From: an uncultured Phycisphaeraceae bacterium
Lineage (GTDB): Bacteria; Planctomycetota; Phycisphaerae; UBA1845
Length of the DNA: 64,000 nt
Direction of reading: 5' to 3'
Assembly (NCBI GenBank): GCA_964494205.1
Contig: CAZBRD010000004.1
Span: 164,170-228,169, forward strand
How positions within the stretch are numbered: the first letter of the stretch is position 1; the number at the start of each line of letters is the position of its first letter. Both the position numbers and the translations under genes were made by a program. The notes beneath the pieces are model-generated. The model had not been told where the DNA came from. It made no database searches and was given only the letters and a program-made list of their open reading frames with translations. Shown here piece by piece: positions 1-64,000 of the stretch.

Positions 1-1
1 A

Positions 2-283
2 GGCCGCATGAGACCACCCGGCCTCAAACAAGTCGAACTCGCTCAATCCGACGGCCGCTGGGACGCCGCCTACGACTCCTCACGCACCATCACGCTCCCC
101 GACGAGTTCGTCGCCGCCCTCACCAAAAACAAAAAAGCCAAGGCCTTCTACGACACACTCAACAAAGCCAACACCTACGCCATCGCCTGGCGCCTCCAAA
201 CCGCCAAACGCCCGGAAACCAAAGCCAAGCGCATGAAAGAAATCCTGGAAAGACTCAAACAGGGAAAAAAGCCTCACGAGTGA
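2..283 (+). CDS. YdeI/OmpD-associated family protein, C-terminal part (5' end outside window)
   Basis: The frame is open from the window edge to TGA at 281-283. The tail AFYDTLNKANTYAIAWRLQTAKRPETKAKRMKEILERL resembles the YdeI-type C-terminus (from memory). Confidence 0.55.
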   Translation, partial: GRMRPPGLKQVELAQSDGRWDAAYDSSRTITLPDEFVAALTKNKKAKAFYDTLNKANTYAIAWRLQTAKRPETKAKRMKEILERLKQGKKPHE

Positions 284-297
284 TGTGTAACCAGCTC

Positions 298-445
298 GTG
301 CGAAAATCCCTTCTCGTTCAACAAAGCCAGCTGGTGCGAGAATCCTTTCTCGCACAAGAACGCCGCGGCAGCGGCGATCGCGGTCAGCCCACGACGGAAG
401 TCGTGGGTTACCGAACGTGCAAACCCACTAAGCCCTGGCAAGGGC
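298..445. repeat. Cluster of REP-like hairpins in an intergenic region
   Basis: Four hairpins: gtgcgaaaatcccttctcg (298-316, imperfect), gtgcgagaatcctttctcgcac (334-355), cccacgac-ggaa-gtcgtggg (388-407) and gccctggcaagggc (432-445). The first two belong to the GTGCCGAGAA-N4-TTCTCGGCAC family seen elsewhere in the window. Confidence 0.7.
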
Positions 446-459
446 GACCCATCTTTTAC

Positions 460-1425
460 TTATTTTTCCGCTTGTGGTGGGTGCGTACTATCCTTTTGCT
501 TCGACGAACTCGGCTTGATCGAACACGCGGGATACCCAAACAGGCGACCACGTACAGACCAATACATCCGCGACAACCTCGTTCGAATGGACTCGCGCCG
601 ATAGATCGTTAGTCGCAGCGACACTCCTGCCGCCACCATCCTTTTTAACACACCCGGCGAAAGCCGATGCCAAGCAACAAAGGGCGCATCGCACCCTTCG
701 ATCCCAATATCGAAAACCCGCTCATCACACGAATCCCACGCGCGTCTGGCTTCGCCGCTCAAACTCTCGATCACGTCAAGGTGTCGCAGAATCGCCAACT
801 CCGGCTCGCGTCCACCATCCCCGCTGAAAATGAGCGACCATTGCCCTTCATGGCAGTGCAAAGCTTCTTCGTAACTGCAATCCAACTCTATGAGCGCAGC
901 ATTTAGAGCCGTGAGATCACTGGACGAGGTCAAATCAAGATCCGTATTCAGGTATTGATGTGATACATATGAGTTGAATCGACCGCTTCGCTTGGGCCAA
1001 ACACTGATGTCAAGTGTCGCACGCAACCGCGCCATGCGTTCGAGCAACGCTAACGAAAACGCAGGCCGCAAATGATACGGCTCATCGCCCGCATCGAAGC
1101 CGATCCTGATTTCCGGGTCACGACATTCTTGCCACAACGCGCACTCCTCTTGCCTGAACCCCTCGATCGCGGCGAGCAAGCTGGCGATGTCTGTCTCCGG
1201 TTCGTTCTTCCCTTGAGCCTTTCCACCGATGGACCAATGTTCGTCCTGATAACAATCGCAATAAACGTCAACGAGCCCGCCAGCCTTGAGCGCAGGCACA
1301 AGCAATTGCAAATCCCACTTCGCCGAAGTCGAAATGCTGGCATACCTGAATCGAGTCTTCGACTTCACGATCGATGTACTCTCACGCTGAGCAACTCCAA
1401 CGACTCCGCTATTTCCCACCGGCAT
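460..1425 (-). CDS. Hypothetical protein with an internal tandem duplication of a ~120-aa domain (DUF4279-like pattern)
   Basis: 321-aa ORF. The two halves align by eye: EHWSIGGKAQGKNEPETDIASLLAAIE...RIGFDAG...LALLERMARLRATLDISVW versus GQWSLIFSGDGGREPELAILRHLDVIE...VFDIGIEG...PGVLKRMVAAGVSLRLTIY. It starts 6 nt after the stop of the upstream gene. Confidence 0.6.
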   Translation of the reverse strand: MPVGNSGVVGVAQRESTSIVKSKTRFRYASISTSAKWDLQLLVPALKAGGLVDVYCDCYQDEHWSIGGKAQGKNEPETDIASLLAAIEGFRQEECALWQECRDPEIRIGFDAGDEPYHLRPAFSLALLERMARLRATLDISVWPKRSGRFNSYVSHQYLNTDLDLTSSSDLTALNAALIELDCSYEEALHCHEGQWSLIFSGDGGREPELAILRHLDVIESLSGEARRAWDSCDERVFDIGIEGCDAPFVAWHRLSPGVLKRMVAAGVSLRLTIYRRESIRTRLSRMYWSVRGRLFGYPACSIKPSSSKQKDSTHPPQAEK

Positions 1426-1431
1426 TGTCGA

Positions 1432-1815
1432 CTAGTCACCACCACCGCCCCCACCTCCTCCCCCGCCGTCACCACCGCCTCCACAATCGCCCCCTCCGCC
1501 ACTGCCTGAATCGCACGAACCAGCGTCTCCGCCGCTCGCGTCGCCGCATCCAGTGGGATCATTCGGATCGCACGAAATCTGCTGACTCCAGGGTCCATCC
1601 CCACCAGCTGATCCGTGGCCATGATGCTTGTGCGGACGATCATCCGAACCGCCACCGCCACCCCCGAGCCAAAACATGCCGCCGGAAAGGTCGCCGCCCG
1701 CATTAGATTGATGCTGCGACCCCGACCCCCAACCTTGTCGCCGTGCATTAGCCAAGGCCCTGGCAATCAAGAAAACCACAAACGCCGCAGCCGCCACAAT
1801 GATGATGACCAGCAT
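1432..1815 (-). CDS. Small membrane-anchored Gly/Asp/His/Cys-rich protein
   Basis: N-terminal TM helix MLVIIIVAAAAFVVFLIARALA, followed by low-complexity GGGGGGSDD...HKHHGHG...CGD..CDSGSGGGGDCGGGGDGGGGGGGGGGD. It is co-oriented and nearly abutting 460-1425. Coding status is uncertain because of the low complexity. Confidence 0.45.
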   Translation of the reverse strand: MLVIIIVAAAAFVVFLIARALANARRQGWGSGSQHQSNAGGDLSGGMFWLGGGGGGSDDRPHKHHGHGSAGGDGPWSQQISCDPNDPTGCGDASGGDAGSCDSGSGGGGDCGGGGDGGGGGGGGGGD

Positions 1816-2307
1816 GTTGATTCTCCCAAGGAGTTGCTTCAGACCGATGGCACATGAGTTTCGCCCGTAGGGCGCACGATAGTTGCCAGGGGCCTTCCAG
1901 CCCCTGGATTAGTGCTTTTTCCATTGCCTCGCCCGGAGGGCGAACGAAGGCACTGGTTTCCATTCAGGGTGACAATACTTGGCTCTAATAAGCAAAAGTC
2001 ACGCGCTCGGCGCAAATCACGACCGGAGCGTGCGCGCTCCCAGTTATGGCTATACCATGAGCATTCGCCGCGCTATTCGATTTTCACAACGTCTGAATGA
2101 TGAAAAGTGCCACCACGTGTCACTAGTTAATAGAATTTTTCACGCTAGCGAACCCTAGCCATTTGAAACCCGAACCGCAAGAATTGCAGCGAAAACTGAC
2201 AAAGTCTCACACGGAGACCGCTCTGAGACATCAACAAAGGCAATTTGCGGTCATCGAACCTTTGCGCCTTGGCGTCTATTCGCGAGACCAGAAGCCGTAC
2301 GATCCGA

Positions 2308-3018
2308 TCAGCTCGCCCCGAGCACCTGCTCGCGAACCCACTCTGCCGTCACGCCCTTCTGCTTCAGCGCCAGCGAAACCCGCGTCTTCTCATCGCGAAG
2401 CAGCGCCATCAACAGATGCTCGGGCTCAACCTCGCCTGCACCCGCACGGTTTGCGGTATCCACTGCCAGAATCATCGTGTGCCAGAACTTGGCACTGCGA
2501 AATGCCTTCGAAAGTTCTTGCTGGTGCACCCACTCGAAATCACCGTGGCGCGAATGCGCAAGGTCATGCGTGGCATCCACGTTCGATTGCAAAAGTCCCA
2601 GCGTTTTCTCACGGAGTCGGTCCAGTTGCACGCCCTGCTCGCGCAGCACTTTCGACGGCAAGCCCTCGGTATGCCCCAGCAGCGCCAGCACAAGATGCTC
2701 GGTGCCCACATACTTGTGGCTGAATTTCCGCGCTTCTTCGATGGCTCGCGAAATGACCTCTTTCGTGCCCTTCGTATGCGCCCGACGTCCAACGCCCGAA
2801 TGCCCCTCCTGATGCTCCATCCGCTCGCTGACTTGATCGCGAACCTTCACGAGGTCCACGTCGAACAACCGCAGCGCTTCGGTGGCCACGCATTGCCCTT
2901 CGGCGATCAACCCAAGCATGATGTGCTCAGGCGCGAGGTAATCATCGTTCAACTTGCTGGCCTCGAGATTCGCCAGGGCCATGGCATGGCGAGCGCGGTC
3001 AGAAAAGCGTTCAAACAT
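2308..3018 (-). CDS. Stand-alone Clp N-terminal (Clp_N repeat) domain protein
   Basis: Repeated Clp_N-type motifs: FERFSDRARHAMALANLEA...PEHIMLGLI, ...YVGTEHLVLALLG... and ...VEPEHLLMALLRDE. No AAA+ module follows. Confidence 0.8.
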   Translation of the reverse strand: MFERFSDRARHAMALANLEASKLNDDYLAPEHIMLGLIAEGQCVATEALRLFDVDLVKVRDQVSERMEHQEGHSGVGRRAHTKGTKEVISRAIEEARKFSHKYVGTEHLVLALLGHTEGLPSKVLREQGVQLDRLREKTLGLLQSNVDATHDLAHSRHGDFEWVHQQELSKAFRSAKFWHTMILAVDTANRAGAGEVEPEHLLMALLRDEKTRVSLALKQKGVTAEWVREQVLGAS

Positions 3019-3156
3019 GAGGGTCTCTCTCCTTCAAACAAGAAACTTTCGACGAGGTGGCAGTGTACCGCCAAGGTGGGAATCAAGCCAGAACTGACTC
3101 GCGAAAAGGGCCGGCAGACTTGTGAATCGTTGGCGAAGCGGTGGGCTGCGACCTGC

Positions 3157-5847
3157 CTATTCGTCGGCAAAACCAGCCAGAACATGCTCCGGCAATTCGT
3201 GGTCCGCCTGATCCGGGAAGGATTGTGTATGCGGTTCGTCCGCGAGATTGTTCGCCAGCTGTTGGAACGCAGTGGAGCAGTTCTGGAATGCTTCCACGAC
3301 GTTGGGGTCGAACTGCGCCCCCGACGACGATTGAATCAGCGAAACAGCCTTTTCATGCGAAAGTGCGTTCTTATAGACTCGCTCGGTCGTCAGCGCATCG
3401 TACACATCCGCCACCGCCGCGATACGCGCCGCCAGCGGGATCTCTTCGCGCGCCACCCCGCGCGGGTAGCCTTGGCCATTGTACCACTCATGATGAGCGA
3501 AGGCGATGTCCGCCGCCATCATCAGGAACTTCGCACCCGGTGTCCGGTCCACGACCGATTGGATGGCCTTCGCGCCGATGCGGGTGTGTGTTCGCATGAT
3601 CGCGCGTTCGTCCGGCGTGAGTTGCGCGGGCTTGTAGAGAATGTTGTCCGGAATGGCTACCTTTCCGATGTCATGCAGTGGCACCGCACGCCGCAGATCG
3701 GATATGAATTGATCGCTGATCTGCGAGCCATAGCAATTCAACGCCCGGAGTTCATTCGCGAGAATGAGACAGAATTGCGTCACGCGATCGAGGTGACGTC
3801 CCGTGTCCGAATCGCGATACTCCGCCAGTTTGGCCAGCGCGACAACAATCGAATCTCGCGCTTCGTCGCGCGCCTTGCGACTAAGGCAATCGTTGATGGC
3901 CGACGCCGCGATGTTGCCGACCAGCTCGACATATTCAAGTTCCAGCGGCGCGAACTCCTCTCCCGTCTGGCGGCCTGCGATGGTCATCACCCCGACGATC
4001 GATTCAGGCGATTGCAGCGGCAACACTACAGCCGGTGCATCCGCCAGCAGGAAATGATCAGGGCTGTCGGCGTCACTTTGGCTCAGCACAATGCAGCCCG
4101 ACGACACGGCAGAGCCGTCAAAAACAGTCCCCACCGGCCCAACACCGCGACGCAAGCGCAATCGATCCGCCTGTTCCCCATCAAGTCCGATCGAGCGGGC
4201 CACTTCAAGCAACTGACCCGAACGATCCGGCAGAAGCACAGCTACCTGACGACAGCAAGTCAACTCTGCCATGGCGGCCACACTTCGTTCCATGACAACG
4301 GCGAGCGATTCGGCCGCAGCCAATCGCCAGCAAAACTCGGACACCAGCGCCAACGCGCGCGACTGCTCTCCGCGAACGGCGTTGCTGCGTTGCAGCGATC
4401 GCCGCAACCGCACCATGGTCTCGATGCGCCGCGAGAGAACGACAAGCGATATGGGTTTGACGACATACTCGTCAATTCGAGAATCGAACTGTTGGCAAGT
4501 CGAAAGCGTTTGTCGATCCAACGCAAGCACGATCGGAACTTCGCGTGTGACGGGATCGGCCTTCAGCGAATCAAGCCACTGTCTTCGCGAGCTTTCATCC
4601 AGGGAATCATTAATGAATATTACATCCGGCAATTCAAGCAGCTGACCAGTGCCCACGACACCCGGTTCCACTTCGAGAAGCGCACAGCCGATTTGCTTCA
4701 TGGCATCGCGAAGCGGATCAGCCGAACGGCGGTCAGCTCCAACCAGCAGGACCCTTGCTTCCTTGATAGCGAATTCCTCAGAAGTCGGCGCGATCGCAGA
4801 AACAGCTCCGGGCCGACCAGACTCAGCTTCCTGCTTCAACGTATTAGGCATCTCGAGATCGTCAGACGAAGCGGCGAAAACGCGATTACGTCCCGAGTTC
4901 TTGGCTTCGTACAAGGAGTGATCCGCCAGACGCACCAGATCGTCCGGTTGCTTCATGTCCGGCCTGCGGTCGGCTACGCCCAGGCTGATCGAAACGCTCA
5001 GCGGTTTCCCCTGGACCGTAATCACCCCCGCCTGAACAGTTGCCCGCATGCGCTCGGCCGCTCGAACGGCCTGGGCAGCTGTCGAACGCGGACAGACGAC
5101 AAGAAACTCCTCGCCGCCGATACGATAAACGGGTTCACCGGCGCGGGCCGCACGGCGCAACAAGCGGGAAGTTTCCTTCAACACCACATCGCCGACCGCG
5201 TGCCCATAAGTGTCATTCAGCCGCTTGAAGTGATCGATGTCGATCATAATGCATGCGAGCGGTTCCTGATGTCGTGCAGACGTAATCCACAATTCGCTCA
5301 AATGTGCAAAGGCCTCGCGTCGATTGGGTAAGCCGGTCAATTCATCTGTAGTTGCAAGGTCTTTGAGTTTCCGGTTGGCCTCGGCGAGCTGATTGTTCGC
5401 GATTTCGGCCAGTGCGTTGGATCGATGCACTTCGCGGTTCTTGGCTTCGAGCTCACGCTGCAATTTCAGGTTTCGCTCGGCTGCGCGAATGCGCGCCAGC
5501 AATTCGCGGCGATCAACGGGCTTCGAAATGCAATCATCCGCGCCCGCGTCAAACGCGTCGATGAATATCTCGCGATCGTTTTGTGCGGTGAGAAGAATGA
5601 TATGCGCGAATCGAATGCCTTCGTGCGAACGGATCGCCCTGCAAAGGTCCAATCCATCCATTTCGGGCATGATCCAGTCGGTAATGACCAGCGAAATACC
5701 CTCGGCCAGAAGGATGCGCATGGCTTCCGCGCCGTTGTTCGCGGTTAATGTGGAATAACCCGCCTGAGCAAGTTGCCGCTCGAGGAGTTGAACGATGGAT
5801 GCGTCGTCATCCACGATCAGAATCGTCCGAGTTTGGGTGTCGGACAT
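3157..5847 (-). CDS. Response regulator with GGDEF diguanylate cyclase, degenerate REC-like, GAF and HD-GYP phosphodiesterase domains
   Basis: REC: ILIVDDD...VITDWIMPEMDG. GGDEF: DELTGLPNRR...HFKRLNDTYGHAVGD...RIGGEEF. HD-GYP: HLDRVT...PLHDIGKVAIP...HHEWYNGQGYPRG...ADVYDALT. The ATG at 5847 was chosen because it lies 1 nt after the HDOD gene stop; the ORF track start is 5892. Confidence 0.9.
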   Translation of the reverse strand: MSDTQTRTILIVDDDASIVQLLERQLAQAGYSTLTANNGAEAMRILLAEGISLVITDWIMPEMDGLDLCRAIRSHEGIRFAHIILLTAQNDREIFIDAFDAGADDCISKPVDRRELLARIRAAERNLKLQRELEAKNREVHRSNALAEIANNQLAEANRKLKDLATTDELTGLPNRREAFAHLSELWITSARHQEPLACIMIDIDHFKRLNDTYGHAVGDVVLKETSRLLRRAARAGEPVYRIGGEEFLVVCPRSTAAQAVRAAERMRATVQAGVITVQGKPLSVSISLGVADRRPDMKQPDDLVRLADHSLYEAKNSGRNRVFAASSDDLEMPNTLKQEAESGRPGAVSAIAPTSEEFAIKEARVLLVGADRRSADPLRDAMKQIGCALLEVEPGVVGTGQLLELPDVIFINDSLDESSRRQWLDSLKADPVTREVPIVLALDRQTLSTCQQFDSRIDEYVVKPISLVVLSRRIETMVRLRRSLQRSNAVRGEQSRALALVSEFCWRLAAAESLAVVMERSVAAMAELTCCRQVAVLLPDRSGQLLEVARSIGLDGEQADRLRLRRGVGPVGTVFDGSAVSSGCIVLSQSDADSPDHFLLADAPAVVLPLQSPESIVGVMTIAGRQTGEEFAPLELEYVELVGNIAASAINDCLSRKARDEARDSIVVALAKLAEYRDSDTGRHLDRVTQFCLILANELRALNCYGSQISDQFISDLRRAVPLHDIGKVAIPDNILYKPAQLTPDERAIMRTHTRIGAKAIQSVVDRTPGAKFLMMAADIAFAHHEWYNGQGYPRGVAREEIPLAARIAAVADVYDALTTERVYKNALSHEKAVSLIQSSSGAQFDPNVVEAFQNCSTAFQQLANNLADEPHTQSFPDQADHELPEHVLAGFADE

Positions 5848-5848
5848 A

Positions 5849-6838
5849 CTAACGCTCCGATCGGGCGGTAATCGCTGCGACCTCATCGTCAAGCGCGCCT
5901 ACAGTCTCGCGAGTTCTTTGTGCCTGCGCATATATCTCGGCGAGCGGTGGAACACGTCGCGTTTTGACTTGATAGACCTCGGCGGCCTCGCGCCATTCTC
6001 CAGAGATGGCATCGAATACTTCATGGTAAACATCAGGCGGAATGCCCAACCGGTTGGCCTTGATGGTCAATTCAGACAAGGCGTCGCGATGTACCGAGTC
6101 CTGCGTAAGTATGGCGGACACGACCCCGGAGAAATGAAGAATTTGCGACATCGATTGCGAACGGTTTTCAGGTGTCTTCTTCAGCGTTTCGGGATCGTCC
6201 TGATTCAGAACGGCCTGAGAGAATACTTCGGGGATATGCCAGTCAGCCATCATCATGCAGGTCAGTTCGTTGTGGTTCACCTGAAACATGGAGGTCTCAA
6301 GTTCCGCGAGTTCGGATGGATCTCCCTGGTGGACGACACGCAGGACGGCCTCGTATCGATCGGGGAACACTGTCGCCAGTGCCAAACGACCTACCTTGCT
6401 CAAGAGTCCACATGTGAACGCTTCGTCCGGTGCGAAAGTTCGCAATCGTTGGGCCAAGTGACGGGTTGAGGTAGCGCGAGCCAACGAATCGGCCCAGAAG
6501 TTGTCGTAGTCAAAGGCTGCACACTTTCCGATGCGATAGTTTTTGACCAGCGAAAAGCTCAAGGAAAGCGTCGTGACCGTTCTTAGTCCCAGCAACGCCA
6601 CCGCGCGCATGACCGACGCTACCTGTCGAGACATACCTGCCAGGGGAGAGTTGACGACTTTCAGTAGTCGGCCGGAAAGCGCGGGATCCGATTCCACCAC
6701 CTCAGCAATAGATTCCAATTTGATATCAGGATTGTCTGCAAGCTCGAGGATGCGCAGCGCAACGCCGGTGGGAGACGGCAAATTGCCAGAGGTCTTGATT
6801 TCGTTGTATGCCTGGCTCGCCATGTACATCTCAGCCAA
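5849..6838 (-). CDS. HDOD domain protein
   Basis: NLPSPTGVALRILELADNPDIKLESIAEVVESDPALSGRLLKVVNSPLAG...AVALLGLRTV is the typical HDOD pattern. It is immediately upstream of, and co-oriented with, the GGDEF/HD-GYP gene. Confidence 0.85.
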   Translation of the reverse strand: MAEMYMASQAYNEIKTSGNLPSPTGVALRILELADNPDIKLESIAEVVESDPALSGRLLKVVNSPLAGMSRQVASVMRAVALLGLRTVTTLSLSFSLVKNYRIGKCAAFDYDNFWADSLARATSTRHLAQRLRTFAPDEAFTCGLLSKVGRLALATVFPDRYEAVLRVVHQGDPSELAELETSMFQVNHNELTCMMMADWHIPEVFSQAVLNQDDPETLKKTPENRSQSMSQILHFSGVVSAILTQDSVHRDALSELTIKANRLGIPPDVYHEVFDAISGEWREAAEVYQVKTRRVPPLAEIYAQAQRTRETVGALDDEVAAITARSER

Positions 6839-7208
6839 GTTACGGACGACAGCATTCCGTCCTCGACGATTTCTCGTCGTCCAACCATCAACGAAACAAC
6901 AAGAGTGGTCGGAAATGAATGGTGATGCGGCCAGGAGAGCTTTCGCCGCGAAAACACATCGGCGGGCGGCCCTCCTAAACGCAGAAGCACCAGTATTACC
7001 TACCAGTTCTTGCGGACCCCACGCTGAAAGTTCATCGTCCCTTCAGGTGTAACGGGTGAATTCAAGGTGGGTTCGGGACTTCGACGCTGAAAGAGCGAAA
7101 TCACTACTTGAATATCTGAATTGGTCGTCCCATAAGGGTTACGAATTGGATTCGTGACAGACGAATCAAGCGCTTTTGCGCGGCAAACGTGGATTCGTCA
7201 GCGAAAGG

Positions 7209-8648
7209 TTATCGAACCGAAACGCCAGCCAACTCTGCCGCAAGTCGACGCATTGGCTCATAGGGATCCTGAAGAATGGGGGCATGGGTTGGGTCATTGG
7301 GCAGCGTGGCGGGTGTTAGATGAGAGAACTGGCGATAGCGCAGCGTTATTTCACCGTCGTCCTTGTGCCGCCAGATTTCTATGAACCGGCCTTCCTGCGG
7401 GGCATCCATCAGCGAACCCGTCACGATTTCGAGATATCCCCCGCGATCGATGACGGCGTTTCGATGCCAATGCCCGGCGAGGTGCATTTTCACGCATGGA
7501 AACTCGTTGAGCAGATCGACCATGGAACTCTCAACCAGACTCGATCCGTAGACAGACAATAATGAACCGCTCGGGTGATGAGTGGCCACGATCACAACTT
7601 CACCAGCCTCTTCGGCCTTTTCCAGCTCGCGACGCAGAAACGCGCGCTGTGCCACTGAGATGGCACCCTCTGAATGGACAATGGTCGGCAACTCGATGGC
7701 TGGCGTAGATGAGTTCAAAACGATCAGCCGTATCCCCGGAGCAGCCAACGTGCTGAACCACGTGCGATCGGGACGATCAAGATCAAACCCGTGGCCAGAA
7801 GGTTCACCGACGCTTGTTCCAAATAATTCAACGGCTTCCGTCCACGTCGCGAATCGCCTTGCTTCGTTCGGCTCCACGTAGGTAGCCAACCCAACCGTCG
7901 GGGGCCCGGGATTTGCGTCCGTGATAACTCCCCAGCCGAAGGATGCGAGCGGGTCGAGTCGAACCGGCAGCGTGAAACCGACTCTCTGCTGATACGGTAG
8001 CGGGCTGATCAAATGCCCGAACGCATCTGAGACAATCGGGAACACACCCACGGCGAAATGATCATGATTACCAAAAACGTTGTACCAGGCGATCGTCGGC
8101 AGCGGTCCATGCACGCCGTTGCGATACAGACCCTGCGCTGTGAACGGCTCATGCGGGTCCATCAATGGTTCGGGCTTCATATCATCGCTGCGATCATCTG
8201 GTCCCGATCGCGGATCGATGAGGCCGCCGTCGAACACACCCACGAACCATTGCCACTCGTTCCATTGATTGTTGTCAACCGCGTCGCCGGTGTGAACGAC
8301 AAAATGCACCGGCCCTTCTGCCACGTGCAGCTTGTTGATTGCTCGGAGCGTGCCGTCGAGGACCTGTGTCGAGTAAGCCTCCTGCGGCCGCCACGCGCTT
8401 CGCGTTAATTCTGCAAACAGCGTCAGACGCGCGGGAGACTCTTCGTCGGTCACGTGGGCATCGCTGATGTGCGCAAACCTCGCCAATAGTTCATACCGCG
8501 TGGGGTCAATCGGCTCGTTCGATTCGTTCGGCAGATAAACATCCTGAACAGCTCCGCAGCCGCTGAATAGTGAAATCCATAGCCAAACAGAGTTGACGGC
8601 TAATTGCCGAAAGCAAGTTCGCATCCTTGGACTACACCCAGCGCGCAT
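7209..8648 (-). CDS. Calcineurin-like metallophosphoesterase, probable lipoprotein
   Basis: Metallophosphoesterase motifs: HISDAHV, HTGDAVDN, GNHDHF, ATHHP and GHWHRN. N-terminal signal with lipobox-like LFSGC. Confidence 0.8.
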   Translation of the reverse strand: MRAGCSPRMRTCFRQLAVNSVWLWISLFSGCGAVQDVYLPNESNEPIDPTRYELLARFAHISDAHVTDEESPARLTLFAELTRSAWRPQEAYSTQVLDGTLRAINKLHVAEGPVHFVVHTGDAVDNNQWNEWQWFVGVFDGGLIDPRSGPDDRSDDMKPEPLMDPHEPFTAQGLYRNGVHGPLPTIAWYNVFGNHDHFAVGVFPIVSDAFGHLISPLPYQQRVGFTLPVRLDPLASFGWGVITDANPGPPTVGLATYVEPNEARRFATWTEAVELFGTSVGEPSGHGFDLDRPDRTWFSTLAAPGIRLIVLNSSTPAIELPTIVHSEGAISVAQRAFLRRELEKAEEAGEVVIVATHHPSGSLLSVYGSSLVESSMVDLLNEFPCVKMHLAGHWHRNAVIDRGGYLEIVTGSLMDAPQEGRFIEIWRHKDDGEITLRYRQFSHLTPATLPNDPTHAPILQDPYEPMRRLAAELAGVSVR

Positions 8649-8694
8649 GTGGCAATCCTAACTGATTTCGCCGTTAAGTCTCCGTGCGACTCGC

Positions 8695-10497
8695 GTGGCC
8701 TGGCCAAACGCGCAACGTCCCCTCTGGCGACCGCTCACGAGGCTGGAGTATATTTCGACCGTGAACAGGTCGTACATTCCAACCGCGCTGGTGGCGATTA
8801 TTTATTGCATCATCGTGTTCTTTGTGCCCAAGAACGGGTTTTGGATCAACGACAACGGCTGCAAGCTTCTGCAAACTCGCAACCTCGATGCGAAAGGGCC
8901 TTCAGACGCATCGATCGATTGGCCCGGTGCGTCGATCGATCCTGATTTTCGCTTCGTCCCCATTCGACCGCCATTCGGCTACGTGGACGAAGCCAAACTG
9001 TTCATCCAGTATTCGCCCATTTTTGCGCTACTCTCGGTTCTGCCGTACCGCGCGTTTGGCATGGCGGGACTTTACATTCTTCCTCTGATCGGAGGAATCC
9101 TAACGATCGAAGCCGTGCGAAGGCTCAGTGTGCTGCTCATATTTGGGAATCCTGCGCCAACCGCTGGCGACACGACGGCTGAGTCGCTTGCAAAGTATGC
9201 GGCATTGTTCGGCGCTCTCGTCGCAGGGCTTGCAACACCTATCATGTTCTACAGCTCGGTTTTCTGGGAACACACCATTTCTATCGCGCTCGTCTCATGG
9301 GCGGCTGTGCTCATGGTCAAGCGATTTCTCGGAGCGGGCAAAGGAACGCTCATCGGTTCGGCGGCCGCGCTGGCGCTCTCTATCTACTTTCGCGATGACA
9401 TGTACCTGCTGGCAGCCGTGTGGGTTGCGATGCTCTTTTTCTCCCGATACACCCACCGCGACTCGATCTTGTTCGTCATCACCGGGTTAATCGTCTGCAT
9501 CCCACTGTGGACATATCACTATTTCCTTCTGGGCAATCCGCTCGGGTTTCACTTCAGCGGTACCGGACCGTTTCATGCAGGTTTTTCGATCTACCTATCT
9601 GAGCGCTGGTCTGTTTTCCGCAATCTGTTTCTCAGCTCGCTTTCGCATTCGCAAGCATCGATTATGTCTTCTATTCCGTTCTTTTTGTGTTTGCTCATCG
9701 CAGCCAAAAAACGGCTCGCATTGAGCTCGCAAGTAACCGTGCTCATGTCAGTCATCGCTTGCGTCGCTGGCTTGGGAATCTTGCTCGATCATCTTTCGTC
9801 TCCGCTCCCGTTGCGTCATCTCTTGTCATCATTCAGTTTTTTCGCGGCCAGCCCAATCCTGTTGATCGCTTCGTTCGGGCCTTCGAACGAATCTCTCCAC
9901 ACCACCGTACATACATTCGCGATTCGATGGATCATTAGACTATTGCTCGGGTATTTTCTTCTTTATGCGCTGGTCGCCCCGCCCGAAAACGCAACGGCCA
10001 TCCAGTGGGGTTGTCGTTTTCTGCTGCCGGGGTATCCACTACTTGCCGCACTCGCTGGAGCGACTCTCGCTCAAGTGTACCGGCAGAGAGATGGCGAAAA
10101 GCTGATGCGATGGCTTGCAGGTTCGCTGCTCGCGATTTCGATTGCGTTGCAAGCCTATTCGATTTCGCTGCTCTATCGCCGCCAGAACACGTGCGCCCAG
10201 TTGAATCGTATCGTCTCGCAGCAAAAGGCGGACGCGATCGTGACCGACGCATGGTTCCTCGGGCAGGAACTTGCGCCGATCTTCTTCGACCGGCCCATAT
10301 TTCAATTCACACAACATTCTCAATGGCCGGAACTCGAATCCATGCTTTTCGATCATGGCGTGCAAAGTGTACTACTCATTCAGGACCTGCGCTCCGGCGT
10401 GTCTCCTCCGCGGCTGGCGATCTTCGATGATGGGATGGGACTGATTCGTGTCGGCATGCAGGTCCAATCGATCGCTCCGGGCGCGGGCCATCAATGA
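8695..10497 (+). CDS. Polytopic membrane protein, possible GT-C-type glycosyltransferase
   Basis: 600-aa ORF with more than 10 hydrophobic segments and a soluble-looking C-terminal ~110 aa. The function is only a guess from architecture; the start codon is uncertain. Confidence 0.55.
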   Translation: MAWPNAQRPLWRPLTRLEYISTVNRSYIPTALVAIIYCIIVFFVPKNGFWINDNGCKLLQTRNLDAKGPSDASIDWPGASIDPDFRFVPIRPPFGYVDEAKLFIQYSPIFALLSVLPYRAFGMAGLYILPLIGGILTIEAVRRLSVLLIFGNPAPTAGDTTAESLAKYAALFGALVAGLATPIMFYSSVFWEHTISIALVSWAAVLMVKRFLGAGKGTLIGSAAALALSIYFRDDMYLLAAVWVAMLFFSRYTHRDSILFVITGLIVCIPLWTYHYFLLGNPLGFHFSGTGPFHAGFSIYLSERWSVFRNLFLSSLSHSQASIMSSIPFFLCLLIAAKKRLALSSQVTVLMSVIACVAGLGILLDHLSSPLPLRHLLSSFSFFAASPILLIASFGPSNESLHTTVHTFAIRWIIRLLLGYFLLYALVAPPENATAIQWGCRFLLPGYPLLAALAGATLAQVYRQRDGEKLMRWLAGSLLAISIALQAYSISLLYRRQNTCAQLNRIVSQQKADAIVTDAWFLGQELAPIFFDRPIFQFTQHSQWPELESMLFDHGVQSVLLIQDLRSGVSPPRLAIFDDGMGLIRVGMQVQSIAPGAGHQ

Positions 10498-10706
10498 CAG
10501 AACCCATTTGGCCATGAACGCAATGCGCCACGTGCGTCCCATAGACAACTGGTCTCACCGATATGGTTGGCCCTTATCGCCACCAGTCTGGCTGACGTTT
10601 CGCCCAATTGTGCCGGTTTTCTCGTGCGTGGAGCCACTTGAGCCGATGATGCAAGCGTTCTATACTTCGCCTTTTTGACCTGTTTTATGCTGAGGGAGAA
10701 GGTACT

Positions 10707-11327
10707 GTGACGACGATCAAAGCAACGAATATCAAGTGGCACGAGGGGCACGTCAGCCGCGAAGAACGCGAGAATCTGCTTGGCCAAAAGGGCGCACTCA
10801 TTTGGATGACCGGCCTCAGCGGATCAGGCAAGAGCACCATCGCGTACACGCTGGAACACCTGCTCGTGCAGCGTAAGCATATGAGCTACGTGCTCGACGG
10901 CGACAACATCCGCCACGGCCTCAACAAGAACCTCGGCTTCAGCGCGGATGATCGCACGGAAAACATTCGCCGTATCGGCGAAGTCGGCAAGCTCTTTGTC
11001 GACTCGGGCATCATTACCATCACCGCGTTCATCAGTCCGTATCGCGCCGATCGCGACAACGCCCGCCAAATTCTTGGCGAGGGCAACTTCTTCGAAGTGC
11101 ACTGCAACACGCCGATCGAAACGTGCGAGAAGCGTGACCCGAAAGGTCTATACAAGAAAGCCCGCGCCGGCGAGATCAAGGGCTTCACGGGTATTGATGA
11201 CCCCTATGAAGCGCCGAACAAACCCGAATTGACGATCGACGCAACCAATACATCACCACAAGACGCGGCGATCATGCTGGTCAACATGCTGGAAAAAGCG
11301 GGCAAGATTCCGGCGCTAAAGGACTAG
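10707..11327 (+). CDS. cysC: Adenylyl-sulfate (APS) kinase
   Basis: P-loop GLSGSGKST, followed by VLDGDNIRHGLNKNLGFSADDRTENIRRIGEV...ITAFISPYRADRD...RDPKGLYKKARAGEIKGFTGIDDPYE. GTG start with ggagaagg upstream. Confidence 0.95.
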   Translation: MTTIKATNIKWHEGHVSREERENLLGQKGALIWMTGLSGSGKSTIAYTLEHLLVQRKHMSYVLDGDNIRHGLNKNLGFSADDRTENIRRIGEVGKLFVDSGIITITAFISPYRADRDNARQILGEGNFFEVHCNTPIETCEKRDPKGLYKKARAGEIKGFTGIDDPYEAPNKPELTIDATNTSPQDAAIMLVNMLEKAGKIPALKD

Positions 11328-11328
11328 G

Positions 11329-11430
11329 CATCAGAACCGCGACCGCAAAGAAGCGGCCTCGATCTTATTTCGAGTAGCTCGTCAATAATCCCACGACGAC
11401 TTCGCAGTGCCGAGAATCCGTTCTCGGCAC
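11329..11430 (+). repeat. ~100-bp composite repeat element (5' CATCAGAACCGCGACCGC...GCGGCC, 3' GTGCCGAGAA-N4-TTCTCGGCAC hairpin)
   Basis: It starts 2 nt after the cysC stop. The same two ends recur as two tandem copies inside mnmG (55644-55824), and the 3' hairpin alone recurs at 334-355 and 13145-13168. Confidence 0.75.
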
Positions 11431-11439
11431 TTTTTGTTT
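11407..11439 (+). terminator. Intrinsic terminator after cysC, formed by the repeat hairpin
   Basis: gtgccgagaa-tccg-ttctcggcac followed by tttttgttt. Confidence 0.7.
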
Positions 11440-11663
11440 GGTCTTTGCGCCTTCGTGTCTTTATAGTTCATCTTTGGTCGCATTCGTCAATTCTTATTCG
11501 CCCGATAAGGCTCACCGTCCGCTGATATCGACTCGCTCTCATCGCCAGCGGCCACACTTCCGGTCTCCCGCCGGCGAAATTGCCCAAATTGTAGGCTGAC
11601 CTTTGGTGCGCATGTAGTTCGCCGCGCAAGCGTCATGCGCATCGAAAGCTCGGGGGGAAAGAC

Positions 11664-12701
11664 ATGTCTCGAGTACGCTCTTATCGCACGGTCTTGAACT
11701 GTTTGTTGGGTTTGGCTTCTTTCGTGGCTGCGATCGCGATTTCCGGTTGCACTCCGATTCCTAGTGACGCTCAGCAAATCAATGGGCCCGAAGATTCGGA
11801 TCCGGACGGACAATTAGACGCGAACGACAACGATCAGAATCCCGCGACAGACGACACGGGGGACACCGTCCCAGCGCTGCCGCCCGACACACCAACTGAT
11901 GATACCGACGATAACGGCGAGACTGTCAACGACAACGTAGATGTCGGCGCGGATGATACACCTCCACCCAATGATGCGGATGACGATTTAGACGTGGCCG
12001 AGACTCCATTCGACCCGTTCGAAGAGACTCCGTTCCTGCCACCGGCTGAGGCGCCCGCCGATCCGAATCCGCCGACAGGTGGAACCGGCGGCAACCCGGA
12101 CCCACCTGCTCAGGATCCACCAGCGCAAGACCCACCGGCCCAGGACCCACCTGCCGAGGACCCACCAGCGGAAGATCCACCGGCTGAAGATCCTCCCGCG
12201 GAAGATCCTCCGTCAGGAGAGCATCCGCCTGAGCAACCGCCAGCCGACTGGCCTGACAACGCTTACTGTGCACCTTCCGAGTTTTGGTTTGATACGTGGG
12301 CCGGCTTTGAAGAGCAGGTACTCGTGCTCGTCAATCAACATCGTGCAGCCGGTGCTAACTGCGGCAGCGCGGGATCGTTCGCCGCGACCACACCGCTCAC
12401 CATGAATCCGAATCTACGTTGCGCCGCTCGTGCTCACTCGACAGACATGAATGTCCGTGATTTCTTCTCGCACACCAATCCGGATGGCCAAGGTCCGGGA
12501 TGGCGAATCACACAATCCGGTTACAGCTTCTCGTGGTGGGGTGAGAACATTGCTTGGGGATACCCGACACCTGAGTCAGTAGTGTTAGGCTGGATGAACA
12601 GCCCCGGCCACTGTGCGAACATCATGAACTCGAACTTCACCGAAATCGGCGTTGGCTATTACCAGGACAACTACTGGACGCAGGCGTTCGGAAGACCTTA
12701 G
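11664..12701 (+). CDS. Lipoprotein with an Asp/Pro-rich linker and a C-terminal CAP/SCP (YkwD-like) domain
   Basis: Signal with lipobox AISGC. C-terminal domain: LVNQHRAAGANCGS...LRCAARAHSTDMNVRDFFSHTNPDG...GENIAWGY...VVLGWMNSPGHCANIMNSNFTEIGVGY. SD-like gggggaaag upstream. Confidence 0.8.
   Translation: MSRVRSYRTVLNCLLGLASFVAAIAISGCTPIPSDAQQINGPEDSDPDGQLDANDNDQNPATDDTGDTVPALPPDTPTDDTDDNGETVNDNVDVGADDTPPPNDADDDLDVAETPFDPFEETPFLPPAEAPADPNPPTGGTGGNPDPPAQDPPAQDPPAQDPPAEDPPAEDPPAEDPPAEDPPSGEHPPEQPPADWPDNAYCAPSEFWFDTWAGFEEQVLVLVNQHRAAGANCGSAGSFAATTPLTMNPNLRCAARAHSTDMNVRDFFSHTNPDGQGPGWRITQSGYSFSWWGENIAWGYPTPESVVLGWMNSPGHCANIMNSNFTEIGVGYYQDNYWTQAFGRP
12099..12212 (+). repeat. In-frame 15-bp tandem repeat (about 7 units) encoding PAQDP/PAEDP
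   Basis: ccacctgctcaggat-type units translate to PAQDPPAQDPPAQDPPAEDPPAEDPPAEDPPAEDP, inside the CAP-domain lipoprotein gene. Confidence 0.85.
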
Positions 12702-12736
12702 CCAACTTCTTAACTAATTAGAAAGTGAGCTATGCA

Positions 12737-12776
12737 AAGGTCACGGCATGCTGAAAAGCTGCCGTGACCTTTTTTC
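12737..12776 (+). terminator. Intrinsic terminator after the CAP-domain gene
   Basis: aaggtcacggca-tgctgaaaagc-tgccgtgacctt followed by a T tract. Confidence 0.75.
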
Positions 12777-12864
12777 ATTGACATCACACCATACCCAACT
12801 CTAATCTACCTGCGCCTGTTGCAAGCGCTACCGCGCGAGCTGCAGGCCGACAATTGAATACATA

Positions 12865-13053
12865 GCGACTGTGGGTGTTCATCAACTCGATGAACCCAAG
12901 GGAAGGTGGTGCGAATCCACCGCGGACCCGCCGCTGTAATCGGGTACGAACGCTGCAATTAGCCATTCGTGAAAAAGGTTAAAACCAACCTCAACGCGGA
13001 GAAGGCGCAGTTAGTAGGACGATCCGTGAGCCAGAAGACCTGCCCGCCGTCGC
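12865..13053 (+). promoter_or_regulatory. Cobalamin (B12) riboswitch
   Basis: Conserved blocks read directly: AAGGGAAGGTGGTGCGAATCCACCGCGGACCCGCCGCTGTAA, GCCATTC, GAGAAGGCGC, and the B12 box GAGCCAGAAGACCTGCC. A P1-like pairing gcgac..ggg (12865-) with ccc..gtcgc (-13053) closes the element. It compares well with the E. coli btuB leader blocks (GGGAAUCCAGUGCGAAUCUGG..GCGGUAAGG, GCCAUUC, AGCCCGAAGACCUGCC). Confidence 0.9.
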
Positions 13054-13144
13054 CAATGTTGATGGGACGCTCTCGGTGTTTGGAGCGTCGCGATCAGCGG
13101 CGACACAAGTTCGCGCTTTCTCTGATCTGTTGGATCGGTTCGCT

Positions 13145-13168
13145 GTGCCGAGAATCCCTTCTCGGCAC
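13145..13168. repeat. GTGCCGAGAA-N4-TTCTCGGCAC palindromic repeat copy
   Basis: gtgccgagaatcccttctcggcac, with no T tract after it. Located in the riboswitch-to-gene spacer. Confidence 0.7.
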
Positions 13169-13213
13169 ACGATTGACCATGAAAGCTCGAACTCGCATGT
13201 GACGACCTCTTAT

Positions 13214-13254
13214 CCCGACGTTTCGTTCATTCGATGCGTCGGGATTTTTCTTTT
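13214..13254 (+). terminator. Intrinsic terminator, candidate expression platform of the B12 riboswitch
   Basis: cccgacg-tttcgttcattcgatg-cgtcggg followed by atttttctttt. It lies between the riboswitch aptamer and the ggaggaggtaggagg RBS of the 13305 gene. Confidence 0.65.
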
Positions 13255-13304
13255 GGTTCCGCGTTGATCCGCGAGGTTCGGACGGCGAGGAGGTAGGAGG
13301 TCGT

Positions 13305-14447
13305 ATGTCGGTCTTTTCACACCGCTCAAATGTGCTTTCCGGAAAAAAGAAGCAAACAGTTTTCTCAGCGTTATTGATAGTCCCCCTTTTCGCCGCGGCT
13401 GTTACTACTGCCCGGGCCGATCTCTTCAACGAATATGACTATTTCGGCGCTTTTGGCGTCCCGCCCGACACCTACGCATTTGACGTCCTGCCCGATGGCC
13501 GACTCGTCACGGTTTCCGGCGACCACGTTTTCGTTGAATCCAACCTGCTTTCCCGCGACTTTGTCGACCTGGGCCAACTCCCCGCCGGCGACATCGGTTC
13601 CTTCGGCGTCGCGTTTCTTCGAGTGTCACCTGATGGCACAAGAATCGCCATCGGCAACAACGGCGGCGCGACGTTTTCAAACTATCAGGTCGGTGTCTTC
13701 ACGTTCCCGACACTGACGGGAACTTGGTTCGACGTCAACCACTTCGACGCGGAGTGGTACAATAACACTTTCCTGGCGCTGACCACCAGCAGCAGCGACG
13801 TGACAATGCTTGACACCGCAAGCCCGAACCCGGCCAGCCCCATCAATCCCGTCATCGTCTCCAACGTCAGCGGCGCCTCAGCCGGTATCACTTTCGATGC
13901 GAGTGGAAACCTTTACACCGGCGACGGCTTCTCCCCTACCGACACGGGCGTGATCAAAGCATTCTCACCTTTGCAATGGTTGCCCGCTCTCACCGGCGGA
14001 CAGGCTGCGGACTTTCAAACCGGCGGCACCACCATTGTTGACATACTCTCCGCCGCATCGCTGGGCTTCGATGCCGAAGGCAATCTTCACGTCGCAGGCG
14101 GGGATTTCGTTGGCGGCGCCGACGTGGATTTCGTCGCCCTGGCCAATGGCAACAACGTTCAATCAGCCCTGAACGGCGGCGGTCCCATCGATGTGCTGAA
14201 CGCGTCGCAACTTCGCCGCCTCGATCCGGAACCGGCGAACCCGTTCAATTTCTACAACACGAATCACAACCTGATCACCGGAGAGCTGTACGTCCAGGAC
14301 TTCGGCTCACCTGTAGTGCACGTGTACAGCGCGGGCTCACCGGTGCCGACAGCCTCCACGTGGGGCCTCGTCATTATGGCTGGCTTGCTACTGGTTGCCG
14401 CCAGAATCACGTTCCCGCGTTTTCACGCGCGAACGCAGTCCGCGTGA
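13305..14447 (+). CDS. Secreted repeat (possibly beta-propeller-like) protein with an IPTL-type C-terminal sorting signal
   Basis: Signal peptide ...PLFAAAVTTARA. Recurring motifs DGRLVTVSGD, SPDGTRIAIGNNGG, DASGNLYTGDG, DAEGNLHVAGGD, TGELYVQD. C-terminus VPTASTWGLVIMAGLLLVAARITFPRFHAR. Strong SD upstream. Confidence 0.8.
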   Translation: MSVFSHRSNVLSGKKKQTVFSALLIVPLFAAAVTTARADLFNEYDYFGAFGVPPDTYAFDVLPDGRLVTVSGDHVFVESNLLSRDFVDLGQLPAGDIGSFGVAFLRVSPDGTRIAIGNNGGATFSNYQVGVFTFPTLTGTWFDVNHFDAEWYNNTFLALTTSSSDVTMLDTASPNPASPINPVIVSNVSGASAGITFDASGNLYTGDGFSPTDTGVIKAFSPLQWLPALTGGQAADFQTGGTTIVDILSAASLGFDAEGNLHVAGGDFVGGADVDFVALANGNNVQSALNGGGPIDVLNASQLRRLDPEPANPFNFYNTNHNLITGELYVQDFGSPVVHVYSAGSPVPTASTWGLVIMAGLLLVAARITFPRFHARTQSA

Positions 14448-14499
14448 GCTGTCGTGCCATGAATCGTTTGAGAGTTGTGGGCATGAAAGGCGATTTCGC

Positions 14500-15696
14500 G
14501 TGATTTCCAAATACAACCATCGTCTCGCGCGAAACCCCTTCACGGGGCCAGCTAAGCTGTCTGTGTTAATCGCAGTCGGCGTCGGCAGCTTGTTATCATC
14601 ACAGGCACCTTGCGTGGCTGGTACGCCCTTCGCTGCTACCATTGTTGACTACACACCCGCACCCGGGCAATTCGTCAACAACGCGACCTTCAACGATCCG
14701 TTGGCCGCGATTGGTCCACCCGAAGGTAACGGCATCATCGATGGCAATGATCTGGGTGTTGTCACCCTCGGCGGGTTTGGCGGTACTATCGTCTTGAAAT
14801 TCGATCACACGGTGCTCGACGACCCGGCTAATCCATATGGCCTCGATGCGATCGTATTCGGCAATTCGTTTTGGGTCGGCGGCAACCCCAATCGCCGCTG
14901 GGCCGAGTGCGCCTACATCGAAATAAGTCTCGACGCCAATCACAACGGCCAACCCGACGATTCGTGGTTCCTCATCCCGGGTTCTCATCTCGATGACCCA
15001 ATCGAGCAGGAAGAGACGCAAACGTGGGATCGCAACGTGGCTGACATGACATATCCGCCCGCCAATGCCGCGTGGATTCCGTTGCCAATGCCTGACACTT
15101 GGTCAACGACAGCCTTGCATCTGCCGCCCGCGATGTTCGATTCGTCAATAGTCACAAATCCGAATGGCACGAGCGCGACCGTCGAAGGAATCTTCGGCTA
15201 CGCGGACTTGTCCCCGACTCTCATACTTGGCGATCTGGATGCGGACGACATCATCGACGATCCGTTTGCATCACCCGATCTGTTCTACACCGTTCCTGAC
15301 GACCCATGGGACGTCGGCGTAACGTCCGGGTCAGGCGGCGGCGATGCATTCGACATCGCATGGGCCACCGACGTGGAAACAGGCGACCCCGCTAACCTGC
15401 CCGGCTTCGATTTCATTCGCATCACCAACGCAGTGAACGCCATCAACGGACCGCTCGGTGAAAAATCAACCGAAATCGATGCTGTCTCTGATGTTCACCC
15501 CGAACCGTACGGCGATGTCACCGGCGATGGTTTGACAGACTTAACCGATTTCATGGATTGGCCGGCATGTCAAACTTCGCCGAATGAGCTCAACATCTTA
15601 GCGCCCATCGACTGTCTGCTCTTTGACCACAACCTCGACTCCGATGTCGACATGGTGGATTTCATCGCGTTTCAGCAATCAATCACCGGATCATGA
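14500..15696 (+). CDS. Secreted protein of unknown function with a C-terminal dockerin/EF-hand-like pair
   Basis: A GTG start at 14500 gives the signal peptide ISKYNHRLARNPFTGPAKLSVLIAVGVGSLLSSQAPCVAG; the ORF track start at 14395 would overlap the upstream gene. C-terminus: GDVTGDGLTDLTDFMDW...DHNLDSDVDMVDFIAFQ. Its stop overlaps the next start (ATGA). Confidence 0.7.
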   Translation: MISKYNHRLARNPFTGPAKLSVLIAVGVGSLLSSQAPCVAGTPFAATIVDYTPAPGQFVNNATFNDPLAAIGPPEGNGIIDGNDLGVVTLGGFGGTIVLKFDHTVLDDPANPYGLDAIVFGNSFWVGGNPNRRWAECAYIEISLDANHNGQPDDSWFLIPGSHLDDPIEQEETQTWDRNVADMTYPPANAAWIPLPMPDTWSTTALHLPPAMFDSSIVTNPNGTSATVEGIFGYADLSPTLILGDLDADDIIDDPFASPDLFYTVPDDPWDVGVTSGSGGGDAFDIAWATDVETGDPANLPGFDFIRITNAVNAINGPLGEKSTEIDAVSDVHPEPYGDVTGDGLTDLTDFMDWPACQTSPNELNILAPIDCLLFDHNLDSDVDMVDFIAFQQSITGS

Positions 15697-16466
15697 ATTC
15701 AAAACGCGCATTCACCTTGCTCGAAGTCCTCATTGTCGTAGGTGTCCTTGCGCTCCTATTCTCGCTGCTTATCCCGGGCCTCAGCAGCGCCCGAGCCCAG
15801 GCGAAACGTACGACATGTGCCTCCAACATTCGTCAGCTCGCCCTAGCCAACACTATGTACGCACAGGAGAACAAGAGCCGTTGTGTGCCCGGTGCGGCTG
15901 ACTTCGTCGCGAATCTCAAACGCTGGCACGGCTCGCGAGCGACGACCTCTCAACCCTTCGACTCCGCAAACGGTCCGCTGGTGCCATACATTGGCACCGA
16001 TCACGCGATCCGCGATTGCCCCGCCCTCGACGACTTCCGCACCAACGCCGGCGCATTCGAACGCGGCTGCGGCGGTTACGGATACAACAACGCATACATA
16101 GGAGTTCAGGGACGAGCGATGGCAGGCGGCTTCACGATCGAATCCGACAAGACCGGAACCATCCTGGAGCGCATCAAGAACCCCGCTGACACCCTCATGT
16201 TCTCGGACACAGCCTTCGCCTCAGCCGGGCTTATCGAATACAGCTTCGCCGAGCCTCGTTTTCAACCGGCCACCGACTTCCGCGCCGACCCCTCCATTCA
16301 CTTCCGACATTCGCTCCAATCCAACATCGCATGGTCGGATGGGCACGTTTCCCCCGAACGCCGCACCTTTACCTGGTCCAGCGGCCTATACGAGGGCGAT
16401 CCCGCCAAACTCAACCTTGGCTGGCTCGGAGACGCCGATAACAACTCACTCTTCGATCTCGAATAA
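15693..16466 (+). CDS. Prepilin-type N-terminal cleavage/methylation domain protein (DUF1559-like pseudopilin)
   Basis: N-terminus KRAFTLLEVLIVVGVLALLFSLLIPGLSSARAQAKRTTCASNIRQL (class III signal, FTLLE). C-terminal motif HFRHS...NIAWSDGHV. Translationally coupled to the upstream gene. Confidence 0.85.
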   Translation: MNSKRAFTLLEVLIVVGVLALLFSLLIPGLSSARAQAKRTTCASNIRQLALANTMYAQENKSRCVPGAADFVANLKRWHGSRATTSQPFDSANGPLVPYIGTDHAIRDCPALDDFRTNAGAFERGCGGYGYNNAYIGVQGRAMAGGFTIESDKTGTILERIKNPADTLMFSDTAFASAGLIEYSFAEPRFQPATDFRADPSIHFRHSLQSNIAWSDGHVSPERRTFTWSSGLYEGDPAKLNLGWLGDADNNSLFDLE

Positions 16467-17116
16467 TGCACCGCTGCTTTACGGACGTCGGAACCAAATA
16501 CAGTCCACAAGGTTGGCGGCGGCCATGTGATATTTGAACACCGGGACTTGTAGGCAAACGTCAGAAAGTTGGTAGTTGGGTGGGGAAAATTGGGTAATAG
16601 TACCCAAGTCGATTGATTGCCCAATCGGAATTGCCACCGATCAACTTTGGATTTTGAGAAGGGAAACGAAATGCAACATACACAAGTCATTTATTAAAAA
16701 TAACTTATAAACATTTCGATGAAATGCTGCGATTATTCTAAAGTCGTGGCACGCCCCTTGTAATAGTTTATTTCACCGAGGGATTGAGAAACCAAGATCG
16801 TCCGAGATGACTTAATGGGGGGTTGGACGGACGGCAGTGTCTCATCCCAAGGGGGACACAGCTTCATCCTCTGCGGGCGACCCGCCACGACGTGGACCCG
16901 CGATACTCTACGGGGGAGATGAGTATCGCGAGAATACCACGACGGTGGCGGGTAGCCGTTTTTACGCATCTATTTTGGTTCAACATACCTGCCTTTACCT
17001 AGTCAACCATCTTGCAGAACTCGCTAACGCGCCTCAAAACAATCCGCCGATACCTGTGAAATGTTACGAATAAACGATTCGTCATTTTCACGTCACAGGG
17101 GGCGAGGGTTAGTTGT

Positions 17117-17944
17117 ATGAACTCAAGACCAACCACCCGGACAAGATCTGTTTCCGAACCCCCGCAGCAAACGTATCAACCCCCCCCGCTGACTCCCCTG
17201 GAAGAAGAAATCAATCGCCTGCAATCTCGACTCGACCGACTCAAAGCCGAAGTAGACCAAGCCCGCCGATTAGCCGTTCTAGGTTCCGTCACTATCAAAA
17301 TCGCACATGAGTTCCGCAATTGGACTACGCCTGTTTTGAATCGAGTGAAGATCGCACTCGAAACCAACAGCGAGGAAGACATACAAAAAGCGTTGAAGGT
17401 CACGCAAAACGCGGTGAAAGTCCTCTGCAACTTTGCGGAGCACATCCTCTCGCTCGGCTCCGCACGTCAGGCCAACCGTGAATCTGTTTGCCTACGCGAT
17501 GCGGTCGAATCAACCAGGAACGGCATGTGCCGCGAATTCGAAAAAGACGGGATCAAGTTTGTAAACGATGTGCCGGAACAAACACGAGTCTTCATCGATT
17601 CACTACAGATCCAGCAGGTCTTCTTCGTGCTCTTCAACAACGCACAAGATGCTTTCACGAAGTCGCGGAAAACCGGACGCGTCGTCGTCAATGCAGAGAG
17701 AAGCGGTGAACGCGTTTTGGTATCCATCAGAGATACGGGACCTGGAGTACCCAAGGAACTATTGGAACGGCTTTTTGAACCGTTCGAGACAAGCAAGAGC
17801 ATTCAAGATGGCAAAGGCAACATCGGCATCGGCCTCACTGTATGCCGCGAGCTCGTGGAGGAAAATGATGGTGTTATATCAGTAGCCAGCGAAGAAGGCG
17901 TAGGCACGACGTTTACGATCGACTTACCCGCTGGCCGCGCCTGA
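17117..17944 (+). CDS. Soluble histidine kinase (coiled-coil N-terminus, HisKA, HATPase_c)
   Basis: H-box IKIAHEFRNWTTPV. ATPase motifs FNNAQDA, RDTGPGVP, FEPFETSK and GIGLTVCRELVEENDG. Confidence 0.85.
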   Translation: MNSRPTTRTRSVSEPPQQTYQPPPLTPLEEEINRLQSRLDRLKAEVDQARRLAVLGSVTIKIAHEFRNWTTPVLNRVKIALETNSEEDIQKALKVTQNAVKVLCNFAEHILSLGSARQANRESVCLRDAVESTRNGMCREFEKDGIKFVNDVPEQTRVFIDSLQIQQVFFVLFNNAQDAFTKSRKTGRVVVNAERSGERVLVSIRDTGPGVPKELLERLFEPFETSKSIQDGKGNIGIGLTVCRELVEENDGVISVASEEGVGTTFTIDLPAGRA

Positions 17945-18053
17945 TCTTTCTTGTCGCAGTCGATGTAGCAGAATTAGCGGCGCGACCCGCTTTTGGCCTC
18001 GAATTTACATTATTAGTTACTTTGTGTCTTGGTGCCTTCGTGGTTCATCAAGA

Positions 18054-18353
18054 TCAAGACTTCGCCGCTTCCAGTTTTGCGATCTGCGTCGAGTCATCCA
18101 CGATCAGAAGTGTTTCTTCCCCATCAACCTTGCGCAGCACCAACCGCTTTAGCCATAGCTTGTCGTGCTTGCCGTGCGCGAACCAGCTACCCGTCGGTCG
18201 AACTACCCAATCCACGACCGTCCCCGCGACCTCGACCTCCATCGGACTCCCCCGCCGATCGATCTTTTGCCGCACGCAGACCGGTGTCCCCGGAGGAAAC
18301 TTGGCCTCGATCAACTGACTCCACTCTGCTTCTTGTTCAAACAAGTTTGACAT
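18054..18353 (-). CDS. Hypothetical small protein
   Basis: 99-aa ORF of non-repetitive composition. It lies 12 nt downstream of the HAD gene on the same strand. No recognisable motif. Confidence 0.45.
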   Translation of the reverse strand: MSNLFEQEAEWSQLIEAKFPPGTPVCVRQKIDRRGSPMEVEVAGTVVDWVVRPTGSWFAHGKHDKLWLKRLVLRKVDGEETLLIVDDSTQIAKLEAAKS

Positions 18354-18365
18354 TGGTTTACGTGC

Positions 18366-19079
18366 TTACAAGGCCGCCTCTGCAAACTCCATGAGAGACC
18401 CAAACGTCCCCATCGGTTTCACATCTTGCCGCGCGGAGTCGTTGTATCGATTGATCCACACAAAGGCAAGCCCAAGCTCTTTCGCCGGAATCCCATCGTG
18501 GTATTGACTCTGCGCCACGTGCACCACTTCGTCGCGCGAAGCATGTTGCTCCAGCATTCGCCGAAAGTGCGCATGATTCGGCTTATACGCCCGTACATCT
18601 TCCGCAGCCACCAGAAAATCGATCGGCACCTCCAACAATTTCGCGGTCCCCGCGAACAGATCCCGATCGATGTTCGACAGCACGCCTAACTTGAATCGCG
18701 TCTTTAACTTCCTGAGCGCCGCCACCGTATCTGCAAACGGGGGCCATGTCGTCAACGAATCGGCAAACTTCGGTCGCCAACCCTCGCGGAATTTCAACCC
18801 GCGACGCGTCACAGCCCTCTCGCACGATTCCGCCAGCACCTCGCGATATTTGCGATACGGTTCAGCCTCGACCTCAGCCTCCGCTCGCAAATACTCCTCG
18901 AACAATTCATCAAGCTGCTCACGCTTCGCGTCAACGACACCCGCATCAATCGCCCGCCGCAGCCCAGTCTTCCAATCGATCAACGTGCCGTAGCAATCAA
19001 GCGTCAGCACTCTCGCGCGTGCGATGGCGTTAGCGAACTCGTTCATCGGATTCCCTTTCAGCGATGCGAGTATATTCAT
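18366..19079 (-). CDS. HAD-superfamily hydrolase (haloacid dehalogenase type II-like)
   Basis: Motif I LTLDCYGTLIDW, a later SNID.., and YKPNHAHF. The start may instead be the internal Met at 19046. Confidence 0.75.
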   Translation of the reverse strand: MNILASLKGNPMNEFANAIARARVLTLDCYGTLIDWKTGLRRAIDAGVVDAKREQLDELFEEYLRAEAEVEAEPYRKYREVLAESCERAVTRRGLKFREGWRPKFADSLTTWPPFADTVAALRKLKTRFKLGVLSNIDRDLFAGTAKLLEVPIDFLVAAEDVRAYKPNHAHFRRMLEQHASRDEVVHVAQSQYHDGIPAKELGLAFVWINRYNDSARQDVKPMGTFGSLMEFAEAAL

Positions 19080-19582
19080 TCTCGCGCGATTTCAAATCTA
19101 TCCTCGCAATTTGAACGTATTGCAGGATTACGCAACGAAATGTCCGTGCCAATGCCCCTCCGTGCTAAACGTCCCAAATGCATCCCGTTGATCAGATATG
19201 ATTTTCCATGCGACCGGAAATAAGGCGATCCAAATCGTTCTTACAGCCGTTCCCGACCGATAGACCTTGAAATCGTGAAAAATCGACCCGCAACTTCAGA
19301 AACCGTTTGGCGCGGCTGGGCATCGTATTGAATACTTCGGTTACCAATCGGCCTCTTCCTCCTTCTCTGAACGGGGCCTTCGCCGGCGGGGCGACGATGT
19401 CCTGCCGGCGACGGCTCCCATAGGTTTCACGCCATTCGCACAAATCAATCTCAATCTCTGACACTTTCACACACGTCCACTATTGCTAACGGATCGCGTT
19501 GGCGGTTGTCTATCTGCACATCAATTCCGGCACGCTCGGGCGGTGTCGGGCAATGGCATCATATTGTGCAAAGGAGAATGCG

Positions 19583-19822
19583 ATGCGTCGTTTGGCAATG
19601 CTTGGTTTGGCGGTGCTGGTAATCGGTTCCAATCTCGGCTGCGTAGTGGCGATGGGCAACAAAGGGAGCTTCCAAGCCCAGTGCGGAGACCGATATCCGG
19701 TCGTGGTGAACGGCGAGGTCTATCTCGTTGACGTTGACAAGGCCACCACATGCAAGGTACCGCTGAGCAGCGGTCCTTGCGCGGTGGCGAACTGCGACGA
19801 TCATGATCACGACGGGAAGTAA
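19583..19822 (+). CDS. Small putative lipoprotein
   Basis: The ATG at 19583 is preceded by aaggaga. Signal MRRLAMLGLAVLVIGSNLGC. A strong terminator follows. Confidence 0.6.
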   Translation: MRRLAMLGLAVLVIGSNLGCVVAMGNKGSFQAQCGDRYPVVVNGEVYLVDVDKATTCKVPLSSGPCAVANCDDHDHDGK

Positions 19823-19856
19823 TTGACCTAAGCAAGCCGCAGCGAGTTAGTAGGAC

Positions 19857-19891
19857 AAATGCCCGCCAAGTTTCGGCGGGCATTTTTGTTT
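19857..19891 (+). terminator. Intrinsic terminator
   Basis: aaatgcccgcc-aagtttc-ggcgggcattt followed by ttgtttg. Confidence 0.8.
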
Positions 19892-19962
19892 GTCATTTCT
19901 GCTCCCGAAAAATGGCTCTAATGAGCTTGCGGATTGCGCTTTGTGGGCATATCAAACAAGGC

Positions 19963-20850
19963 ATGAACGATCGAAAAATTGGAGTCATCGGGACCGGCAT
20001 CATGGGAGCGCCTATGGCGCGGAATCTGATGCGCGCGGAGTTCGAAGTCGCTGTGCACAATCGTACGCGGGCGAAGGCTGAGCCGGTGTTGAAAGATGGA
20101 GCACGATGGTGCGATTCACCACGGGCCGTAGCTGAGTGCTGTGACGTAATCATCTCAATGGTGAGCGACTCGCCGGATGTGGAACGAGTTTTTCTAGCGG
20201 ATGACGGCGCGTGCGCGGGCTTGAAGAAGGGCGCGCTATGCATCGACATGTCAACGATTTCGCCCGAAACCGCCAAGATTGTCGCAGGAAAAGTTGAATC
20301 GCGCGGCGGACGGTTTTTGGATGCACCGGTCTCAGGCGGAAAAACAGGTGCAGAGGCCGGGACGCTGGTCATTATGGTCGGCGGAGACGAAGCGGATGTG
20401 CATCGCGCGGAACCGGTGTTCAAAGCCATGGGCAAGACCATCGTGCATTGCGGGCCCGTTGGCACGGGACAACTCACGAAGTTGTGCAATCAAATCCTCT
20501 GCGCCGTGAACTTGCTCGGCGTAAGCGAAGCCATGGTCTTCGCTCGAAAGGTTGGGCTGGACCCGACAAAAGTTCTGCAGGCCGTATCAGCCGGGGCAGC
20601 CGGTTCGTGGGCATTGTCAAACCTCGGGCCACGAATGATCTCGCGCGATTTCGCCCCGATGTTTATGGTAGACTTGCAGCAGAAGGATTTGCGGATAGCG
20701 CTATCCGTAGCCCAACAAACTTTGGTGCCGCTCTCTGGCACCGCCGTTGCATCACAAATGCTCGCATCCAATCAGGCCCACGGCGAAGGCCGCGAGGGTA
20801 CTCAGGCAATGGTGAAAACGATTGAACGGTTGGCCCAAATGAAGAGTTAG
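19963..20850 (+). CDS. NAD(P)-dependent beta-hydroxyacid dehydrogenase (3-hydroxyisobutyrate / 2-hydroxy-3-oxopropionate reductase family)
   Basis: Rossmann motif KIGVIGTGIMGAPMARNL, followed by DAPVSGG..GAEAGTL.IMVGG and GTGQLTKLCNQ. The start was chosen at the Met before the Rossmann fold. Confidence 0.85.
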   Translation: MNDRKIGVIGTGIMGAPMARNLMRAEFEVAVHNRTRAKAEPVLKDGARWCDSPRAVAECCDVIISMVSDSPDVERVFLADDGACAGLKKGALCIDMSTISPETAKIVAGKVESRGGRFLDAPVSGGKTGAEAGTLVIMVGGDEADVHRAEPVFKAMGKTIVHCGPVGTGQLTKLCNQILCAVNLLGVSEAMVFARKVGLDPTKVLQAVSAGAAGSWALSNLGPRMISRDFAPMFMVDLQQKDLRIALSVAQQTLVPLSGTAVASQMLASNQAHGEGREGTQAMVKTIERLAQMKS

Positions 20851-20999
20851 GCGCGGCGGGTGGAACCCGCCCTACCGCGGCGCTTCGAAAAGTTTCGTTC
20901 TCACGAAAGCACTTCAGATAACATTGTCGTAAATATCGACTCGCAATTTCTCGGCTCACGCCCCTCGAAGGCACCGCTCAATTCCGCTACCGTGCGGTC

Positions 21000-22760
21000 A
21001 TGCATGAACTTCCGCTCATTACAACCGTTGCGGCGGCGTTTACCGGGGCGTGGGTGCTGGGTTTGGCGACGCAGTGGCTGCGGCTATCGCCGATCGTCGG
21101 TTATTTGCTGGCCGGAGTCCTGATCGGGCCTTACACGCCCGGTTTCGTAGGTGATCTGCACATCGCTCACCAATTAGCCGAAGTCGGCGTGATTCTGCTG
21201 ATGTTCGGCGTCGGGTTGCATTTCCATCTCAAGGACCTGCTTTCGGTCAAGGGCGTCGCGATCCCGGGGGCGATTGGCCAGAGCGTGATCGCCACCGTCG
21301 TCGCCGTGCTGATTTTTTCCGCCTTCGGTATGCCGCCGAAAACGGGTGCCGTCCTCGGCATGGCCATGGCCGTCGCCAGCACGGTCGTGCTCATGCGCGT
21401 GCTGATGGACGCAGACGTGCTCAACGCGCCGCAAGGCCACGTAGCCGTCGGATGGCTGATCGTAGAAGACATCTTCACTGTGGTGTTGCTGGTGCTTATC
21501 CCTGTGCTCGGTACTACCCCAGAGGCCGCAGAGCATGCAACAACGCCGACGAACTCCAGTTTTCTATACGCGCTCGGAATAGCACTCCTGAAGCTCGGAG
21601 CATTGGTAGCCATAGTTTTGATCGCCGGTGCGCGGGTGGTTCCCTGGGTTCTGGTGCGAGTCGCGCGACTTCGTTCGCGGGAGCTTTTCACGCTGACCGT
21701 GCTTGTTTTCTCAATCGCGATTGCTGCAGGGTCTTATTTCTATTTTGGCGTGTCGATGGCGTTAGGGGCATTCCTCGCAGGCATGGTCGTCGCACAATCG
21801 CCCGTAAGTCACCAAGCCGCCGCCGATGCACTTCCCATGCGCGACGCATTTGCTGTTCTCTTCTTCGTGTCCGTCGGGATGATCTTTGATCCATCGATTC
21901 TGCTGCGGGAACCGCTCATGGTGGCTGCGGCGTTGGGAATCATTCTGATCGTGAAACCCCTGGCTGCATTGGCGATCGTTGCGGTCCTTGGATACTCCGC
22001 GAAAACGGCGCTGACAGTAGCACTCGGCCTTGCCCAAATCGGTGAGTTTTCGTTCATCCTCTCGGAACTGGCGCGTCGCCATGGTTTGATGGAGGACGCG
22101 GGCCACAGCGTTCTCGTCGCCTCCGCGATCATTTCGATCACGTTGAATCCCGTTTTGTTTCGCTCACTTCCGAGATTGGAAGCGTGGTTGAAGACACGAC
22201 CGATACTCTGGAAATTACTAAATGGCCGAGCCGAACGACGGGCTGCCGGATCGAAGTTGATTCAAACGATCGACGCAGAAGACTTCGACAACAGTAAAGC
22301 CGGACGCGCCATCGTCATTGGATACGGTCCCGTCGGCCGCTCCGTTCATCGATTGTTGCAAGAGGCCAATCTGCACACAGTCGTCATCGATATGAACCTG
22401 GACACAGTGTCGGAGCTGAAACGCGAAGGCCAAGCCGCAATCTTCGGCGATGCCTCGCACGAAAGCATCTTGGAACAAGCGGGAGTCAAAGGTGCTGCAC
22501 ATCTGGTCGTCACACTTCCCAACGCAGCCGATCGAAGTGCGATCGTGGCTGCGGTTCGAAACCTGAACCCAACGGTCCGCATACTCGCGCGGGCACGATA
22601 TCTGCGAGAAAGGGAAGAGCTCGAAAAGTCGGGTGTTTCAGCCGCCGTGTTTGAAGAAGCTGAAGCAGCCGTCGCGCTCGCGAGACTAGTGCTTGCGGAT
22701 ATGGTGATGCCGGCGGGTGGAACCCGCCCTATAGATTCTGCGGGTTATTACACCGGTTGA
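21000..22760 (+). CDS. CPA2 cation:proton antiporter with a C-terminal RCK/TrkA-N domain (KefB/KefC/YbaL-like)
   Basis: About 12 TM segments with a typical Na_H_Exchanger pattern (LGYLLAGVLIGP...LLMFGVGLHF). NAD-binding fold IVIGYGPVGRSV. The last ~17 codons run through a GGCGGGTGGAACCCGCC repeat copy. Confidence 0.85.
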   Translation: MHELPLITTVAAAFTGAWVLGLATQWLRLSPIVGYLLAGVLIGPYTPGFVGDLHIAHQLAEVGVILLMFGVGLHFHLKDLLSVKGVAIPGAIGQSVIATVVAVLIFSAFGMPPKTGAVLGMAMAVASTVVLMRVLMDADVLNAPQGHVAVGWLIVEDIFTVVLLVLIPVLGTTPEAAEHATTPTNSSFLYALGIALLKLGALVAIVLIAGARVVPWVLVRVARLRSRELFTLTVLVFSIAIAAGSYFYFGVSMALGAFLAGMVVAQSPVSHQAAADALPMRDAFAVLFFVSVGMIFDPSILLREPLMVAAALGIILIVKPLAALAIVAVLGYSAKTALTVALGLAQIGEFSFILSELARRHGLMEDAGHSVLVASAIISITLNPVLFRSLPRLEAWLKTRPILWKLLNGRAERRAAGSKLIQTIDAEDFDNSKAGRAIVIGYGPVGRSVHRLLQEANLHTVVIDMNLDTVSELKREGQAAIFGDASHESILEQAGVKGAAHLVVTLPNAADRSAIVAAVRNLNPTVRILARARYLREREELEKSGVSAAVFEEAEAAVALARLVLADMVMPAGGTRPIDSAGYYTG

Positions 22761-22762
22761 TA

Positions 22763-23857
22763 CTACAGGTTCTTCAACCGCTGTTCCTTATCATATGTCT
22801 GCAACGCACCAACGAGTTCATCCAGATCACCCTGCATGATTTTTTCGAGCGTGTAGAGGTCGAGATTTATGCGGTGGTCTGAAACGCGGTTTTGCGGGTA
22901 GTTGTACGTGCGGATGCGCTCGGAGCGGTCGCCGCTGCCGATCATTGATTTTCGGGCGGAGTCGCGCTCAGCCATTGTTTTCTGCCGTTGGGCATCAAAA
23001 AGTCGCGTGAGCATCAATCGGCGAGCTTTGGCGCGGTTCTTGTGCTGACTCTTTTCATCGCGCATCGAGACGGTGACGCCGGTGGCTTTGTGAACGAGGC
23101 GAATAGCTGACGAAACCTTGTTGACGTTCTGTCCACCTGGACCACCTGCTCGCGAGATGAACTCCTCCACGTCGGTGTCCCAATTGACTTCGATGTTGAT
23201 CTCTTCGGGTTCAGGCAGAACAGCCACAGTGGCTGCTGATGTATGGATGCGGCCTTGTGCTTCGGTTTCCGGAACGCGCTGAACGCGGTGCCCGCCGCTT
23301 TCGTAACCGAGGAGCATGAAGGCTTCGGGACCTTTGACGCTCATCGTAACTTCCTTGAGCCCGCCGATTTCGCCGCCGCCTTGATCCAATACTTCGACGA
23401 CGAGTCCCTTTTTCTGGCAGAAGCGCAGATACATTTCGTAAAGGTCGCGAGCGAAGAGCGCGGCTTCATCGCCGCCGACACCCGCGCGGATTTCAAGGAT
23501 CACGGATTCGATGGCTGCGTCTTCGTCAGAGACGATCGCGCCTTTGAGCGAATCGAGCAGTTCCGTGTGTTGCTGTTGAAGTGGTTCGATCTCGGCCTCG
23601 GCGAGGGAGCGCATCTCGGGGTCCTGCGTCTTATCCGCCAGCATCGTCTGGGCTTCTTCGAGATCGGCGTGGATTTTCTTGAACGTGCGAAACGGATCGA
23701 CAAGACGACGCAGGCGTCCCAACTCTTTGGCGATGGCGATGCTCTTGTTCGGGTTGGTGGCAACTTCGGGATCGCCAAGTTGATCGGTGAGAGAGTCGTG
23801 CTTCTGCAACAACTCTTCGAGTTTGGATACGAGGCGATTTTCAACTTCCGTGAGCAT
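22763..23857 (-). CDS. prfA: Peptide chain release factor 1
   Basis: GGQ motif SRAGGPGGQNVNKV. RF1-type tripeptide region QRVPETEAQGRIHTSAATVAVLPE. Typical length of 364 aa. Confidence 0.95.
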   Translation of the reverse strand: MLTEVENRLVSKLEELLQKHDSLTDQLGDPEVATNPNKSIAIAKELGRLRRLVDPFRTFKKIHADLEEAQTMLADKTQDPEMRSLAEAEIEPLQQQHTELLDSLKGAIVSDEDAAIESVILEIRAGVGGDEAALFARDLYEMYLRFCQKKGLVVEVLDQGGGEIGGLKEVTMSVKGPEAFMLLGYESGGHRVQRVPETEAQGRIHTSAATVAVLPEPEEINIEVNWDTDVEEFISRAGGPGGQNVNKVSSAIRLVHKATGVTVSMRDEKSQHKNRAKARRLMLTRLFDAQRQKTMAERDSARKSMIGSGDRSERIRTYNYPQNRVSDHRINLDLYTLEKIMQGDLDELVGALQTYDKEQRLKNL

Positions 23858-24074
23858 GGGTTGTTATCCGTGAACAAGTGCCACGAGCTTGGCATTGTGC
23901 CCATCGCGGTCTGGTCAATTACAGTTCATATCGGTTGAGCGTTTGAAGTTTCGCTACTGTCTGAATCATCCGGGCCCTGATATTTCTTAACCTATAGTCG
24001 CAGCCACTCATGTTACTTTGCTTGCGGAAAGGGCTCTGCTACGCACACAAATCAAATAGCGAACACCGTTCAGG

Positions 24075-24112
24075 CAAAAAAACACGCGCGCCGGTTTGAA
24101 TCGGACGCGCGT
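24075..24112 (-). terminator. Intrinsic terminator after rpmE
   Basis: The minus strand reads cacgcgcgtccgattcaaaccggcgcgcgtg followed by ttttttt. Confidence 0.7.
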
Positions 24113-24136
24113 GAGCTTGAGATTCGTATTTCGATG

Positions 24137-24391
24137 CTAACGACGAGCGGGCTTAGCCGGCTCCTTCTTGGGCTTGGCTGCAAAGTACTCGCCTCCGAAC
24201 TTCTTGGTGAAACGATCGACGCGACCCAACGTGTCGAGGATCTTGCCGCCGCTGCCATCCTTGAAAAACGGGTGGCAGGACGAGCAGATTTCGACCTTGA
24301 TCTCAGGCTGCGTGCTGCGCGTCTCCCAGGATGAACCGCAACCACAATGGACTTTGCAAGCGACGTACTTCGGATGGATGTTCTTTTTCAT
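24137..24391 (-). CDS. rpmE: 50S ribosomal protein L31 (Cys-containing, Zn-ribbon type)
   Basis: MKKNIHPKYVACKVHCGCGSSWETRST...ICSSCHPFF. The start is at the internal Met of the track ORF. Confidence 0.93.
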   Translation of the reverse strand: MKKNIHPKYVACKVHCGCGSSWETRSTQPEIKVEICSSCHPFFKDGSGGKILDTLGRVDRFTKKFGGEYFAAKPKKEPAKPARR

Positions 24392-24646
24392 GGCAATTCT
24401 CTCGTTTTCTCGCCGACGTGGCGAGCGAAGTAGTATAGCGGGGGAACGATGCAATTCAAGGACCAACGGGTTGCAAGTGTCGACCGAAGAAAAGATGGCC
24501 TCCGCGATTCAAAGTGCCGAATGGCGAATATTAACCGACGAGAAACCGACCCTCAGCCAAAAGAAGCGGGCAACCGTAATCGGTTGCCCGCGAGAGAGTT
24601 AGGCTATTTTCACGATGGCAAGCGAACTCGCCGACGATCATTCCTT

Positions 24647-25792
24647 TTACGGAACCAGACCAGTGCCAACGCAGTCTTCGTATTCGGCTCGCTGGCCAAT
24701 CTGACCGAAGCTGTGGGCTGACAGGTGAGTCTCAACGCGCGGGGCTGGGAGCGTGTCTTTCTGCCAACCGTCGCCGCGGACGATGATGCACTTGATGTCT
24801 TCCCAGTTACGGCCTTCGGGAGAATCATCGAACCATTCCCAGCGATAGTGGGCTGTGTAACCCTGAGCATCCGGCGGGCCAACTACGACCTTCTGGTACG
24901 CGCCGTGCCCATCAGTGAAAACACGGTTGTATGTCCAGTTCTGGTTGTGCCATCCGCGCATTTGTTTGGTCGGACCTACACTGATGCCTTCAGTGTCATC
25001 ACACGGGTCGTTCTTGGCAGCCCACGCCCAGCGACCGATGTTCTCTTCAAAAAAGAGAGTGCGCGACGGATTCGGAATTCGTGACATCGGGCGCATGTAA
25101 GGCGAGTTGCTGAAAATCGGCTTCGGTTGCAAGTAGTGAACCTGGACATCGTTCCACGGATTGAATGTCATGAAAATGTTCGCGGCGTAACTGGTGCCAA
25201 AGTGATCGTACGATGAACGCTCGCCTTTGTCCGCGTTGATCCAATCCGCGCAGTGGCCGGCTCGCGGTGGTCCGTCGTCGCCCGGGCACTTGTATAGATC
25301 AAGATCAAGCTTTGTGTCTCTAAGGGCACCAGTCAAATTAAACGGCGCGCGATAGTTTTCCAAACCTTGCGGATAGAGCAGATCGTTGAGCGGGCGCTCA
25401 GCGGGACCGAAGCCGTACTTCGTTCCGAACCGCCTGCTGTTTTCCGGTTTTGCAGGACCATTGTACGGTCCGCCAACGCCGGCCTTTCCGCCCCACTGAT
25501 AAGCACCGATGAACGAAATATTCGACGGCGTCTGCAACTGGAATGCCCAGTGATATGGAATTCCCCAGCCGTTGGGGTCGTCCGCCTCGTACGCCTTAGC
25601 GGTTGTTCCGATGTTCTTGATATGATTCAAGCACACCGATCGCTTGCCTTGATTGCGCGCGCTCTGCAACGAAGGCAGCAGGATGGAAATCAGCAGCGCA
25701 ATGATGGCAATGACGACAAGCAATTCAATAAGGGTGAACGCGCTTTGTTTGGACTTCCTACTCTTGACGAAGGATGAATAACGATCCGACAT
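24647..25792 (-). CDS. Prepilin-type N-terminal domain protein (DUF1559 family)
   Basis: [46 protein letters not shown]. The ATG at 25792 is preceded by ggagg. C-terminal motif TDGHG. Confidence 0.85.
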
Positions 25793-26016
25793 TATTAGAC
25801 CTCCGGGCACGTGAGTGCCAGATTCAGGCACCTGGACTTGGAGGCTTCCCCGATCCCGACACCAGGCCAATCCGCCTCCCCAGTACCACAAAGGCTGAAT
25901 GTATCAGACCTTGCTGTTCTTGCACAATGGGGAAACAGAGGTTTTGACAAAACGCGCAAAGATTTCACATCTATGGTTTGTGCAAATGCACAAGATTCGT
26001 GCCAGAGCTGATTTTG

Positions 26017-26790
26017 TCAGCGCACAGGCGCAGGCTGTGAGTTTTTTGTAACCGACTCGACCCGACGCTCCTCCACCAGCGCGCTGAACAGCATCAGCGT
26101 TTTGTTGCTGATCTTCGCGGAGATCGTGCTGCACAGCTCTTCGATTTCCCACACACCGTCACGCAGTTGCTTGTCGGTCACGTCTCGACCGACGAAAGCC
26201 GCGACAGCCGAAATCAGAGTAAGCATATCGAGGCAGTAATCCAGGTATTTTCCCATCAGGAATGCGCTCGTGCCGATGGCGCCTAGTTCGGGCGTAACTT
26301 CCGTGCTGCGATCGTCGGGACGAACGACTCGCTCGGGGTCTTTGTGCATCTGAAGAAGTTGCGTGACGTGAACGAGGTCGCGAAGCCTGCCAAGAAAAAG
26401 CAACATGCGGCGACGTTTGATCCACGGTTCGATACGGAATAGAAAGAACGCACCGATGGAGAGAAAGATGACATCGTTAATCCCCGACTCTACAAGCTGC
26501 GCGAGGTCGACGAGGCTGGCGGGTTTGTAATTCAGGTTTAGTTGATACACCGCGAATATGAGCCCTCCGGCGATGGCCAACGCTATGACGACGAACACCA
26601 AGCGCAACGCCATGAAGCGCCGGCAATAGGCTCGGGTTTCCGATGGCGCGTTGCCGACAAGGACGCGAAGCCACGACGCGTTATTGAGCAGACTTGATGT
26701 CGGAAAGCGAGCGCGGATACGCGACTCAAGTGAGGCCGCCGCATCGGCAAGCCCCTTGGCCCCAATTGAAATCTCGATGGTCTGATCCAT
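26017..26790 (-). CDS. Hypothetical membrane protein
   Basis: 257-aa ORF with at least two clear TM segments (LRLVFVVIALAIAGGLIFAVY and VIFLSIGAFFLF). No recognised motif. Confidence 0.55.
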   Translation of the reverse strand: MDQTIEISIGAKGLADAAASLESRIRARFPTSSLLNNASWLRVLVGNAPSETRAYCRRFMALRLVFVVIALAIAGGLIFAVYQLNLNYKPASLVDLAQLVESGINDVIFLSIGAFFLFRIEPWIKRRRMLLFLGRLRDLVHVTQLLQMHKDPERVVRPDDRSTEVTPELGAIGTSAFLMGKYLDYCLDMLTLISAVAAFVGRDVTDKQLRDGVWEIEELCSTISAKISNKTLMLFSALVEERRVESVTKNSQPAPVR

Positions 26791-26805
26791 TCGCGTGGCG
26801 AGAGT

Positions 26806-27300
26806 CTACTTGGAATCAGCGTTCCACATGTCGTGGATCGCTTTCCACGTGTTATCTTTTTGCAACTTCCACGTGCACAAATATTTTCCCTTTTCAGTGA
26901 CTTGCTTTCCGTCTGGCCCCTTAAGAGATGCTTCGTATGTTCCCGCGGTGAAGCCCAGATCGCCGCTCTTAGCCACTTCGGCGTACGTTGTTTTCCAAGA
27001 GATGTCGAACGTCGGGTCGGCGAAGTACGCCGCCCAGACTTTCTTGGCAGCCGCCCGACCAACGGAGACTGGCTCGTTGGGTGGGTACGCGACGGCGTCC
27101 TCAGCGTAAAAGGATGCCACTTTTGCGGCGTCGCGCGTTGCGGCCGTTTTCGACCAGTCGTCGTCAAGTTTCGCCAACGCCTTGCCGCCCGCGTCGATTT
27201 CGGAGGCAGCGGAGGCCGATCGCAGATAGGCCGACGCGCCAACAGCAGTCACAACGAGCAACGAACAGGGGATGAGACGGCTTATCGAAATTCGGTTCAT
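26806..27300 (-). CDS. Secreted SnoaL-like / DUF4440 (NTF2-fold) protein
   Basis: Signal peptide followed by LDDDWSKTAATRDAAKVASFYAEDAVAYPPN...GKYLCTWKLQKDNTWKAIHDMWN, the typical DUF4440 pattern. Confidence 0.7.
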   Translation of the reverse strand: MNRISISRLIPCSLLVVTAVGASAYLRSASAASEIDAGGKALAKLDDDWSKTAATRDAAKVASFYAEDAVAYPPNEPVSVGRAAAKKVWAAYFADPTFDISWKTTYAEVAKSGDLGFTAGTYEASLKGPDGKQVTEKGKYLCTWKLQKDNTWKAIHDMWNADSK

Positions 27301-27766
27301 TTTCCTGGCTCCTCGAAGAGTGATTGGTTCGCTACTTGTCGAATGGCGAAGCGATCATTCGCAACACCGTCTCCGCACGAGTTTTCGAGGGGCATTCTAC
27401 TCGGCCATCGAAACGTATCTACAAGCGATGAGAAGTAGCGCATTCCGGTGGTTGGTCCGGAAGGTCGAGACAATTATTGAGATTCTCGCTCCCGCCAGTG
27501 CACCTCGGTGGTCCTGAAATCACTCTCGTTGCTCAGTGTTCCGCGAAGGCATGGAAGAGCAACCCTTCGTGTGAGCCCCCAAAGCACCGCTTCCTAGCCC
27601 TTGGACAAGTAATCGCCGATGAGTCGAAAATAGAGCCGGATCTGAACCTGACCCTTTCATTTCAGGCGTGGAACGCCTTTGTTCAACACCGGCACGGCGA
27701 TATGATTATTCCCCAAGCCGATAAGAAACGGGGTCGAATAACCAACAAAGCAAGGAAATACGCCTC

Positions 27767-28933
27767 ATGTGTTTAGATTGCGTTACCCGTCTGCGAAGAT
27801 TCTGCACTCTCTTGGGTGTGATCTTGGCCATTCACTGCACTCTTGCGCTTGCGGCCGAACCAACACCCTCGACAAAACCCGACGAAGCGGTAACCGAACC
27901 ACAGGCGAACGAAACAGGCGAATATGTTCCCGAGAAGGGCGAGGTCGGTGACGACGAGTTCAGCGCGCATGGATTCAATGTCTTGCGCGTCGAGAGTGAG
28001 GACAAGATCGTCGTACCTGCGGCGCAGGCGGACGCGGTTTGGAAATACCTGATCGAAAAGTACGTCACCAACATCGAGACGCTCAAGGAAATCGACCCGA
28101 CATTGACGGCCTACTTCAGCGAGGAACTTTTTCGAGATACCTATTACGACACGCCATCGTTGCAAGTTTCGGCAATGCAATCTGGCGTGCGACATCGCCG
28201 CCGCGTCAACCTGACCAATCCCAACGATCGCAAGAGCGGCCGCGAGTTGATGCAGATTAAAGTCAGCAATATTTCGTCTCGAGCGATGGAGCGAGGCGAA
28301 CTGAAATACGAAATTGAGTACAACTCGAAGGTTAAGACGGAAGAAGATGCGCACCCGATGCTGGGAATCGTTAAGGCAGAGCATCGCGCGGACTTCAAGC
28401 AGCAACTGGGAAAGCTGGGCGTCGATCCCTTTGCCATGCGTGAGATCCTGACGATCGATGACATTCGGCGGCGCGTCTACGTCTTGAGCAACGGCAAGTC
28501 GTTTATTTCCATTTCGCATGACACCGCTAGCTCCGACAAGATGTGGGCGAAGTTTCGCCTAGTCGAGATTGAGCCGGAACTGAACGAAATCGCATTTACC
28601 GAAGGCGACGTAACCAAGCGGAACCGCATGCGCGAAATCGGAACAAACATTTCAAAGGACTTGATGGAGAAGTTCCCCGATCTGAAGCGCGACCTGACGC
28701 CCAAATACAACAAAGCACTGTTCTCATTCGAATCGCAAATCCCGGCCCTTCGATTCCTGATCAAGATGGACCTGGATAATTATGAAGGCGTCATCGGAAT
28801 TGGCGCCGTCAGCATGGGCGCAGTCGTTATGGCAATCGTCGTGGCCGTGCGCTTGGCTCGGAAGAAGGGCAAAACGGGCGGCGCGCCGCCAAGCAGGTAC
28901 ATGAAGTCGCAAACCGTAGGCACGTCGGCCTGA
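27767..28933 (+). CDS. CYTH-like (triphosphate tunnel) domain protein with an N-terminal signal peptide and a C-terminal TM anchor
   Basis: ExExK signature in LRVESEDKIVV. Other CYTH-like blocks: FRDTYYDTPSL...GVRHRRRV, LMQIKV, ERGELKYEIEY, ISISHDTA and FRLVEIEPE. Signal LLGVILAIHCTLALAAE. C-terminal TM GAVSMGAVVMAIVVAVRLARKKGK. Confidence 0.7.
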   Translation: MCLDCVTRLRRFCTLLGVILAIHCTLALAAEPTPSTKPDEAVTEPQANETGEYVPEKGEVGDDEFSAHGFNVLRVESEDKIVVPAAQADAVWKYLIEKYVTNIETLKEIDPTLTAYFSEELFRDTYYDTPSLQVSAMQSGVRHRRRVNLTNPNDRKSGRELMQIKVSNISSRAMERGELKYEIEYNSKVKTEEDAHPMLGIVKAEHRADFKQQLGKLGVDPFAMREILTIDDIRRRVYVLSNGKSFISISHDTASSDKMWAKFRLVEIEPELNEIAFTEGDVTKRNRMREIGTNISKDLMEKFPDLKRDLTPKYNKALFSFESQIPALRFLIKMDLDNYEGVIGIGAVSMGAVVMAIVVAVRLARKKGKTGGAPPSRYMKSQTVGTSA

Positions 28934-28996
28934 GGGATCACATCGAAGTAAGTCAATGAGGTCGCCGATAGCGTCGTCGGCTTGCGTCGCACTGCG

Positions 28997-29698
28997 CTAC
29001 TCAACGCGTTGCGGCGCGTAGAGCCCGACCAGACGCGAAATCAAAATTGCCACGTAGAACAGCCCGGTGGTCGCTTCAAATACGGCCAGCAACCTCGCGG
29101 TGCTGGCTACGGGCACAATGTCACCAAATCCAACCGTGCCCATCACTCCAAAGCTGAAGTAAACCGCGGTGAACCCGTTCATCGTTTGCCCCGCCGATGA
29201 GACGTTGTACTGAAACGCGCTCGGCTGCAGCTTGGAAATGAGCAGATAGAGAGACGCCCAAATAATCACCATCAACAGATAACCTGCGATTCCCGCGCTG
29301 AGCACCTCCGTGTCCACGCGCGGCGCGCGAAAGATGAAGACCATCAGTTGCAGAAAAACGATCGTCAGGCACGGAATTCCAAACATGATGTACAGGCCCG
29401 GCGGCAAGACACCTGGTTGAAAATGATCAAACCAACGAGTCGCCACCGCGAAAACGGCGAGACCGAGCGTGACCGCAAACAACCTTCGCTTCGTCTTCGT
29501 TACCCAGGCCGCCCAAAGGAAAACGATCGTCACCATTGAGATCTGAATCAGGTCACCCGCCGGCAAGTTTAATTCGACGAAACTCGTCGCGATAATCAGA
29601 AGCGTCAGTGCGATCAGCAGGCCGCGCATGATAAAACGGTTTGAAGGTGCTTCAATGCGATTCTCCAGCTCGGAATGCATACTTTTTCCTAATTCCAT
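28997..29698 (-). CDS. Potassium channel family protein
   Basis: Selectivity filter VMGTVGFGDIVP preceded by several TM helices. Confidence 0.8.
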   Translation of the reverse strand: MELGKSMHSELENRIEAPSNRFIMRGLLIALTLLIIATSFVELNLPAGDLIQISMVTIVFLWAAWVTKTKRRLFAVTLGLAVFAVATRWFDHFQPGVLPPGLYIMFGIPCLTIVFLQLMVFIFRAPRVDTEVLSAGIAGYLLMVIIWASLYLLISKLQPSAFQYNVSSAGQTMNGFTAVYFSFGVMGTVGFGDIVPVASTARLLAVFEATTGLFYVAILISRLVGLYAPQRVE

Positions 29699-29777
29699 AT
29701 CAATCCCAAATCTAACTTACTGGTCGAAAATAGTACCACCGTGGATCTCTTCCCCGTTCCGCGTTAGCGCCCAAGCA

Positions 29778-30749
29778 TCAGTGTACAGCCAGCAATCTCT
29801 CGACATGAATGGCCACAGAATTGGCCAGGGCGTTCAGGTCATAACCGCCCTCCAACAGGCTCACGACACGAGCCCGGCAATGCGTTTCAGCCACCTGCAT
29901 CAGCGCGTCTGTCATCCATGCGAAGGATTCCGTATCAAGCGATTGATTCCCGAGCGGGTCGTCGCGATGCGCATCAAACCCCGCGGAAATGAGCAGAAAT
30001 TCAGGACAGAACTTGTCCAGCGCAGGCAGCACCTGTTCGTCAAACGCCTTGCGATATTCAGCGTCGCCACTGGAAGGCAGCATGGGAATGTTGATCGTGA
30101 AGCCTTCGCCCGCGCCCTTGCCGCGTTCGTGGGCATAGCCGGTGCCAGGGTATGTCACTCCCGGCTGGCCGTGCAGGCTGATAAACAGGACGCGCGCGTC
30201 GGACTCGAACGAGTGCTGCGTGGCGTTGCCATGGTGAACGTCCCAATCGACGATCGCGACGCGCGACAACCCGTGTTTATCGACGAGATGTTGGGCAGCG
30301 ATAGCAATGTTATTGAACAGGCAGAAACCCATCGATCGGGTGCGCTCGGCGTGGTGACCCGGCGGTCGAATGACACAGAAAGCATTCGTCAGCTCGCCCG
30401 CCATCACGCGATCCACCGCGTTGATCGCCGCACCCGCAGCCATGCGAGCAATCTCGAAGCTGGCCGGACAGATGGCGCTATCGGGAACGTCAATAAAGCT
30501 GCGTCCCTGCGAACACGCGAGATCAACGCGGTCGATGTATTCGCGGGCGTGGATGCGCTCGACGAGCCTTAGCTCAATGGGTGTTGCATGAATTGGCCGG
30601 CATTTCTCGACAAGCCCGCGCTTCATAAGTTCGGCTTCGATAGCAACGACTCGCTCGGGTCGCTCGGGGTGATTCGGACCGGTGAGGTGGTCGCGAAAGC
30701 GAGAATCGAGGACAAGGCCAGTCTGGGTCATGCAATGGCACCGCTTCAA
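29778..30749 (-). CDS. Histone deacetylase-family (AcuC/Aph-type) amidohydrolase
   Basis: RPPGHHAE, IVDWDVHHGNATQ, LISAGFDAH and LEGGY motifs. Confidence 0.9.
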   Translation of the reverse strand: MKRCHCMTQTGLVLDSRFRDHLTGPNHPERPERVVAIEAELMKRGLVEKCRPIHATPIELRLVERIHAREYIDRVDLACSQGRSFIDVPDSAICPASFEIARMAAGAAINAVDRVMAGELTNAFCVIRPPGHHAERTRSMGFCLFNNIAIAAQHLVDKHGLSRVAIVDWDVHHGNATQHSFESDARVLFISLHGQPGVTYPGTGYAHERGKGAGEGFTINIPMLPSSGDAEYRKAFDEQVLPALDKFCPEFLLISAGFDAHRDDPLGNQSLDTESFAWMTDALMQVAETHCRARVVSLLEGGYDLNALANSVAIHVERLLAVH

Positions 30750-30944
30750 GTTCGTTGATAACGCAACCGAGCCTATAGCGGTCTAAGACGTGAAGCAAGA
30801 TTGCGCGCCTAAGCGCTTCAACCTTGCGCTCTTCTTCAGTTGTTTAGTCAAGTTGCCTGTAAGGAATCCGAGCCCCCTGCACAAGCAGGGGATTATCGCG
30901 GCGGGCATGCGATTTCAAATAGACCATGAAGGCCGAACGTACGA

Positions 30945-32075
30945 CTAGCGCTTCTCAATCGACACGTAGGGCACGTCGTGTTGGCCGACCCACTTCTGCT
31001 CGGGACGGAAGATGCGGTTGTTCTTGAGTTGCTCGCGCCAGTGCGCCAGCCACCCGGCCGTGCGCGACATCGCGAAACACGGTGTGTAGCAATCCGAAGG
31101 CACGCCAATCTCGCTGTACACGATGCCCGCATAGAAGTCGACGTTTGGCCAGATGCCTTTGTCGCCGTAGTGGTCTGCCATGATGTTCGCGACTTCAACC
31201 GCGATTTCGAAATGAGGCCTGCCGCTCTTGCCTGCAAGGTCTTCAGCGTATCGCTTGAGCACCCGCGCCCGCGGATCGACGGTCTTGTAGACACGGTGCC
31301 CAAAGCCCGGAATCTTGGCCTTTTCCTTGATCATCCGCTCGATGACTTCGCGAGCGCGCTTGGGAGTGCCAATATTCTTGAAAAGCTCCATCGCGTCTTC
31401 GTTGGCGCCGCCATGCAGCGGACCGGAAAGCGCGCCGAGCGCCGAGCTGACCACGCAATACGGATCAGCCAGCGTCGAACCGACAACTCGACCCGCGAAT
31501 GTCGACGCGTTCATCGAGTGGTCGGCGTGAAGAATGAGACAGACATCAAGAATGCGAGCGAACTTCTGGTCCGGCTCCTTGCCATTGAGCATGTAAAGGA
31601 AGTTAGCCGCCGCGCTCAAATCCTCGCGCGGGAGAATGTGATCGTTGCCTTTTCGCAAACGATCAAACGCAGCCACAATCGTCGGCATCTTGGCGATGAT
31701 GCGCAGGATCGCGTGATGACGCGCATCGTCATCCATCTCACGCCGACGCGGATAGAACATACCCACCGCTGCAACAGCCGCCTGCAACGCGTCCATCGGG
31801 TGACCATGTTCCGGCAGGCACTTGATGAGATCGATGATGCGATACTTCAGCCGGCGGTACTTGGCGATGTCATCCTTGTAAGTCTGCAACTCGGCTGACG
31901 TGGGAAGCTTGCCGAGCAGCAGAAGCATCGACGTCTCTTCGTACGTGCTCTTTTCAGCCAGCGCCTCAACGTTAATGCCGCGGTATTCGAGCTTGCCCGC
32001 CTGACCATCGACAAAACTGATGGCCGACTCCGCTATCGGCACGCCGTCCAAACCGGGAATGACTTCCATCGCCAT
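30945..32075 (-). CDS. gltA: Citrate synthase
   Basis: PGLDGV...SFVDG, LILHADHSMNASTF, GPLHGGANE, GFGHRVYKTVDPRA, and a C-terminal RPEQKWVG-like pattern. The start was chosen at the MAMEVIPGL Met; the track ORF extends to 32168. Confidence 0.92.
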   Translation of the reverse strand: MAMEVIPGLDGVPIAESAISFVDGQAGKLEYRGINVEALAEKSTYEETSMLLLLGKLPTSAELQTYKDDIAKYRRLKYRIIDLIKCLPEHGHPMDALQAAVAAVGMFYPRRREMDDDARHHAILRIIAKMPTIVAAFDRLRKGNDHILPREDLSAAANFLYMLNGKEPDQKFARILDVCLILHADHSMNASTFAGRVVGSTLADPYCVVSSALGALSGPLHGGANEDAMELFKNIGTPKRAREVIERMIKEKAKIPGFGHRVYKTVDPRARVLKRYAEDLAGKSGRPHFEIAVEVANIMADHYGDKGIWPNVDFYAGIVYSEIGVPSDCYTPCFAMSRTAGWLAHWREQLKNNRIFRPEQKWVGQHDVPYVSIEKR

Positions 32076-32310
32076 AGTGCTCTTTCGGGTACGTACCCTG
32101 TGAAATGTTCCTGACAACCCTCGCAGTTTATCGGCAGCCGATCCGCAGCGCCGAAGTTCGGTCTCCACGTCGGTCGGAAACCCAACCGGCTCCGTGATTT
32201 ATCGCGCCTCGCTAGGTGGGAAAAAGCGCCCCTGACTTTCGGGTCCGCCAAGGTATCAGGCAATTAGTTATGAGTCTAGCAAGCTGAAAAGTGGAGAAAA
32301 CGGCGAAGGC

Positions 32311-32368
32311 AAGTAAAACAAAACACCCGGCTTCGTCGCCTCACATGGAAGCGCGTCGCCGGGTGTTT
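32311..32368 (-). terminator. Intrinsic terminator-like hairpin in the aspC-gltA spacer
   Basis: The minus strand reads aaacacccggc...gccgggtgttt followed by tgttttac. It lies ~420 nt downstream of the aminotransferase stop and ~240 nt upstream of the citrate synthase start. Confidence 0.55.
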
Positions 32369-32787
32369 CCCTCCCCCTCCGAAAGTTGATCGCGAGTTCA
32401 CGCCCGCAGCACGAAGCGCGGGTGGACCAGCGTGCGACCAACCATCGAATTGAACCGGTTGCTTCTTTTTGTTGGCGAGATGGTGAGAGTCCTAACAGCG
32501 AAGATGGCCTGTTTCTAACCTCAACTGCCCTACCAACTTTACGATTTGGATGCTAATGCCATACGGTATGGGCTGTCAACAAAATCTTCTCTAGATTTCC
32601 AAGTTTTCTATAGCGCGGCTCAAAGGGGAAGGCGGTGAAGTCTTAACCGTACGGTTGGCCCATTGCGCGTTTTCCCATAATAACAGGTCTACGCAAGGCT
32701 CAACCTCATGTTTTCGTCAAATGTCGGCTTGGAAATGCACCTTTTCGCGATGTTTCCTAGATGACCGGCTGAATGCGAATGAGGAGG

Positions 32788-33963
32788 CTACTGCAGAAAG
32801 CGGCCAAGTCTTTCAAGACCCTCGCGGACGTGGTCCATTCCCAGAGCGAACGACAAGCGGATGTGTTCATCCGCTCCAAACCCCCCACCGGGCACGACCG
32901 CTACATGGACCTTCTCAAGAAGTTGTGCGGAGAACTCGGTCGAGTTGCTTACGCCGAGTCGCTTAAACGTGCCCGAGACGTTTGGGAAGCAGAAAAACGC
33001 GCCCGTCGGTTTGGGGCAGCGAACGCCCGGAAACGAGAGCAACTTCTTCCACATGTACTCGCCGCGACGCTCAAACTCAGCCCGCATGGTCTCCACGGAA
33101 GCCTGGTCGCCGTTGAGTGCTTCCGCGAGCGCCATCTGCGTGAATGTGGCAGGACCGCTGGTGGTCTGGCCTTGCAGCTTGGCCATCCCATCGATGAGGT
33201 CGCGCGGACCAGCCGCGTATCCGATTCGCCATCCGGTCATCGCATACGTTTTTGACCCGGCATTTAGCGTAAGCGTCTTGGCGTACGCATCCAGCGAAGT
33301 GGCAGCAAAACTAAGCGTCTTCTGCCCGAAAAAGAGCGTCTGATCATAGATTTCATCAGAAAGCACGACGATGTCCCGACCGCGAACGACCTCAGCCAAC
33401 GCCCGCGTCTCATCGGGCGAATAGGTCACACCGCTGGGGTTGGAAGGCGAATTGAAAATGATCATGCGCGTCTTGGCGGTCAACACACCCCGGAGTTCAC
33501 TCGGCGTCAGCTTGTAATCGTTCGACTCCGCACCGGTGACAAACACTGGCACTCCGCCCGCCAGCTTCACGATCTCCGGGTAACTGACCCAGTACGGCAC
33601 CGGAATAATCACTTCGTCGCCGGGATCGATGACCGCCTGCACAGCCATGTACACGCCCATCTTCCCGCCCGGCGTGATAACAACCTGCTCCGGCGCATAA
33701 TCGAGTCCGTTGACACGCTTGAGTTTCGCACACACAGCCTTCTTGGCGACGACAAGCCCGGAGGTGGGAGTCGGATACTTGGTGAACCCCTTCTGCATGG
33801 CTTCGACCGCAGCCTGCACGATCGCGGGCGGCGTGGGGAAGTCCGGTTCGCCGACGCCGAAGCCAATCACGTCGATGCCCTCGGCCTTCATCTTTGCGGC
33901 CTTGGCCGTGACAGCCAGGGTAGCTGATTCTTCAAGCTCCAGAATGCGTCGTGCCAGTTTCAT
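32788..33963 (-). CDS. Pyridoxal-phosphate-dependent aminotransferase class I (aspartate aminotransferase-like)
   Basis: GEPDFPTP, NSPSNPSG, LSDEIY and the PLP-lysine context GSKTYAMTGWRIGY. Confidence 0.9.
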   Translation of the reverse strand: MKLARRILELEESATLAVTAKAAKMKAEGIDVIGFGVGEPDFPTPPAIVQAAVEAMQKGFTKYPTPTSGLVVAKKAVCAKLKRVNGLDYAPEQVVITPGGKMGVYMAVQAVIDPGDEVIIPVPYWVSYPEIVKLAGGVPVFVTGAESNDYKLTPSELRGVLTAKTRMIIFNSPSNPSGVTYSPDETRALAEVVRGRDIVVLSDEIYDQTLFFGQKTLSFAATSLDAYAKTLTLNAGSKTYAMTGWRIGYAAGPRDLIDGMAKLQGQTTSGPATFTQMALAEALNGDQASVETMRAEFERRGEYMWKKLLSFPGVRCPKPTGAFFCFPNVSGTFKRLGVSNSTEFSAQLLEKVHVAVVPGGGFGADEHIRLSFALGMDHVREGLERLGRFLQ

Positions 33964-34060
33964 GAAATCATTCCTCGTCGTACGAGAAAATCATCGACCG
34001 CAAACGGGCCGGACTCGTGAAATGTATGGTAAGTGGGTGCGTCGAGGCAGGAAATAGCTG

Positions 34061-34648
34061 TTACGCGGAACAAGCGGCGCAGTTGTCCGCGGGGCCTCGC
34101 AGCAGATAACCGCAGAATCGGCAGTAAAGTCGATTGCGGCGGTTCTTATCGAACAGTTTCTCAAGGCAGAAACGACGCGAGCGGGAGAGGACTACCAGCA
34201 CAGCAAAGAGGAACAACGTCGAGTTTTCAAGCAACTTCTTCCAGATCAAGACCGGACCTGCACCGCAGCCGCAATCGAAAACAATCTCAAAGAACGGTTT
34301 TCCATCAGTGACGTGAATGTCCCACGCACGCAGAAAAATAGCCGGCGTGAAGACGGCGAGCATCACCGCCATCAGCGCTCCGGCTCCCCTCACCCAAACT
34401 CCAAAGAGCAGCGCCAACCCGCAGAGCACCTCGAGCCACGGCAACACGATCGCGATGCTGTTGATGTAAATCGCAGGATCATCCGGCAACATCTTGTAGA
34501 GTCGAATGGCCTTGAGAAAAGCGATGGGGTCCAGGATTTTCTTGGTACCCAGGTAGAGAAAGAGCGCAGCCAGCACGAGTCGCAGGAGCAACAACGGAAT
34601 CCCGGTCTGATCAATTCGTTGAATGATACCCGGACGCTGCGTGATCAT
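34061..34648 (-). CDS. MauE/DoxX-family membrane protein with a C-terminal Cys-rich (zinc-ribbon-like) tail
   Basis: 4-5 TM segments (LRLVLAALFLYLGTKK, LPWLEVLCGLALLFG, ...). CGCG motif. Tail CRFCGYLLRGPADNCAAC. It overlaps the rhodanese gene stop by 4 nt. Confidence 0.7.
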   Translation of the reverse strand: MITQRPGIIQRIDQTGIPLLLLRLVLAALFLYLGTKKILDPIAFLKAIRLYKMLPDDPAIYINSIAIVLPWLEVLCGLALLFGVWVRGAGALMAVMLAVFTPAIFLRAWDIHVTDGKPFFEIVFDCGCGAGPVLIWKKLLENSTLFLFAVLVVLSRSRRFCLEKLFDKNRRNRLYCRFCGYLLRGPADNCAACSA

Positions 34649-35355
34649 TCATCTGACTCCTCGGACGAAGTGTCGGAGGAATCATCAGCCGACGAAGAGT
34701 CCGCTTCACTGGAATCTGCGGCTGACGACGTCTCTTCGGAAGCAGGATTTCCAGAGCCTATTTCCTTCGGATACCCCCGCTTCGACCACTCAGCCCAGCC
34801 CTCGTCAAAAAGCAGGAGCGATTCGTATGGAATGTCTGATTCGAAAAGGTCCTTACAGACCAGGCCGCTGTCTTCGCAGTCGCCGCCGTTGCAATAGACG
34901 ATTACCTTCGCGGCACCTTTCACTTGCTCCAAGGTTCGATCAAGGTACTTCGTGAGAAAGTAATGATCGCACTGGACAGCCCCAGGAATGTGACCCTCCG
35001 CAAATCGTTCGTCGCTCCGAGCGTCGACAAAAACATAAAGACCTGATTCCCTCTTTGGATCGTTGTAGAGTTCATACGCCTCGGTCGCGTTGATCGCGAC
35101 AAACCCGTGCACTTTCCGAACGCCCGTGGTGTCTCCTGTGGACTTGTTTGCATCGTGTACGGTGGTTGAGTTGCCGGCGTCCGATGGGGTCTTCGCAACA
35201 TTCCCCTTATCAGTAGGCACGTCGATCTTGAGATCAAAATAGTTCTGCGTGGGCTTGATCGTCTTCGCCCGCGCGGCGTTGACAGAAAAGCCAACCACGC
35301 TGCCAATCAGCACCAGGCAGATGAACTCGAAAACTGTCCGCCCAAATCGCCGCAT
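34645..35355 (-). CDS. Membrane-anchored rhodanese-domain protein with an acidic Ser-rich tail
   Basis: N-terminal TM. Rhodanese pattern FVDARSDERFAEGHIPGAV...VIVYCNGGDCEDS. C-terminal tail SSEADSSSADDSSDTSSEESDE. Confidence 0.8.
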   Translation of the reverse strand: MRRFGRTVFEFICLVLIGSVVGFSVNAARAKTIKPTQNYFDLKIDVPTDKGNVAKTPSDAGNSTTVHDANKSTGDTTGVRKVHGFVAINATEAYELYNDPKRESGLYVFVDARSDERFAEGHIPGAVQCDHYFLTKYLDRTLEQVKGAAKVIVYCNGGDCEDSGLVCKDLFESDIPYESLLLFDEGWAEWSKRGYPKEIGSGNPASEETSSAADSSEADSSSADDSSDTSSEESDE

Positions 35356-35504
35356 CTAGTTAACCTGCAAATCGTGAAAACAACGACCACCTGCTACGAA
35401 TGATTGCATTTGTTCCACGCTCGATCAACCTTGGGCCAATCCATCGTTGCGCGAGCGTGACAGCCATGCAGACCGTACCGGAAAAATGCCCAGACATGCA
35501 CGAA

Positions 35505-36230
35505 TTATCTGCTTCGCAATAGGGCCAATCGATTATCTTCCCAGCATCGCTTGAGCGAGTGTTCGGTGGGCAACTCCAGCGTAACAGTCGGGATGCCCCG
35601 TTCGATGCCCGCCCATGTCCCAAAACTCCCCGGCGTGGGATAACCGATCGAGCTGGTCACGGGGTACTTGTTATGCCGACTCATGCGCTGTGCATGGCGT
35701 TTGGCAGGACCATCAAAGTTATTGCAGAAGCGACCACCGCTGATCGAATGAATGGTGATGATCAACGACGGCGCGAAGCGCTCAATCACATCGATCACGC
35801 ACCTGGTTTCCGGCTCACTCGCGGCCTTTGGTCCGCCGAACATGCGACTTCGAGGGTTGCCAAGTTCCCAGTTGCTCGCCGGAAAGTTGCGATTGATGTC
35901 CACTTTTCTTGCGTTACGACGTGAGCGGATCTCGTAACCGTCGGGATTCACGATCGGAACGATGATCCAATTGCGGCCTTGGCGCGCCGCGTAATCACCA
36001 GCGAGGGCCACACCAAGTTTCTGTGCGATCGCAACAGATTTTGGCTCATCGCCGTGAAATCCACCAAAGATCAGAATTGAATCGCGCTGACCACTTATAT
36101 ACGTGTAAGCATGAATGGGTTGACGGCGCACAGACTTACCGCACGTGATGCGTTCGGGAACTTGTGGCACGGTGGCGACTGTCGTCCTAGTGGTCTGTTT
36201 CACTCGAAAATTCGGGTGAAAGTGTGCCAC
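35505..36230 (-). CDS. M14-family zinc carboxypeptidase-like protein (MpaA / murein peptide amidase-like)
   Basis: GGFHGDEP, VNPDGY and DINRNFP, followed by SEPET and TIHS motifs. Confidence 0.75.
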   Translation of the reverse strand: MAHFHPNFRVKQTTRTTVATVPQVPERITCGKSVRRQPIHAYTYISGQRDSILIFGGFHGDEPKSVAIAQKLGVALAGDYAARQGRNWIIVPIVNPDGYEIRSRRNARKVDINRNFPASNWELGNPRSRMFGGPKAASEPETRCVIDVIERFAPSLIITIHSISGGRFCNNFDGPAKRHAQRMSRHNKYPVTSSIGYPTPGSFGTWAGIERGIPTVTLELPTEHSLKRCWEDNRLALLRSR

Positions 36231-36290
36231 TGCTCTGTGAGCAGTGCGTTCACTCGTTGTGTGACCCGCTGATTCAAATACCTTGGGGAA

Positions 36291-37463
36291 CTAGTTCGAA
36301 CCGGCCGCAACCATCGGCGCCGGTTTCATCAAACGAGTCACCCGATGACCTTTGGCGCGAGTCTTAACCGGCTCGACCGCAGCCGCGCGAGGAATCATGT
36401 CGGCTGAACTCTCAAAGAACGAACCCAGGTTGCGAATCTTTTCCTGCCGCTTTCGTAAGAGAACATCGACCGGCAGATTACGAAGTCGATCAAGAGTTCC
36501 CACGATGTAGCGCTCGAGGCTGGCCGCCGCACTTTCCGGATCGCGATGTGCCCCGCCCAATGGCTCCGGCACCACGTCGTCAATCAATCCCAATTTCAAA
36601 AGCTCGCGCGATGTAATCCGAAGCGCCTCAGCCGCATGCTTGCGCCGCTCATTCGTCTTCCAAAGAATGGCAGCACAGCCCTCCGGCGAGATGACCGAAT
36701 AGAACGCGTTTTGCAGCATGGCGATTCGATCGCCTACGCCGATGCCCAACGCCCCACCGCTGCCGCCCTCTCCGATGATCGCACAGATGATCGGCGTACG
36801 CAGTCGGGACATTTCCATAAGGTTGACCGCGATCGAATACGCGATGCCTCTCGCCTCGGCCCCGATGCCCGGATAGGCACCCTGCGTGTCAATTAGACTG
36901 ACCACCGGCAGGTGGTACTTCTCGGCCAGCTTCATCATCCGCAGGGCTTTGCGATAGCCTTCCGGATGGGCACAGCCGAAGTTGCATGAGATTCGCTCCT
37001 TGACGTCCTTACCCTTGTTGTGGCCGATAAACGCCACCTTGTGCCCCCCGATCCGGGCGAAACCAGTGACAATCGCCCGGTCATCGCTGTAGATACGGTC
37101 GCCGTGGAGCTCACAGAAATCGCGGAACGCGAGCTGGAGGTAATCCGTCGATAGCGGCCGTTTGGGGTGGCGGGCGACCTGCACGGTCTCCCACGGGGTC
37201 AGGGAGGAATAAAGCCTCTTGAGAGTCGCCTTGAAGCGATCCCGCTGCTGTCTGATGTCGGCTGATAGGTCTCGACCCGATGCCTGGTGCTCTCGCTCCA
37301 TCTCATCGATGTCGAATTGGATTCGCTGTAATGGCTTCTCGAATTCGAGAAGCCCGTTCACACTCGCTGCGGACCCATTGGCCGACGAGCTCGTCGGTTC
37401 ATTGCTCATAGTTTTATAAGCCCTTTGCGGGCTCCTTTTCATTAGGCCGGATTCCCGCGCCAT
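36291..37463 (-). CDS. accA: Acetyl-CoA carboxylase carboxyltransferase subunit alpha
   Basis: LEFEKPL...LTPWETVQVARHPKRP...ELHGDR...GHNKGKD...NFGCAHPEGYRKALRMMKLAEKY.LPV..LIDTQGAYPGIGAEARG. The start is uncertain (alternative Met at 37409). Confidence 0.93.
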   Translation of the reverse strand: MARESGLMKRSPQRAYKTMSNEPTSSSANGSAASVNGLLEFEKPLQRIQFDIDEMEREHQASGRDLSADIRQQRDRFKATLKRLYSSLTPWETVQVARHPKRPLSTDYLQLAFRDFCELHGDRIYSDDRAIVTGFARIGGHKVAFIGHNKGKDVKERISCNFGCAHPEGYRKALRMMKLAEKYHLPVVSLIDTQGAYPGIGAEARGIAYSIAVNLMEMSRLRTPIICAIIGEGGSGGALGIGVGDRIAMLQNAFYSVISPEGCAAILWKTNERRKHAAEALRITSRELLKLGLIDDVVPEPLGGAHRDPESAAASLERYIVGTLDRLRNLPVDVLLRKRQEKIRNLGSFFESSADMIPRAAAVEPVKTRAKGHRVTRLMKPAPMVAAGSN

Positions 37464-37880
37464 TGGTCTCCGAACCCGATAACTAAAGTATCGGCTGCCT
37501 GAAAATTAGCAAGCAGTTTACTTTGTCGGAAGATTGTCCCATGGCGACCGTTTTCCGGGATTAGGTTAACTGTAAGTACCTTTATCGTTTTAAGTTACGA
37601 AATTGCTTCGAAACGTCGCGGCACGGGGATTACGCGACAAAAATCGACCCTGTCCGCACAAATTTACTCTCCGTTCAGGGTCACCAACTGGGACCGTACC
37701 CGCTCATTGGACCCGAATACTACGTACACGTCGGGGGCAGGGTTGGATGCATTCATGACATATTCAATGGGTCTTGGTTTGGCAGATTTGTTGATGACAC
37801 CTCTGATTCATCGGAGATTGAATCAAGAAGCGCAGCATCTGCGCTGTGACCGGTCTTTTCGATTGGACTTAGGTTCTAGG

Positions 37881-38279
37881 TTAGGCTGTGGTCGTTGTCA
37901 GAAGCTTGTTGATGGAATCCACCAGACGGTCCATCCGGAATGGTTTGTTGAGGTAACCGTCCACGCCAAGGCTCTCAGCCCAAAGTTGGTGACGCTTTCC
38001 CTCATTGCCCGTAATCATGATCACGAACGGCTTTTGACCCTTTTTCTTGGATGGACCCTTTAGTTTTTCAAGCACCAGGAAGCCGCTTCGCTTGGGGAGC
38101 ATCGCGTCGAGAACTACCAAGTCGGGGTCGTGTTCCGCAGCTGCTTCGATCGCCGCGTTGCCGTCTGAGGCCGTCGTAAGAGTCGCGCCCGAATCGTTCA
38201 GCACCGCCATCAGCGCGGTGACCATGTCTGGATCATCTTCCACAATGAGTATTGTCTTGCCGTCTAGCTGACCCGCCAC
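37881..38279 (-). CDS. Single-domain response regulator (CheY-like receiver)
   Basis: ILIVEDDPD...DLVVLDAMLPKRSG...VIMITG...YLNKPF. Confidence 0.88.
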   Translation of the reverse strand: MAGQLDGKTILIVEDDPDMVTALMAVLNDSGATLTTASDGNAAIEAAAEHDPDLVVLDAMLPKRSGFLVLEKLKGPSKKKGQKPFVIMITGNEGKRHQLWAESLGVDGYLNKPFRMDRLVDSINKLLTTTTA

Positions 38280-38538
38280 GTTCGTAGCCTCCGAGTTTTC
38301 AGGTTTGAAATTGGTTTAAGGGTGTCGTGAAGGGGCCCCGACCTCTTCATGCAAACCGTGTGACCCTTCCAACAGTATAGTACTCGAAATTATGAGGAGC
38401 AAGGAAAGCTGCCTCGTTCGCCGTTTGATCGATAGTCCGGCACAACTCAACCCAAAAGTAACCAATCAAATGCTTGTGGCGGATACGCTCCTTCAGGTGT
38501 TTTCGCTCCCGAAAAGTCGTTCAAGCTGTCCGCGAAGT

Positions 38539-41385
38539 CTATGAATTCGCTGCTGGCAAAATCGCGCGACGAAACGCAACCTTGGCCGACGTCAGCAGCA
38601 GCAACCCCAAGATGACGATGCCCCATTCGCTGATGGTCGGAATTGCGCCGGCTGAATCGCAATCATCAGGAGTACCGTTGCCGTTGGCGTCGACTAGGTC
38701 GTCGCCACCCGGGCAAACGTCGTAGCAATTCGCAACTGTATCGCCATCAGTGTCGACATCCGACACACCGCAACCACAGACGCCCGGCTGGATCTTGTTC
38801 GCATCGTTCGGGCAGCCGTCGTTGCAATTCGGCGTGCCGTCGAAGTCATTGTCAGTGTCGGCGACTCCGCAACCGCAAGCCCCAATAGTCAACTTAGCTG
38901 GATCATTCGGGCATCCGTCGCAGACGTCCGGAAGTGCATCACCATCGGCGTTCGGCTCGCAGTCGTCAGGTACCCGATTGAAGTTGCAGTCGTTCGGCGC
39001 GGGGCCGAGGATCTCGCGAACCAACACGTCGTCGATCGCAATGCTGTCGCCGTTCTCGCCAAAATAACGGAATGCGACTCGGAAGCTGCCGCCGGACAGC
39101 AGCGGCGTCAGGTCCCACGTACCCTCGTTCCAGTCGTACGGATCAACTGCCGTTGACCAGACTTCGCGAAGGCTGCCGACAAAAATATCGTCCCCGCCGC
39201 CTAGAGCACCGATCACCAGCAGAATCTCCACGTCAATCGCGTCGCAGAATGCCCCGGAACAACCGTCTGTCCAAAGCGTGAGTGACGCGACACTCGTATT
39301 GATAACCGGCGAAATCAGGTAATCGTCGCAGTTTCCGAAGTTAGCCCAGTGCACAGCCGAAGGCGCCGCGTTTTGTCCGTCAAAAATGTCCGCAGACCAC
39401 CCAGCGAAATCGCAGGAACCGACCGTCACGTGCTCCCACCCGGCAGGAGGAAAGTTGTCCGAACTGATGGTGTCAAAGGTCTCGTCGAGGAATACGTTGG
39501 CGACAATGTCGCCGAGCTGACACTCGTCCGGAACGGTGTCCGGCTGGCAGTCGTTGCTTTCACCACCGGCGATTTCGCATTCGTCAGGAACGCCGTTGCC
39601 CTGGCAGTCCGAACTGACCGCTCCATTGCCGTCCGGATCGCCCGGATTCAGATCGCATTCGTCGGGAAAATCGTTTTCGTTGCAGTCCGGAAACTCGCAG
39701 TGGTCCGGCGTGCCGTTCGCGTTGCAGTCGGTCGCCACGACCCCGTCACCGTCCGGATCTGTAGGATTTAGGTCGCAGTCATCCGGAACGCCGTCAAAGT
39801 CGCAGTCTATTTCTGGCCAGCATTCATCCGGAAGGCCATTGCCGTTGCAGTCCGCGCTAACTGACCCGTTGCCGTCCGGGTCTGCCGGGTTGACGTCGCA
39901 GTCATCCGGAACATTATTGAAGTTGCAGTCTGCCTCGCACTCATCTGGAGTGCTGTTGTTGTTGCAGTCGGTGCTGACCTCGCCGTTGCCGTCTGGATCG
40001 GCGGCATCGATGTCGCAGCCGTCGGGGACGTTATTCAAGTTGCAGTCCGGCTCTTCAAAGTCATCGGCAATTCCGTTGTTGTTGCAGTCGGCATCACACG
40101 CCGGGAAGAACGCGGGCGTCGTCGGAGGACCGGTCCAAACCTGCTTGAAATTGCTCCAGTCTGCGCAATCGACGTCACCATCGCCATCGCAATCCGCTCG
40201 GTCACACGTCAAAGGGTTGAACGCGGAGTAGCAAGCGTGCCACGCCGTTTCATCGTTGGCATCGTTGTCGCTATCGCCATCGAAATCACCACAAGGATGC
40301 AACGAAACAACCCAGGCTATGGTGTTGAAGGACGGGTCTACCCCTTGCCCGACAATCGTCTGACCGTCTGGCGTAATTCCTAGCGCCGTGACGAGTTGAT
40401 ATCCGCTAAGGCCCGACAATCCAGCGTCTAGAAGCACTTGCTTCAGCGACCGCATGCCTTCTGTCTCGGTCCAAATGAATGCTTCCAGCGAGCCAAACGG
40501 ACCAAACGTCCCGCTCACACCGACCACGATGCCGTTGTCCGACACGGCGTTTCCCAAGCTTCGTTCATCCCATGGGTTGATGGTGCCAAGATACGTCACC
40601 ATGTCGCCCGTCGTCTGATACCGGAAAGCCCGCTCCGAGAATTCAAGTGGCGGAATAGCTGCGCCCACAATCACCGAACCATCCGTCGTCGATGCCGTAG
40701 CCTCACCACAGGTCTCCGCGCCCAGGAACAACTCAGGGACATTCGGCGCTTGCCACTTCACCGGACGCCGGCACCCATTGATGGGGTGCTCATAAAATCC
40801 GAAGATGGCCGAACCGTCGCGCGCAATCGCTGAGGCGCGGCTGCTGAAGCCGCCACCCGGACCACCCAACGAAACAACCCCGCCTCCAGCAGTCCACTCA
40901 AAGCCGGACGCAATGCATCCGTCCCACGACAGTCCGACAACCTTCGAGCAGTCTCCGGAAATGTCCCAAGCCGTCGCAAGCGAGGTGTCACAACCAGTCG
41001 CGCCCGCTACGCCACCGAGATAGGTGATCGTACCGGTTCCGGTGTCTACCAGGATCGGCTCCGCCAACCCCGAGCCGGGATTGATGGCCGCGGACACGAC
41101 CGTCGACGCATCATCACAGACACCTGCTGTAAAGGTATTGAACCAATCCGGTGAAGTAAGAAGCTGCGTTCCCGTGGCTGCTGACCAAATCCACAACGAG
41201 CCATTAGATGTGCCAACGACATGCTGGCCATCGGGAGTGACGTCAAAGGCCGCCACGGCAGCCACGTCTAGATCGGGAATCACAGTGAACGACTCCGCCA
41301 TAGTAACCATTGGCAGAACGAACATTAGCCCTGTCACAATTGAAACGTTTACCCAAGCTCGCATTTCTTCTGGCCCCTGAACCAC
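38539..41385 (-). CDS. Giant secreted surface protein: HAF-type repeats, dockerin-like module, CNxNGxPDxC repeats, thrombospondin-type-3-like Asp/Cys repeats, IPTL-type C-terminal sorting signal
   Basis: Signal MRAWVNVSIVTGLMFVLPMVTMA (alternative start 41364). HAF-like units (DGSVIVGAAI..AFRY, DNGIVVGVSG...AFIWTETEGM). About 4 repeats of DCNxNGxPDECE..DPDGNG. DTDNDFDGTPNCNDGCPND-type repeats. C-terminus AIPTISEWGIVILGLLLLTSAKVAFRR. Confidence 0.85.
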   Translation of the reverse strand: MVQGPEEMRAWVNVSIVTGLMFVLPMVTMAESFTVIPDLDVAAVAAFDVTPDGQHVVGTSNGSLWIWSAATGTQLLTSPDWFNTFTAGVCDDASTVVSAAINPGSGLAEPILVDTGTGTITYLGGVAGATGCDTSLATAWDISGDCSKVVGLSWDGCIASGFEWTAGGGVVSLGGPGGGFSSRASAIARDGSAIFGFYEHPINGCRRPVKWQAPNVPELFLGAETCGEATASTTDGSVIVGAAIPPLEFSERAFRYQTTGDMVTYLGTINPWDERSLGNAVSDNGIVVGVSGTFGPFGSLEAFIWTETEGMRSLKQVLLDAGLSGLSGYQLVTALGITPDGQTIVGQGVDPSFNTIAWVVSLHPCGDFDGDSDNDANDETAWHACYSAFNPLTCDRADCDGDGDVDCADWSNFKQVWTGPPTTPAFFPACDADCNNNGIADDFEEPDCNLNNVPDGCDIDAADPDGNGEVSTDCNNNSTPDECEADCNFNNVPDDCDVNPADPDGNGSVSADCNGNGLPDECWPEIDCDFDGVPDDCDLNPTDPDGDGVVATDCNANGTPDHCEFPDCNENDFPDECDLNPGDPDGNGAVSSDCQGNGVPDECEIAGGESNDCQPDTVPDECQLGDIVANVFLDETFDTISSDNFPPAGWEHVTVGSCDFAGWSADIFDGQNAAPSAVHWANFGNCDDYLISPVINTSVASLTLWTDGCSGAFCDAIDVEILLVIGALGGGDDIFVGSLREVWSTAVDPYDWNEGTWDLTPLLSGGSFRVAFRYFGENGDSIAIDDVLVREILGPAPNDCNFNRVPDDCEPNADGDALPDVCDGCPNDPAKLTIGACGCGVADTDNDFDGTPNCNDGCPNDANKIQPGVCGCGVSDVDTDGDTVANCYDVCPGGDDLVDANGNGTPDDCDSAGAIPTISEWGIVILGLLLLTSAKVAFRRAILPAANS

Positions 41386-41493
41386 CGATGTATTCCAGTG
41401 TGACTCCTGCTACACGCTCACAGGACAACCGGGCATTCTAATCGGAGCAACACTGATATCAAAACTTCTTCACTTGCGATCTTGCGACAATAG

Positions 41494-42081
41494 CTAAATG
41501 CACTCTTTTGCGAGCACCCTACGGATGGCTACGGGATAGGCCTCGCATTCTGCCTGGAAAACGCGAGCAGCAAGCAAATCGGGCGTATCCCCCGTAAGGA
41601 CCGGAACAATACGTTGCATGATGATGTTCCCTCGGTCGTACTCGTTGTTGCAATAGTGCACCGTGCAACCGGAAGTTGTAGCCCCCGATTTCAAAACGGC
41701 CGCATGTACGTGTTCGCCGTACATGCCTTGTCCGCCGTGCAGCGGGAGCAGTGCAGGGTGAATGTTCAACACACGACCTGCGAACTTCGGCGGTATCCTC
41801 CACAACGAGAGGAAGCCGCACATGCAGACGAGGTCGACCTCGTTCAAGATCGCAGTAATCGCTGCACTGAAGTCGTCGGATGACAGCTTCTTTCGTTCAA
41901 CCACTTCAACTCGAAGACCACGTTCGCGCAATCGTGGCACCCCAGTTGCACTTTCGCGCGAACTAATCACGATCGCGATCTCCGCGTTCAATTCACCTCG
42001 CGTGATGTACTCGTGAATGTTGATCGCAGTTCGGCCACCACCGGAAATCAGCAGGCCGAGTCGTGGTCGCGCCGCGCTCAT
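41494..42081 (-). CDS. purN: Phosphoribosylglycinamide formyltransferase
   Basis: LISGGGRT, NIHPALLP..GG.GMYG..VH and GCTVH motifs. Its start overlaps the MATE gene stop by 4 nt. Confidence 0.9.
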   Translation of the reverse strand: MSAARPRLGLLISGGGRTAINIHEYITRGELNAEIAIVISSRESATGVPRLRERGLRVEVVERKKLSSDDFSAAITAILNEVDLVCMCGFLSLWRIPPKFAGRVLNIHPALLPLHGGQGMYGEHVHAAVLKSGATTSGCTVHYCNNEYDRGNIIMQRIVPVLTGDTPDLLAARVFQAECEAYPVAIRRVLAKECI

Positions 42082-43553
42082 TGCTTCGTGACCTCGGCCG
42101 ATTCAACCATAAATGCGTTGCCGCCCGCGGTCGCCGATACGGGCGATGTTTGACCGAACAGATTGATCCGCGTCCACGCCCTTCCGTGCCAACGGAACCA
42201 AAGAAAGATGCTGACGACAATGATCAGGCTCGACGCCATCGCCCACGGACCGACGCTGCCCCATTGCGGATAGTAAGTCGCAAGCAGCCAACCGCCGCCC
42301 ACGATGATCAGCCAATGTGTGACAATGAAGAAAATGGACGGCACCAGCGTATCGCCCGCGCCGCGAAGCGCACCGCTGTACGTCAACCCGATCGCGTCGA
42401 ACAACTGAAAAATCGCAGAGAAAATCATGATGGCCGCACCGATCTGAATGACTTCGGGATCGTCGCTCATGAAACCGATCAATTGTTTTCTAAACACGAT
42501 CCAGATCACGGCCAGCGTACCCATGTAAGCAAGCGTGAGCATGGTGGCGAAGCGAGTCTCGCGAATGGCTCGGTCGAAATCGCGGGCGCCGATCGACCTC
42601 CCCACCAGCGCCGATACCGCCCTGCCGACTCCTGCGCAAGGCATGAACGCAATTCGCAGATATTGCCAGGCGGCGTTGTTGGCGATCAGGTGCTTTTCAC
42701 CGAAAAAGCGACCGATCAGGACAGTCACGAAGATCGCCCACACCATGACCTCGGCGCAGCCCTGAATGCCGAACGGCGTGCCGACGCGAAATAGCTTGGT
42801 CATGCGCTCTTTTGAAAACGCCAGCGTATTTCGGCTGTCGTATTGCTGATGATAACGGGCCGAGCACATCGTAAGTGCGAGTCGGACGAATCGATAACTC
42901 ACCGCAATAAGAGTAGCTGTGATGGCACCGGCAATTCCCATCGCCGGAAAACCGAACTTTCCATAGATCAACACCCACGCCACAGCCACGTTGATGACGT
43001 TTGATTCCAGCGCGGTCCACATTCCGATCGCAGGTTTGTGGATGCCCGTGAAGAACCCGACCAAACCCTCGGCTGCGATCGTGGGAAACACGGTTAGGAT
43101 CGCGATGCGCAGGTACGACACTTCCAGCGCCTGCACTTCAGGACTATGCCCGATTTTCGCGACAAGCTGAGGGAGAAACGGAATAAACAACAGTGCAATC
43201 GCGCCGAACACGGCGGCCACGTACACCGATTGCCACGCGTACGCGCTGCACTCGCGGTGGTCCTTTCGACCAAGCGCCTGCGCGACAAACGTGTTAACCA
43301 TCATCGCTATGCAGAACCCCACGACCATGTACGACCACATGATCATTTGAGCGGGCAGGATGGCAGCCAGGACCGATCCCGAATCGAGATACTTGAGCAT
43401 TACGAAGTCGGCTACGTCCATGAACCCGCGCGAGCTGGTGATGATGACTGTGGGAAGCGTCTGCGCGATGATGGCGCGCAACTCCTCCCGACGACGTTTC
43501 TTCTCGTCCAGTTCAAGACCCAATGGCGCAAGCTCAATCATGTCCGAAAGCAA
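42078..43553 (-). CDS. MATE-family (MOP superfamily) transporter
   Basis: 491 aa with ~12 TM segments and two-fold internal symmetry. MATE-like patterns: SGALRGAGDT and GIAGAITATLIA. Confidence 0.8.
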   Translation of the reverse strand: MLSDMIELAPLGLELDEKKRRREELRAIIAQTLPTVIITSSRGFMDVADFVMLKYLDSGSVLAAILPAQMIMWSYMVVGFCIAMMVNTFVAQALGRKDHRECSAYAWQSVYVAAVFGAIALLFIPFLPQLVAKIGHSPEVQALEVSYLRIAILTVFPTIAAEGLVGFFTGIHKPAIGMWTALESNVINVAVAWVLIYGKFGFPAMGIAGAITATLIAVSYRFVRLALTMCSARYHQQYDSRNTLAFSKERMTKLFRVGTPFGIQGCAEVMVWAIFVTVLIGRFFGEKHLIANNAAWQYLRIAFMPCAGVGRAVSALVGRSIGARDFDRAIRETRFATMLTLAYMGTLAVIWIVFRKQLIGFMSDDPEVIQIGAAIMIFSAIFQLFDAIGLTYSGALRGAGDTLVPSIFFIVTHWLIIVGGGWLLATYYPQWGSVGPWAMASSLIIVVSIFLWFRWHGRAWTRINLFGQTSPVSATAGGNAFMVESAEVTKQ

Positions 43554-43715
43554 ACTCCGCGGGCTTTTTCTAAGGAAAACCCCTGAAGGTAGTTACCCTG
43601 AATCGGCGCGCCCGACAAGCGAGCAAGCACCTTGCACAAGCGTCACGACAAGAATCGACTCAAGATTGATACGGTGTGCGATCAAATGTGGACATGTGAA
43701 CTGCCGCTCGTTCAC

Positions 43716-44435
43716 CTAAGCGGGTCGGGGTGGGTTCGCACCGGCCTTCGCACCCGAATCAGAAGTGGTAAACAGGTTGCGAATTCGTTTAGCTTCACCG
43801 GAAACTACCAACACCATCACCCATACGAAAACCGCGGCGACAAACGAAGCAGTGATCTGGCTGGTCAGTACTTTCTGCAACTCATTCAGAAAATGAAGCC
43901 AGAAAGGTGACGTCACATATTGAGCATACTGCTTTGATTCGGTGACCTTCACAACCGTGAACTCGGTCCTAAGAAAAACATAAATGCGAAACGCGATGAA
44001 GAGGTTGGCCGGTATCAGCGCGAAAAAGCCTAACAGTAGTCGACGCCTCCACAGAATCGGGGTCGCAAGGAAAAGAACCAGCACGAGCGCCGTCGGATAA
44101 TAACCCACGATTTGGCTGCTCGTGCGAATGAAACCATACGAACCGCGTGCATCGCGCGCGCCGAGCACAATCAGCGAGTCAGCTTCTTCGGTGGCTTTGC
44201 GGAGTCGTGCGACTCTCTCAACCGCATCCTGCGGAACGCACCCTGCTTCGGTGTTCTTGGCAGCACAAAACCTGGTGAACCCGTCTTCCCCCATCGATTT
44301 GAAAGTCGAATTAGCCGCTGTACGAAACAGGTTGCCGTAAGACTCATAAACCCGCTTCGGGGGAAGTAGGAAGAAAACAATCGCGAAAAACGCAAACCAG
44401 AGCGTGAACCGAAGTATGAAACTAAGCGGATGCAT
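43716..44435 (-). CDS. Membrane protein coupled to the exosortase (putative exosortase-associated partner)
   Basis: 239-aa ORF whose start overlaps the exosortase gene stop by 14 nt. Four predicted TM segments with a soluble loop between TM1 and TM2. No known motif recognised. Confidence 0.6.
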   Translation of the reverse strand: MHPLSFILRFTLWFAFFAIVFFLLPPKRVYESYGNLFRTAANSTFKSMGEDGFTRFCAAKNTEAGCVPQDAVERVARLRKATEEADSLIVLGARDARGSYGFIRTSSQIVGYYPTALVLVLFLATPILWRRRLLLGFFALIPANLFIAFRIYVFLRTEFTVVKVTESKQYAQYVTSPFWLHFLNELQKVLTSQITASFVAAVFVWVMVLVVSGEAKRIRNLFTTSDSGAKAGANPPRPA

Positions 44436-45042
44436 GCGCCGTTACCCGCCGCAATACTTGTGAAGCCCATGCAAAATAGAAAACAATGGCGAGGAATATA
44501 AAAATGACCTGCCATACTTCCAGGTGCATCGTGTCGAACGCCTTGCGCCAGTGAACGCCGATCCAATACAAACTGACGACACGGACAAAGTTCAAAACAA
44601 TCAGCGAAACCGACCCAGCCAACACTCCGATCACGCGTGCGATAATCGACACCGGCGATGCGAGAACTGCGGCGCAAAACAGCGCGAGCGGCTCCACGGC
44701 ATCGCAACCTCGCGCCACTTCAATCGAAAACTTCGGCGGCTTGTTGCCGGAAATGTGCGTGCCTTTGACCGTCACATCTTCACCGATAAGGTTGAGAATG
44801 ACACCGGCTGCACTACTGTTTGCTTCGAGGAATCTGGGAAAGACGGTTTGCCGCGCGTAGTCGCGCGTAGCAAGAATGTAGAACACTAAGATCCAGAGTC
44901 CGAAAAAGAACAGGAATCGAAAGTATCGATCGTCCTTTAGATGGCGCCACCTGCTGGGCGGCTTGGCCGGATGTCCGGCGTTCGCACCAACAGAGGCAGC
45001 CGGCGATCCGGTCTTCTCAACTCGCTTATTCTTTGATGACAC
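44422..45042 (-). CDS. xrtH: Small exosortase-family protein, XrtH-like (IPTLxxWG-CTERM-specific type)
   Basis: Polytopic, 206 aa. Exosortase/archaeosortase catalytic pattern: Cys in EVARGCDAVEPLALF, Asn/Arg in LIVLNFVRVVSLY, His in DTMHLEVWQVIF. Three proteins with IPTxSxWG C-terminal signals are in the same window. Confidence 0.75.
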   Translation of the reverse strand: MSSKNKRVEKTGSPAASVGANAGHPAKPPSRWRHLKDDRYFRFLFFFGLWILVFYILATRDYARQTVFPRFLEANSSAAGVILNLIGEDVTVKGTHISGNKPPKFSIEVARGCDAVEPLALFCAAVLASPVSIIARVIGVLAGSVSLIVLNFVRVVSLYWIGVHWRKAFDTMHLEVWQVIFIFLAIVFYFAWASQVLRRVTAHASA

Positions 45043-45385
45043 GAATCGCTGCCATCCCGCCCCTTAAGGACACCTGACCCAGAATTCAGAACCCTTCCCC
45101 AACCTGCAAACGCACATGAACAGACGTAGCCTCTAATCTACCAATCCGGATGGGCATCGGAAACAACTACTTCACTCAAATTGTGTGTCGACGGGCGCAA
45201 TCAATGTCGCCTCTAAGGCCTTACATCGCATTAGCTTACGTAGTTGTGCCGATGAGTTTCGGCTTATCGGAAGTTCGCTCTGGGTCAACGCGAAGCTCTG
45301 GACCGGACCTTTATCATGGATGTGGCGGCCACGAAGTGTCTTGCGTTTAGGGCACTTAATATTCAAACGTATAGCGCGCTAAGTG

Positions 45386-45426
45386 TTTCCCCCCTTGGCA
45401 ACGGGGGATTGAAGAGGCGTCTGGCG
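45386..45426. repeat. CCCCCCTTGGCAAGGGGGG-type REP copy
   Basis: tttccccccttggcaacgggggattgaagaggcgtctggc. The second copy at 50907-50950 reads ctccccccttggcaaggggggacaaaggggggtctggc. Confidence 0.7.
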
Positions 45427-45769
45427 ACATACAAAACTGTCAATCGCCCTTGAATCTAGTAGTTCATTCCATTTGCGCTGGCCGATCGGCTGTCAAATTC
45501 ATTCCGCCGCTTGGCCGGTGCGTTTCGTGTTTGCACCTGATTCTTCAAATGCAACTGTCCGCCTATCTCAGCAAAAAACAACGCCGCCCGAGATTCTTTT
45601 GGAATCACGGGCGGCTGTCTTGTGTGGACTCATCTTGCGGAGTCGTGCAGGTAACTACTCCTCGGACACCATCCACAGATGCGCCAGATAGGCGAAGAGG
45701 GTTACGTTGATCTATCCGATTCGGGTCTTTTGCAAAACTCAAACCGGCCTGTCATCTCCGCAATCCCCA

Positions 45770-45800
45770 CCGGGGCAGCCGTCTTTCGACGGCTGCCCGG
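45770..45800 (-). terminator. Terminator-like hairpin after the 45817-48522 gene (no clear T tract)
   Basis: ccgggcagccgtc-gaaa-gacggctgccccgg, 17 nt downstream of the stop on the minus strand. Confidence 0.4.
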
Positions 45801-45816
45801 CAAAGATAATTAACCA

Positions 45817-48522
45817 TTACGCGCCCATGTAAACATCGCGGCGCGTGCCGAAGTAAATCTTACCGGCGGCAAGGAGCAGCAACGCCATGATGACGATGCC
45901 CCACTCACTGACGGTTGGGATGGTACCGGCCGAATCGCAATCATCCGGAGTACCGTTACCGTTGTTGTCGACGAGGTCGTCGCCACCCGGGCAAACATCG
46001 TTGCAATCCGCAACGGTATCACCATCGGTGTCGACATCCGACACGCCGCAACCACAGGTACCCGGCAGTTGCTTGTTCGGATCGGTCGGGCAACCGTCGT
46101 TACAATTCGGGAAGCCGTCCAGATCGGTGTCTGTGTCAGGCGTACCGCAACCGCAGATACCCGGAGCAAGCTTATTCGGATCGGTGTCGCAGGTTTCGTT
46201 GCAATCCGGCTGTGAGTCGCCGTCAGTGTTGGTGTCGGCTACGCCGCAACCGCAAAGACCCGGCTCAAGCTTATTCGGATCGTTATCGCAGTTGTCGATG
46301 CAATCCGGCTGTGAGTCGCCGTCAGTGTTGGTGTCGGCTACACCGCAACCACACAGACCCGGCTCAAGCTTATTCGGATCGTTATCGCAGTTGTCGATGC
46401 AATCCGGCTGCGAGTCGCCGTCGGTGTTGGTGTCAGCCACATTGCAACCGCAAAGACCCGGTGCCAACTTTGCAGGATCATCCGGGCAACCGTCGCAGGC
46501 ATCGCCCGCGCTGTCGCCGTCAGCATTTTCCTGGCCTGGATTCGCTGCATTCGGGCAGTTGTCGCATTCATCACCGAGACCGTCGCCGTCAGCGTCGATC
46601 TGAGCCGGATTGAACACATTTGGACAGTTGTCGCCACAAGCGGCGTCAATACCGTCCGGGAACGGAAGGTCAGCATCGCCGCCGCACGCAGCACCTGACG
46701 GAACGCCGCCCGAAGCCGCACAGCATGCTTCAGCCACCTCGGCGCAAGTGCCGGCGAAGCAGCACGCAACGAGGTTGCCGCAAGTGCTTCCAATACCAGC
46801 AAACAGACCAGTGCAGGCCGCTTCATTTACAGGTTCGGTGCAAACCAGATTGATGTCACAGCAGGCGCCAATGGCGTTTTCCGAGCATGGGCACTCGATG
46901 TTGACTTCATACTGGCCACGATCCGTCGCACTCCACGAACCGACCGAGAAGAAATAGGTCTCGCCAACAGTGAGACCCGACATGCAACCGGTGTTGGACA
47001 AGAAGTCCGTACCTGAAATGTCGTCACTGCAGCCGACGCTGACGGGGTCGCCGCATGCGTCAAACACAATGATCTGTGAATCGACTGGACCGCCTACCAC
47101 TGAATCAGTAAAGATTCGTGCGTTGTCATACGTTGCGACGAAGCTGTACCAGCGGTGACCGAAGCCGGCGCTGAACAAGCAGCCCTCGGGATCCGTCGCT
47201 GCGTTCACTACACCGGTGTTATCCGAAATGAAAACGGAGTCGCACTGAACGGGAACTGAACAGTCGCAGGACTCGTTACCAGCGAGATTGTTCTCGCAGT
47301 TGTTCAAGCAAGCATCGCAATTGTTCGAGTTTCCATCATCGCACTCTTCGGGGCCTTCCTGAATACCGTTACCGCATACGAACGAAACACAGGTAATGTC
47401 GAGAGTGTAGGCGGCTGTTGCACCACCCCAACCCGAAACGCGAATCTTATAATCAACGCCGCTGGCTGTAAGGAACGAAACTTCTGAATTGAAGTTGGCA
47501 GGGAAGTTAATGTCGTCATCACAGGCGACTTCCAATCCCGCGCAACCGTCAAAAACTGCAAGAACCGTATCCTCGCCATCTGCACTGCCGTCGGTTGAAA
47601 TGGTCAAACCACCATCGCAGGTCGAGGTATAGCAATACCAATCAGCGTCGTCATTCGGATCGCCGCAGCTTGGATATGGTGCTTCATTCGGACCAGTCGA
47701 CGGACCACCCGCGGCCAAACCCGAAGCAACGCCAACACCGTCTGCAACACTGTCGCAGAACGCGCAAACCGAACCGTCGCCTGCGCCAGTCACGGCCCAA
47801 AGCGACGTATAACCAGCAGCAACGGTCGGGATAAACGGACCCCACGGTGGCGGAACGCCGCCGCCCGGCGGGCTGTAATAAACGCCGTCATCACTCGAAC
47901 CGACAGCTTCGGCTCCACCATTCTTGGCGGCCCACGTCGAAATAACCGCGGGCGGTCCAACGACTTCGAGGTGCGAGCTGGTCATGACCATCCAAATCTT
48001 GCCTGGAAGTATGATGCCAGGAGCTATTTTCTGCTCATGGAACCCGCAGCCAATGAAACCGGACGCGCCGAGGTCACCATTCGTCGATCCAGCCTGAGAA
48101 CCAGCCGTGCCGATGATTGGGGCAAGCGGGGCGCTCGGTGGACCAGCAGCATCATCAGTCCACAATTCGGTGCTCACGGTATACGGTGCACAGTTACCGC
48201 ACGTAGCAAAAAGATAGGTGCGCAATTCATAACCCGCACCAATCAAAGTTGCTTCGTCCGCGAGATAGATTCGACCGTTAGCGCGATTCAAACGGAGACC
48301 GCCCGAGTTGAACGCACCGGCGTCGAAAAGTGTTGTCCCTGGCAACGTAGCCACGCTGCCGCCTGGCAACATTTGCGTCGGCATGGTTTCCGGCTGCTCA
48401 GTCAAAATGACTGGCGTTGTCGGAACTTGAGCTGGCGAAGCCACTTCAACCGGCTTCACCTGTGCAAATGCGGTACACGTACAAAGTGCAACCGCGAGAA
48501 TACTCTTGAAAATCCTATTCAT
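45817..48522 (-). CDS. Giant secreted surface protein: PPC-like domains, Cys-rich CGNG..EECDDGN repeat, thrombospondin-type-3-like repeats, IPTL-type C-terminal sorting signal
   Basis: The ATG at 48522 is preceded by ggagga. Signal MNRIFKSILAVALCTCTAFA. CGNGIQEGPEECDDGNSNNCDAC. DNCPNVFNPAQIDADGDGLGDECDNCPN. Three near-identical 33-aa units DTNTDGDSQPDCIDNCDNDPNKLEPGLCGCGVA. C-terminus TIPTVSEWGIVIMALLLLAAGKIYFGTRR. Confidence 0.88.
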   Translation of the reverse strand: MNRIFKSILAVALCTCTAFAQVKPVEVASPAQVPTTPVILTEQPETMPTQMLPGGSVATLPGTTLFDAGAFNSGGLRLNRANGRIYLADEATLIGAGYELRTYLFATCGNCAPYTVSTELWTDDAAGPPSAPLAPIIGTAGSQAGSTNGDLGASGFIGCGFHEQKIAPGIILPGKIWMVMTSSHLEVVGPPAVISTWAAKNGGAEAVGSSDDGVYYSPPGGGVPPPWGPFIPTVAAGYTSLWAVTGAGDGSVCAFCDSVADGVGVASGLAAGGPSTGPNEAPYPSCGDPNDDADWYCYTSTCDGGLTISTDGSADGEDTVLAVFDGCAGLEVACDDDINFPANFNSEVSFLTASGVDYKIRVSGWGGATAAYTLDITCVSFVCGNGIQEGPEECDDGNSNNCDACLNNCENNLAGNESCDCSVPVQCDSVFISDNTGVVNAATDPEGCLFSAGFGHRWYSFVATYDNARIFTDSVVGGPVDSQIIVFDACGDPVSVGCSDDISGTDFLSNTGCMSGLTVGETYFFSVGSWSATDRGQYEVNIECPCSENAIGACCDINLVCTEPVNEAACTGLFAGIGSTCGNLVACCFAGTCAEVAEACCAASGGVPSGAACGGDADLPFPDGIDAACGDNCPNVFNPAQIDADGDGLGDECDNCPNAANPGQENADGDSAGDACDGCPDDPAKLAPGLCGCNVADTNTDGDSQPDCIDNCDNDPNKLEPGLCGCGVADTNTDGDSQPDCIDNCDNDPNKLEPGLCGCGVADTNTDGDSQPDCNETCDTDPNKLAPGICGCGTPDTDTDLDGFPNCNDGCPTDPNKQLPGTCGCGVSDVDTDGDTVADCNDVCPGGDDLVDNNGNGTPDDCDSAGTIPTVSEWGIVIMALLLLAAGKIYFGTRRDVYMGA
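46160..46470 (-). repeat. Near-perfect 99-bp in-frame tandem repeats (about 3 units)
   Basis: The unit gcaatccggctgtgagtcgccgtcagtgttggtgtcggcta.gccgcaacc.ca.agacccggctcaagcttattcggatcgttatcgcagttgtcgat occurs at 46201-46299 and 46300-46398, with a third diverging copy after it. Confidence 0.85.
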
Positions 48523-48654
48523 CTTTCTAAATCCTCCATCCCTCAAAACTGTGGGAGAAAAATAATAACGACTAACAATCAGCTTTGATTCGACCGCTAG
48601 GGAACATGGGGTTTTCAGCTTCATCCTCTGCGGCCAACCCGAAACAACTTTGTC

Positions 48655-49419
48655 TCAGGCGAGGACCGGAGGTGCGCGCGGATGGCTTGGGACGAGGTAA
48701 CGAATGATTGTCGCAATCCACCGGGAGAGGTGGATACACTGACCTGAATCGCCCGCCGCAATCAATCGGCGGGATCGGGGCGGCGATGCACAGACAACAT
48801 CTGTCACCGCGCCGAGAATGGTTGCACACACAAACGCAACCAAAAACGCAACCACGATGCAGCCGCCGGTTTTGCCGACCAACAGCAGCACGAGATTGTC
48901 AATCTGAACAGAAGCAATGAGTCCGTAACGCAGGTTGATCGGCGCGAGCGCGAACTCGACCGCCGCCCAACCCAGACCAAGAATCAACGGATCGAACCCG
49001 CGACGCGTCGTCGCGTGCGCGCCGAACCAAGCGTACAACGCAGGCACCAGCGTCAATAACAGGCATGAAAGCAAAGTCGGTTCAAAACCTGACCCGCCCG
49101 AAACGGCACTGTAAGCGTAAATACTGAAACCCCAGATCGCGCCGCAAACGGCTGCGAACGACGGCTTCAGAAAACGAATCGCAATGAATACCGGAATCAG
49201 CGCGAACCAGCTAAGCCAAGTGTGCGCATGAACAGAAACCGATTCACCGGTGAGCACGCCGGCTGCGATGAGGGATGCAAGTAATGCAGAAGCCTTCGCG
49301 AAATTGCCACTCGATGGCACTTTCGCCATTGCTTCCACTCTTGCCAAACGGTGTGTAGGACACTTCACCATGAAACGCCGCGACTCCACCTTCCGCTTCC
49401 CTGCGGGTTCCACACACAA
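48655..49419 (-). CDS. Polytopic membrane protein resembling the N-terminal membrane domain of apolipoprotein N-acyltransferase (no CN-hydrolase domain)
   Basis: LSWFALIPVFIAIRF...GAIWGFSIYAYS...LLTLVPALYAWFGAH...LGLGWAAVEFALAP...LLLVGKTGGCIVVAFLVAFV follows the Lnt membrane-domain pattern by eye. The start is possibly Met at 49329. The functional call is weak. Confidence 0.5.
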   Translation of the reverse strand: MCVEPAGKRKVESRRFMVKCPTHRLARVEAMAKVPSSGNFAKASALLASLIAAGVLTGESVSVHAHTWLSWFALIPVFIAIRFLKPSFAAVCGAIWGFSIYAYSAVSGGSGFEPTLLSCLLLTLVPALYAWFGAHATTRRGFDPLILGLGWAAVEFALAPINLRYGLIASVQIDNLVLLLVGKTGGCIVVAFLVAFVCATILGAVTDVVCASPPRSRRLIAAGDSGQCIHLSRWIATIIRYLVPSHPRAPPVLA

Positions 49420-49790
49420 TCACACGAGTTCACACTCAGTCGCACTGAAATGCCAACGCGCGTTTTCGCAATATGGGAACTTGCCTTTTCGAACCTCCTG
49501 ACGACGCATCTATCCGATAATGACTGACCCGATAATAGATGCCAGTATAGCTAACGCGGATTTCGAGTGTCAAGCTGGTAATAAAGTTTCACCAAGTCGG
49601 ACTTAACTCAAACTACCGCAGATTACCGGCTCGCCCGTTACGCGATGTGCTATCGATTTGTGCATTTGCGCCAACTTCCACACAATGCGAAAACTCTTCC
49701 CATTTTCACGCAGTTTGAAGACCCCCGCTTTGAACTAGGCCAGCACGCGTCCAACTTCTGCACCTACAATCCCTCAAGGAGGGAAGCAGA

Positions 49791-50147
49791 ATGGGTGCAA
49801 TCAGTGATGAAAAACGCGCAGACCGCCAGCCTTCGTTGAATTCGACTCACCACCGGGTCATTTCCTATCGCGAAATTCTGGAACAACTGGCGACCGATGA
49901 ACTTCGCGCCGGGCGTCTAACCCGTCGAAACTACGCGCGGTTCATTCAGATGGCCAAGGAGTACAGGTTCACCGCGGCTGAAGCAGAGGACATGATCGAG
50001 TCGAGCCGTGAACGACTTGTTCGCGAAGGTCTGGAACTGTCGGACTTTGACAATCTTGAAAGCAATTCGTCCGCCGGACGATCGCGACTCGTTACCGTTG
50101 CGATTGTTCTGCTATTTATTCAAGGTTTATGGTGGTTGCTGTTTTGA
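49791..50147 (+). CDS. Hypothetical tail-anchored small protein
   Basis: The ATG is preceded by aaggaggga. C-terminal TM LVTVAIVLLFIQGLWWLLF. Confidence 0.55.
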   Translation: MGAISDEKRADRQPSLNSTHHRVISYREILEQLATDELRAGRLTRRNYARFIQMAKEYRFTAAEAEDMIESSRERLVREGLELSDFDNLESNSSAGRSRLVTVAIVLLFIQGLWWLLF

Positions 50148-50320
50148 TTGGGCTGAAAGCGAGTGACTAGTTTCACCCGAGAATACAGGTCGCCGAGTGC
50201 CTATGCGTGTGCAACTGCTCTGTGAGCAGTGCGTTACCTCATCGGGTGACATACAAGTTCAATTGAATGGAGGCACTAACTCGGAAGGCAAAAACTCGTG
50301 TCCAAAGCGGTACTAACCAA

Positions 50321-50881
50321 TTAGGAAGCTCGAACCGCTCGCTTCGATTCCGATTGGGCCACCTTGGTGACCAGTCGTCGATGGGCCCCGACGAGATCCT
50401 TGCAGATCAATTCCATGCGTCGATTCAGATCGCGTCGCTCCCGAATCACGCGGCGAACCAGGTCGCGCATCTTGCGGTACTTGGCCGCATGCAGTCGTCG
50501 AACCTCTGATCCGTGCAACACGCGTTCGATCGCATCCATCAAATCGGTAATCGGGAACGGCTTGATATAGACATCGCGAATCCCATTGCGCATAGCCTCA
50601 ACTACCTGCTCTGAAGTCGGCTCATTGGCGAGCAGGATAATCGGCCCAGCGCCCAGCGCGCTGATGTACTCCGCGAGGCGCAATCCATCACAGGTGGGCA
50701 ATTCCAGTTCGGTGACGATCACATGGTGTCGCTCGACAGCCGCCACATCGAGGCAGGCCTCGGCGTCCGCCACGCAAGTAATCTGGCAATCAAATCGACG
50801 CTCGATCGCATCGACCATCATTTCGAGAATGGTGGAGTCTGGTTCGACCAAGAGAATCTTCGTTTCGCGCCGATGCTTCAC
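50321..50881 (-). CDS. Atypical receiver-domain protein (Glu at the phospho-acceptor position)
   Basis: KILLVEPD...HHVIVTELELPTCDG...PIILLANE...VYIKPF. The expected Asp four residues before the LP motif is Glu, and the conserved Thr/Ser is Ala. It has a coiled-coil-like C-terminal extension. Confidence 0.8.
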   Translation of the reverse strand: MKHRRETKILLVEPDSTILEMMVDAIERRFDCQITCVADAEACLDVAAVERHHVIVTELELPTCDGLRLAEYISALGAGPIILLANEPTSEQVVEAMRNGIRDVYIKPFPITDLMDAIERVLHGSEVRRLHAAKYRKMRDLVRRVIRERRDLNRRMELICKDLVGAHRRLVTKVAQSESKRAVRAS

Positions 50882-50971
50882 GAAACACCTCGCGTATCAA
50901 GTATTGAATTCTCCCCCCTTGGCAAGGGGGGACAAAGGGGGGTCTGGCCTGGCAGTTGGCGGTTTCTAGAA

Positions 50972-53257
50972 CTAGCTGGTCGCAACCTGATCGGTGGGTT
51001 GAGCGGGCAATTCAACAATGACCGTCGTCCCGACGTTTGGCGTCGAGTCGAGCAGCAACCGCCCGCCGTTAATCTCTGTATATCGGTACGCACGAGAAAG
51101 CCCTAATCCTCTGCCGCGACCCGCCGGACGACTCGAAAAGAACGGGTCGATCGCATGCTCCAACACGTTGGGCGTCATTCCCACGCCGTTGTCGGAAACC
51201 ACGATCCGTGCCGTGTCATCGGACGTCAGCGAGGGAGAGTTGATTTCGACCATCCCTTTTTCCGGTGACACTGCTTTGGCAGCATTGGTAAGAATGGCGT
51301 CAAGAATTGCGCCCAGCTGATTCTCGTCGGCAAAGACCTTGGCATTGTCGTCAACGAGGCAAACCTTAATCTGATCCGGACGCAGGTTTTTCGAGGCAAC
51401 GCAACGTTCAGCCGCTTGACTCACGATATCGGAAATGAAATGGTGCGCCGGCTTCGGCGGCTCGGGCCGAGCAAACTCCATCAGTTCGCTGGCGATGTTA
51501 CTGGCTTTGTGTGCTTGCTCGACAATCGCGCTCAGTGACTTCGCAACATCCGGGTCCTTGCAGTCTTGTCGCAGCATCTGAGCGCGCGTTGAGATGACCG
51601 CCAGTGGATTGTTGATCTCGTGGGCAGCCCCCCCCGCCATCTCGCGGACCATCGAAACCGATCGTGTGCGAACCAGCGCAGTTTGCGCATGCCGCAGTCG
51701 TCGATGTGCTTCGACCAACTCTTCCGTCATGCGTTCGCTGCGATCGCGCATCTGCGCATGAGAGACCGCCAACCCAATCGCATGTGACAGCGCCTGACAC
51801 TCGCGCGCGGCGTCGCGCAGCAACGGGTCCGGCTCCTTCTCCCTCGCAAAAACGACTGCCCCTGACTTCATGCTTTGCTGCGTGACATCCAGCGTCCAGA
51901 GCCGTTCTTCGCTGTTGGCTCCCTGCAATGTTCGCCAGAGATTTTGCGTCTCGCGATCCGCCCGCTCAGCCGTCACATTTCCCACAAAGTCGGAATGGCT
52001 CGAATCGCGCGGCAATGTACCTACCTGTTCAAGGCCAATCACAGATGAACTAACTCGTTCACCGTGGGCCGATGCGCTCCCCACGTGCAGCAGGCTCGCC
52101 TCTCGATCAACCACGTACGCAATCGCCTGCTCGCAAACCAGCGCTTCGCAAAAGCTCCGCGCCGCAGCCGCACACACATCCGCCGGCGTATTTTCCTGCG
52201 ACAAACCTTGCGTAAAGCGATCAAGAATCTCGAAGCAAATGGATCGCACTTCGAGGCGGGCGTTGGCTGTCTGCATATCTGAATTGAGTCGCGAAAGCTC
52301 TTGATTCGCCTTAGCCAGTGACTCCGCACACAGCTTCGCGCTGGTCATGTCATCCAAGCCGACCAGATCGCAATACGGCTCCATGCGCTGCGGAATCTCA
52401 GCCATGATGCCTTCGAGTGTCGCCTGGTCGAGACCAAGTATTGTGAGTTCCGATGCATCCGCCTGATCAACGAATCCCGAAAAGCCGATGCGCTGCCCGC
52501 GAACCATTCGATCTGCCACATGAATAATCCGGACCAGATCGCCATGCGCCAGCGTCGATGGAAGCGCGTCCATCGGGTGATGGTGCAGCCACGCGCATTC
52601 CATGATGGAATCAGGCAATTTCCAGCGTGATGCGAGACGTTTTCCGGCTGTCGTGTGATCCAGTCCGAACAGCTCGCGCTCAACGTCGCAAATGCAGATT
52701 CGCTGTCGCTCAGCCCGCTCAGCCGCACGCGTGTAACTCTTCGGCAGACACGCACCGAGTGCGATCTTGCCAATGTCGTGCAAGAGTCCGCAAACAAACG
52801 CATCGCCCGAAAGTCGATTTCCTTTTGTCTTCTGTGCGATCAGTTCAGCCGTGCACGCAACCGCGAGGCTGTGCTTCCACAACTCGCGCCGCAGCGAGTT
52901 CATGTTGGGCGTTTCTTCGGTGGTGGTCAGCGTTTCATGAAGCTTGAGTGAAAGCACCGCATTACGCACCGCCCGGAATCCAAGCAGCGTAACAACCTTC
53001 GCAACGGTCAATCCGTCCGATCGAACGCCTTTGTCAGCCCGCTGTGCGAGCCGCAACAACCCAGCCGTCAACGACGCATCCGATTCGATAACACGGGTCA
53101 CATCTTTGGCGGAAGATTCATCAGACGCGGTGAGCGATAACAATCTGGCTGCGACAGAAGGAAGGGTTGGCAGCTTGTCGAGCTGACTAAGGATGAGCTC
53201 AGCCCGCTCACGTGGTGCGGGTAGCTCAAACGGCAATGCCAAACGCGCGACGGTCAA
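50972..53257 (-). CDS. HDOD-domain sensor histidine kinase
   Basis: HDOD: LPTLPSVAARLLSLTASDESSAKDVTRVIESDASLTAGLLRLAQ...LLHDIGKIAL. Central GAF/PAS-like region. HisKA: GGAAHEINNPLAVI. HATPase: SDNGVGM...DPFFSSRPAGRGRGLGLS. Confidence 0.88.
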   Translation of the reverse strand: MTVARLALPFELPAPRERAELILSQLDKLPTLPSVAARLLSLTASDESSAKDVTRVIESDASLTAGLLRLAQRADKGVRSDGLTVAKVVTLLGFRAVRNAVLSLKLHETLTTTEETPNMNSLRRELWKHSLAVACTAELIAQKTKGNRLSGDAFVCGLLHDIGKIALGACLPKSYTRAAERAERQRICICDVERELFGLDHTTAGKRLASRWKLPDSIMECAWLHHHPMDALPSTLAHGDLVRIIHVADRMVRGQRIGFSGFVDQADASELTILGLDQATLEGIMAEIPQRMEPYCDLVGLDDMTSAKLCAESLAKANQELSRLNSDMQTANARLEVRSICFEILDRFTQGLSQENTPADVCAAAARSFCEALVCEQAIAYVVDREASLLHVGSASAHGERVSSSVIGLEQVGTLPRDSSHSDFVGNVTAERADRETQNLWRTLQGANSEERLWTLDVTQQSMKSGAVVFAREKEPDPLLRDAARECQALSHAIGLAVSHAQMRDRSERMTEELVEAHRRLRHAQTALVRTRSVSMVREMAGGAAHEINNPLAVISTRAQMLRQDCKDPDVAKSLSAIVEQAHKASNIASELMEFARPEPPKPAHHFISDIVSQAAERCVASKNLRPDQIKVCLVDDNAKVFADENQLGAILDAILTNAAKAVSPEKGMVEINSPSLTSDDTARIVVSDNGVGMTPNVLEHAIDPFFSSRPAGRGRGLGLSRAYRYTEINGGRLLLDSTPNVGTTVIVELPAQPTDQVATS

Positions 53258-53351
53258 TGCCTTTGTCCTTCAGATAGGCGCCTTAAAGAGCGCGGAATAC
53301 AAGCAAGCGTAACGAAGTAATCAATTCCGCACGACCGTCAGGTTCCCGGAC

Positions 53352-53942
53352 CTAGGCCGCATTGGACGAACTTACCAACTGCACGATTCGATTAATGACC
53401 GCGTTAATGTCAAACGGTTTCTTGATGAACTCGTCCGCACCCGCAGCACGAAGTTCACGCACTTCATCCGGATCAGCCACGCCGCTGATCATGATGATCT
53501 TAATATGCTCATACGCCGGGTTCGCGCGGATCGTCCGGCAGACCGCATTACCATCCACGTCCGGCAATTTGAAGTCGAGCAGAATGACGTCGGGCCGGAA
53601 CTGCTCGGTCACGATGCCTGCATCGAAGCCGGTGCCAGCGGTCCGCAATTCGAAGCGTCCGTCCCGCTCCAGCAGGTCCACGAACATCTCGATGATGGCC
53701 TCGTCGTCATCAACCACCAGCACGCGCTTTCGACCGGTTTCCAACTGGTCCAGCGGGATCTGGTTGGCCTTCATAAAGGAGATCAACGCGTCGCGCGGAA
53801 TCCTGCGAAAGCGGGAACCCGGGACGCGAAAACCCTTCAGTTTGCCACTATCAAAACAACGGATGACGGTCTGCTGGCTGACCTTGCAAATAGCCGCCAC
53901 TTCCCCCGTTGTGAACACGGTTTTTGTTCGATTATCACTCAT
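53352..53942 (-). CDS. Response regulator with an N-terminal excisionase/MerR-type HTH and a C-terminal receiver
   Basis: HTH: FTTGEVAAICKVSQQTVIRCFDSGKLKGFRVPGSRFRRIPRDAL. REC: VLVVDDDE...DVILLDFKLPDVDG...IIMISG...FIKKPF. Confidence 0.85.
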   Translation of the reverse strand: MSDNRTKTVFTTGEVAAICKVSQQTVIRCFDSGKLKGFRVPGSRFRRIPRDALISFMKANQIPLDQLETGRKRVLVVDDDEAIIEMFVDLLERDGRFELRTAGTGFDAGIVTEQFRPDVILLDFKLPDVDGNAVCRTIRANPAYEHIKIIMISGVADPDEVRELRAAGADEFIKKPFDINAVINRIVQLVSSSNAA

Positions 53943-54136
53943 TTCCCAGCCCCTATCCGATGACGCCCGAACCGTGTCGTGCGCCGAGCAAGTTTACCAC
54001 TTCCCCCATATTTCCTATACGATACATCCGGCACATCTTTATGTCAATGGTTTAATCTCGGACCTTCTTTGGCAAGATGAATAGAATAAGATTAACAAAC
54101 TCGGACCAAAAAGGGAACCCTATGTGAAATGAAATC

Positions 54137-56254
54137 TTATTCGGACGCAACTGATGAAGCAGACCGAAGTTGCTTGCGACGACCGGTAAGGTAGACCCAA
54201 AGCACCGTGATGTCCGCCGGACTGATGCCGCTGATTCGCCGAGCTTGGCCAAGCGTCCGAGGAGCCACTCGGGCAAATTTCTCGCGAGCTTCGCGACGCA
54301 GTTCGGACATGATCGAATAATCAACCCAATCAGGGATCGCCATCGATTCCAGTTTCCGGAACCGCTCGACCTGCTTCGACTGGCGATCCACATATCCGCT
54401 GTACTTCGCGTCGAGCATCAAGAGTCGCAAATCGTCAGCCGTGAAAACGATGTCAGTGTAGCCACGAAGCGAAGTTTCGATTTCAGCAGGATCAACGTCA
54501 GGCCGGCGCAGCCAGTTAGCCATCGGAACCCCGTTATGCCGGGCTTTGGCTGAAGCGTCCTTCAACGATTCGAGCCGATTCCTTTTCGACTCAAACCGCG
54601 ACCAGCGATCGTCAGTCACAGTCCCGATTCGCCGCCCCAGTGGGGTCAGCCGCTGATCCGCATTGTCCGACCGGAGCAACAGGCGGTACTCCGCCCGCGA
54701 GGTAAACATCCGATACGGCTCGGTCGGCGGATGCGTAATCAAATCGTCGATCATCACCCCGATGTACGACTCGTCGCGACCCAGCACCACCGGCTCTTCG
54801 TTCTGCAACCGACGAACCGCGTTGATACCCGCGATGATCCCCTGCCCCGCAGCCTCTTCATACCCGCTCGTGCCGTTGATCTGTCCCGCGAGAAACAGAC
54901 CGCCTACCAGCTTCGTTTCAAGCGAGCCGGTCGTCTGATGAGTCGGCACGAAGTCGTATTCGACCGCGTAGCCATGCTGAATGATCCGCGCATTTTCCAA
55001 CCCCGGAATCTGCCGAATGAATGAATCCTGCACTTCCGCCGGAATCGACGTGCTGATGCCGTTGCAATAGACGCGCTCGTTATCGTACCCCTCGGGTTCT
55101 AGAAAAACCTGATGCCGCGTCTTGTCGGCAAAACGCACAACCTTGTCCTCGATGCTCGGACAATAGCGTGGCCCGGTCGATTGAATCTGGCCCGAATACA
55201 TCGGCGCACGATGCAGATTCGCGCGGATCAGATCATGCACATCCTGATTCGTCCACGTCACCCAGCAATCGATCTGCCTCTGCGAAATCCGATCGTTCAT
55301 GAACGAGAACGGGACCGGCTCCGCGTCGCCCGGCTGAACCTCGCACACCGAAAAATCAATCGAATCGCGATGCACACGCGGCGGCGTGCCGGTCTTCAAA
55401 CGACCCAGCCCGAACCCCATTTCCACGAGCGACTTACTGAGCCCGACAGCGCTGGCTTCGCCGATTCGGCCACCTTCCGCCTGACACGTTCCGCAATGCA
55501 TAATCGCGCGAAGGAACGTGCCCGTCGTGATAATCACCGCACCGGCCTGAAAACGCCGACCATCGGTAAGCGTCAAACCCGTAACGCGCTTCCGCACCCC
55601 CGCCACATTACGCGCGCCGTTCTGAAACGTGCTGTCGATCTTGCCATCAGAACCGCGACCGCAAGGGAGCGGCCTTGTTTCCGCACGAGCACCATCCTCG
55701 ACGGCGTACTCAATCTGCTGTGCCGAGAATCCCTTCCCGGCACCATCAGAACCGCGACCGCTAGGGAGCGGCCTTGCTTCCGCAGTGGCACCATGTTGCT
55801 GTGTCGAGAATCCTTTCTCGGCACTCTCGGCGTATTCAATCCTCTCAACCGCCCCCTCAATAACCTCAAGATTGCGACTCTGCGAAATGAGTTCCTGCAC
55901 GGCCTTTGGATAAAGATCGCGATCAGCCTGCGCCCGCGGTGCCCACACAGCCGGTCCCTTACTGCGATTCAACATGCGAAACTGAATGCCCGCGATGTCC
56001 GTCGCGAGACCCATCACGCCGCCGAGCGCATCCACCTCGCGTACCATCTGACCCTTGCCGATGCCGCCAATAGCCGGGTTGCAAGACATCCGACCAATAG
56101 CCGCGTGCTGCATGGTCACGAGCGCAGTAGAAGCCCCCATCCGCGCCGCCGCCCACGCAGCCTCCACGCCCGCATGCCCGCCGCCAATCACGATGACATC
56201 GTAAGACTTCAACAAACGGCTCCGAACGAATTCATGCTCCACATTGGAATTCAT
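54137..56254 (-). CDS. mnmG: tRNA uridine 5-carboxymethylaminomethyl modification enzyme MnmG (GidA) carrying a ~75-aa repeat-derived insertion
   Basis: YDVIVIGGGHAGVEAAWAAARMG, SCNPAIGG.GKG, GRLKTGTPPR, GPRYCPSIEDK, LEPEG, GQINGTSGYEEAA and QLTPADI-like ISPADI motifs. Its 705 aa compare with ~630 aa for typical MnmG. Confidence 0.95.
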   Translation of the reverse strand: MNSNVEHEFVRSRLLKSYDVIVIGGGHAGVEAAWAAARMGASTALVTMQHAAIGRMSCNPAIGGIGKGQMVREVDALGGVMGLATDIAGIQFRMLNRSKGPAVWAPRAQADRDLYPKAVQELISQSRNLEVIEGAVERIEYAESAEKGFSTQQHGATAEARPLPSGRGSDGAGKGFSAQQIEYAVEDGARAETRPLPCGRGSDGKIDSTFQNGARNVAGVRKRVTGLTLTDGRRFQAGAVIITTGTFLRAIMHCGTCQAEGGRIGEASAVGLSKSLVEMGFGLGRLKTGTPPRVHRDSIDFSVCEVQPGDAEPVPFSFMNDRISQRQIDCWVTWTNQDVHDLIRANLHRAPMYSGQIQSTGPRYCPSIEDKVVRFADKTRHQVFLEPEGYDNERVYCNGISTSIPAEVQDSFIRQIPGLENARIIQHGYAVEYDFVPTHQTTGSLETKLVGGLFLAGQINGTSGYEEAAGQGIIAGINAVRRLQNEEPVVLGRDESYIGVMIDDLITHPPTEPYRMFTSRAEYRLLLRSDNADQRLTPLGRRIGTVTDDRWSRFESKRNRLESLKDASAKARHNGVPMANWLRRPDVDPAEIETSLRGYTDIVFTADDLRLLMLDAKYSGYVDRQSKQVERFRKLESMAIPDWVDYSIMSELRREAREKFARVAPRTLGQARRISGISPADITVLWVYLTGRRKQLRSASSVASE
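55644..55824 (+). repeat. Two tandem copies of the ~100-bp composite repeat element, inserted in frame in mnmG (antisense to the gene)
   Basis: Copy 1 (55644-55743): ccatcagaaccgcgaccgcaagggagcggcc...gtgccgagaatcccttcccggcac. Copy 2 (55744-55824): catcagaaccgcgaccgctagggagcggcc...gtgtcgagaatcctttctcggcac. Same ends as the intergenic copy at 11329-11430. They translate as AEKGFSTQQHGATAEARPLPSGRGSDG / AGKGFSAQQIEYAVEDGARAETRPLPCGRGSDG. Confidence 0.8.
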
Positions 56255-56347
56255 TTGAGCAGAACGTGCCAGTAGCGGTCAAGGAGGTGCTGTAGTTGAT
56301 GCACGAAACGAGCAAGAGTTGGATGGATGCTCCGCACCCACCTTTTC

Positions 56348-58039
56348 TCAAGGCCCCGGCACTGCAAACGCTCGTTGCACAAACGCGAAGTCGGCCAGGT
56401 CGGCGTCGCCATCGGGTTCGATGTCGAAAAGACCGCAGCATGGGGTGGCGAATTCCACATCCGGCGCGGTGCGGCATTGAGTGTAGGCGAAGTAGTCATC
56501 TAGCGCGGTCAATCGATCGCCATTGAAGTCGCCGCGATACTCGCATTCGTCGGGCACGTCGTTTTCGTTGCAATCGAGACTCACGCCGTCAGCGATATCA
56601 TTTTCGTCGGGGATTTCATTCCCATTGCAGTCATACGGGCCGATGCGCAGGTAATACACGTCGTGTTCGCCGTTAAATGTCGCAGCGTATGCGACGTTCG
56701 CTCCAAGATTGTCCGACCACATGTGATAGTAGTCGCCAAGCTTGGGGTTTGTGACTGGTCCGCCGAGCCAACTATCGAACATGGGACTGACCTGAATGTT
56801 GGGTGACCATGTGAGGCCGGCGTCGATCGAATACGAGTAATACAACTCGCACAGGTTTATCTGTTCAGAATGCCGCGTGTCATTCCACACAACATCGATG
56901 CGGCCGTTCGGCGCTACCGACATCATGGTAAACCACTGGTAGTGGCGAGGGTGATCGGGATCATCGTTGACGCGAAAAGGTGCACTCCAAGTTACGCCCC
57001 GGTCCGTGCTCCGGACGAAATAGACATTAGAGGGATCAAGTTGAGGTAAGTCCCTAAGGCATAATGAGAACAATGAGTACACAGTAGGTGAATCATCAGC
57101 GGGATCGTAGGCAATCCATGCTTGCCAATTAAGCCCGCCACCAGTATTTCCTCCTGAGCCGTCATCATAAACGCTCGGGTCGTAAATGGTCGATACGAAG
57201 TCGATTGTCGGAACGACAGATGCATCCCAAGCGTTTGAAGACCGTGCAACCCTGCCGTTATCGCCGACAAAATAAACGGTTCCGTTGGCCCCTACAGTTA
57301 TTGTGCCAGCTAGGCTAACGGTTGGATGAGAAGCGACGGGGGGTGATGTTGTGATTCCGCCATCAGTTGAGCGGCGAAAGGCGCCATAGACCAGGAAATA
57401 GAGAAATCCGTCGCTGACCCCACCTGTTCGATCTACTGTGAACCACGGTTTGTCCCCATACCACGAAACGGTATGGGTCGGCCAAGATATCCCGCCATCT
57501 TGGGAATGGAAAAGATAGAAATTTAGACCGTCGTGTAGGCGTACGCTCAGGTAATAGAAGCGCCCTGAACTGTCAAAGCCAAGAACAGGATCACTCGCCC
57601 CTTGGTTAGGGCCTAGGACTCCCGGAAAAGTCCAAGTCCTTCCGGCGTCATGACTATAGCCCCAGCCCGCCTGTCGGAAATCGGATTGAACGGTGTCAAA
57701 CTGCCGCCACCCGATGGCCATGCGCCTCGGATTCGTCGGATCAATTGCGATCGACGGTTCATTAGCCGCATCACCCGGAATGTTGCAGCCGAACTCATCG
57801 ACGTTGACTTGCACGCTCTTGTACGGCCCCAGCACCACCGGCTCACACCGCACCTGCACACCCGGCGGAATCTCCCCCGATCGCGGCATCCACGGATCGC
57901 TCGGCGCTTCTTCGTGCGCAACCTCGCCCCCAAGCTCAACCGGCCCCGACCACGCGCGGTTTCCGTCCAAGAAACCCACCACAATCAATGCAAGAACCAA
58001 CCACACCCCTGCCGATCGGTTTGAACGGACCCAGCGCAT
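56348..58039 (-). CDS. Secreted BNR/Asp-box repeat protein (sialidase-fold family) with a C-terminal dockerin-like module
   Basis: Asp-boxes SHDAGRTW, SQDGGISW, STDGGIT, STDRGVTW, SIDAGLTW. Signal MRWVRSNRSAGVWLVLALIVVGF from the internal Met; the track ORF 5' extension runs through a repeat. C-terminus: DCNENDVPDECE..GDFNGD...DIEPDGDADLADFAFVQ. Confidence 0.8.
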   Translation of the reverse strand: MRWVRSNRSAGVWLVLALIVVGFLDGNRAWSGPVELGGEVAHEEAPSDPWMPRSGEIPPGVQVRCEPVVLGPYKSVQVNVDEFGCNIPGDAANEPSIAIDPTNPRRMAIGWRQFDTVQSDFRQAGWGYSHDAGRTWTFPGVLGPNQGASDPVLGFDSSGRFYYLSVRLHDGLNFYLFHSQDGGISWPTHTVSWYGDKPWFTVDRTGGVSDGFLYFLVYGAFRRSTDGGITTSPPVASHPTVSLAGTITVGANGTVYFVGDNGRVARSSNAWDASVVPTIDFVSTIYDPSVYDDGSGGNTGGGLNWQAWIAYDPADDSPTVYSLFSLCLRDLPQLDPSNVYFVRSTDRGVTWSAPFRVNDDPDHPRHYQWFTMMSVAPNGRIDVVWNDTRHSEQINLCELYYSYSIDAGLTWSPNIQVSPMFDSWLGGPVTNPKLGDYYHMWSDNLGANVAYAATFNGEHDVYYLRIGPYDCNGNEIPDENDIADGVSLDCNENDVPDECEYRGDFNGDRLTALDDYFAYTQCRTAPDVEFATPCCGLFDIEPDGDADLADFAFVQRAFAVPGP

Positions 58040-58121
58040 ACAGCACCTCCGCCCATTCACCAGCAAGATCGAGACCACAAAGCCCCGCCACAGACCATCC
58101 AAACAATCTTTCTCCCCACCT

Positions 58122-58149
58122 ATGCGCCTTGGCGTCTTTGCGCGAGACC
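58122..58149. repeat. TGCGCCTTGGCGTCTTTGCGCGAGACC repeat copy
   Basis: atgcgccttggcgtctttgcgcgagacc. A near-identical copy at 2261-2289 reads tttgcgccttggcgtctattcgcgagacc. Related ...gccttcgtg... variants occur at 11441-11470 and 18021-18050. Confidence 0.7.
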
Positions 58150-58689
58150 ACGAGTTCAAGATGTAGGGTGCTCTGCAATCACCTGCTTATTTGTCCGCAA
58201 TCCTCACCGATCACCTGTGTTGTTATTGGGTGGCAATGAGTTTCACTTTGCAACATCAAAACCACCATCTCCATCGTTGCGATACGCGCCCCACACCGCC
58301 TCGGAAAATCCCTTTTGCGCGAAAAAAGAATTCTTCTACGAAATTCTTGATTTCCAGCGTCCCAGCCAACGAATTCGCTTGCGCCGCGCAAAACCGCGAA
58401 CAAAAAACCCGATTTTCGGCGTCAAAATCAAGCATACGAAAACGCACGAAGATCCGCGCAGAAAAAAGGTGGGTTCGGAGAACCCACCCTACAACTGCGC
58501 CTTACATGAATTCATTTGCACCAGTGATGTGACACGACCCGTATTTCGGTTTGGGTGGCATGGCCAAGCGCAGCGCCGCCATGTAAGCACGAATCAGACG
58601 GGTGGCACGGTCAAGCCGCAGCTTGGCCGTGGAGAGCTACAATGAACGCTTCCTCTGCAACGGCCCACCATACTGGCTGTTTCAATCGA

Positions 58690-59853
58690 TTAGAACGGTT
58701 CGAAAATCGTTCGATCTCCACCAGCCAGCGGAGCCAGCACAACCTTGCGCTCTGGGTTCACCCAGGCCGCCCGGTCGCCGATGACCGTCGTCTGGCCCGC
58801 GAGCCCATCCGCGCGGAACTCCGCCAGCACGCGAACAGAACCGTTGAGATCATAACGACGAACCTTGTATTTGTTGGCCGCATCAGGATAACGCTCGACA
58901 AATTCTTCGGTGACAAAATGTTCGTCATTCGCGCCTGCGAGAATGCCCACCACAGAATCCGCCCACACGGTCGTCGTGCCATCAACGATGTTGTAAGCCA
59001 TCACGCGATCCGAATCCTCAAAGTTCGGCTCGCTCCACACGACAAAGTTGTCTGTAAGCGCCAATTGAACATCCAGAGACAATCCGACTCGAAGTCCCGG
59101 TGCGACAACGGACGTCTCGTTCGTAATCAAGTTGCGAAGCAGGAGATCGACAGTGCCGCCTTCCGATTCCGCCACGTACGCTAGGCGATCGCCGCGCAAC
59201 TGAAACCGCCAGAACGAACGCGCTTCGAGTTCCGTGGCTGGCTCGAGGCCAGTGAGGTCTTCAATTCGCAGTCGCTGGCTCGCGTCATCCACGTTGATCA
59301 GCACGAACGCGAGACGACCATCGTCCATGGCGAGATCAGATGTCAGCACCTTGGTGGATTCGTCAGCGATTTCATCGTAAATAATTTCAGACTCAAGCGA
59401 ATTGACATCAGCGACCACGATCTTCTGATTCACGTTCTCCAGATTGGAGACGGAAATATATGCAATTCGCTGACCATCCGTTGCGAGGCCAAGGAACGAT
59501 CCGCCGGGAATCAGCGGGCGAATCAGTTCACGCCGACGCGACGCAAATTGGTACAAGTTGCTCGGACCGGCAAATCCAGGAATCACCACGTCAGAGGTTG
59601 CCCCCGGAAAATTGATTCGCGCATCGCCAATATTCGTCGTGTAATACACCCGCGCATTGTCACCGCCGACAAGCACCGGATATGGATTGCTGTTGAACGG
59701 ATCGGTAACCAGATCGTCGAATGTGTTGTCGATGTCGTCGATCAGGTTGTCGATCGGTTGAAACAGGTCCGACGGATCGACCGGCACGTTGAAGTTGCAA
59801 CCGCACACAAACACAAGACCCGCAAACACACCCAGAGAAATGAGTCCACGCAT
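58690..59853 (-). CDS. Hypothetical lipoprotein with repeated strand-rich modules (possibly beta-propeller)
   Basis: The ATG at 59853 is preceded by gggagg. Signal MRGLISLGVFAGLVFVCGC. Recurring DGQRIAYI / DDGRLAFV / GDRLAYV / DNFVVWSE / GDRAAWVN motifs. Confidence 0.7.
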   Translation of the reverse strand: MRGLISLGVFAGLVFVCGCNFNVPVDPSDLFQPIDNLIDDIDNTFDDLVTDPFNSNPYPVLVGGDNARVYYTTNIGDARINFPGATSDVVIPGFAGPSNLYQFASRRRELIRPLIPGGSFLGLATDGQRIAYISVSNLENVNQKIVVADVNSLESEIIYDEIADESTKVLTSDLAMDDGRLAFVLINVDDASQRLRIEDLTGLEPATELEARSFWRFQLRGDRLAYVAESEGGTVDLLLRNLITNETSVVAPGLRVGLSLDVQLALTDNFVVWSEPNFEDSDRVMAYNIVDGTTTVWADSVVGILAGANDEHFVTEEFVERYPDAANKYKVRRYDLNGSVRVLAEFRADGLAGQTTVIGDRAAWVNPERKVVLAPLAGGDRTIFEPF

Positions 59854-59974
59854 GATTTGCCTCCCTCGAAACGACAAGATGAAAACGTCACGTCACCAGC
59901 GCCCACCGGCATTGGGCGCGGAGATTCTACCGCGAATTGATTCTAATTCCGAAAAAGTGTCCGGAAAGGCTGAT

Positions 59975-61030
59975 TCAGCCGCCGACCGGCACGGCCGAGT
60001 TAATACTCACTGAAGAGTCCGGCTGACCGGTTGGTGGAGACTGGGTAGCCCCGGAACGCATCTGCGTCACGATCAGCAACCCCGCCACCACGAGTATCAG
60101 CAACATCACGGCGATCCACGTCGCGCGGATGCCGAAGACTTGCGGTTCGGTTTCGATTTCGGCTGACCGTTGGTAGTCGGGCATGTTCTGGATGGCTTGT
60201 GAAAGTTGGCGCAGTTCCGGGCTGGGCGGCGTGGCTGGTTCGATCGGCTCGTTCAGCGCCGGGTTCATCATGGCTGCGTTGAGAATGGTCGTCCCCAGTT
60301 GCGACGGCAGGACGCGAATCGAATCGCCTCGCGGGGTGATGGTCGGCGGGACTCGCGGAACGGGTTTAACTTCGGGAACGTTGAATAGAGCACTGGCACG
60401 AAGTGCGTCCTCGTCAACCTGATTCTCAATGACCTCTTCAGATTGAATGGGAGCAATAGGTGCTGGTAAAGCAGTCACGGGGTCGCTCTTCTTCGGAACC
60501 GGTTTCGCACGAAGCTTTTCAAAACCAAGAAATGAAAGACACGCACGACAATAAGTCTCAGCCGGTCCGACCTCGTCGTGACATTGCCAGCAACGGCCAA
60601 AGTATCGACACAGGCCCGGCGTCTCAACGGCAAAGCGCCATTGATAGTCAGTAGCAGGGCCCCGAACGATCGACATTTCAGTGAGCAGGCCGCGTTTGAT
60701 CTGTCGGACGATGCGCTCAAGCGTCACACCGGGAAACGGTCGGACATGCTCCAGCACGTACCACGGTCCGGCGTGGGCGCGCATCTTCTCGATCATTTCG
60801 GGGGTGAGGTCCTGGCCGCAGTCGTCGCATTCGATATCGCCGCGACGGACGAGTTGGCCACAGGAGACGCAGGGGATGCCTTCGCCATGCCAATTCTCAC
60901 GACCAAGTGGCGAGAGCGGCCCAAGGCCCCTACGTGCAGCGATTTCCAGTGGGTGATCACCCGGCGGCCAATCGGCGGGGTTGGTCTCAGCCGTGGTTTG
61001 CAATTGTTCAGATTCAATCGGCGTGGTCAC
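59975..61030 (-). CDS. Zinc-ribbon plus GYF_2-like domain membrane protein
   Basis: CVSCGQLV...CDDCG and CWQCHDEV...CRAC ribbons. PWYVLEHVRPFPGVTLERIVRQIKRGLLTEMSIVRGPATDYQWRFAVETPGL resembles the GYF_2 pattern. C-terminal TM ATWIAVMLLILVVAGLLIV. Confidence 0.65.
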   Translation of the reverse strand: MTTPIESEQLQTTAETNPADWPPGDHPLEIAARRGLGPLSPLGRENWHGEGIPCVSCGQLVRRGDIECDDCGQDLTPEMIEKMRAHAGPWYVLEHVRPFPGVTLERIVRQIKRGLLTEMSIVRGPATDYQWRFAVETPGLCRYFGRCWQCHDEVGPAETYCRACLSFLGFEKLRAKPVPKKSDPVTALPAPIAPIQSEEVIENQVDEDALRASALFNVPEVKPVPRVPPTITPRGDSIRVLPSQLGTTILNAAMMNPALNEPIEPATPPSPELRQLSQAIQNMPDYQRSAEIETEPQVFGIRATWIAVMLLILVVAGLLIVTQMRSGATQSPPTGQPDSSVSINSAVPVGG

Positions 61031-61194
61031 TTAGCAAACTCCGCGATTCGACTAATTGTAGCCTTGCATTTCTTCGACAACAAACGGCCCCGAACGCAGC
61101 CGATACTACGTTTGCTAGGGTGCAATCGGACGAATAGACTCCGCGCTGGATGTTCGAGTAGCGGACATGGCGGCACGGAAGTCGCGTAGGGCGG

Positions 61195-61258
61195 GTTACA
61201 CCCGCCGCTGGGACTGAACGCGTAATGGCGGGTGAAACCCGCCCTATGTTGTGTTTGA
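61195..61258. repeat. Two inverted copies of the GGCGGGT-NNA-ACCCGCC REP hairpin
   Basis: tagggcgggttacacccgccgc and atggcgggtgaaacccgccctat. Other copies at 20853-20880 (gcggcgggtggaacccgccctaccgc) and 22710-22732. Confidence 0.75.
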
Positions 61259-61263
61259 GCTAA

Positions 61264-64000
61264 ATGAACGGAATGTCAACAGAACCTCAATCGCGAAAAC
61301 CGGGTCGTTACGACTTCACGGCCATCGAAACCAAGTGGCAGCAGTACTGGGATCAGCACCAGACGTTCAAGGCGTTGAACCCGGGTGAACCCGGCGCGGA
61401 CACCTCGAAACCGAAGTACTACATCCTTGATATGTTCCCCTACCCGAGCGGAGCCGGGCTGCATGTCGGCCACCCGCTGGGGTATTGCGCGACGGACATC
61501 ATGACGCGCTACAAGCGTATGCGCGGGTTCAACGTGCTGCACCCGATGGGGTTCGATGCGTTCGGGTTGCCGGCGGAACAATACGCGATCGAGACCAACG
61601 TTCACCCGGCTGTGACCACGCGGAAGAACATCGACAAGTATCGCCAGCAATTGAAGATGTTCGGGTTCAGCTATGACTGGAGCCGCGAGATCTCGACGTG
61701 CGAACCGGATTACTACAAGCATACGCAGTGGATGTTCGCGCGGATGTTCGAGAGTTGGTACGACGCTGACGTGCGCTGGACCGATTCGCAAGGGCGCGCC
61801 GTGGTCGGACGCGCGCGGCCAATCCGCGAGTTGGTGGCGGAGTTGGAATCGGGACGATGGGGAGTCGATGCGAATCTCAGAGTAACGCGGGATTCAAACG
61901 CCGCCGGCCTCCGCGCGTGGTCGAGCCTGAGCAAAATTGAACAACGGCAAGTGTTGGACTCGCAGCGACTGGCGTACATCGACGAGATTCCCGTGAACTG
62001 GTGCCCGGCGCTGGGCACCGTGCTCGCGAACGAAGAAGTCGACAACGAAGGCCGCAGCGAGCGTGGCGGACATCCGGTTTTTCGCAGGCCGCTGAAGCAA
62101 TGGCTGATGCGGATCACGAAATACTCCGAGCGGTTGCTCGCAGACCTCGATCTCGTTGATTGGCCAGAGTCGATCAAACTCTCGCAACGAAATTGGATCG
62201 GCCGAAGCACGGGCGCGGAAGTGGTGTTCCCGTTGGCGGACAAGTGGAAGATCGAAGGCGGCGAATGGACTCATGTCGGGCCGGTTTCCAACCGATCTGG
62301 AACCGGTTCATCCGCCGACTCCAAGCTTTCATATGAGAACTTCCCCGGCGCTATCCGCATCTACACGACGCGGCCCGATACGCTGTTCGGTGCGACATAT
62401 GTCGTGGTCGCGCCGGAACATGAACTGGTGCAGAAGATCACGACGCCGGATCGCCAGCGCGAAGTCGAAGCGTACGTAGCCGCCGCCAAGAACCGTACCG
62501 AGCTTGATCGCACGGCTGACACCAAGGAAAAAACGGGTGTTTTCACAGGTGCGTATGCGATCAACCCGGTGAATGGCTGGAAGGTTCCTATCTGGGTCGC
62601 GGATTACGTGCTGACAGGGTATGGCACCGGTGCGATCATGGCTGTGCCAGGGTCTGACACGCGCGATTTCGAATTCGCGTCGCGATTCAATCTGCCGATC
62701 GTGGCCGTGGTCAAACCGACGAAGGAATGGATTGAGGAACGTCTCACCGCGATGACGGCGGATATCAGCAAAACCGCACAGGCTGGTCTTGACGAACTCG
62801 CCCGCGAGTTCCCCGATCTCAAATCTGAAATCTTAAATCGCCGCGAAAAGAGCGCGGGGTTGAGCGAGAAGACGTTGGGCATTCTGCGTGACAACGTCGG
62901 TGTCGAACGGCTCAACGGTCACTATGTCGGGCATCCGCAATCATGGGGAGCCGCGTTCACCGATGACGGCTGGGCTGTGCAATCACCGAATGAAAATGAA
63001 AAAGCGCCGATCCCCGGTGGTGTTTGCTCTTTGAACGGTCTCACGACCGCCGAAGCGAAAACGAAGATCATTGCTTGGCTCGGGAAAACCGGCGTCGGTC
63101 GCGAGGCAGTTAAGTACAAGCTACGTGATTGGCTCTTCAGTCGACAGCGTTATTGGGGTGAGCCATTCCCGATTCTGCACAGCGACGATGGCGATGTGAT
63201 CGCACTTGACGATGCGGAATTGCCGCTCGAATTGCCGGAAATGAGGGACTTCCGCCCGACCCCGATGCCGGAAAACTCCGACGCGATGCCCGAGCCTCCT
63301 CTGGGCCGGGCGAAGGAATGGGGCAAGGTGGATCGCAACGGCAAGAAGTTCCACCGCGAAGTGAACACCATGCCGCAGTGGGCCGGTTCATGTTGGTATT
63401 ACCTGCGCTTCATCGACCCGCACAACGCGGGGCTGTTCTGCGGCAAGGACGCCGAGAAATACTGGATGCCGGTCGATCTCTACGTCGGCGGGGCTGAGCA
63501 CGCCGTGCTGCACTTGCTCTATGCCAGATACTGGCACAAAGTCCTCTTCGATCTTGGCCATGTGTCGACACCAGAGCCGTTCAAACGGTTGTTCAACCAA
63601 GGCATGATTCAGGGGTTTGCGTACAAGGATTCTCGCGGCATGCTGCATAGCCCGGAGATCGTTGAGCAAAAAGGCGACGAGCAGTTCGTTCTTAAATCAA
63701 CCGGCGAACCCGTCACCCGAATCATCGCCAAGATGAGCAAATCGCTTCGCAATGTCGTCAATCCCGATGAGATCATCGGCGAGTACGGAGCCGACACGTT
63801 CCGCCTCTACGAAATGTACATGGGCCCGCTCGATTCCTCGAAGCCGTGGAACACGCGCGACGTACCCGGGCTGTTCAAGCTTTGCCAGCGAATCTGGCGA
63901 CTCGTCGTTGATGAACACACGGGCGAAATTTCGACTGCGTTGACTTCGAACGCGCCCGATGAGGCCACCCTGCGCGTGCTGCACAAGACGATCAAGAGAG
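61264..64000 (+). CDS. leuS: Leucyl-tRNA synthetase (3' end outside window)
   Basis: Not in the ORF track because the frame runs off the window. My translation gives [37 protein letters not shown]...[22 protein letters not shown] (HIGH region), ...[12 protein letters not shown]..., [18 protein letters not shown], and [10 protein letters not shown] (KMSKS) at ~63731. The frame was checked as continuous at 62641-63140. Confidence 0.95.

Follow-up and report, generated by a model that had tools for sequence, protein, structure and literature searches.

The block of approximately 60 codons that enlarges mnmG in this planctomycete genome is, on sequence comparison, probably a cluster of REP-like hairpins from two dispersed families that inserted into a tolerant surface loop and now forms part of the translated sequence; translation was judged from the conservation of the reading frame. 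The gene is an essential tRNA-modification gene. Within the window (i.e., the whole 64-kb stretch of DNA analysed), the gene and the elements inside it were as follows:

54137–56254, minus strand: mnmG (gidA) coding sequence, intact, 705 aa (ORF list, Pfam, PDB matches, AlphaFold model).
55589–55837, minus strand: hypervariable MnmG loop, residues 140–222, 83 aa (protein alignment, loop census, pLDDT).
55600–55624, minus strand: candidate third, degenerate module, CAGAACGGCGCGCGTAATGTGGCGG, in opposite orientation, 19/25 positions matching, read as QNGARNVA.
55645–55674, plus strand: module A, CATCAGAACCGCGACCGCAAGGGAGCGGCC, antisense to mnmG and read as RPLPCGRGSDG; matches Table S1 of PMC6006769.
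55702–55714, plus strand: 13-nt direct repeat, CGGCGTACTCAAT, repeating the flank at 55828–55840 (CGGCGTATTCAAT) at 12/13 positions.
55717–55743, plus strand: hairpin A, GCTGTGCCGAGAATCCCTTCCCGGCAC, with a GCTG foot; its stem has 10 bp and one mismatch (RNA fold); read as AGKGFSA.
55744–55773, plus strand: module B, CATCAGAACCGCGACCGCTAGGGAGCGGCC, read as RPLPSGRGSDG.
55798–55824, plus strand: hairpin B, GCTGTGTCGAGAATCCTTTCTCGGCAC, read as AEKGFST.

The insert comprised two tandem, in-frame repeat units (55644–55743 and 55744–55824), each consisting of a 30-nt module (CATCAGAACCGCGACCGCnAGGGAGCGGCC, also written CAGAACCGCGACCGCnAGGGAGCGG) joined to a 27-nt hairpin (GCTGTGCCGAGAATCCnTTCTCGGCAC, also written GCTGnGCCGAGAATCCnTTCTCGGC). 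The units were spaced 99 nt from start to start and were 90% identical across their first 52 nt; as the original prediction had stated, the frame was open through both and yielded two similar peptides, SAEKGFSTQQHGATAEARPLPSGRGSDG and AGKGFSAQQIEYAVEDGARAETRPLPCGRGSDG. The centres of the two units were alike and differed from the centre of the intergenic copy described below, and they therefore look like the result of one local duplication rather than of two insertions. Hairpin A, module B and hairpin B lay between the two 13-nt repeats, which encode a duplicated IEYA peptide. The pair records a duplication or an insertion, which could have originated through slippage instead of transposition; no target-site signature was resolved. 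The candidate third module was situated within a 42-nt segment missing from the relative L001, and a 19/25 match of this kind is expected approximately 0.8 times per window by chance. The ~14 aa encoded at 55602–55643 may derive from this module, the one indication being its adjacency to module A.

Copies of the same elements were found elsewhere in the window:

294–355, plus strand: a pair of variant hairpins, GCTCGTGCGAAAATCCCTTCTCG and GCTGGTGCGAGAATCCTTTCTCGCAC, which belong to the same family but have another stem.
11329–11430, plus strand: intergenic composite, just 3' of the stop codon of the ORF at 10707–11327.
13142–13168, plus strand: hairpin on its own, GCTGTGCCGAGAATCCCTTCTCGGCAC, flanked by a cobalamin riboswitch and the ORF at 13305–14447.

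The 18-mer CATCAGAACCGCGACCGC occurred exactly three times in the window (at 11329, 55645 and 55744), where approximately 0.14 matches are expected by chance at three mismatches or fewer. The hairpin GTGCCGAGAA-N4-TTCTCGGCAC occurred at 11407, 13145, 55720 and 55801, against 0.00 expected. The window totals were three modules and five hairpins, for chance expectations of 0.14, 0.00 and 0.02. The intergenic composite was made up of a module with a degenerate 3' half (11329–11358), an unrelated 45-nt centre and a hairpin (11404–11430), and its RNA fold had a z-score of -4.7; module B, for its part, had the loop GCTA. It had been proposed that mnmG contains two tandem copies of this intergenic element of approximately 100 bp. 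The common 5' and 3' ends were borne out by the 18-mer and the hairpin, which were present in all of these copies, but the centres (45–48 nt) were unrelated, and what had been taken for a single palindromic element is instead composed, as a mosaic, of short repeats from two independent families. The central claim, that dispersed and mostly intergenic hairpin repeats occur in frame within a conserved gene, was upheld by the copies of both elements and by the open frame. No Rfam family corresponded to the module or the hairpin, either in the window at gathering thresholds or in L001 and L046 at E ≤ 1.

The 30-nt module is identified, from its sequence and predicted fold, as a member of a family already described, the hairpins associated with class 3 TnpA_Y1 (HuH-Y1 transposases). 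In Planctomycetes, Acidobacteria and Proteobacteria, hairpins that carry a CnGA foot at the 5' end flank genes of this class, and Solibacter usitatus contains approximately 600 copies (Quentin, Siguier, Chandler, Fichant 2018, BMC Genomics 19:475, PMC6006769). Table S1 of that paper gives CAGAGCCGCGACCGTTAGGGAGCG and CCGAGCCGCGACCGTAAGGGAGCGGA, with the fold .....((((..((....))..))))., for which the window counterpart was CAGAACCGCGACCGCAAGGGAGCGGC; the module equalled the Solibacter usitatus entry at 21 of 24 positions. The hairpin CCGC-GA-CC-NNNN-GG-GA-GCGG was seen in the window as CCGCGACCGCAAGGGAGCGG and in Table S1 as CCGCGACCGTAAGGGAGCGG, with the fold ((((..((....))..)))) (PMC6006769). 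Both combine the CnGA foot with a stem, a GA-GA pair, a second stem and a GNRA-type loop, and all three window modules started with CAGA preceded by CAT. Module A folded accordingly, with the foot CAGA and CCGC-GA-CC-GCAA-GG-GA-GCGG, as a REP-like hairpin of class 3 HuH-Y1 type. This identity came through the supplementary table of PMC6006769, while searching the literature with the module and hairpin strings gave no match.

The distribution of the module resembled that of the class 3 hairpins in its phyla, in its dispersal in multiple copies and in the presence of a class 3-like gene between modules. In the genome collection, the matches listed placed the module in more than 103 stretches, mostly from Planctomycetota and Acidobacteriota (Bryobacterales, Acidobacteriaceae); other phyla contributed a single match each, some within genes, and possibly by chance. 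The MAGs HKST-UBA84, JTS-RE133 and SMAG_U10050 each supplied at least 10 of the module loci listed, and the count for the source genome, three copies, covers the 64-kb window. In L028, a Bryobacteraceae MAG, a Y1_Tnp protein (1527–2123, minus strand; Pfam E = 1.7e-7) had an intact module upstream of its gene and a degenerate module downstream, i.e., the gene-flanking arrangement of class 3 hairpins. It carried NHVH and YVVHEQ motifs, the class 3 gene signature being NHVH and YV[VI]xEQ (PMC6006769). A scan for the YxxNP motif of Y1 transposases had given no match because class 3 enzymes use YVVxEQ, and it was the revised motif that led to L028; a second, partial class 3-like gene adjoined a module in L104. 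The present locus differs from those of PMC6006769 in two respects: motif scans of the 64-kb window found no Y1 transposase of any kind, including class 3 tnpA, and the module is linked to a further hairpin of another kind. Furthermore, class 3 hairpins were described there only as gene-flanking and high-copy, and their presence inside protein-coding genes was not reported.

Modules also occurred as convergent pairs, 46–185 nt apart, in other genomes (L046, L063, L078 and L106), and no consistent target duplication was seen around the pairs of L046 and L063. Several other classes of element were considered and set aside. The ends of the window unit were different hairpins rather than mutual inverted copies, and so lacked the terminal inverted repeats of a MITE; inverted module pairs at the distances of an autonomous insertion sequence were not found, and the ORFs between the module pair of L042 were not a transposase. 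The tandem arrays of L053, L082 and L087 had periods of 35–45 nt with identical 'spacers', and were not considered to be CRISPR-like.

The second component, the 27-nt hairpin, belongs to a widespread dispersed family with covarying stems. Its members had in common a GCTG foot and a GAATCCnTTC apex, while the stems differed and yet remained complementary. A metagenome scan found the hairpin in at least 120 stretches, frequently as head-to-head dimers. After masking of these primary matches, 84 of 135 further GAATCCnTTC cores had at least four flanking Watson-Crick pairs with differing stems, compared with 1 of 135 in a shifted control. Copies of both module and hairpin were situated mostly outside genes, across many genomes. 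The hairpin resembles the subclass 2.6 REPs GCTCCCGCGCGAATCCTTTCGCGTGG and GCTAGTGCGCGAATCCTTTCGCG (TnpA_REP, RAYT group 5, 'atypical', from Bacteroidetes; PMC6006769 Table S1), sharing the GCTn foot, a stem ending in GAA, a TCCT loop and TTC, as a comparison of GCTCCCGCGCGAATCCTTTCGCGTGG with GCTGGTGCGAGAATCCTTTCTCGCAC illustrates. This likeness comprises the foot and some 12 nucleotides of the apex (...GAATCCTTTC...), while the stems differ, that of the hairpin being longer, and so does the phylum. A motif scan of 232 sequences (1.5 Mb, in short contigs that make this a weak negative) found no HuH-Y1 or RAYT ORF adjoining a GCTG hairpin. Where both elements occurred together, the module was upstream of the hairpin and in the same orientation in five of six independent cases (the intergenic copy of the window, the mnmG copies of the window and L001, L169, L191 and L219), the exception being L099.

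The product of the 705-aa ORF was matched by Pfam GIDA (E = 4.8e-162), as well as GIDA_C_1st and SAM_GIDA_C, and its best PDB match was E. coli MnmG (E ~ 1e-173). The PDB matches to MnmG structures fell into two stretches, one on each side of the insert; the HMMER alignment to the E. coli protein was interrupted at query positions 139/210 and chain positions 148/142, which placed the insert at approximately E. coli residues 148–152. This site is within the FAD-domain segment 100–160 and is absent from the MnmE-contact residues of PMC12397908. The AlphaFold model had a pTM of 0.87 and target-normalised TM-scores of 0.87–0.90 against solved MnmG structures; pLDDT fell below 50 at residues 152–217 only, between strands at 136–144 and 221–229. 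In the model, therefore, the insert forms the tip of a β-hairpin of the FAD domain and is predicted to be disordered, while the remainder of MnmG is predicted to fold normally and so to tolerate it. A surface loop had been expected, and the position at a disordered β-hairpin tip agrees with this. The expectation that one block accounts for the whole excess over the ~630 aa of a typical MnmG was only partly correct: the repeats contribute 60 residues, while ~14 aa come from 55602–55643, which L001 lacks, and ~13 aa from an N-terminal extension that may stem simply from the choice of start codon.

The insert was found again in L001, an independent Logan assembly (SRR13076512) in which the contig was present in three samples; it had the same architecture at the same codon. 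The two genes were 90.7% identical in nucleotide sequence and the inserts 81%, the differences being substitutions, two in-frame indels (21 and 42 nt) and one extra hairpin module in L001. Mis-joins typically arise at short dispersed repeats, and the window belongs to a draft contig of 342,567 bp, such that a collapsed or chimeric repeat might have been misplaced in mnmG. However, an assembly from other reads shows the same arrangement with substitutions and in-frame indels of its own, mnmG is collinear on both flanks, and the frame is open; an artefact is scarcely conceivable, and the mis-assembly that the original prediction named as a possible refutation can be discounted. Judging from these alignments, the block was already in the common ancestor of the source genome and its ~91%-identical relative; since then it has undergone only substitutions and indels of 21 and 42 nt, and therefore the reading frame is under selection. 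Each module showed one change in 30 nt between window and L001, being about as conserved as the coding flanks, a result compatible both with selection on the hairpins themselves and with its absence. An intein, an intron and programmed bypass were also set aside, as the block was too short, lacked their signatures and had indels in multiples of three that keep the frame.

Maintenance of an open frame across approximately 9% nucleotide divergence might also indicate a genuine lineage-specific insertion, i.e., a disordered linker or an interaction motif that has a function, is retained for the peptide it provides and is only secondarily similar to repeats. PLPxGRGS[DE]-like peptides at the same loop of P0011, P0020 and P0033 fit such an explanation. 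However, P0003, the nearest relative beyond L001 (86% core identity), was without the insert, and this also answers the earlier caveat that related genomes might share a conserved domain; L002 (86% core identity) had no module. The insert evolves faster than the gene (81% vs 91% identity) and is predicted to be disordered, the DNA modules that make it up lie mostly between genes and are spread over phyla, and proteins that are 98% identical have completely different loops. Likeness among the peptides, moreover, can be attributed to the same DNA being read in its only hydrophilic, stop-free frame. A search with the 63-aa insert peptide gave no match. An insertion kept for its peptide was considered very improbable; the insert would most likely be a neutral or mildly deleterious burden and not a functional domain.

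Among 120 planctomycete MnmG homologues, the loop ranged from 8 to 138 aa in length (median 19). Ten or more extra residues were found there in 58 of 120 sequences, while no other site had them in more than 4 of 120. By these alignments the loop is the dominant indel site of planctomycete MnmG and a hot spot of repeated colonisation. At least three unrelated repeat families were represented: the loop contained a convergent module pair with short arrays in L106, an intact module with an array in L230, a P. limnophilus-type class 3 variant in L107, a GTAG REP doublet in L231 and a different hairpin in L109. P0020 and P0033, with cores 98% identical, had loops of 67 and 37 aa, respectively, which points to very fast turnover.

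Such a concentration raises the matter of targeting. Hairpins or single-stranded DNA structure at the loop might recruit HuH insertions, or the hairpins might have been co-opted for the translation or stability of mnmG mRNA. Nearly all long indels occur at one site of ~630 aligned positions, unrelated families meet there, repeats also cluster side by side in intergenic DNA, and the order of module and hairpin was constant in all co-occurrences but one. Conversely, the same modules also occupied loops and linkers in numerous other proteins, as random insertion with a filter of tolerance predicts; no target motif was found, and hairpins occurred in both orientations relative to transcription in the window. 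Targeting or co-option was thus judged distinctly unlikely. The more specific proposition, that HuH-mobilised hairpins of several families actively target the β-hairpin loop of planctomycete MnmG as a landing pad, with indels arising on the time scale of strain divergence, was also regarded as unlikely. If true, it would offer a natural system for watching selfish single-stranded DNA elements write peptide into an essential enzyme, and the elements might have been co-opted to affect mnmG mRNA or the MnmG protein.

Under the preferred reading, of hairpins tolerated in a permissive loop, HuH-Y1 enzymes would spread the hairpins in trans via single-stranded DNA, in the manner suggested for REPs and RAYTs. 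A first insertion into mnmG would have been followed by one local duplication, giving two units. The insertions that survive would be those that keep the frame, avoid the sole frame containing stops and encode a hydrophilic peptide rich in Gly, Ser and Pro; it would be this filter that causes the same peptides (PLPxGRGS[DE], AEKGFS) to recur in unrelated proteins. In-frame copies were confirmed by Pfam in DnaE, a Ser/Thr kinase, a secretin, an MFS transporter, an E1/transketolase-like enzyme and a C25 peptidase.

The mnmG insert adds a further case to a phenomenon already known, in-frame REP insertion. The original prediction had drawn a parallel with the Rickettsia palindromic elements (RPEs), each of which is a single unit of 100–150 bp; to our knowledge, RPEs are restricted to Rickettsia. 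BIMEs, the mosaics of different short palindromic units found in enterobacteria, have variable linkers, are often tandem, are extragenic and are made of GTAG-type REPs. The mnmG block is likewise a mosaic of short palindromic units, but unlike BIMEs it is within a reading frame. RPEs are described as selfish palindromic repeats in frame in conserved genes, which add a surface peptide and leave the protein functional (PMC3733652). The parallel is fair in function, as an in-frame repeat was inserted in a conserved ORF and the host protein retained. It fails in structure, since the mnmG unit is a mosaic of modules of ~27–30 nt with an unconserved centre, in a planctomycete host, and its families, unlike RPEs, span phyla and are mostly intergenic.

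Nor is it an independent example beside Rickettsia, as had been supposed, because in-frame REPs are documented inside ORFs in many bacteria (Di Nocera, De Gregorio, Rocco 2013, BMC Genomics 14:522, PMC3733652; PMC6006769). The former paper describes them as single units, dimers or clusters encoding up to ~80 aa, in replication, repair and tRNA-related enzymes, with a location in flexible loops proposed; REP insertions are also reported inside subclass 2.4 tnpA_REP genes (PMC6006769). The mnmG insert likewise consists of short palindromic repeats within an ORF whose frame is unbroken. However, the intragenic REPs, as presented in PMC3733652, carry GTAG or CGTC tags on palindromes of 20–40 bp, while the module has a CAGA foot and the hairpin a GCTG foot. 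The text available from that paper does not name mnmG among the target genes, nor does it mention several families repeatedly colonising one loop across a phylum. True GTAG REPs were present elsewhere in the window, e.g., at 20853–20875 and 61186–61208.

With in-frame REPs and RPEs already established, these results do not overturn current understanding. They tie a 60-codon block in an essential gene to a class 3 HuH-Y1 'REPtron-like' system that is described but unstudied, and place class 3 hairpins, noted before only beside transposase genes, in frame in MnmG, DnaE, kinases, secretins and transporters. For annotation, the peptides PLPxGRGS[DE], QNRDRxGA, EPRPxGSG and AEKGFS, where they occur in proteins of planctomycetes and acidobacteria, should be taken as repeat-derived and not as motifs or domains. 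The MnmG loop, given its range of lengths, is a compact marker of repeat activity and of the disorder that an enzyme surface can bear.

The minus-strand ORF at 54137–56254 (705 aa) encoded MnmG/GidA, matching the Pfam GIDA model (E = 4.8e-162) and both C-terminal MnmG domains. The closest solved structure was E. coli MnmG (E about 1e-173), and the HMMER alignment of the two fell into two stretches (query 17–139 with chain 26–148; query 211–693 with chain 142–643), so that about 70 residues had no counterpart, at about E. coli residue 148–152. When read on the plus strand, this insert consisted of two head-to-tail units:

55644–55743, unit A: 30-nt 5' module at 55645–55674, 27-nt 3' hairpin at 55717–55743
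55744–55824, unit B: 5' module at 55744–55773, 3' hairpin at 55798–55824

Both units started with CATCAGAACCGCGACCGCnAGGGAGCGGCC and ended with GCTGTGyCGAGAATCCyTTCyCGGCAC. The window held exactly three copies of the 18-mer CATCAGAACCGCGACCGC (11329, 55645, 55744; expected 0.14 at up to 3 mismatches) and four of the GCTG-footed hairpin (11407, 13145, 55720, 55801; expected 0.00). With these copies, and a frame that remained open and encoded two similar peptides, the original prediction of two tandem repeat units inserted in frame in mnmG was confirmed.

The same prediction held that the units were copies of a single element of about 100 bp, which was not borne out. The intergenic copy (11329–11430) matched the mnmG units in the first 30 and last 27 nt only and its centre was unrelated to theirs, while the centres of units A and B were alike (TTGyTTCCGCA..GCACCAT), unit A being 18 nt longer. 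Scans of public collections showed that the two ends belong to separate repeat families. A scan of genome collections placed CAGAACCGCGACCGCnnnnnAGCGG, from the module, in more than 103 bacterial genome stretches; among the matches listed, most came from Planctomycetota (Phycisphaerae, Planctomycetales, Gemmataceae) and Acidobacteriota (Bryobacterales, Acidobacteriaceae, Solibacteraceae). Single matches, some of them intragenic and perhaps due to chance, fell in one Akkermansiaceae MAG, one deltaproteobacterial MAG and a few further taxa. The listed modules were mostly solo (~27 nt), sometimes in convergent pairs 46–185 nt apart and sometimes in tandem arrays. The hairpin sequence GCCGAGAATCCnTTCTCGGC occurred in at least 120 metagenome stretches, typically as a head-to-head dimer, and among the metagenome matches listed a module lay within 110 nt at only 2 of 126 hairpin sites. 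After primary hairpin matches were masked, 84 of 135 further GAATCCnTTC cores had at least four flanking Watson-Crick pairs, compared with 1 of 135 in a register-shifted control; their stems varied (TGCGA, ACCGA, AACGA, GCGG, CGGG, GGGG), and it is therefore the hairpin shape that is conserved, not merely one sequence. Tandem arrays of class 3-type modules were seen in three fetched stretches (L082, 3226–3410; L087, 13–142; L053, 4317–4476) with periods of 35–45 nt and identical short linkers, one of them immediately upstream of a gene start.

Rfam contained no family for the 5' module, and a literature text search with its sequence gave no match. Quentin et al. 2018 (PMC6006769) described a small group of HuH-Y1 proteins as 'class 3', with genes mainly in Planctomycetes, Acidobacteria and Proteobacteria and flanking hairpins that bear a 5' CnGA foot; their Table S1 lists the hairpins CAGAGCCGCGACCGTTAGGGAGCG (S. 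usitatus) and CCGAGCCGCGACCGTAAGGGAGCGGA (Legionella pneumophila), folding as .....((((..((....))..))))., and a Planctomyces limnophilus variant, ACGAGCCGGAAGCGTCAGCGACGGGC. The window module, CAGAACCGCGACCGCAAGGGAGCGGC, had an identical foot, the same two stems split by GA/GA and, as in the class 3 architecture, a four-base loop (GCAA). Association with a class 3 gene was tested directly on DNA fetched by module scan. In a Bryobacteraceae MAG (L028, 1527–2123, minus strand), a 199-codon ORF with a Y1_Tnp domain (Pfam, E = 1.7e-7) and the class 3 motifs NHVH and YVVHEQ had an intact module just upstream and a degenerate one overlapping its 3' end; in L104, a module lay beside a fragment of a class 3-type gene. 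One of the two families in the block was shown to be class 3 HuH-Y1-associated hairpins. There was no class 3 HuH-Y1 gene within the 64-kb window.

Assignment of the 3' hairpin to one of the Di Nocera REP super-families (PMC3733652) was rejected because both the GTAG and CGTC tags were absent. Its GCTG foot and ...GAATCCTTTC... apex resembled the REPs termed 'atypical' found on either side of Bacteroidetes subclass 2.6 tnpA_REP genes, such as GCTCCCGCGCGAATCCTTTCGCGTGG and GCTAGTGCGCGAATCCTTTCGCG (PMC6006769). No transposase adjoined the hairpin in 1.5 Mb of fetched DNA. Genuine GTAG REPs were present elsewhere in the window: GTAGGGCGGGTTCCACCCGCCGC and its variants were dispersed at 20853–20875, 22711–22731, 61186–61208 and 61226–61246, and a 51-nt inverted pair of this family (56299–56349 and 58461–58511) bracketed the ORF adjoining mnmG (56348..58159). 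A hairpin of a third type, GTGCCACTGCTCTGTGAGCAGTGCG, lay within a 77-nt repeat (36222–36298 and 50207–50283); in metagenome contig L192 a close counterpart adjoined the GCTG-footed hairpin, with looser likenesses in L150 and L229. Besides stem variants at 294–316 and 330–355, the GCTG-footed hairpin occurred solo at 13142–13168, between a cobalamin riboswitch aptamer (12856–13061, plus strand; Rfam RF00174, 105.5 bits) and the start codon of the downstream ORF (13305..14447), a position from which it could influence the expression platform.

A relative, P0002, came from an independent Logan assembly, on a contig seen in three samples. It was 97% identical to the window MnmG in the conserved core (90.7% at the nucleotide level) and, at the same codon, carried an insert that shared the window architecture, with its own substitutions and one extra hairpin module. 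The inserts were 81% identical, against ~91% for the flanks, and differed by two indels whose lengths, 21 and 42 nt, are each divisible by three. The insert is inherited and presumably translated. The 42-nt segment, found in the window and not in P0002, matched the module at 19 of 25 nt in the opposite orientation (55600–55624), and is suggestive of a further module solely through its position beside module A. The next relative, P0003 (86% core identity), had a 28-aa loop and no module. These two relatives excluded both alternatives that had been raised against a repeat insertion: mis-assembly, since P0002 shared the architecture independently, and a conserved lineage-specific domain, since P0003 lacked the module.

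An AlphaFold model of the window MnmG, built with 120 homologues as input, had a mean pLDDT of 84.6 and pTM of 0.87, and superposed on solved MnmG structures with target-normalised TM-scores of 0.87–0.90. Its sole long low-confidence segment was residues 152–217, between strands 136–144 and 221–229; the insert is accordingly modelled as a disordered stretch projecting from a beta-hairpin tip, in agreement with the surface loop originally expected. The site falls within the FAD-binding-domain segment 100–160 of E. coli MnmG and is absent from the residues listed as MnmE contacts in a cryo-EM study (PMC12397908).

Across 120 planctomycete MnmGs, this loop was an indel hot spot, ranging from 8 to 138 aa (median 19); 58 proteins had at least 10 extra residues here, compared with at most 4 at any other internal site. 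Its contents differed between proteins:

L106 (P0011): forward and reverse modules 176 nt apart; 'cacgaagg' and 'atcaccaa' arrays
L230 (P0033): array and intact reverse module
L107 (P0020): P. limnophilus-type variant and degenerate module
L231 (P0022): GTAG REP doublet; relatives at 88–91% identity have 9-aa loops
L109 (P0025): a different hairpin, CCCTCTCCCAAGGGGAGAGGG

The exact variant of the degenerate module in L107 occurred twice more in nearby intergenic DNA. P0020 and P0033 shared 98% core identity, yet their loops differed in length (67 and 37 aa) and in content. Turnover is therefore rapid, and the loop has been colonised more than once. Comparison of L107 (10340–10640) with L230 (1437–1650) showed loop contents that differed completely, an intact module with a AGCCACGAAGCC array in one and a class 3 variant of P. 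limnophilus type with a ATTACCAAATCACC array in the other, implying very recent replacement. A second, rarer insertion site was seen in the C-terminal helical domain (alignment A1 columns 750–785, window residues about 599–603), where P0020, P0034 and P0038 had 20–36 extra residues, e.g., HHVATSHDHITTVPHYH, that look like translated 'caccacatcacc'-type arrays.

Pfam placed modules or hairpins in frame, inside domains or between them, in six other proteins:

DnaE (L089): in-frame repeat
Ser/Thr kinase (L169): two modules and one hairpin in frame
Secretin (L161): in-frame repeat
MFS transporter (L004): in-frame repeat
E1/transketolase-like enzyme (L009): in-frame repeat
C25 peptidase (L005): in-frame repeat

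Of the antisense frames of the module, one is interrupted by a stop codon (..TTC TGA), one is hydrophobic (GRSLAVAVL) and one hydrophilic (PLPxGRGSD), and only the last was seen in MnmG; the hairpin was read as AEKGFS in both the window MnmG and the L161 secretin. This recurrence is consistent with repeats inserting and selection then retaining those in tolerated sites and frames. In L089, from a Phycisphaerae MAG, the in-frame repeats in the DNA polymerase III alpha subunit (2088–4748, plus strand) separated the PHP domain from the polymerase core and comprised a HEGTKA-type array, a module read as QNRDREGAE and another array, which recalls the REP reported for dnaE of Rickettsia conorii.

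The block was thus shown to combine two dispersed hairpin families, with the frame kept, in a surface loop predicted to be disordered. As in IS200/IS605 and REP/RAYT, HuH-Y1 enzymes acting in trans on single-stranded DNA would have moved the hairpins. The two mnmG units probably derive from a single local duplication; hairpin A, module B and hairpin B lie between the two copies of a 13-nt direct repeat (55702–55714 and 55828–55840), which encodes the duplicated IEYA peptide. The insert is probably baggage, not a domain. In-frame palindromic repeats are already well documented, as Rickettsia RPEs and as GTAG and CGTC REPs in many species with targets that include tRNA-related enzymes (PMC3733652); REPs also occur inside tnpA_REP genes themselves (PMC6006769). 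The mnmG case is therefore another member of a known phenomenon. What is new is that class 3-type hairpins are apparently read as part of proteins, that they combine with a second hairpin family into mosaics, and that one MnmG loop has been colonised repeatedly across Planctomycetota.

Other coding repeats were present in the window. At least six tandem 15-nt repeats (CCAGGACCCACCTGC-like) at 12095–12214, in ORF 11664..12701, encoded a proline-rich array of PAQDP type. Extensive coding repeats at 38594–40090 and 45872–46600 (periods 99 and about 117–120 nt) had in common a recurring TCGCAgTCaTCcGG...GTTGCAGTC unit, also found at 56541–56589 in the gene adjoining mnmG, and look like the repeated modules of large surface proteins.
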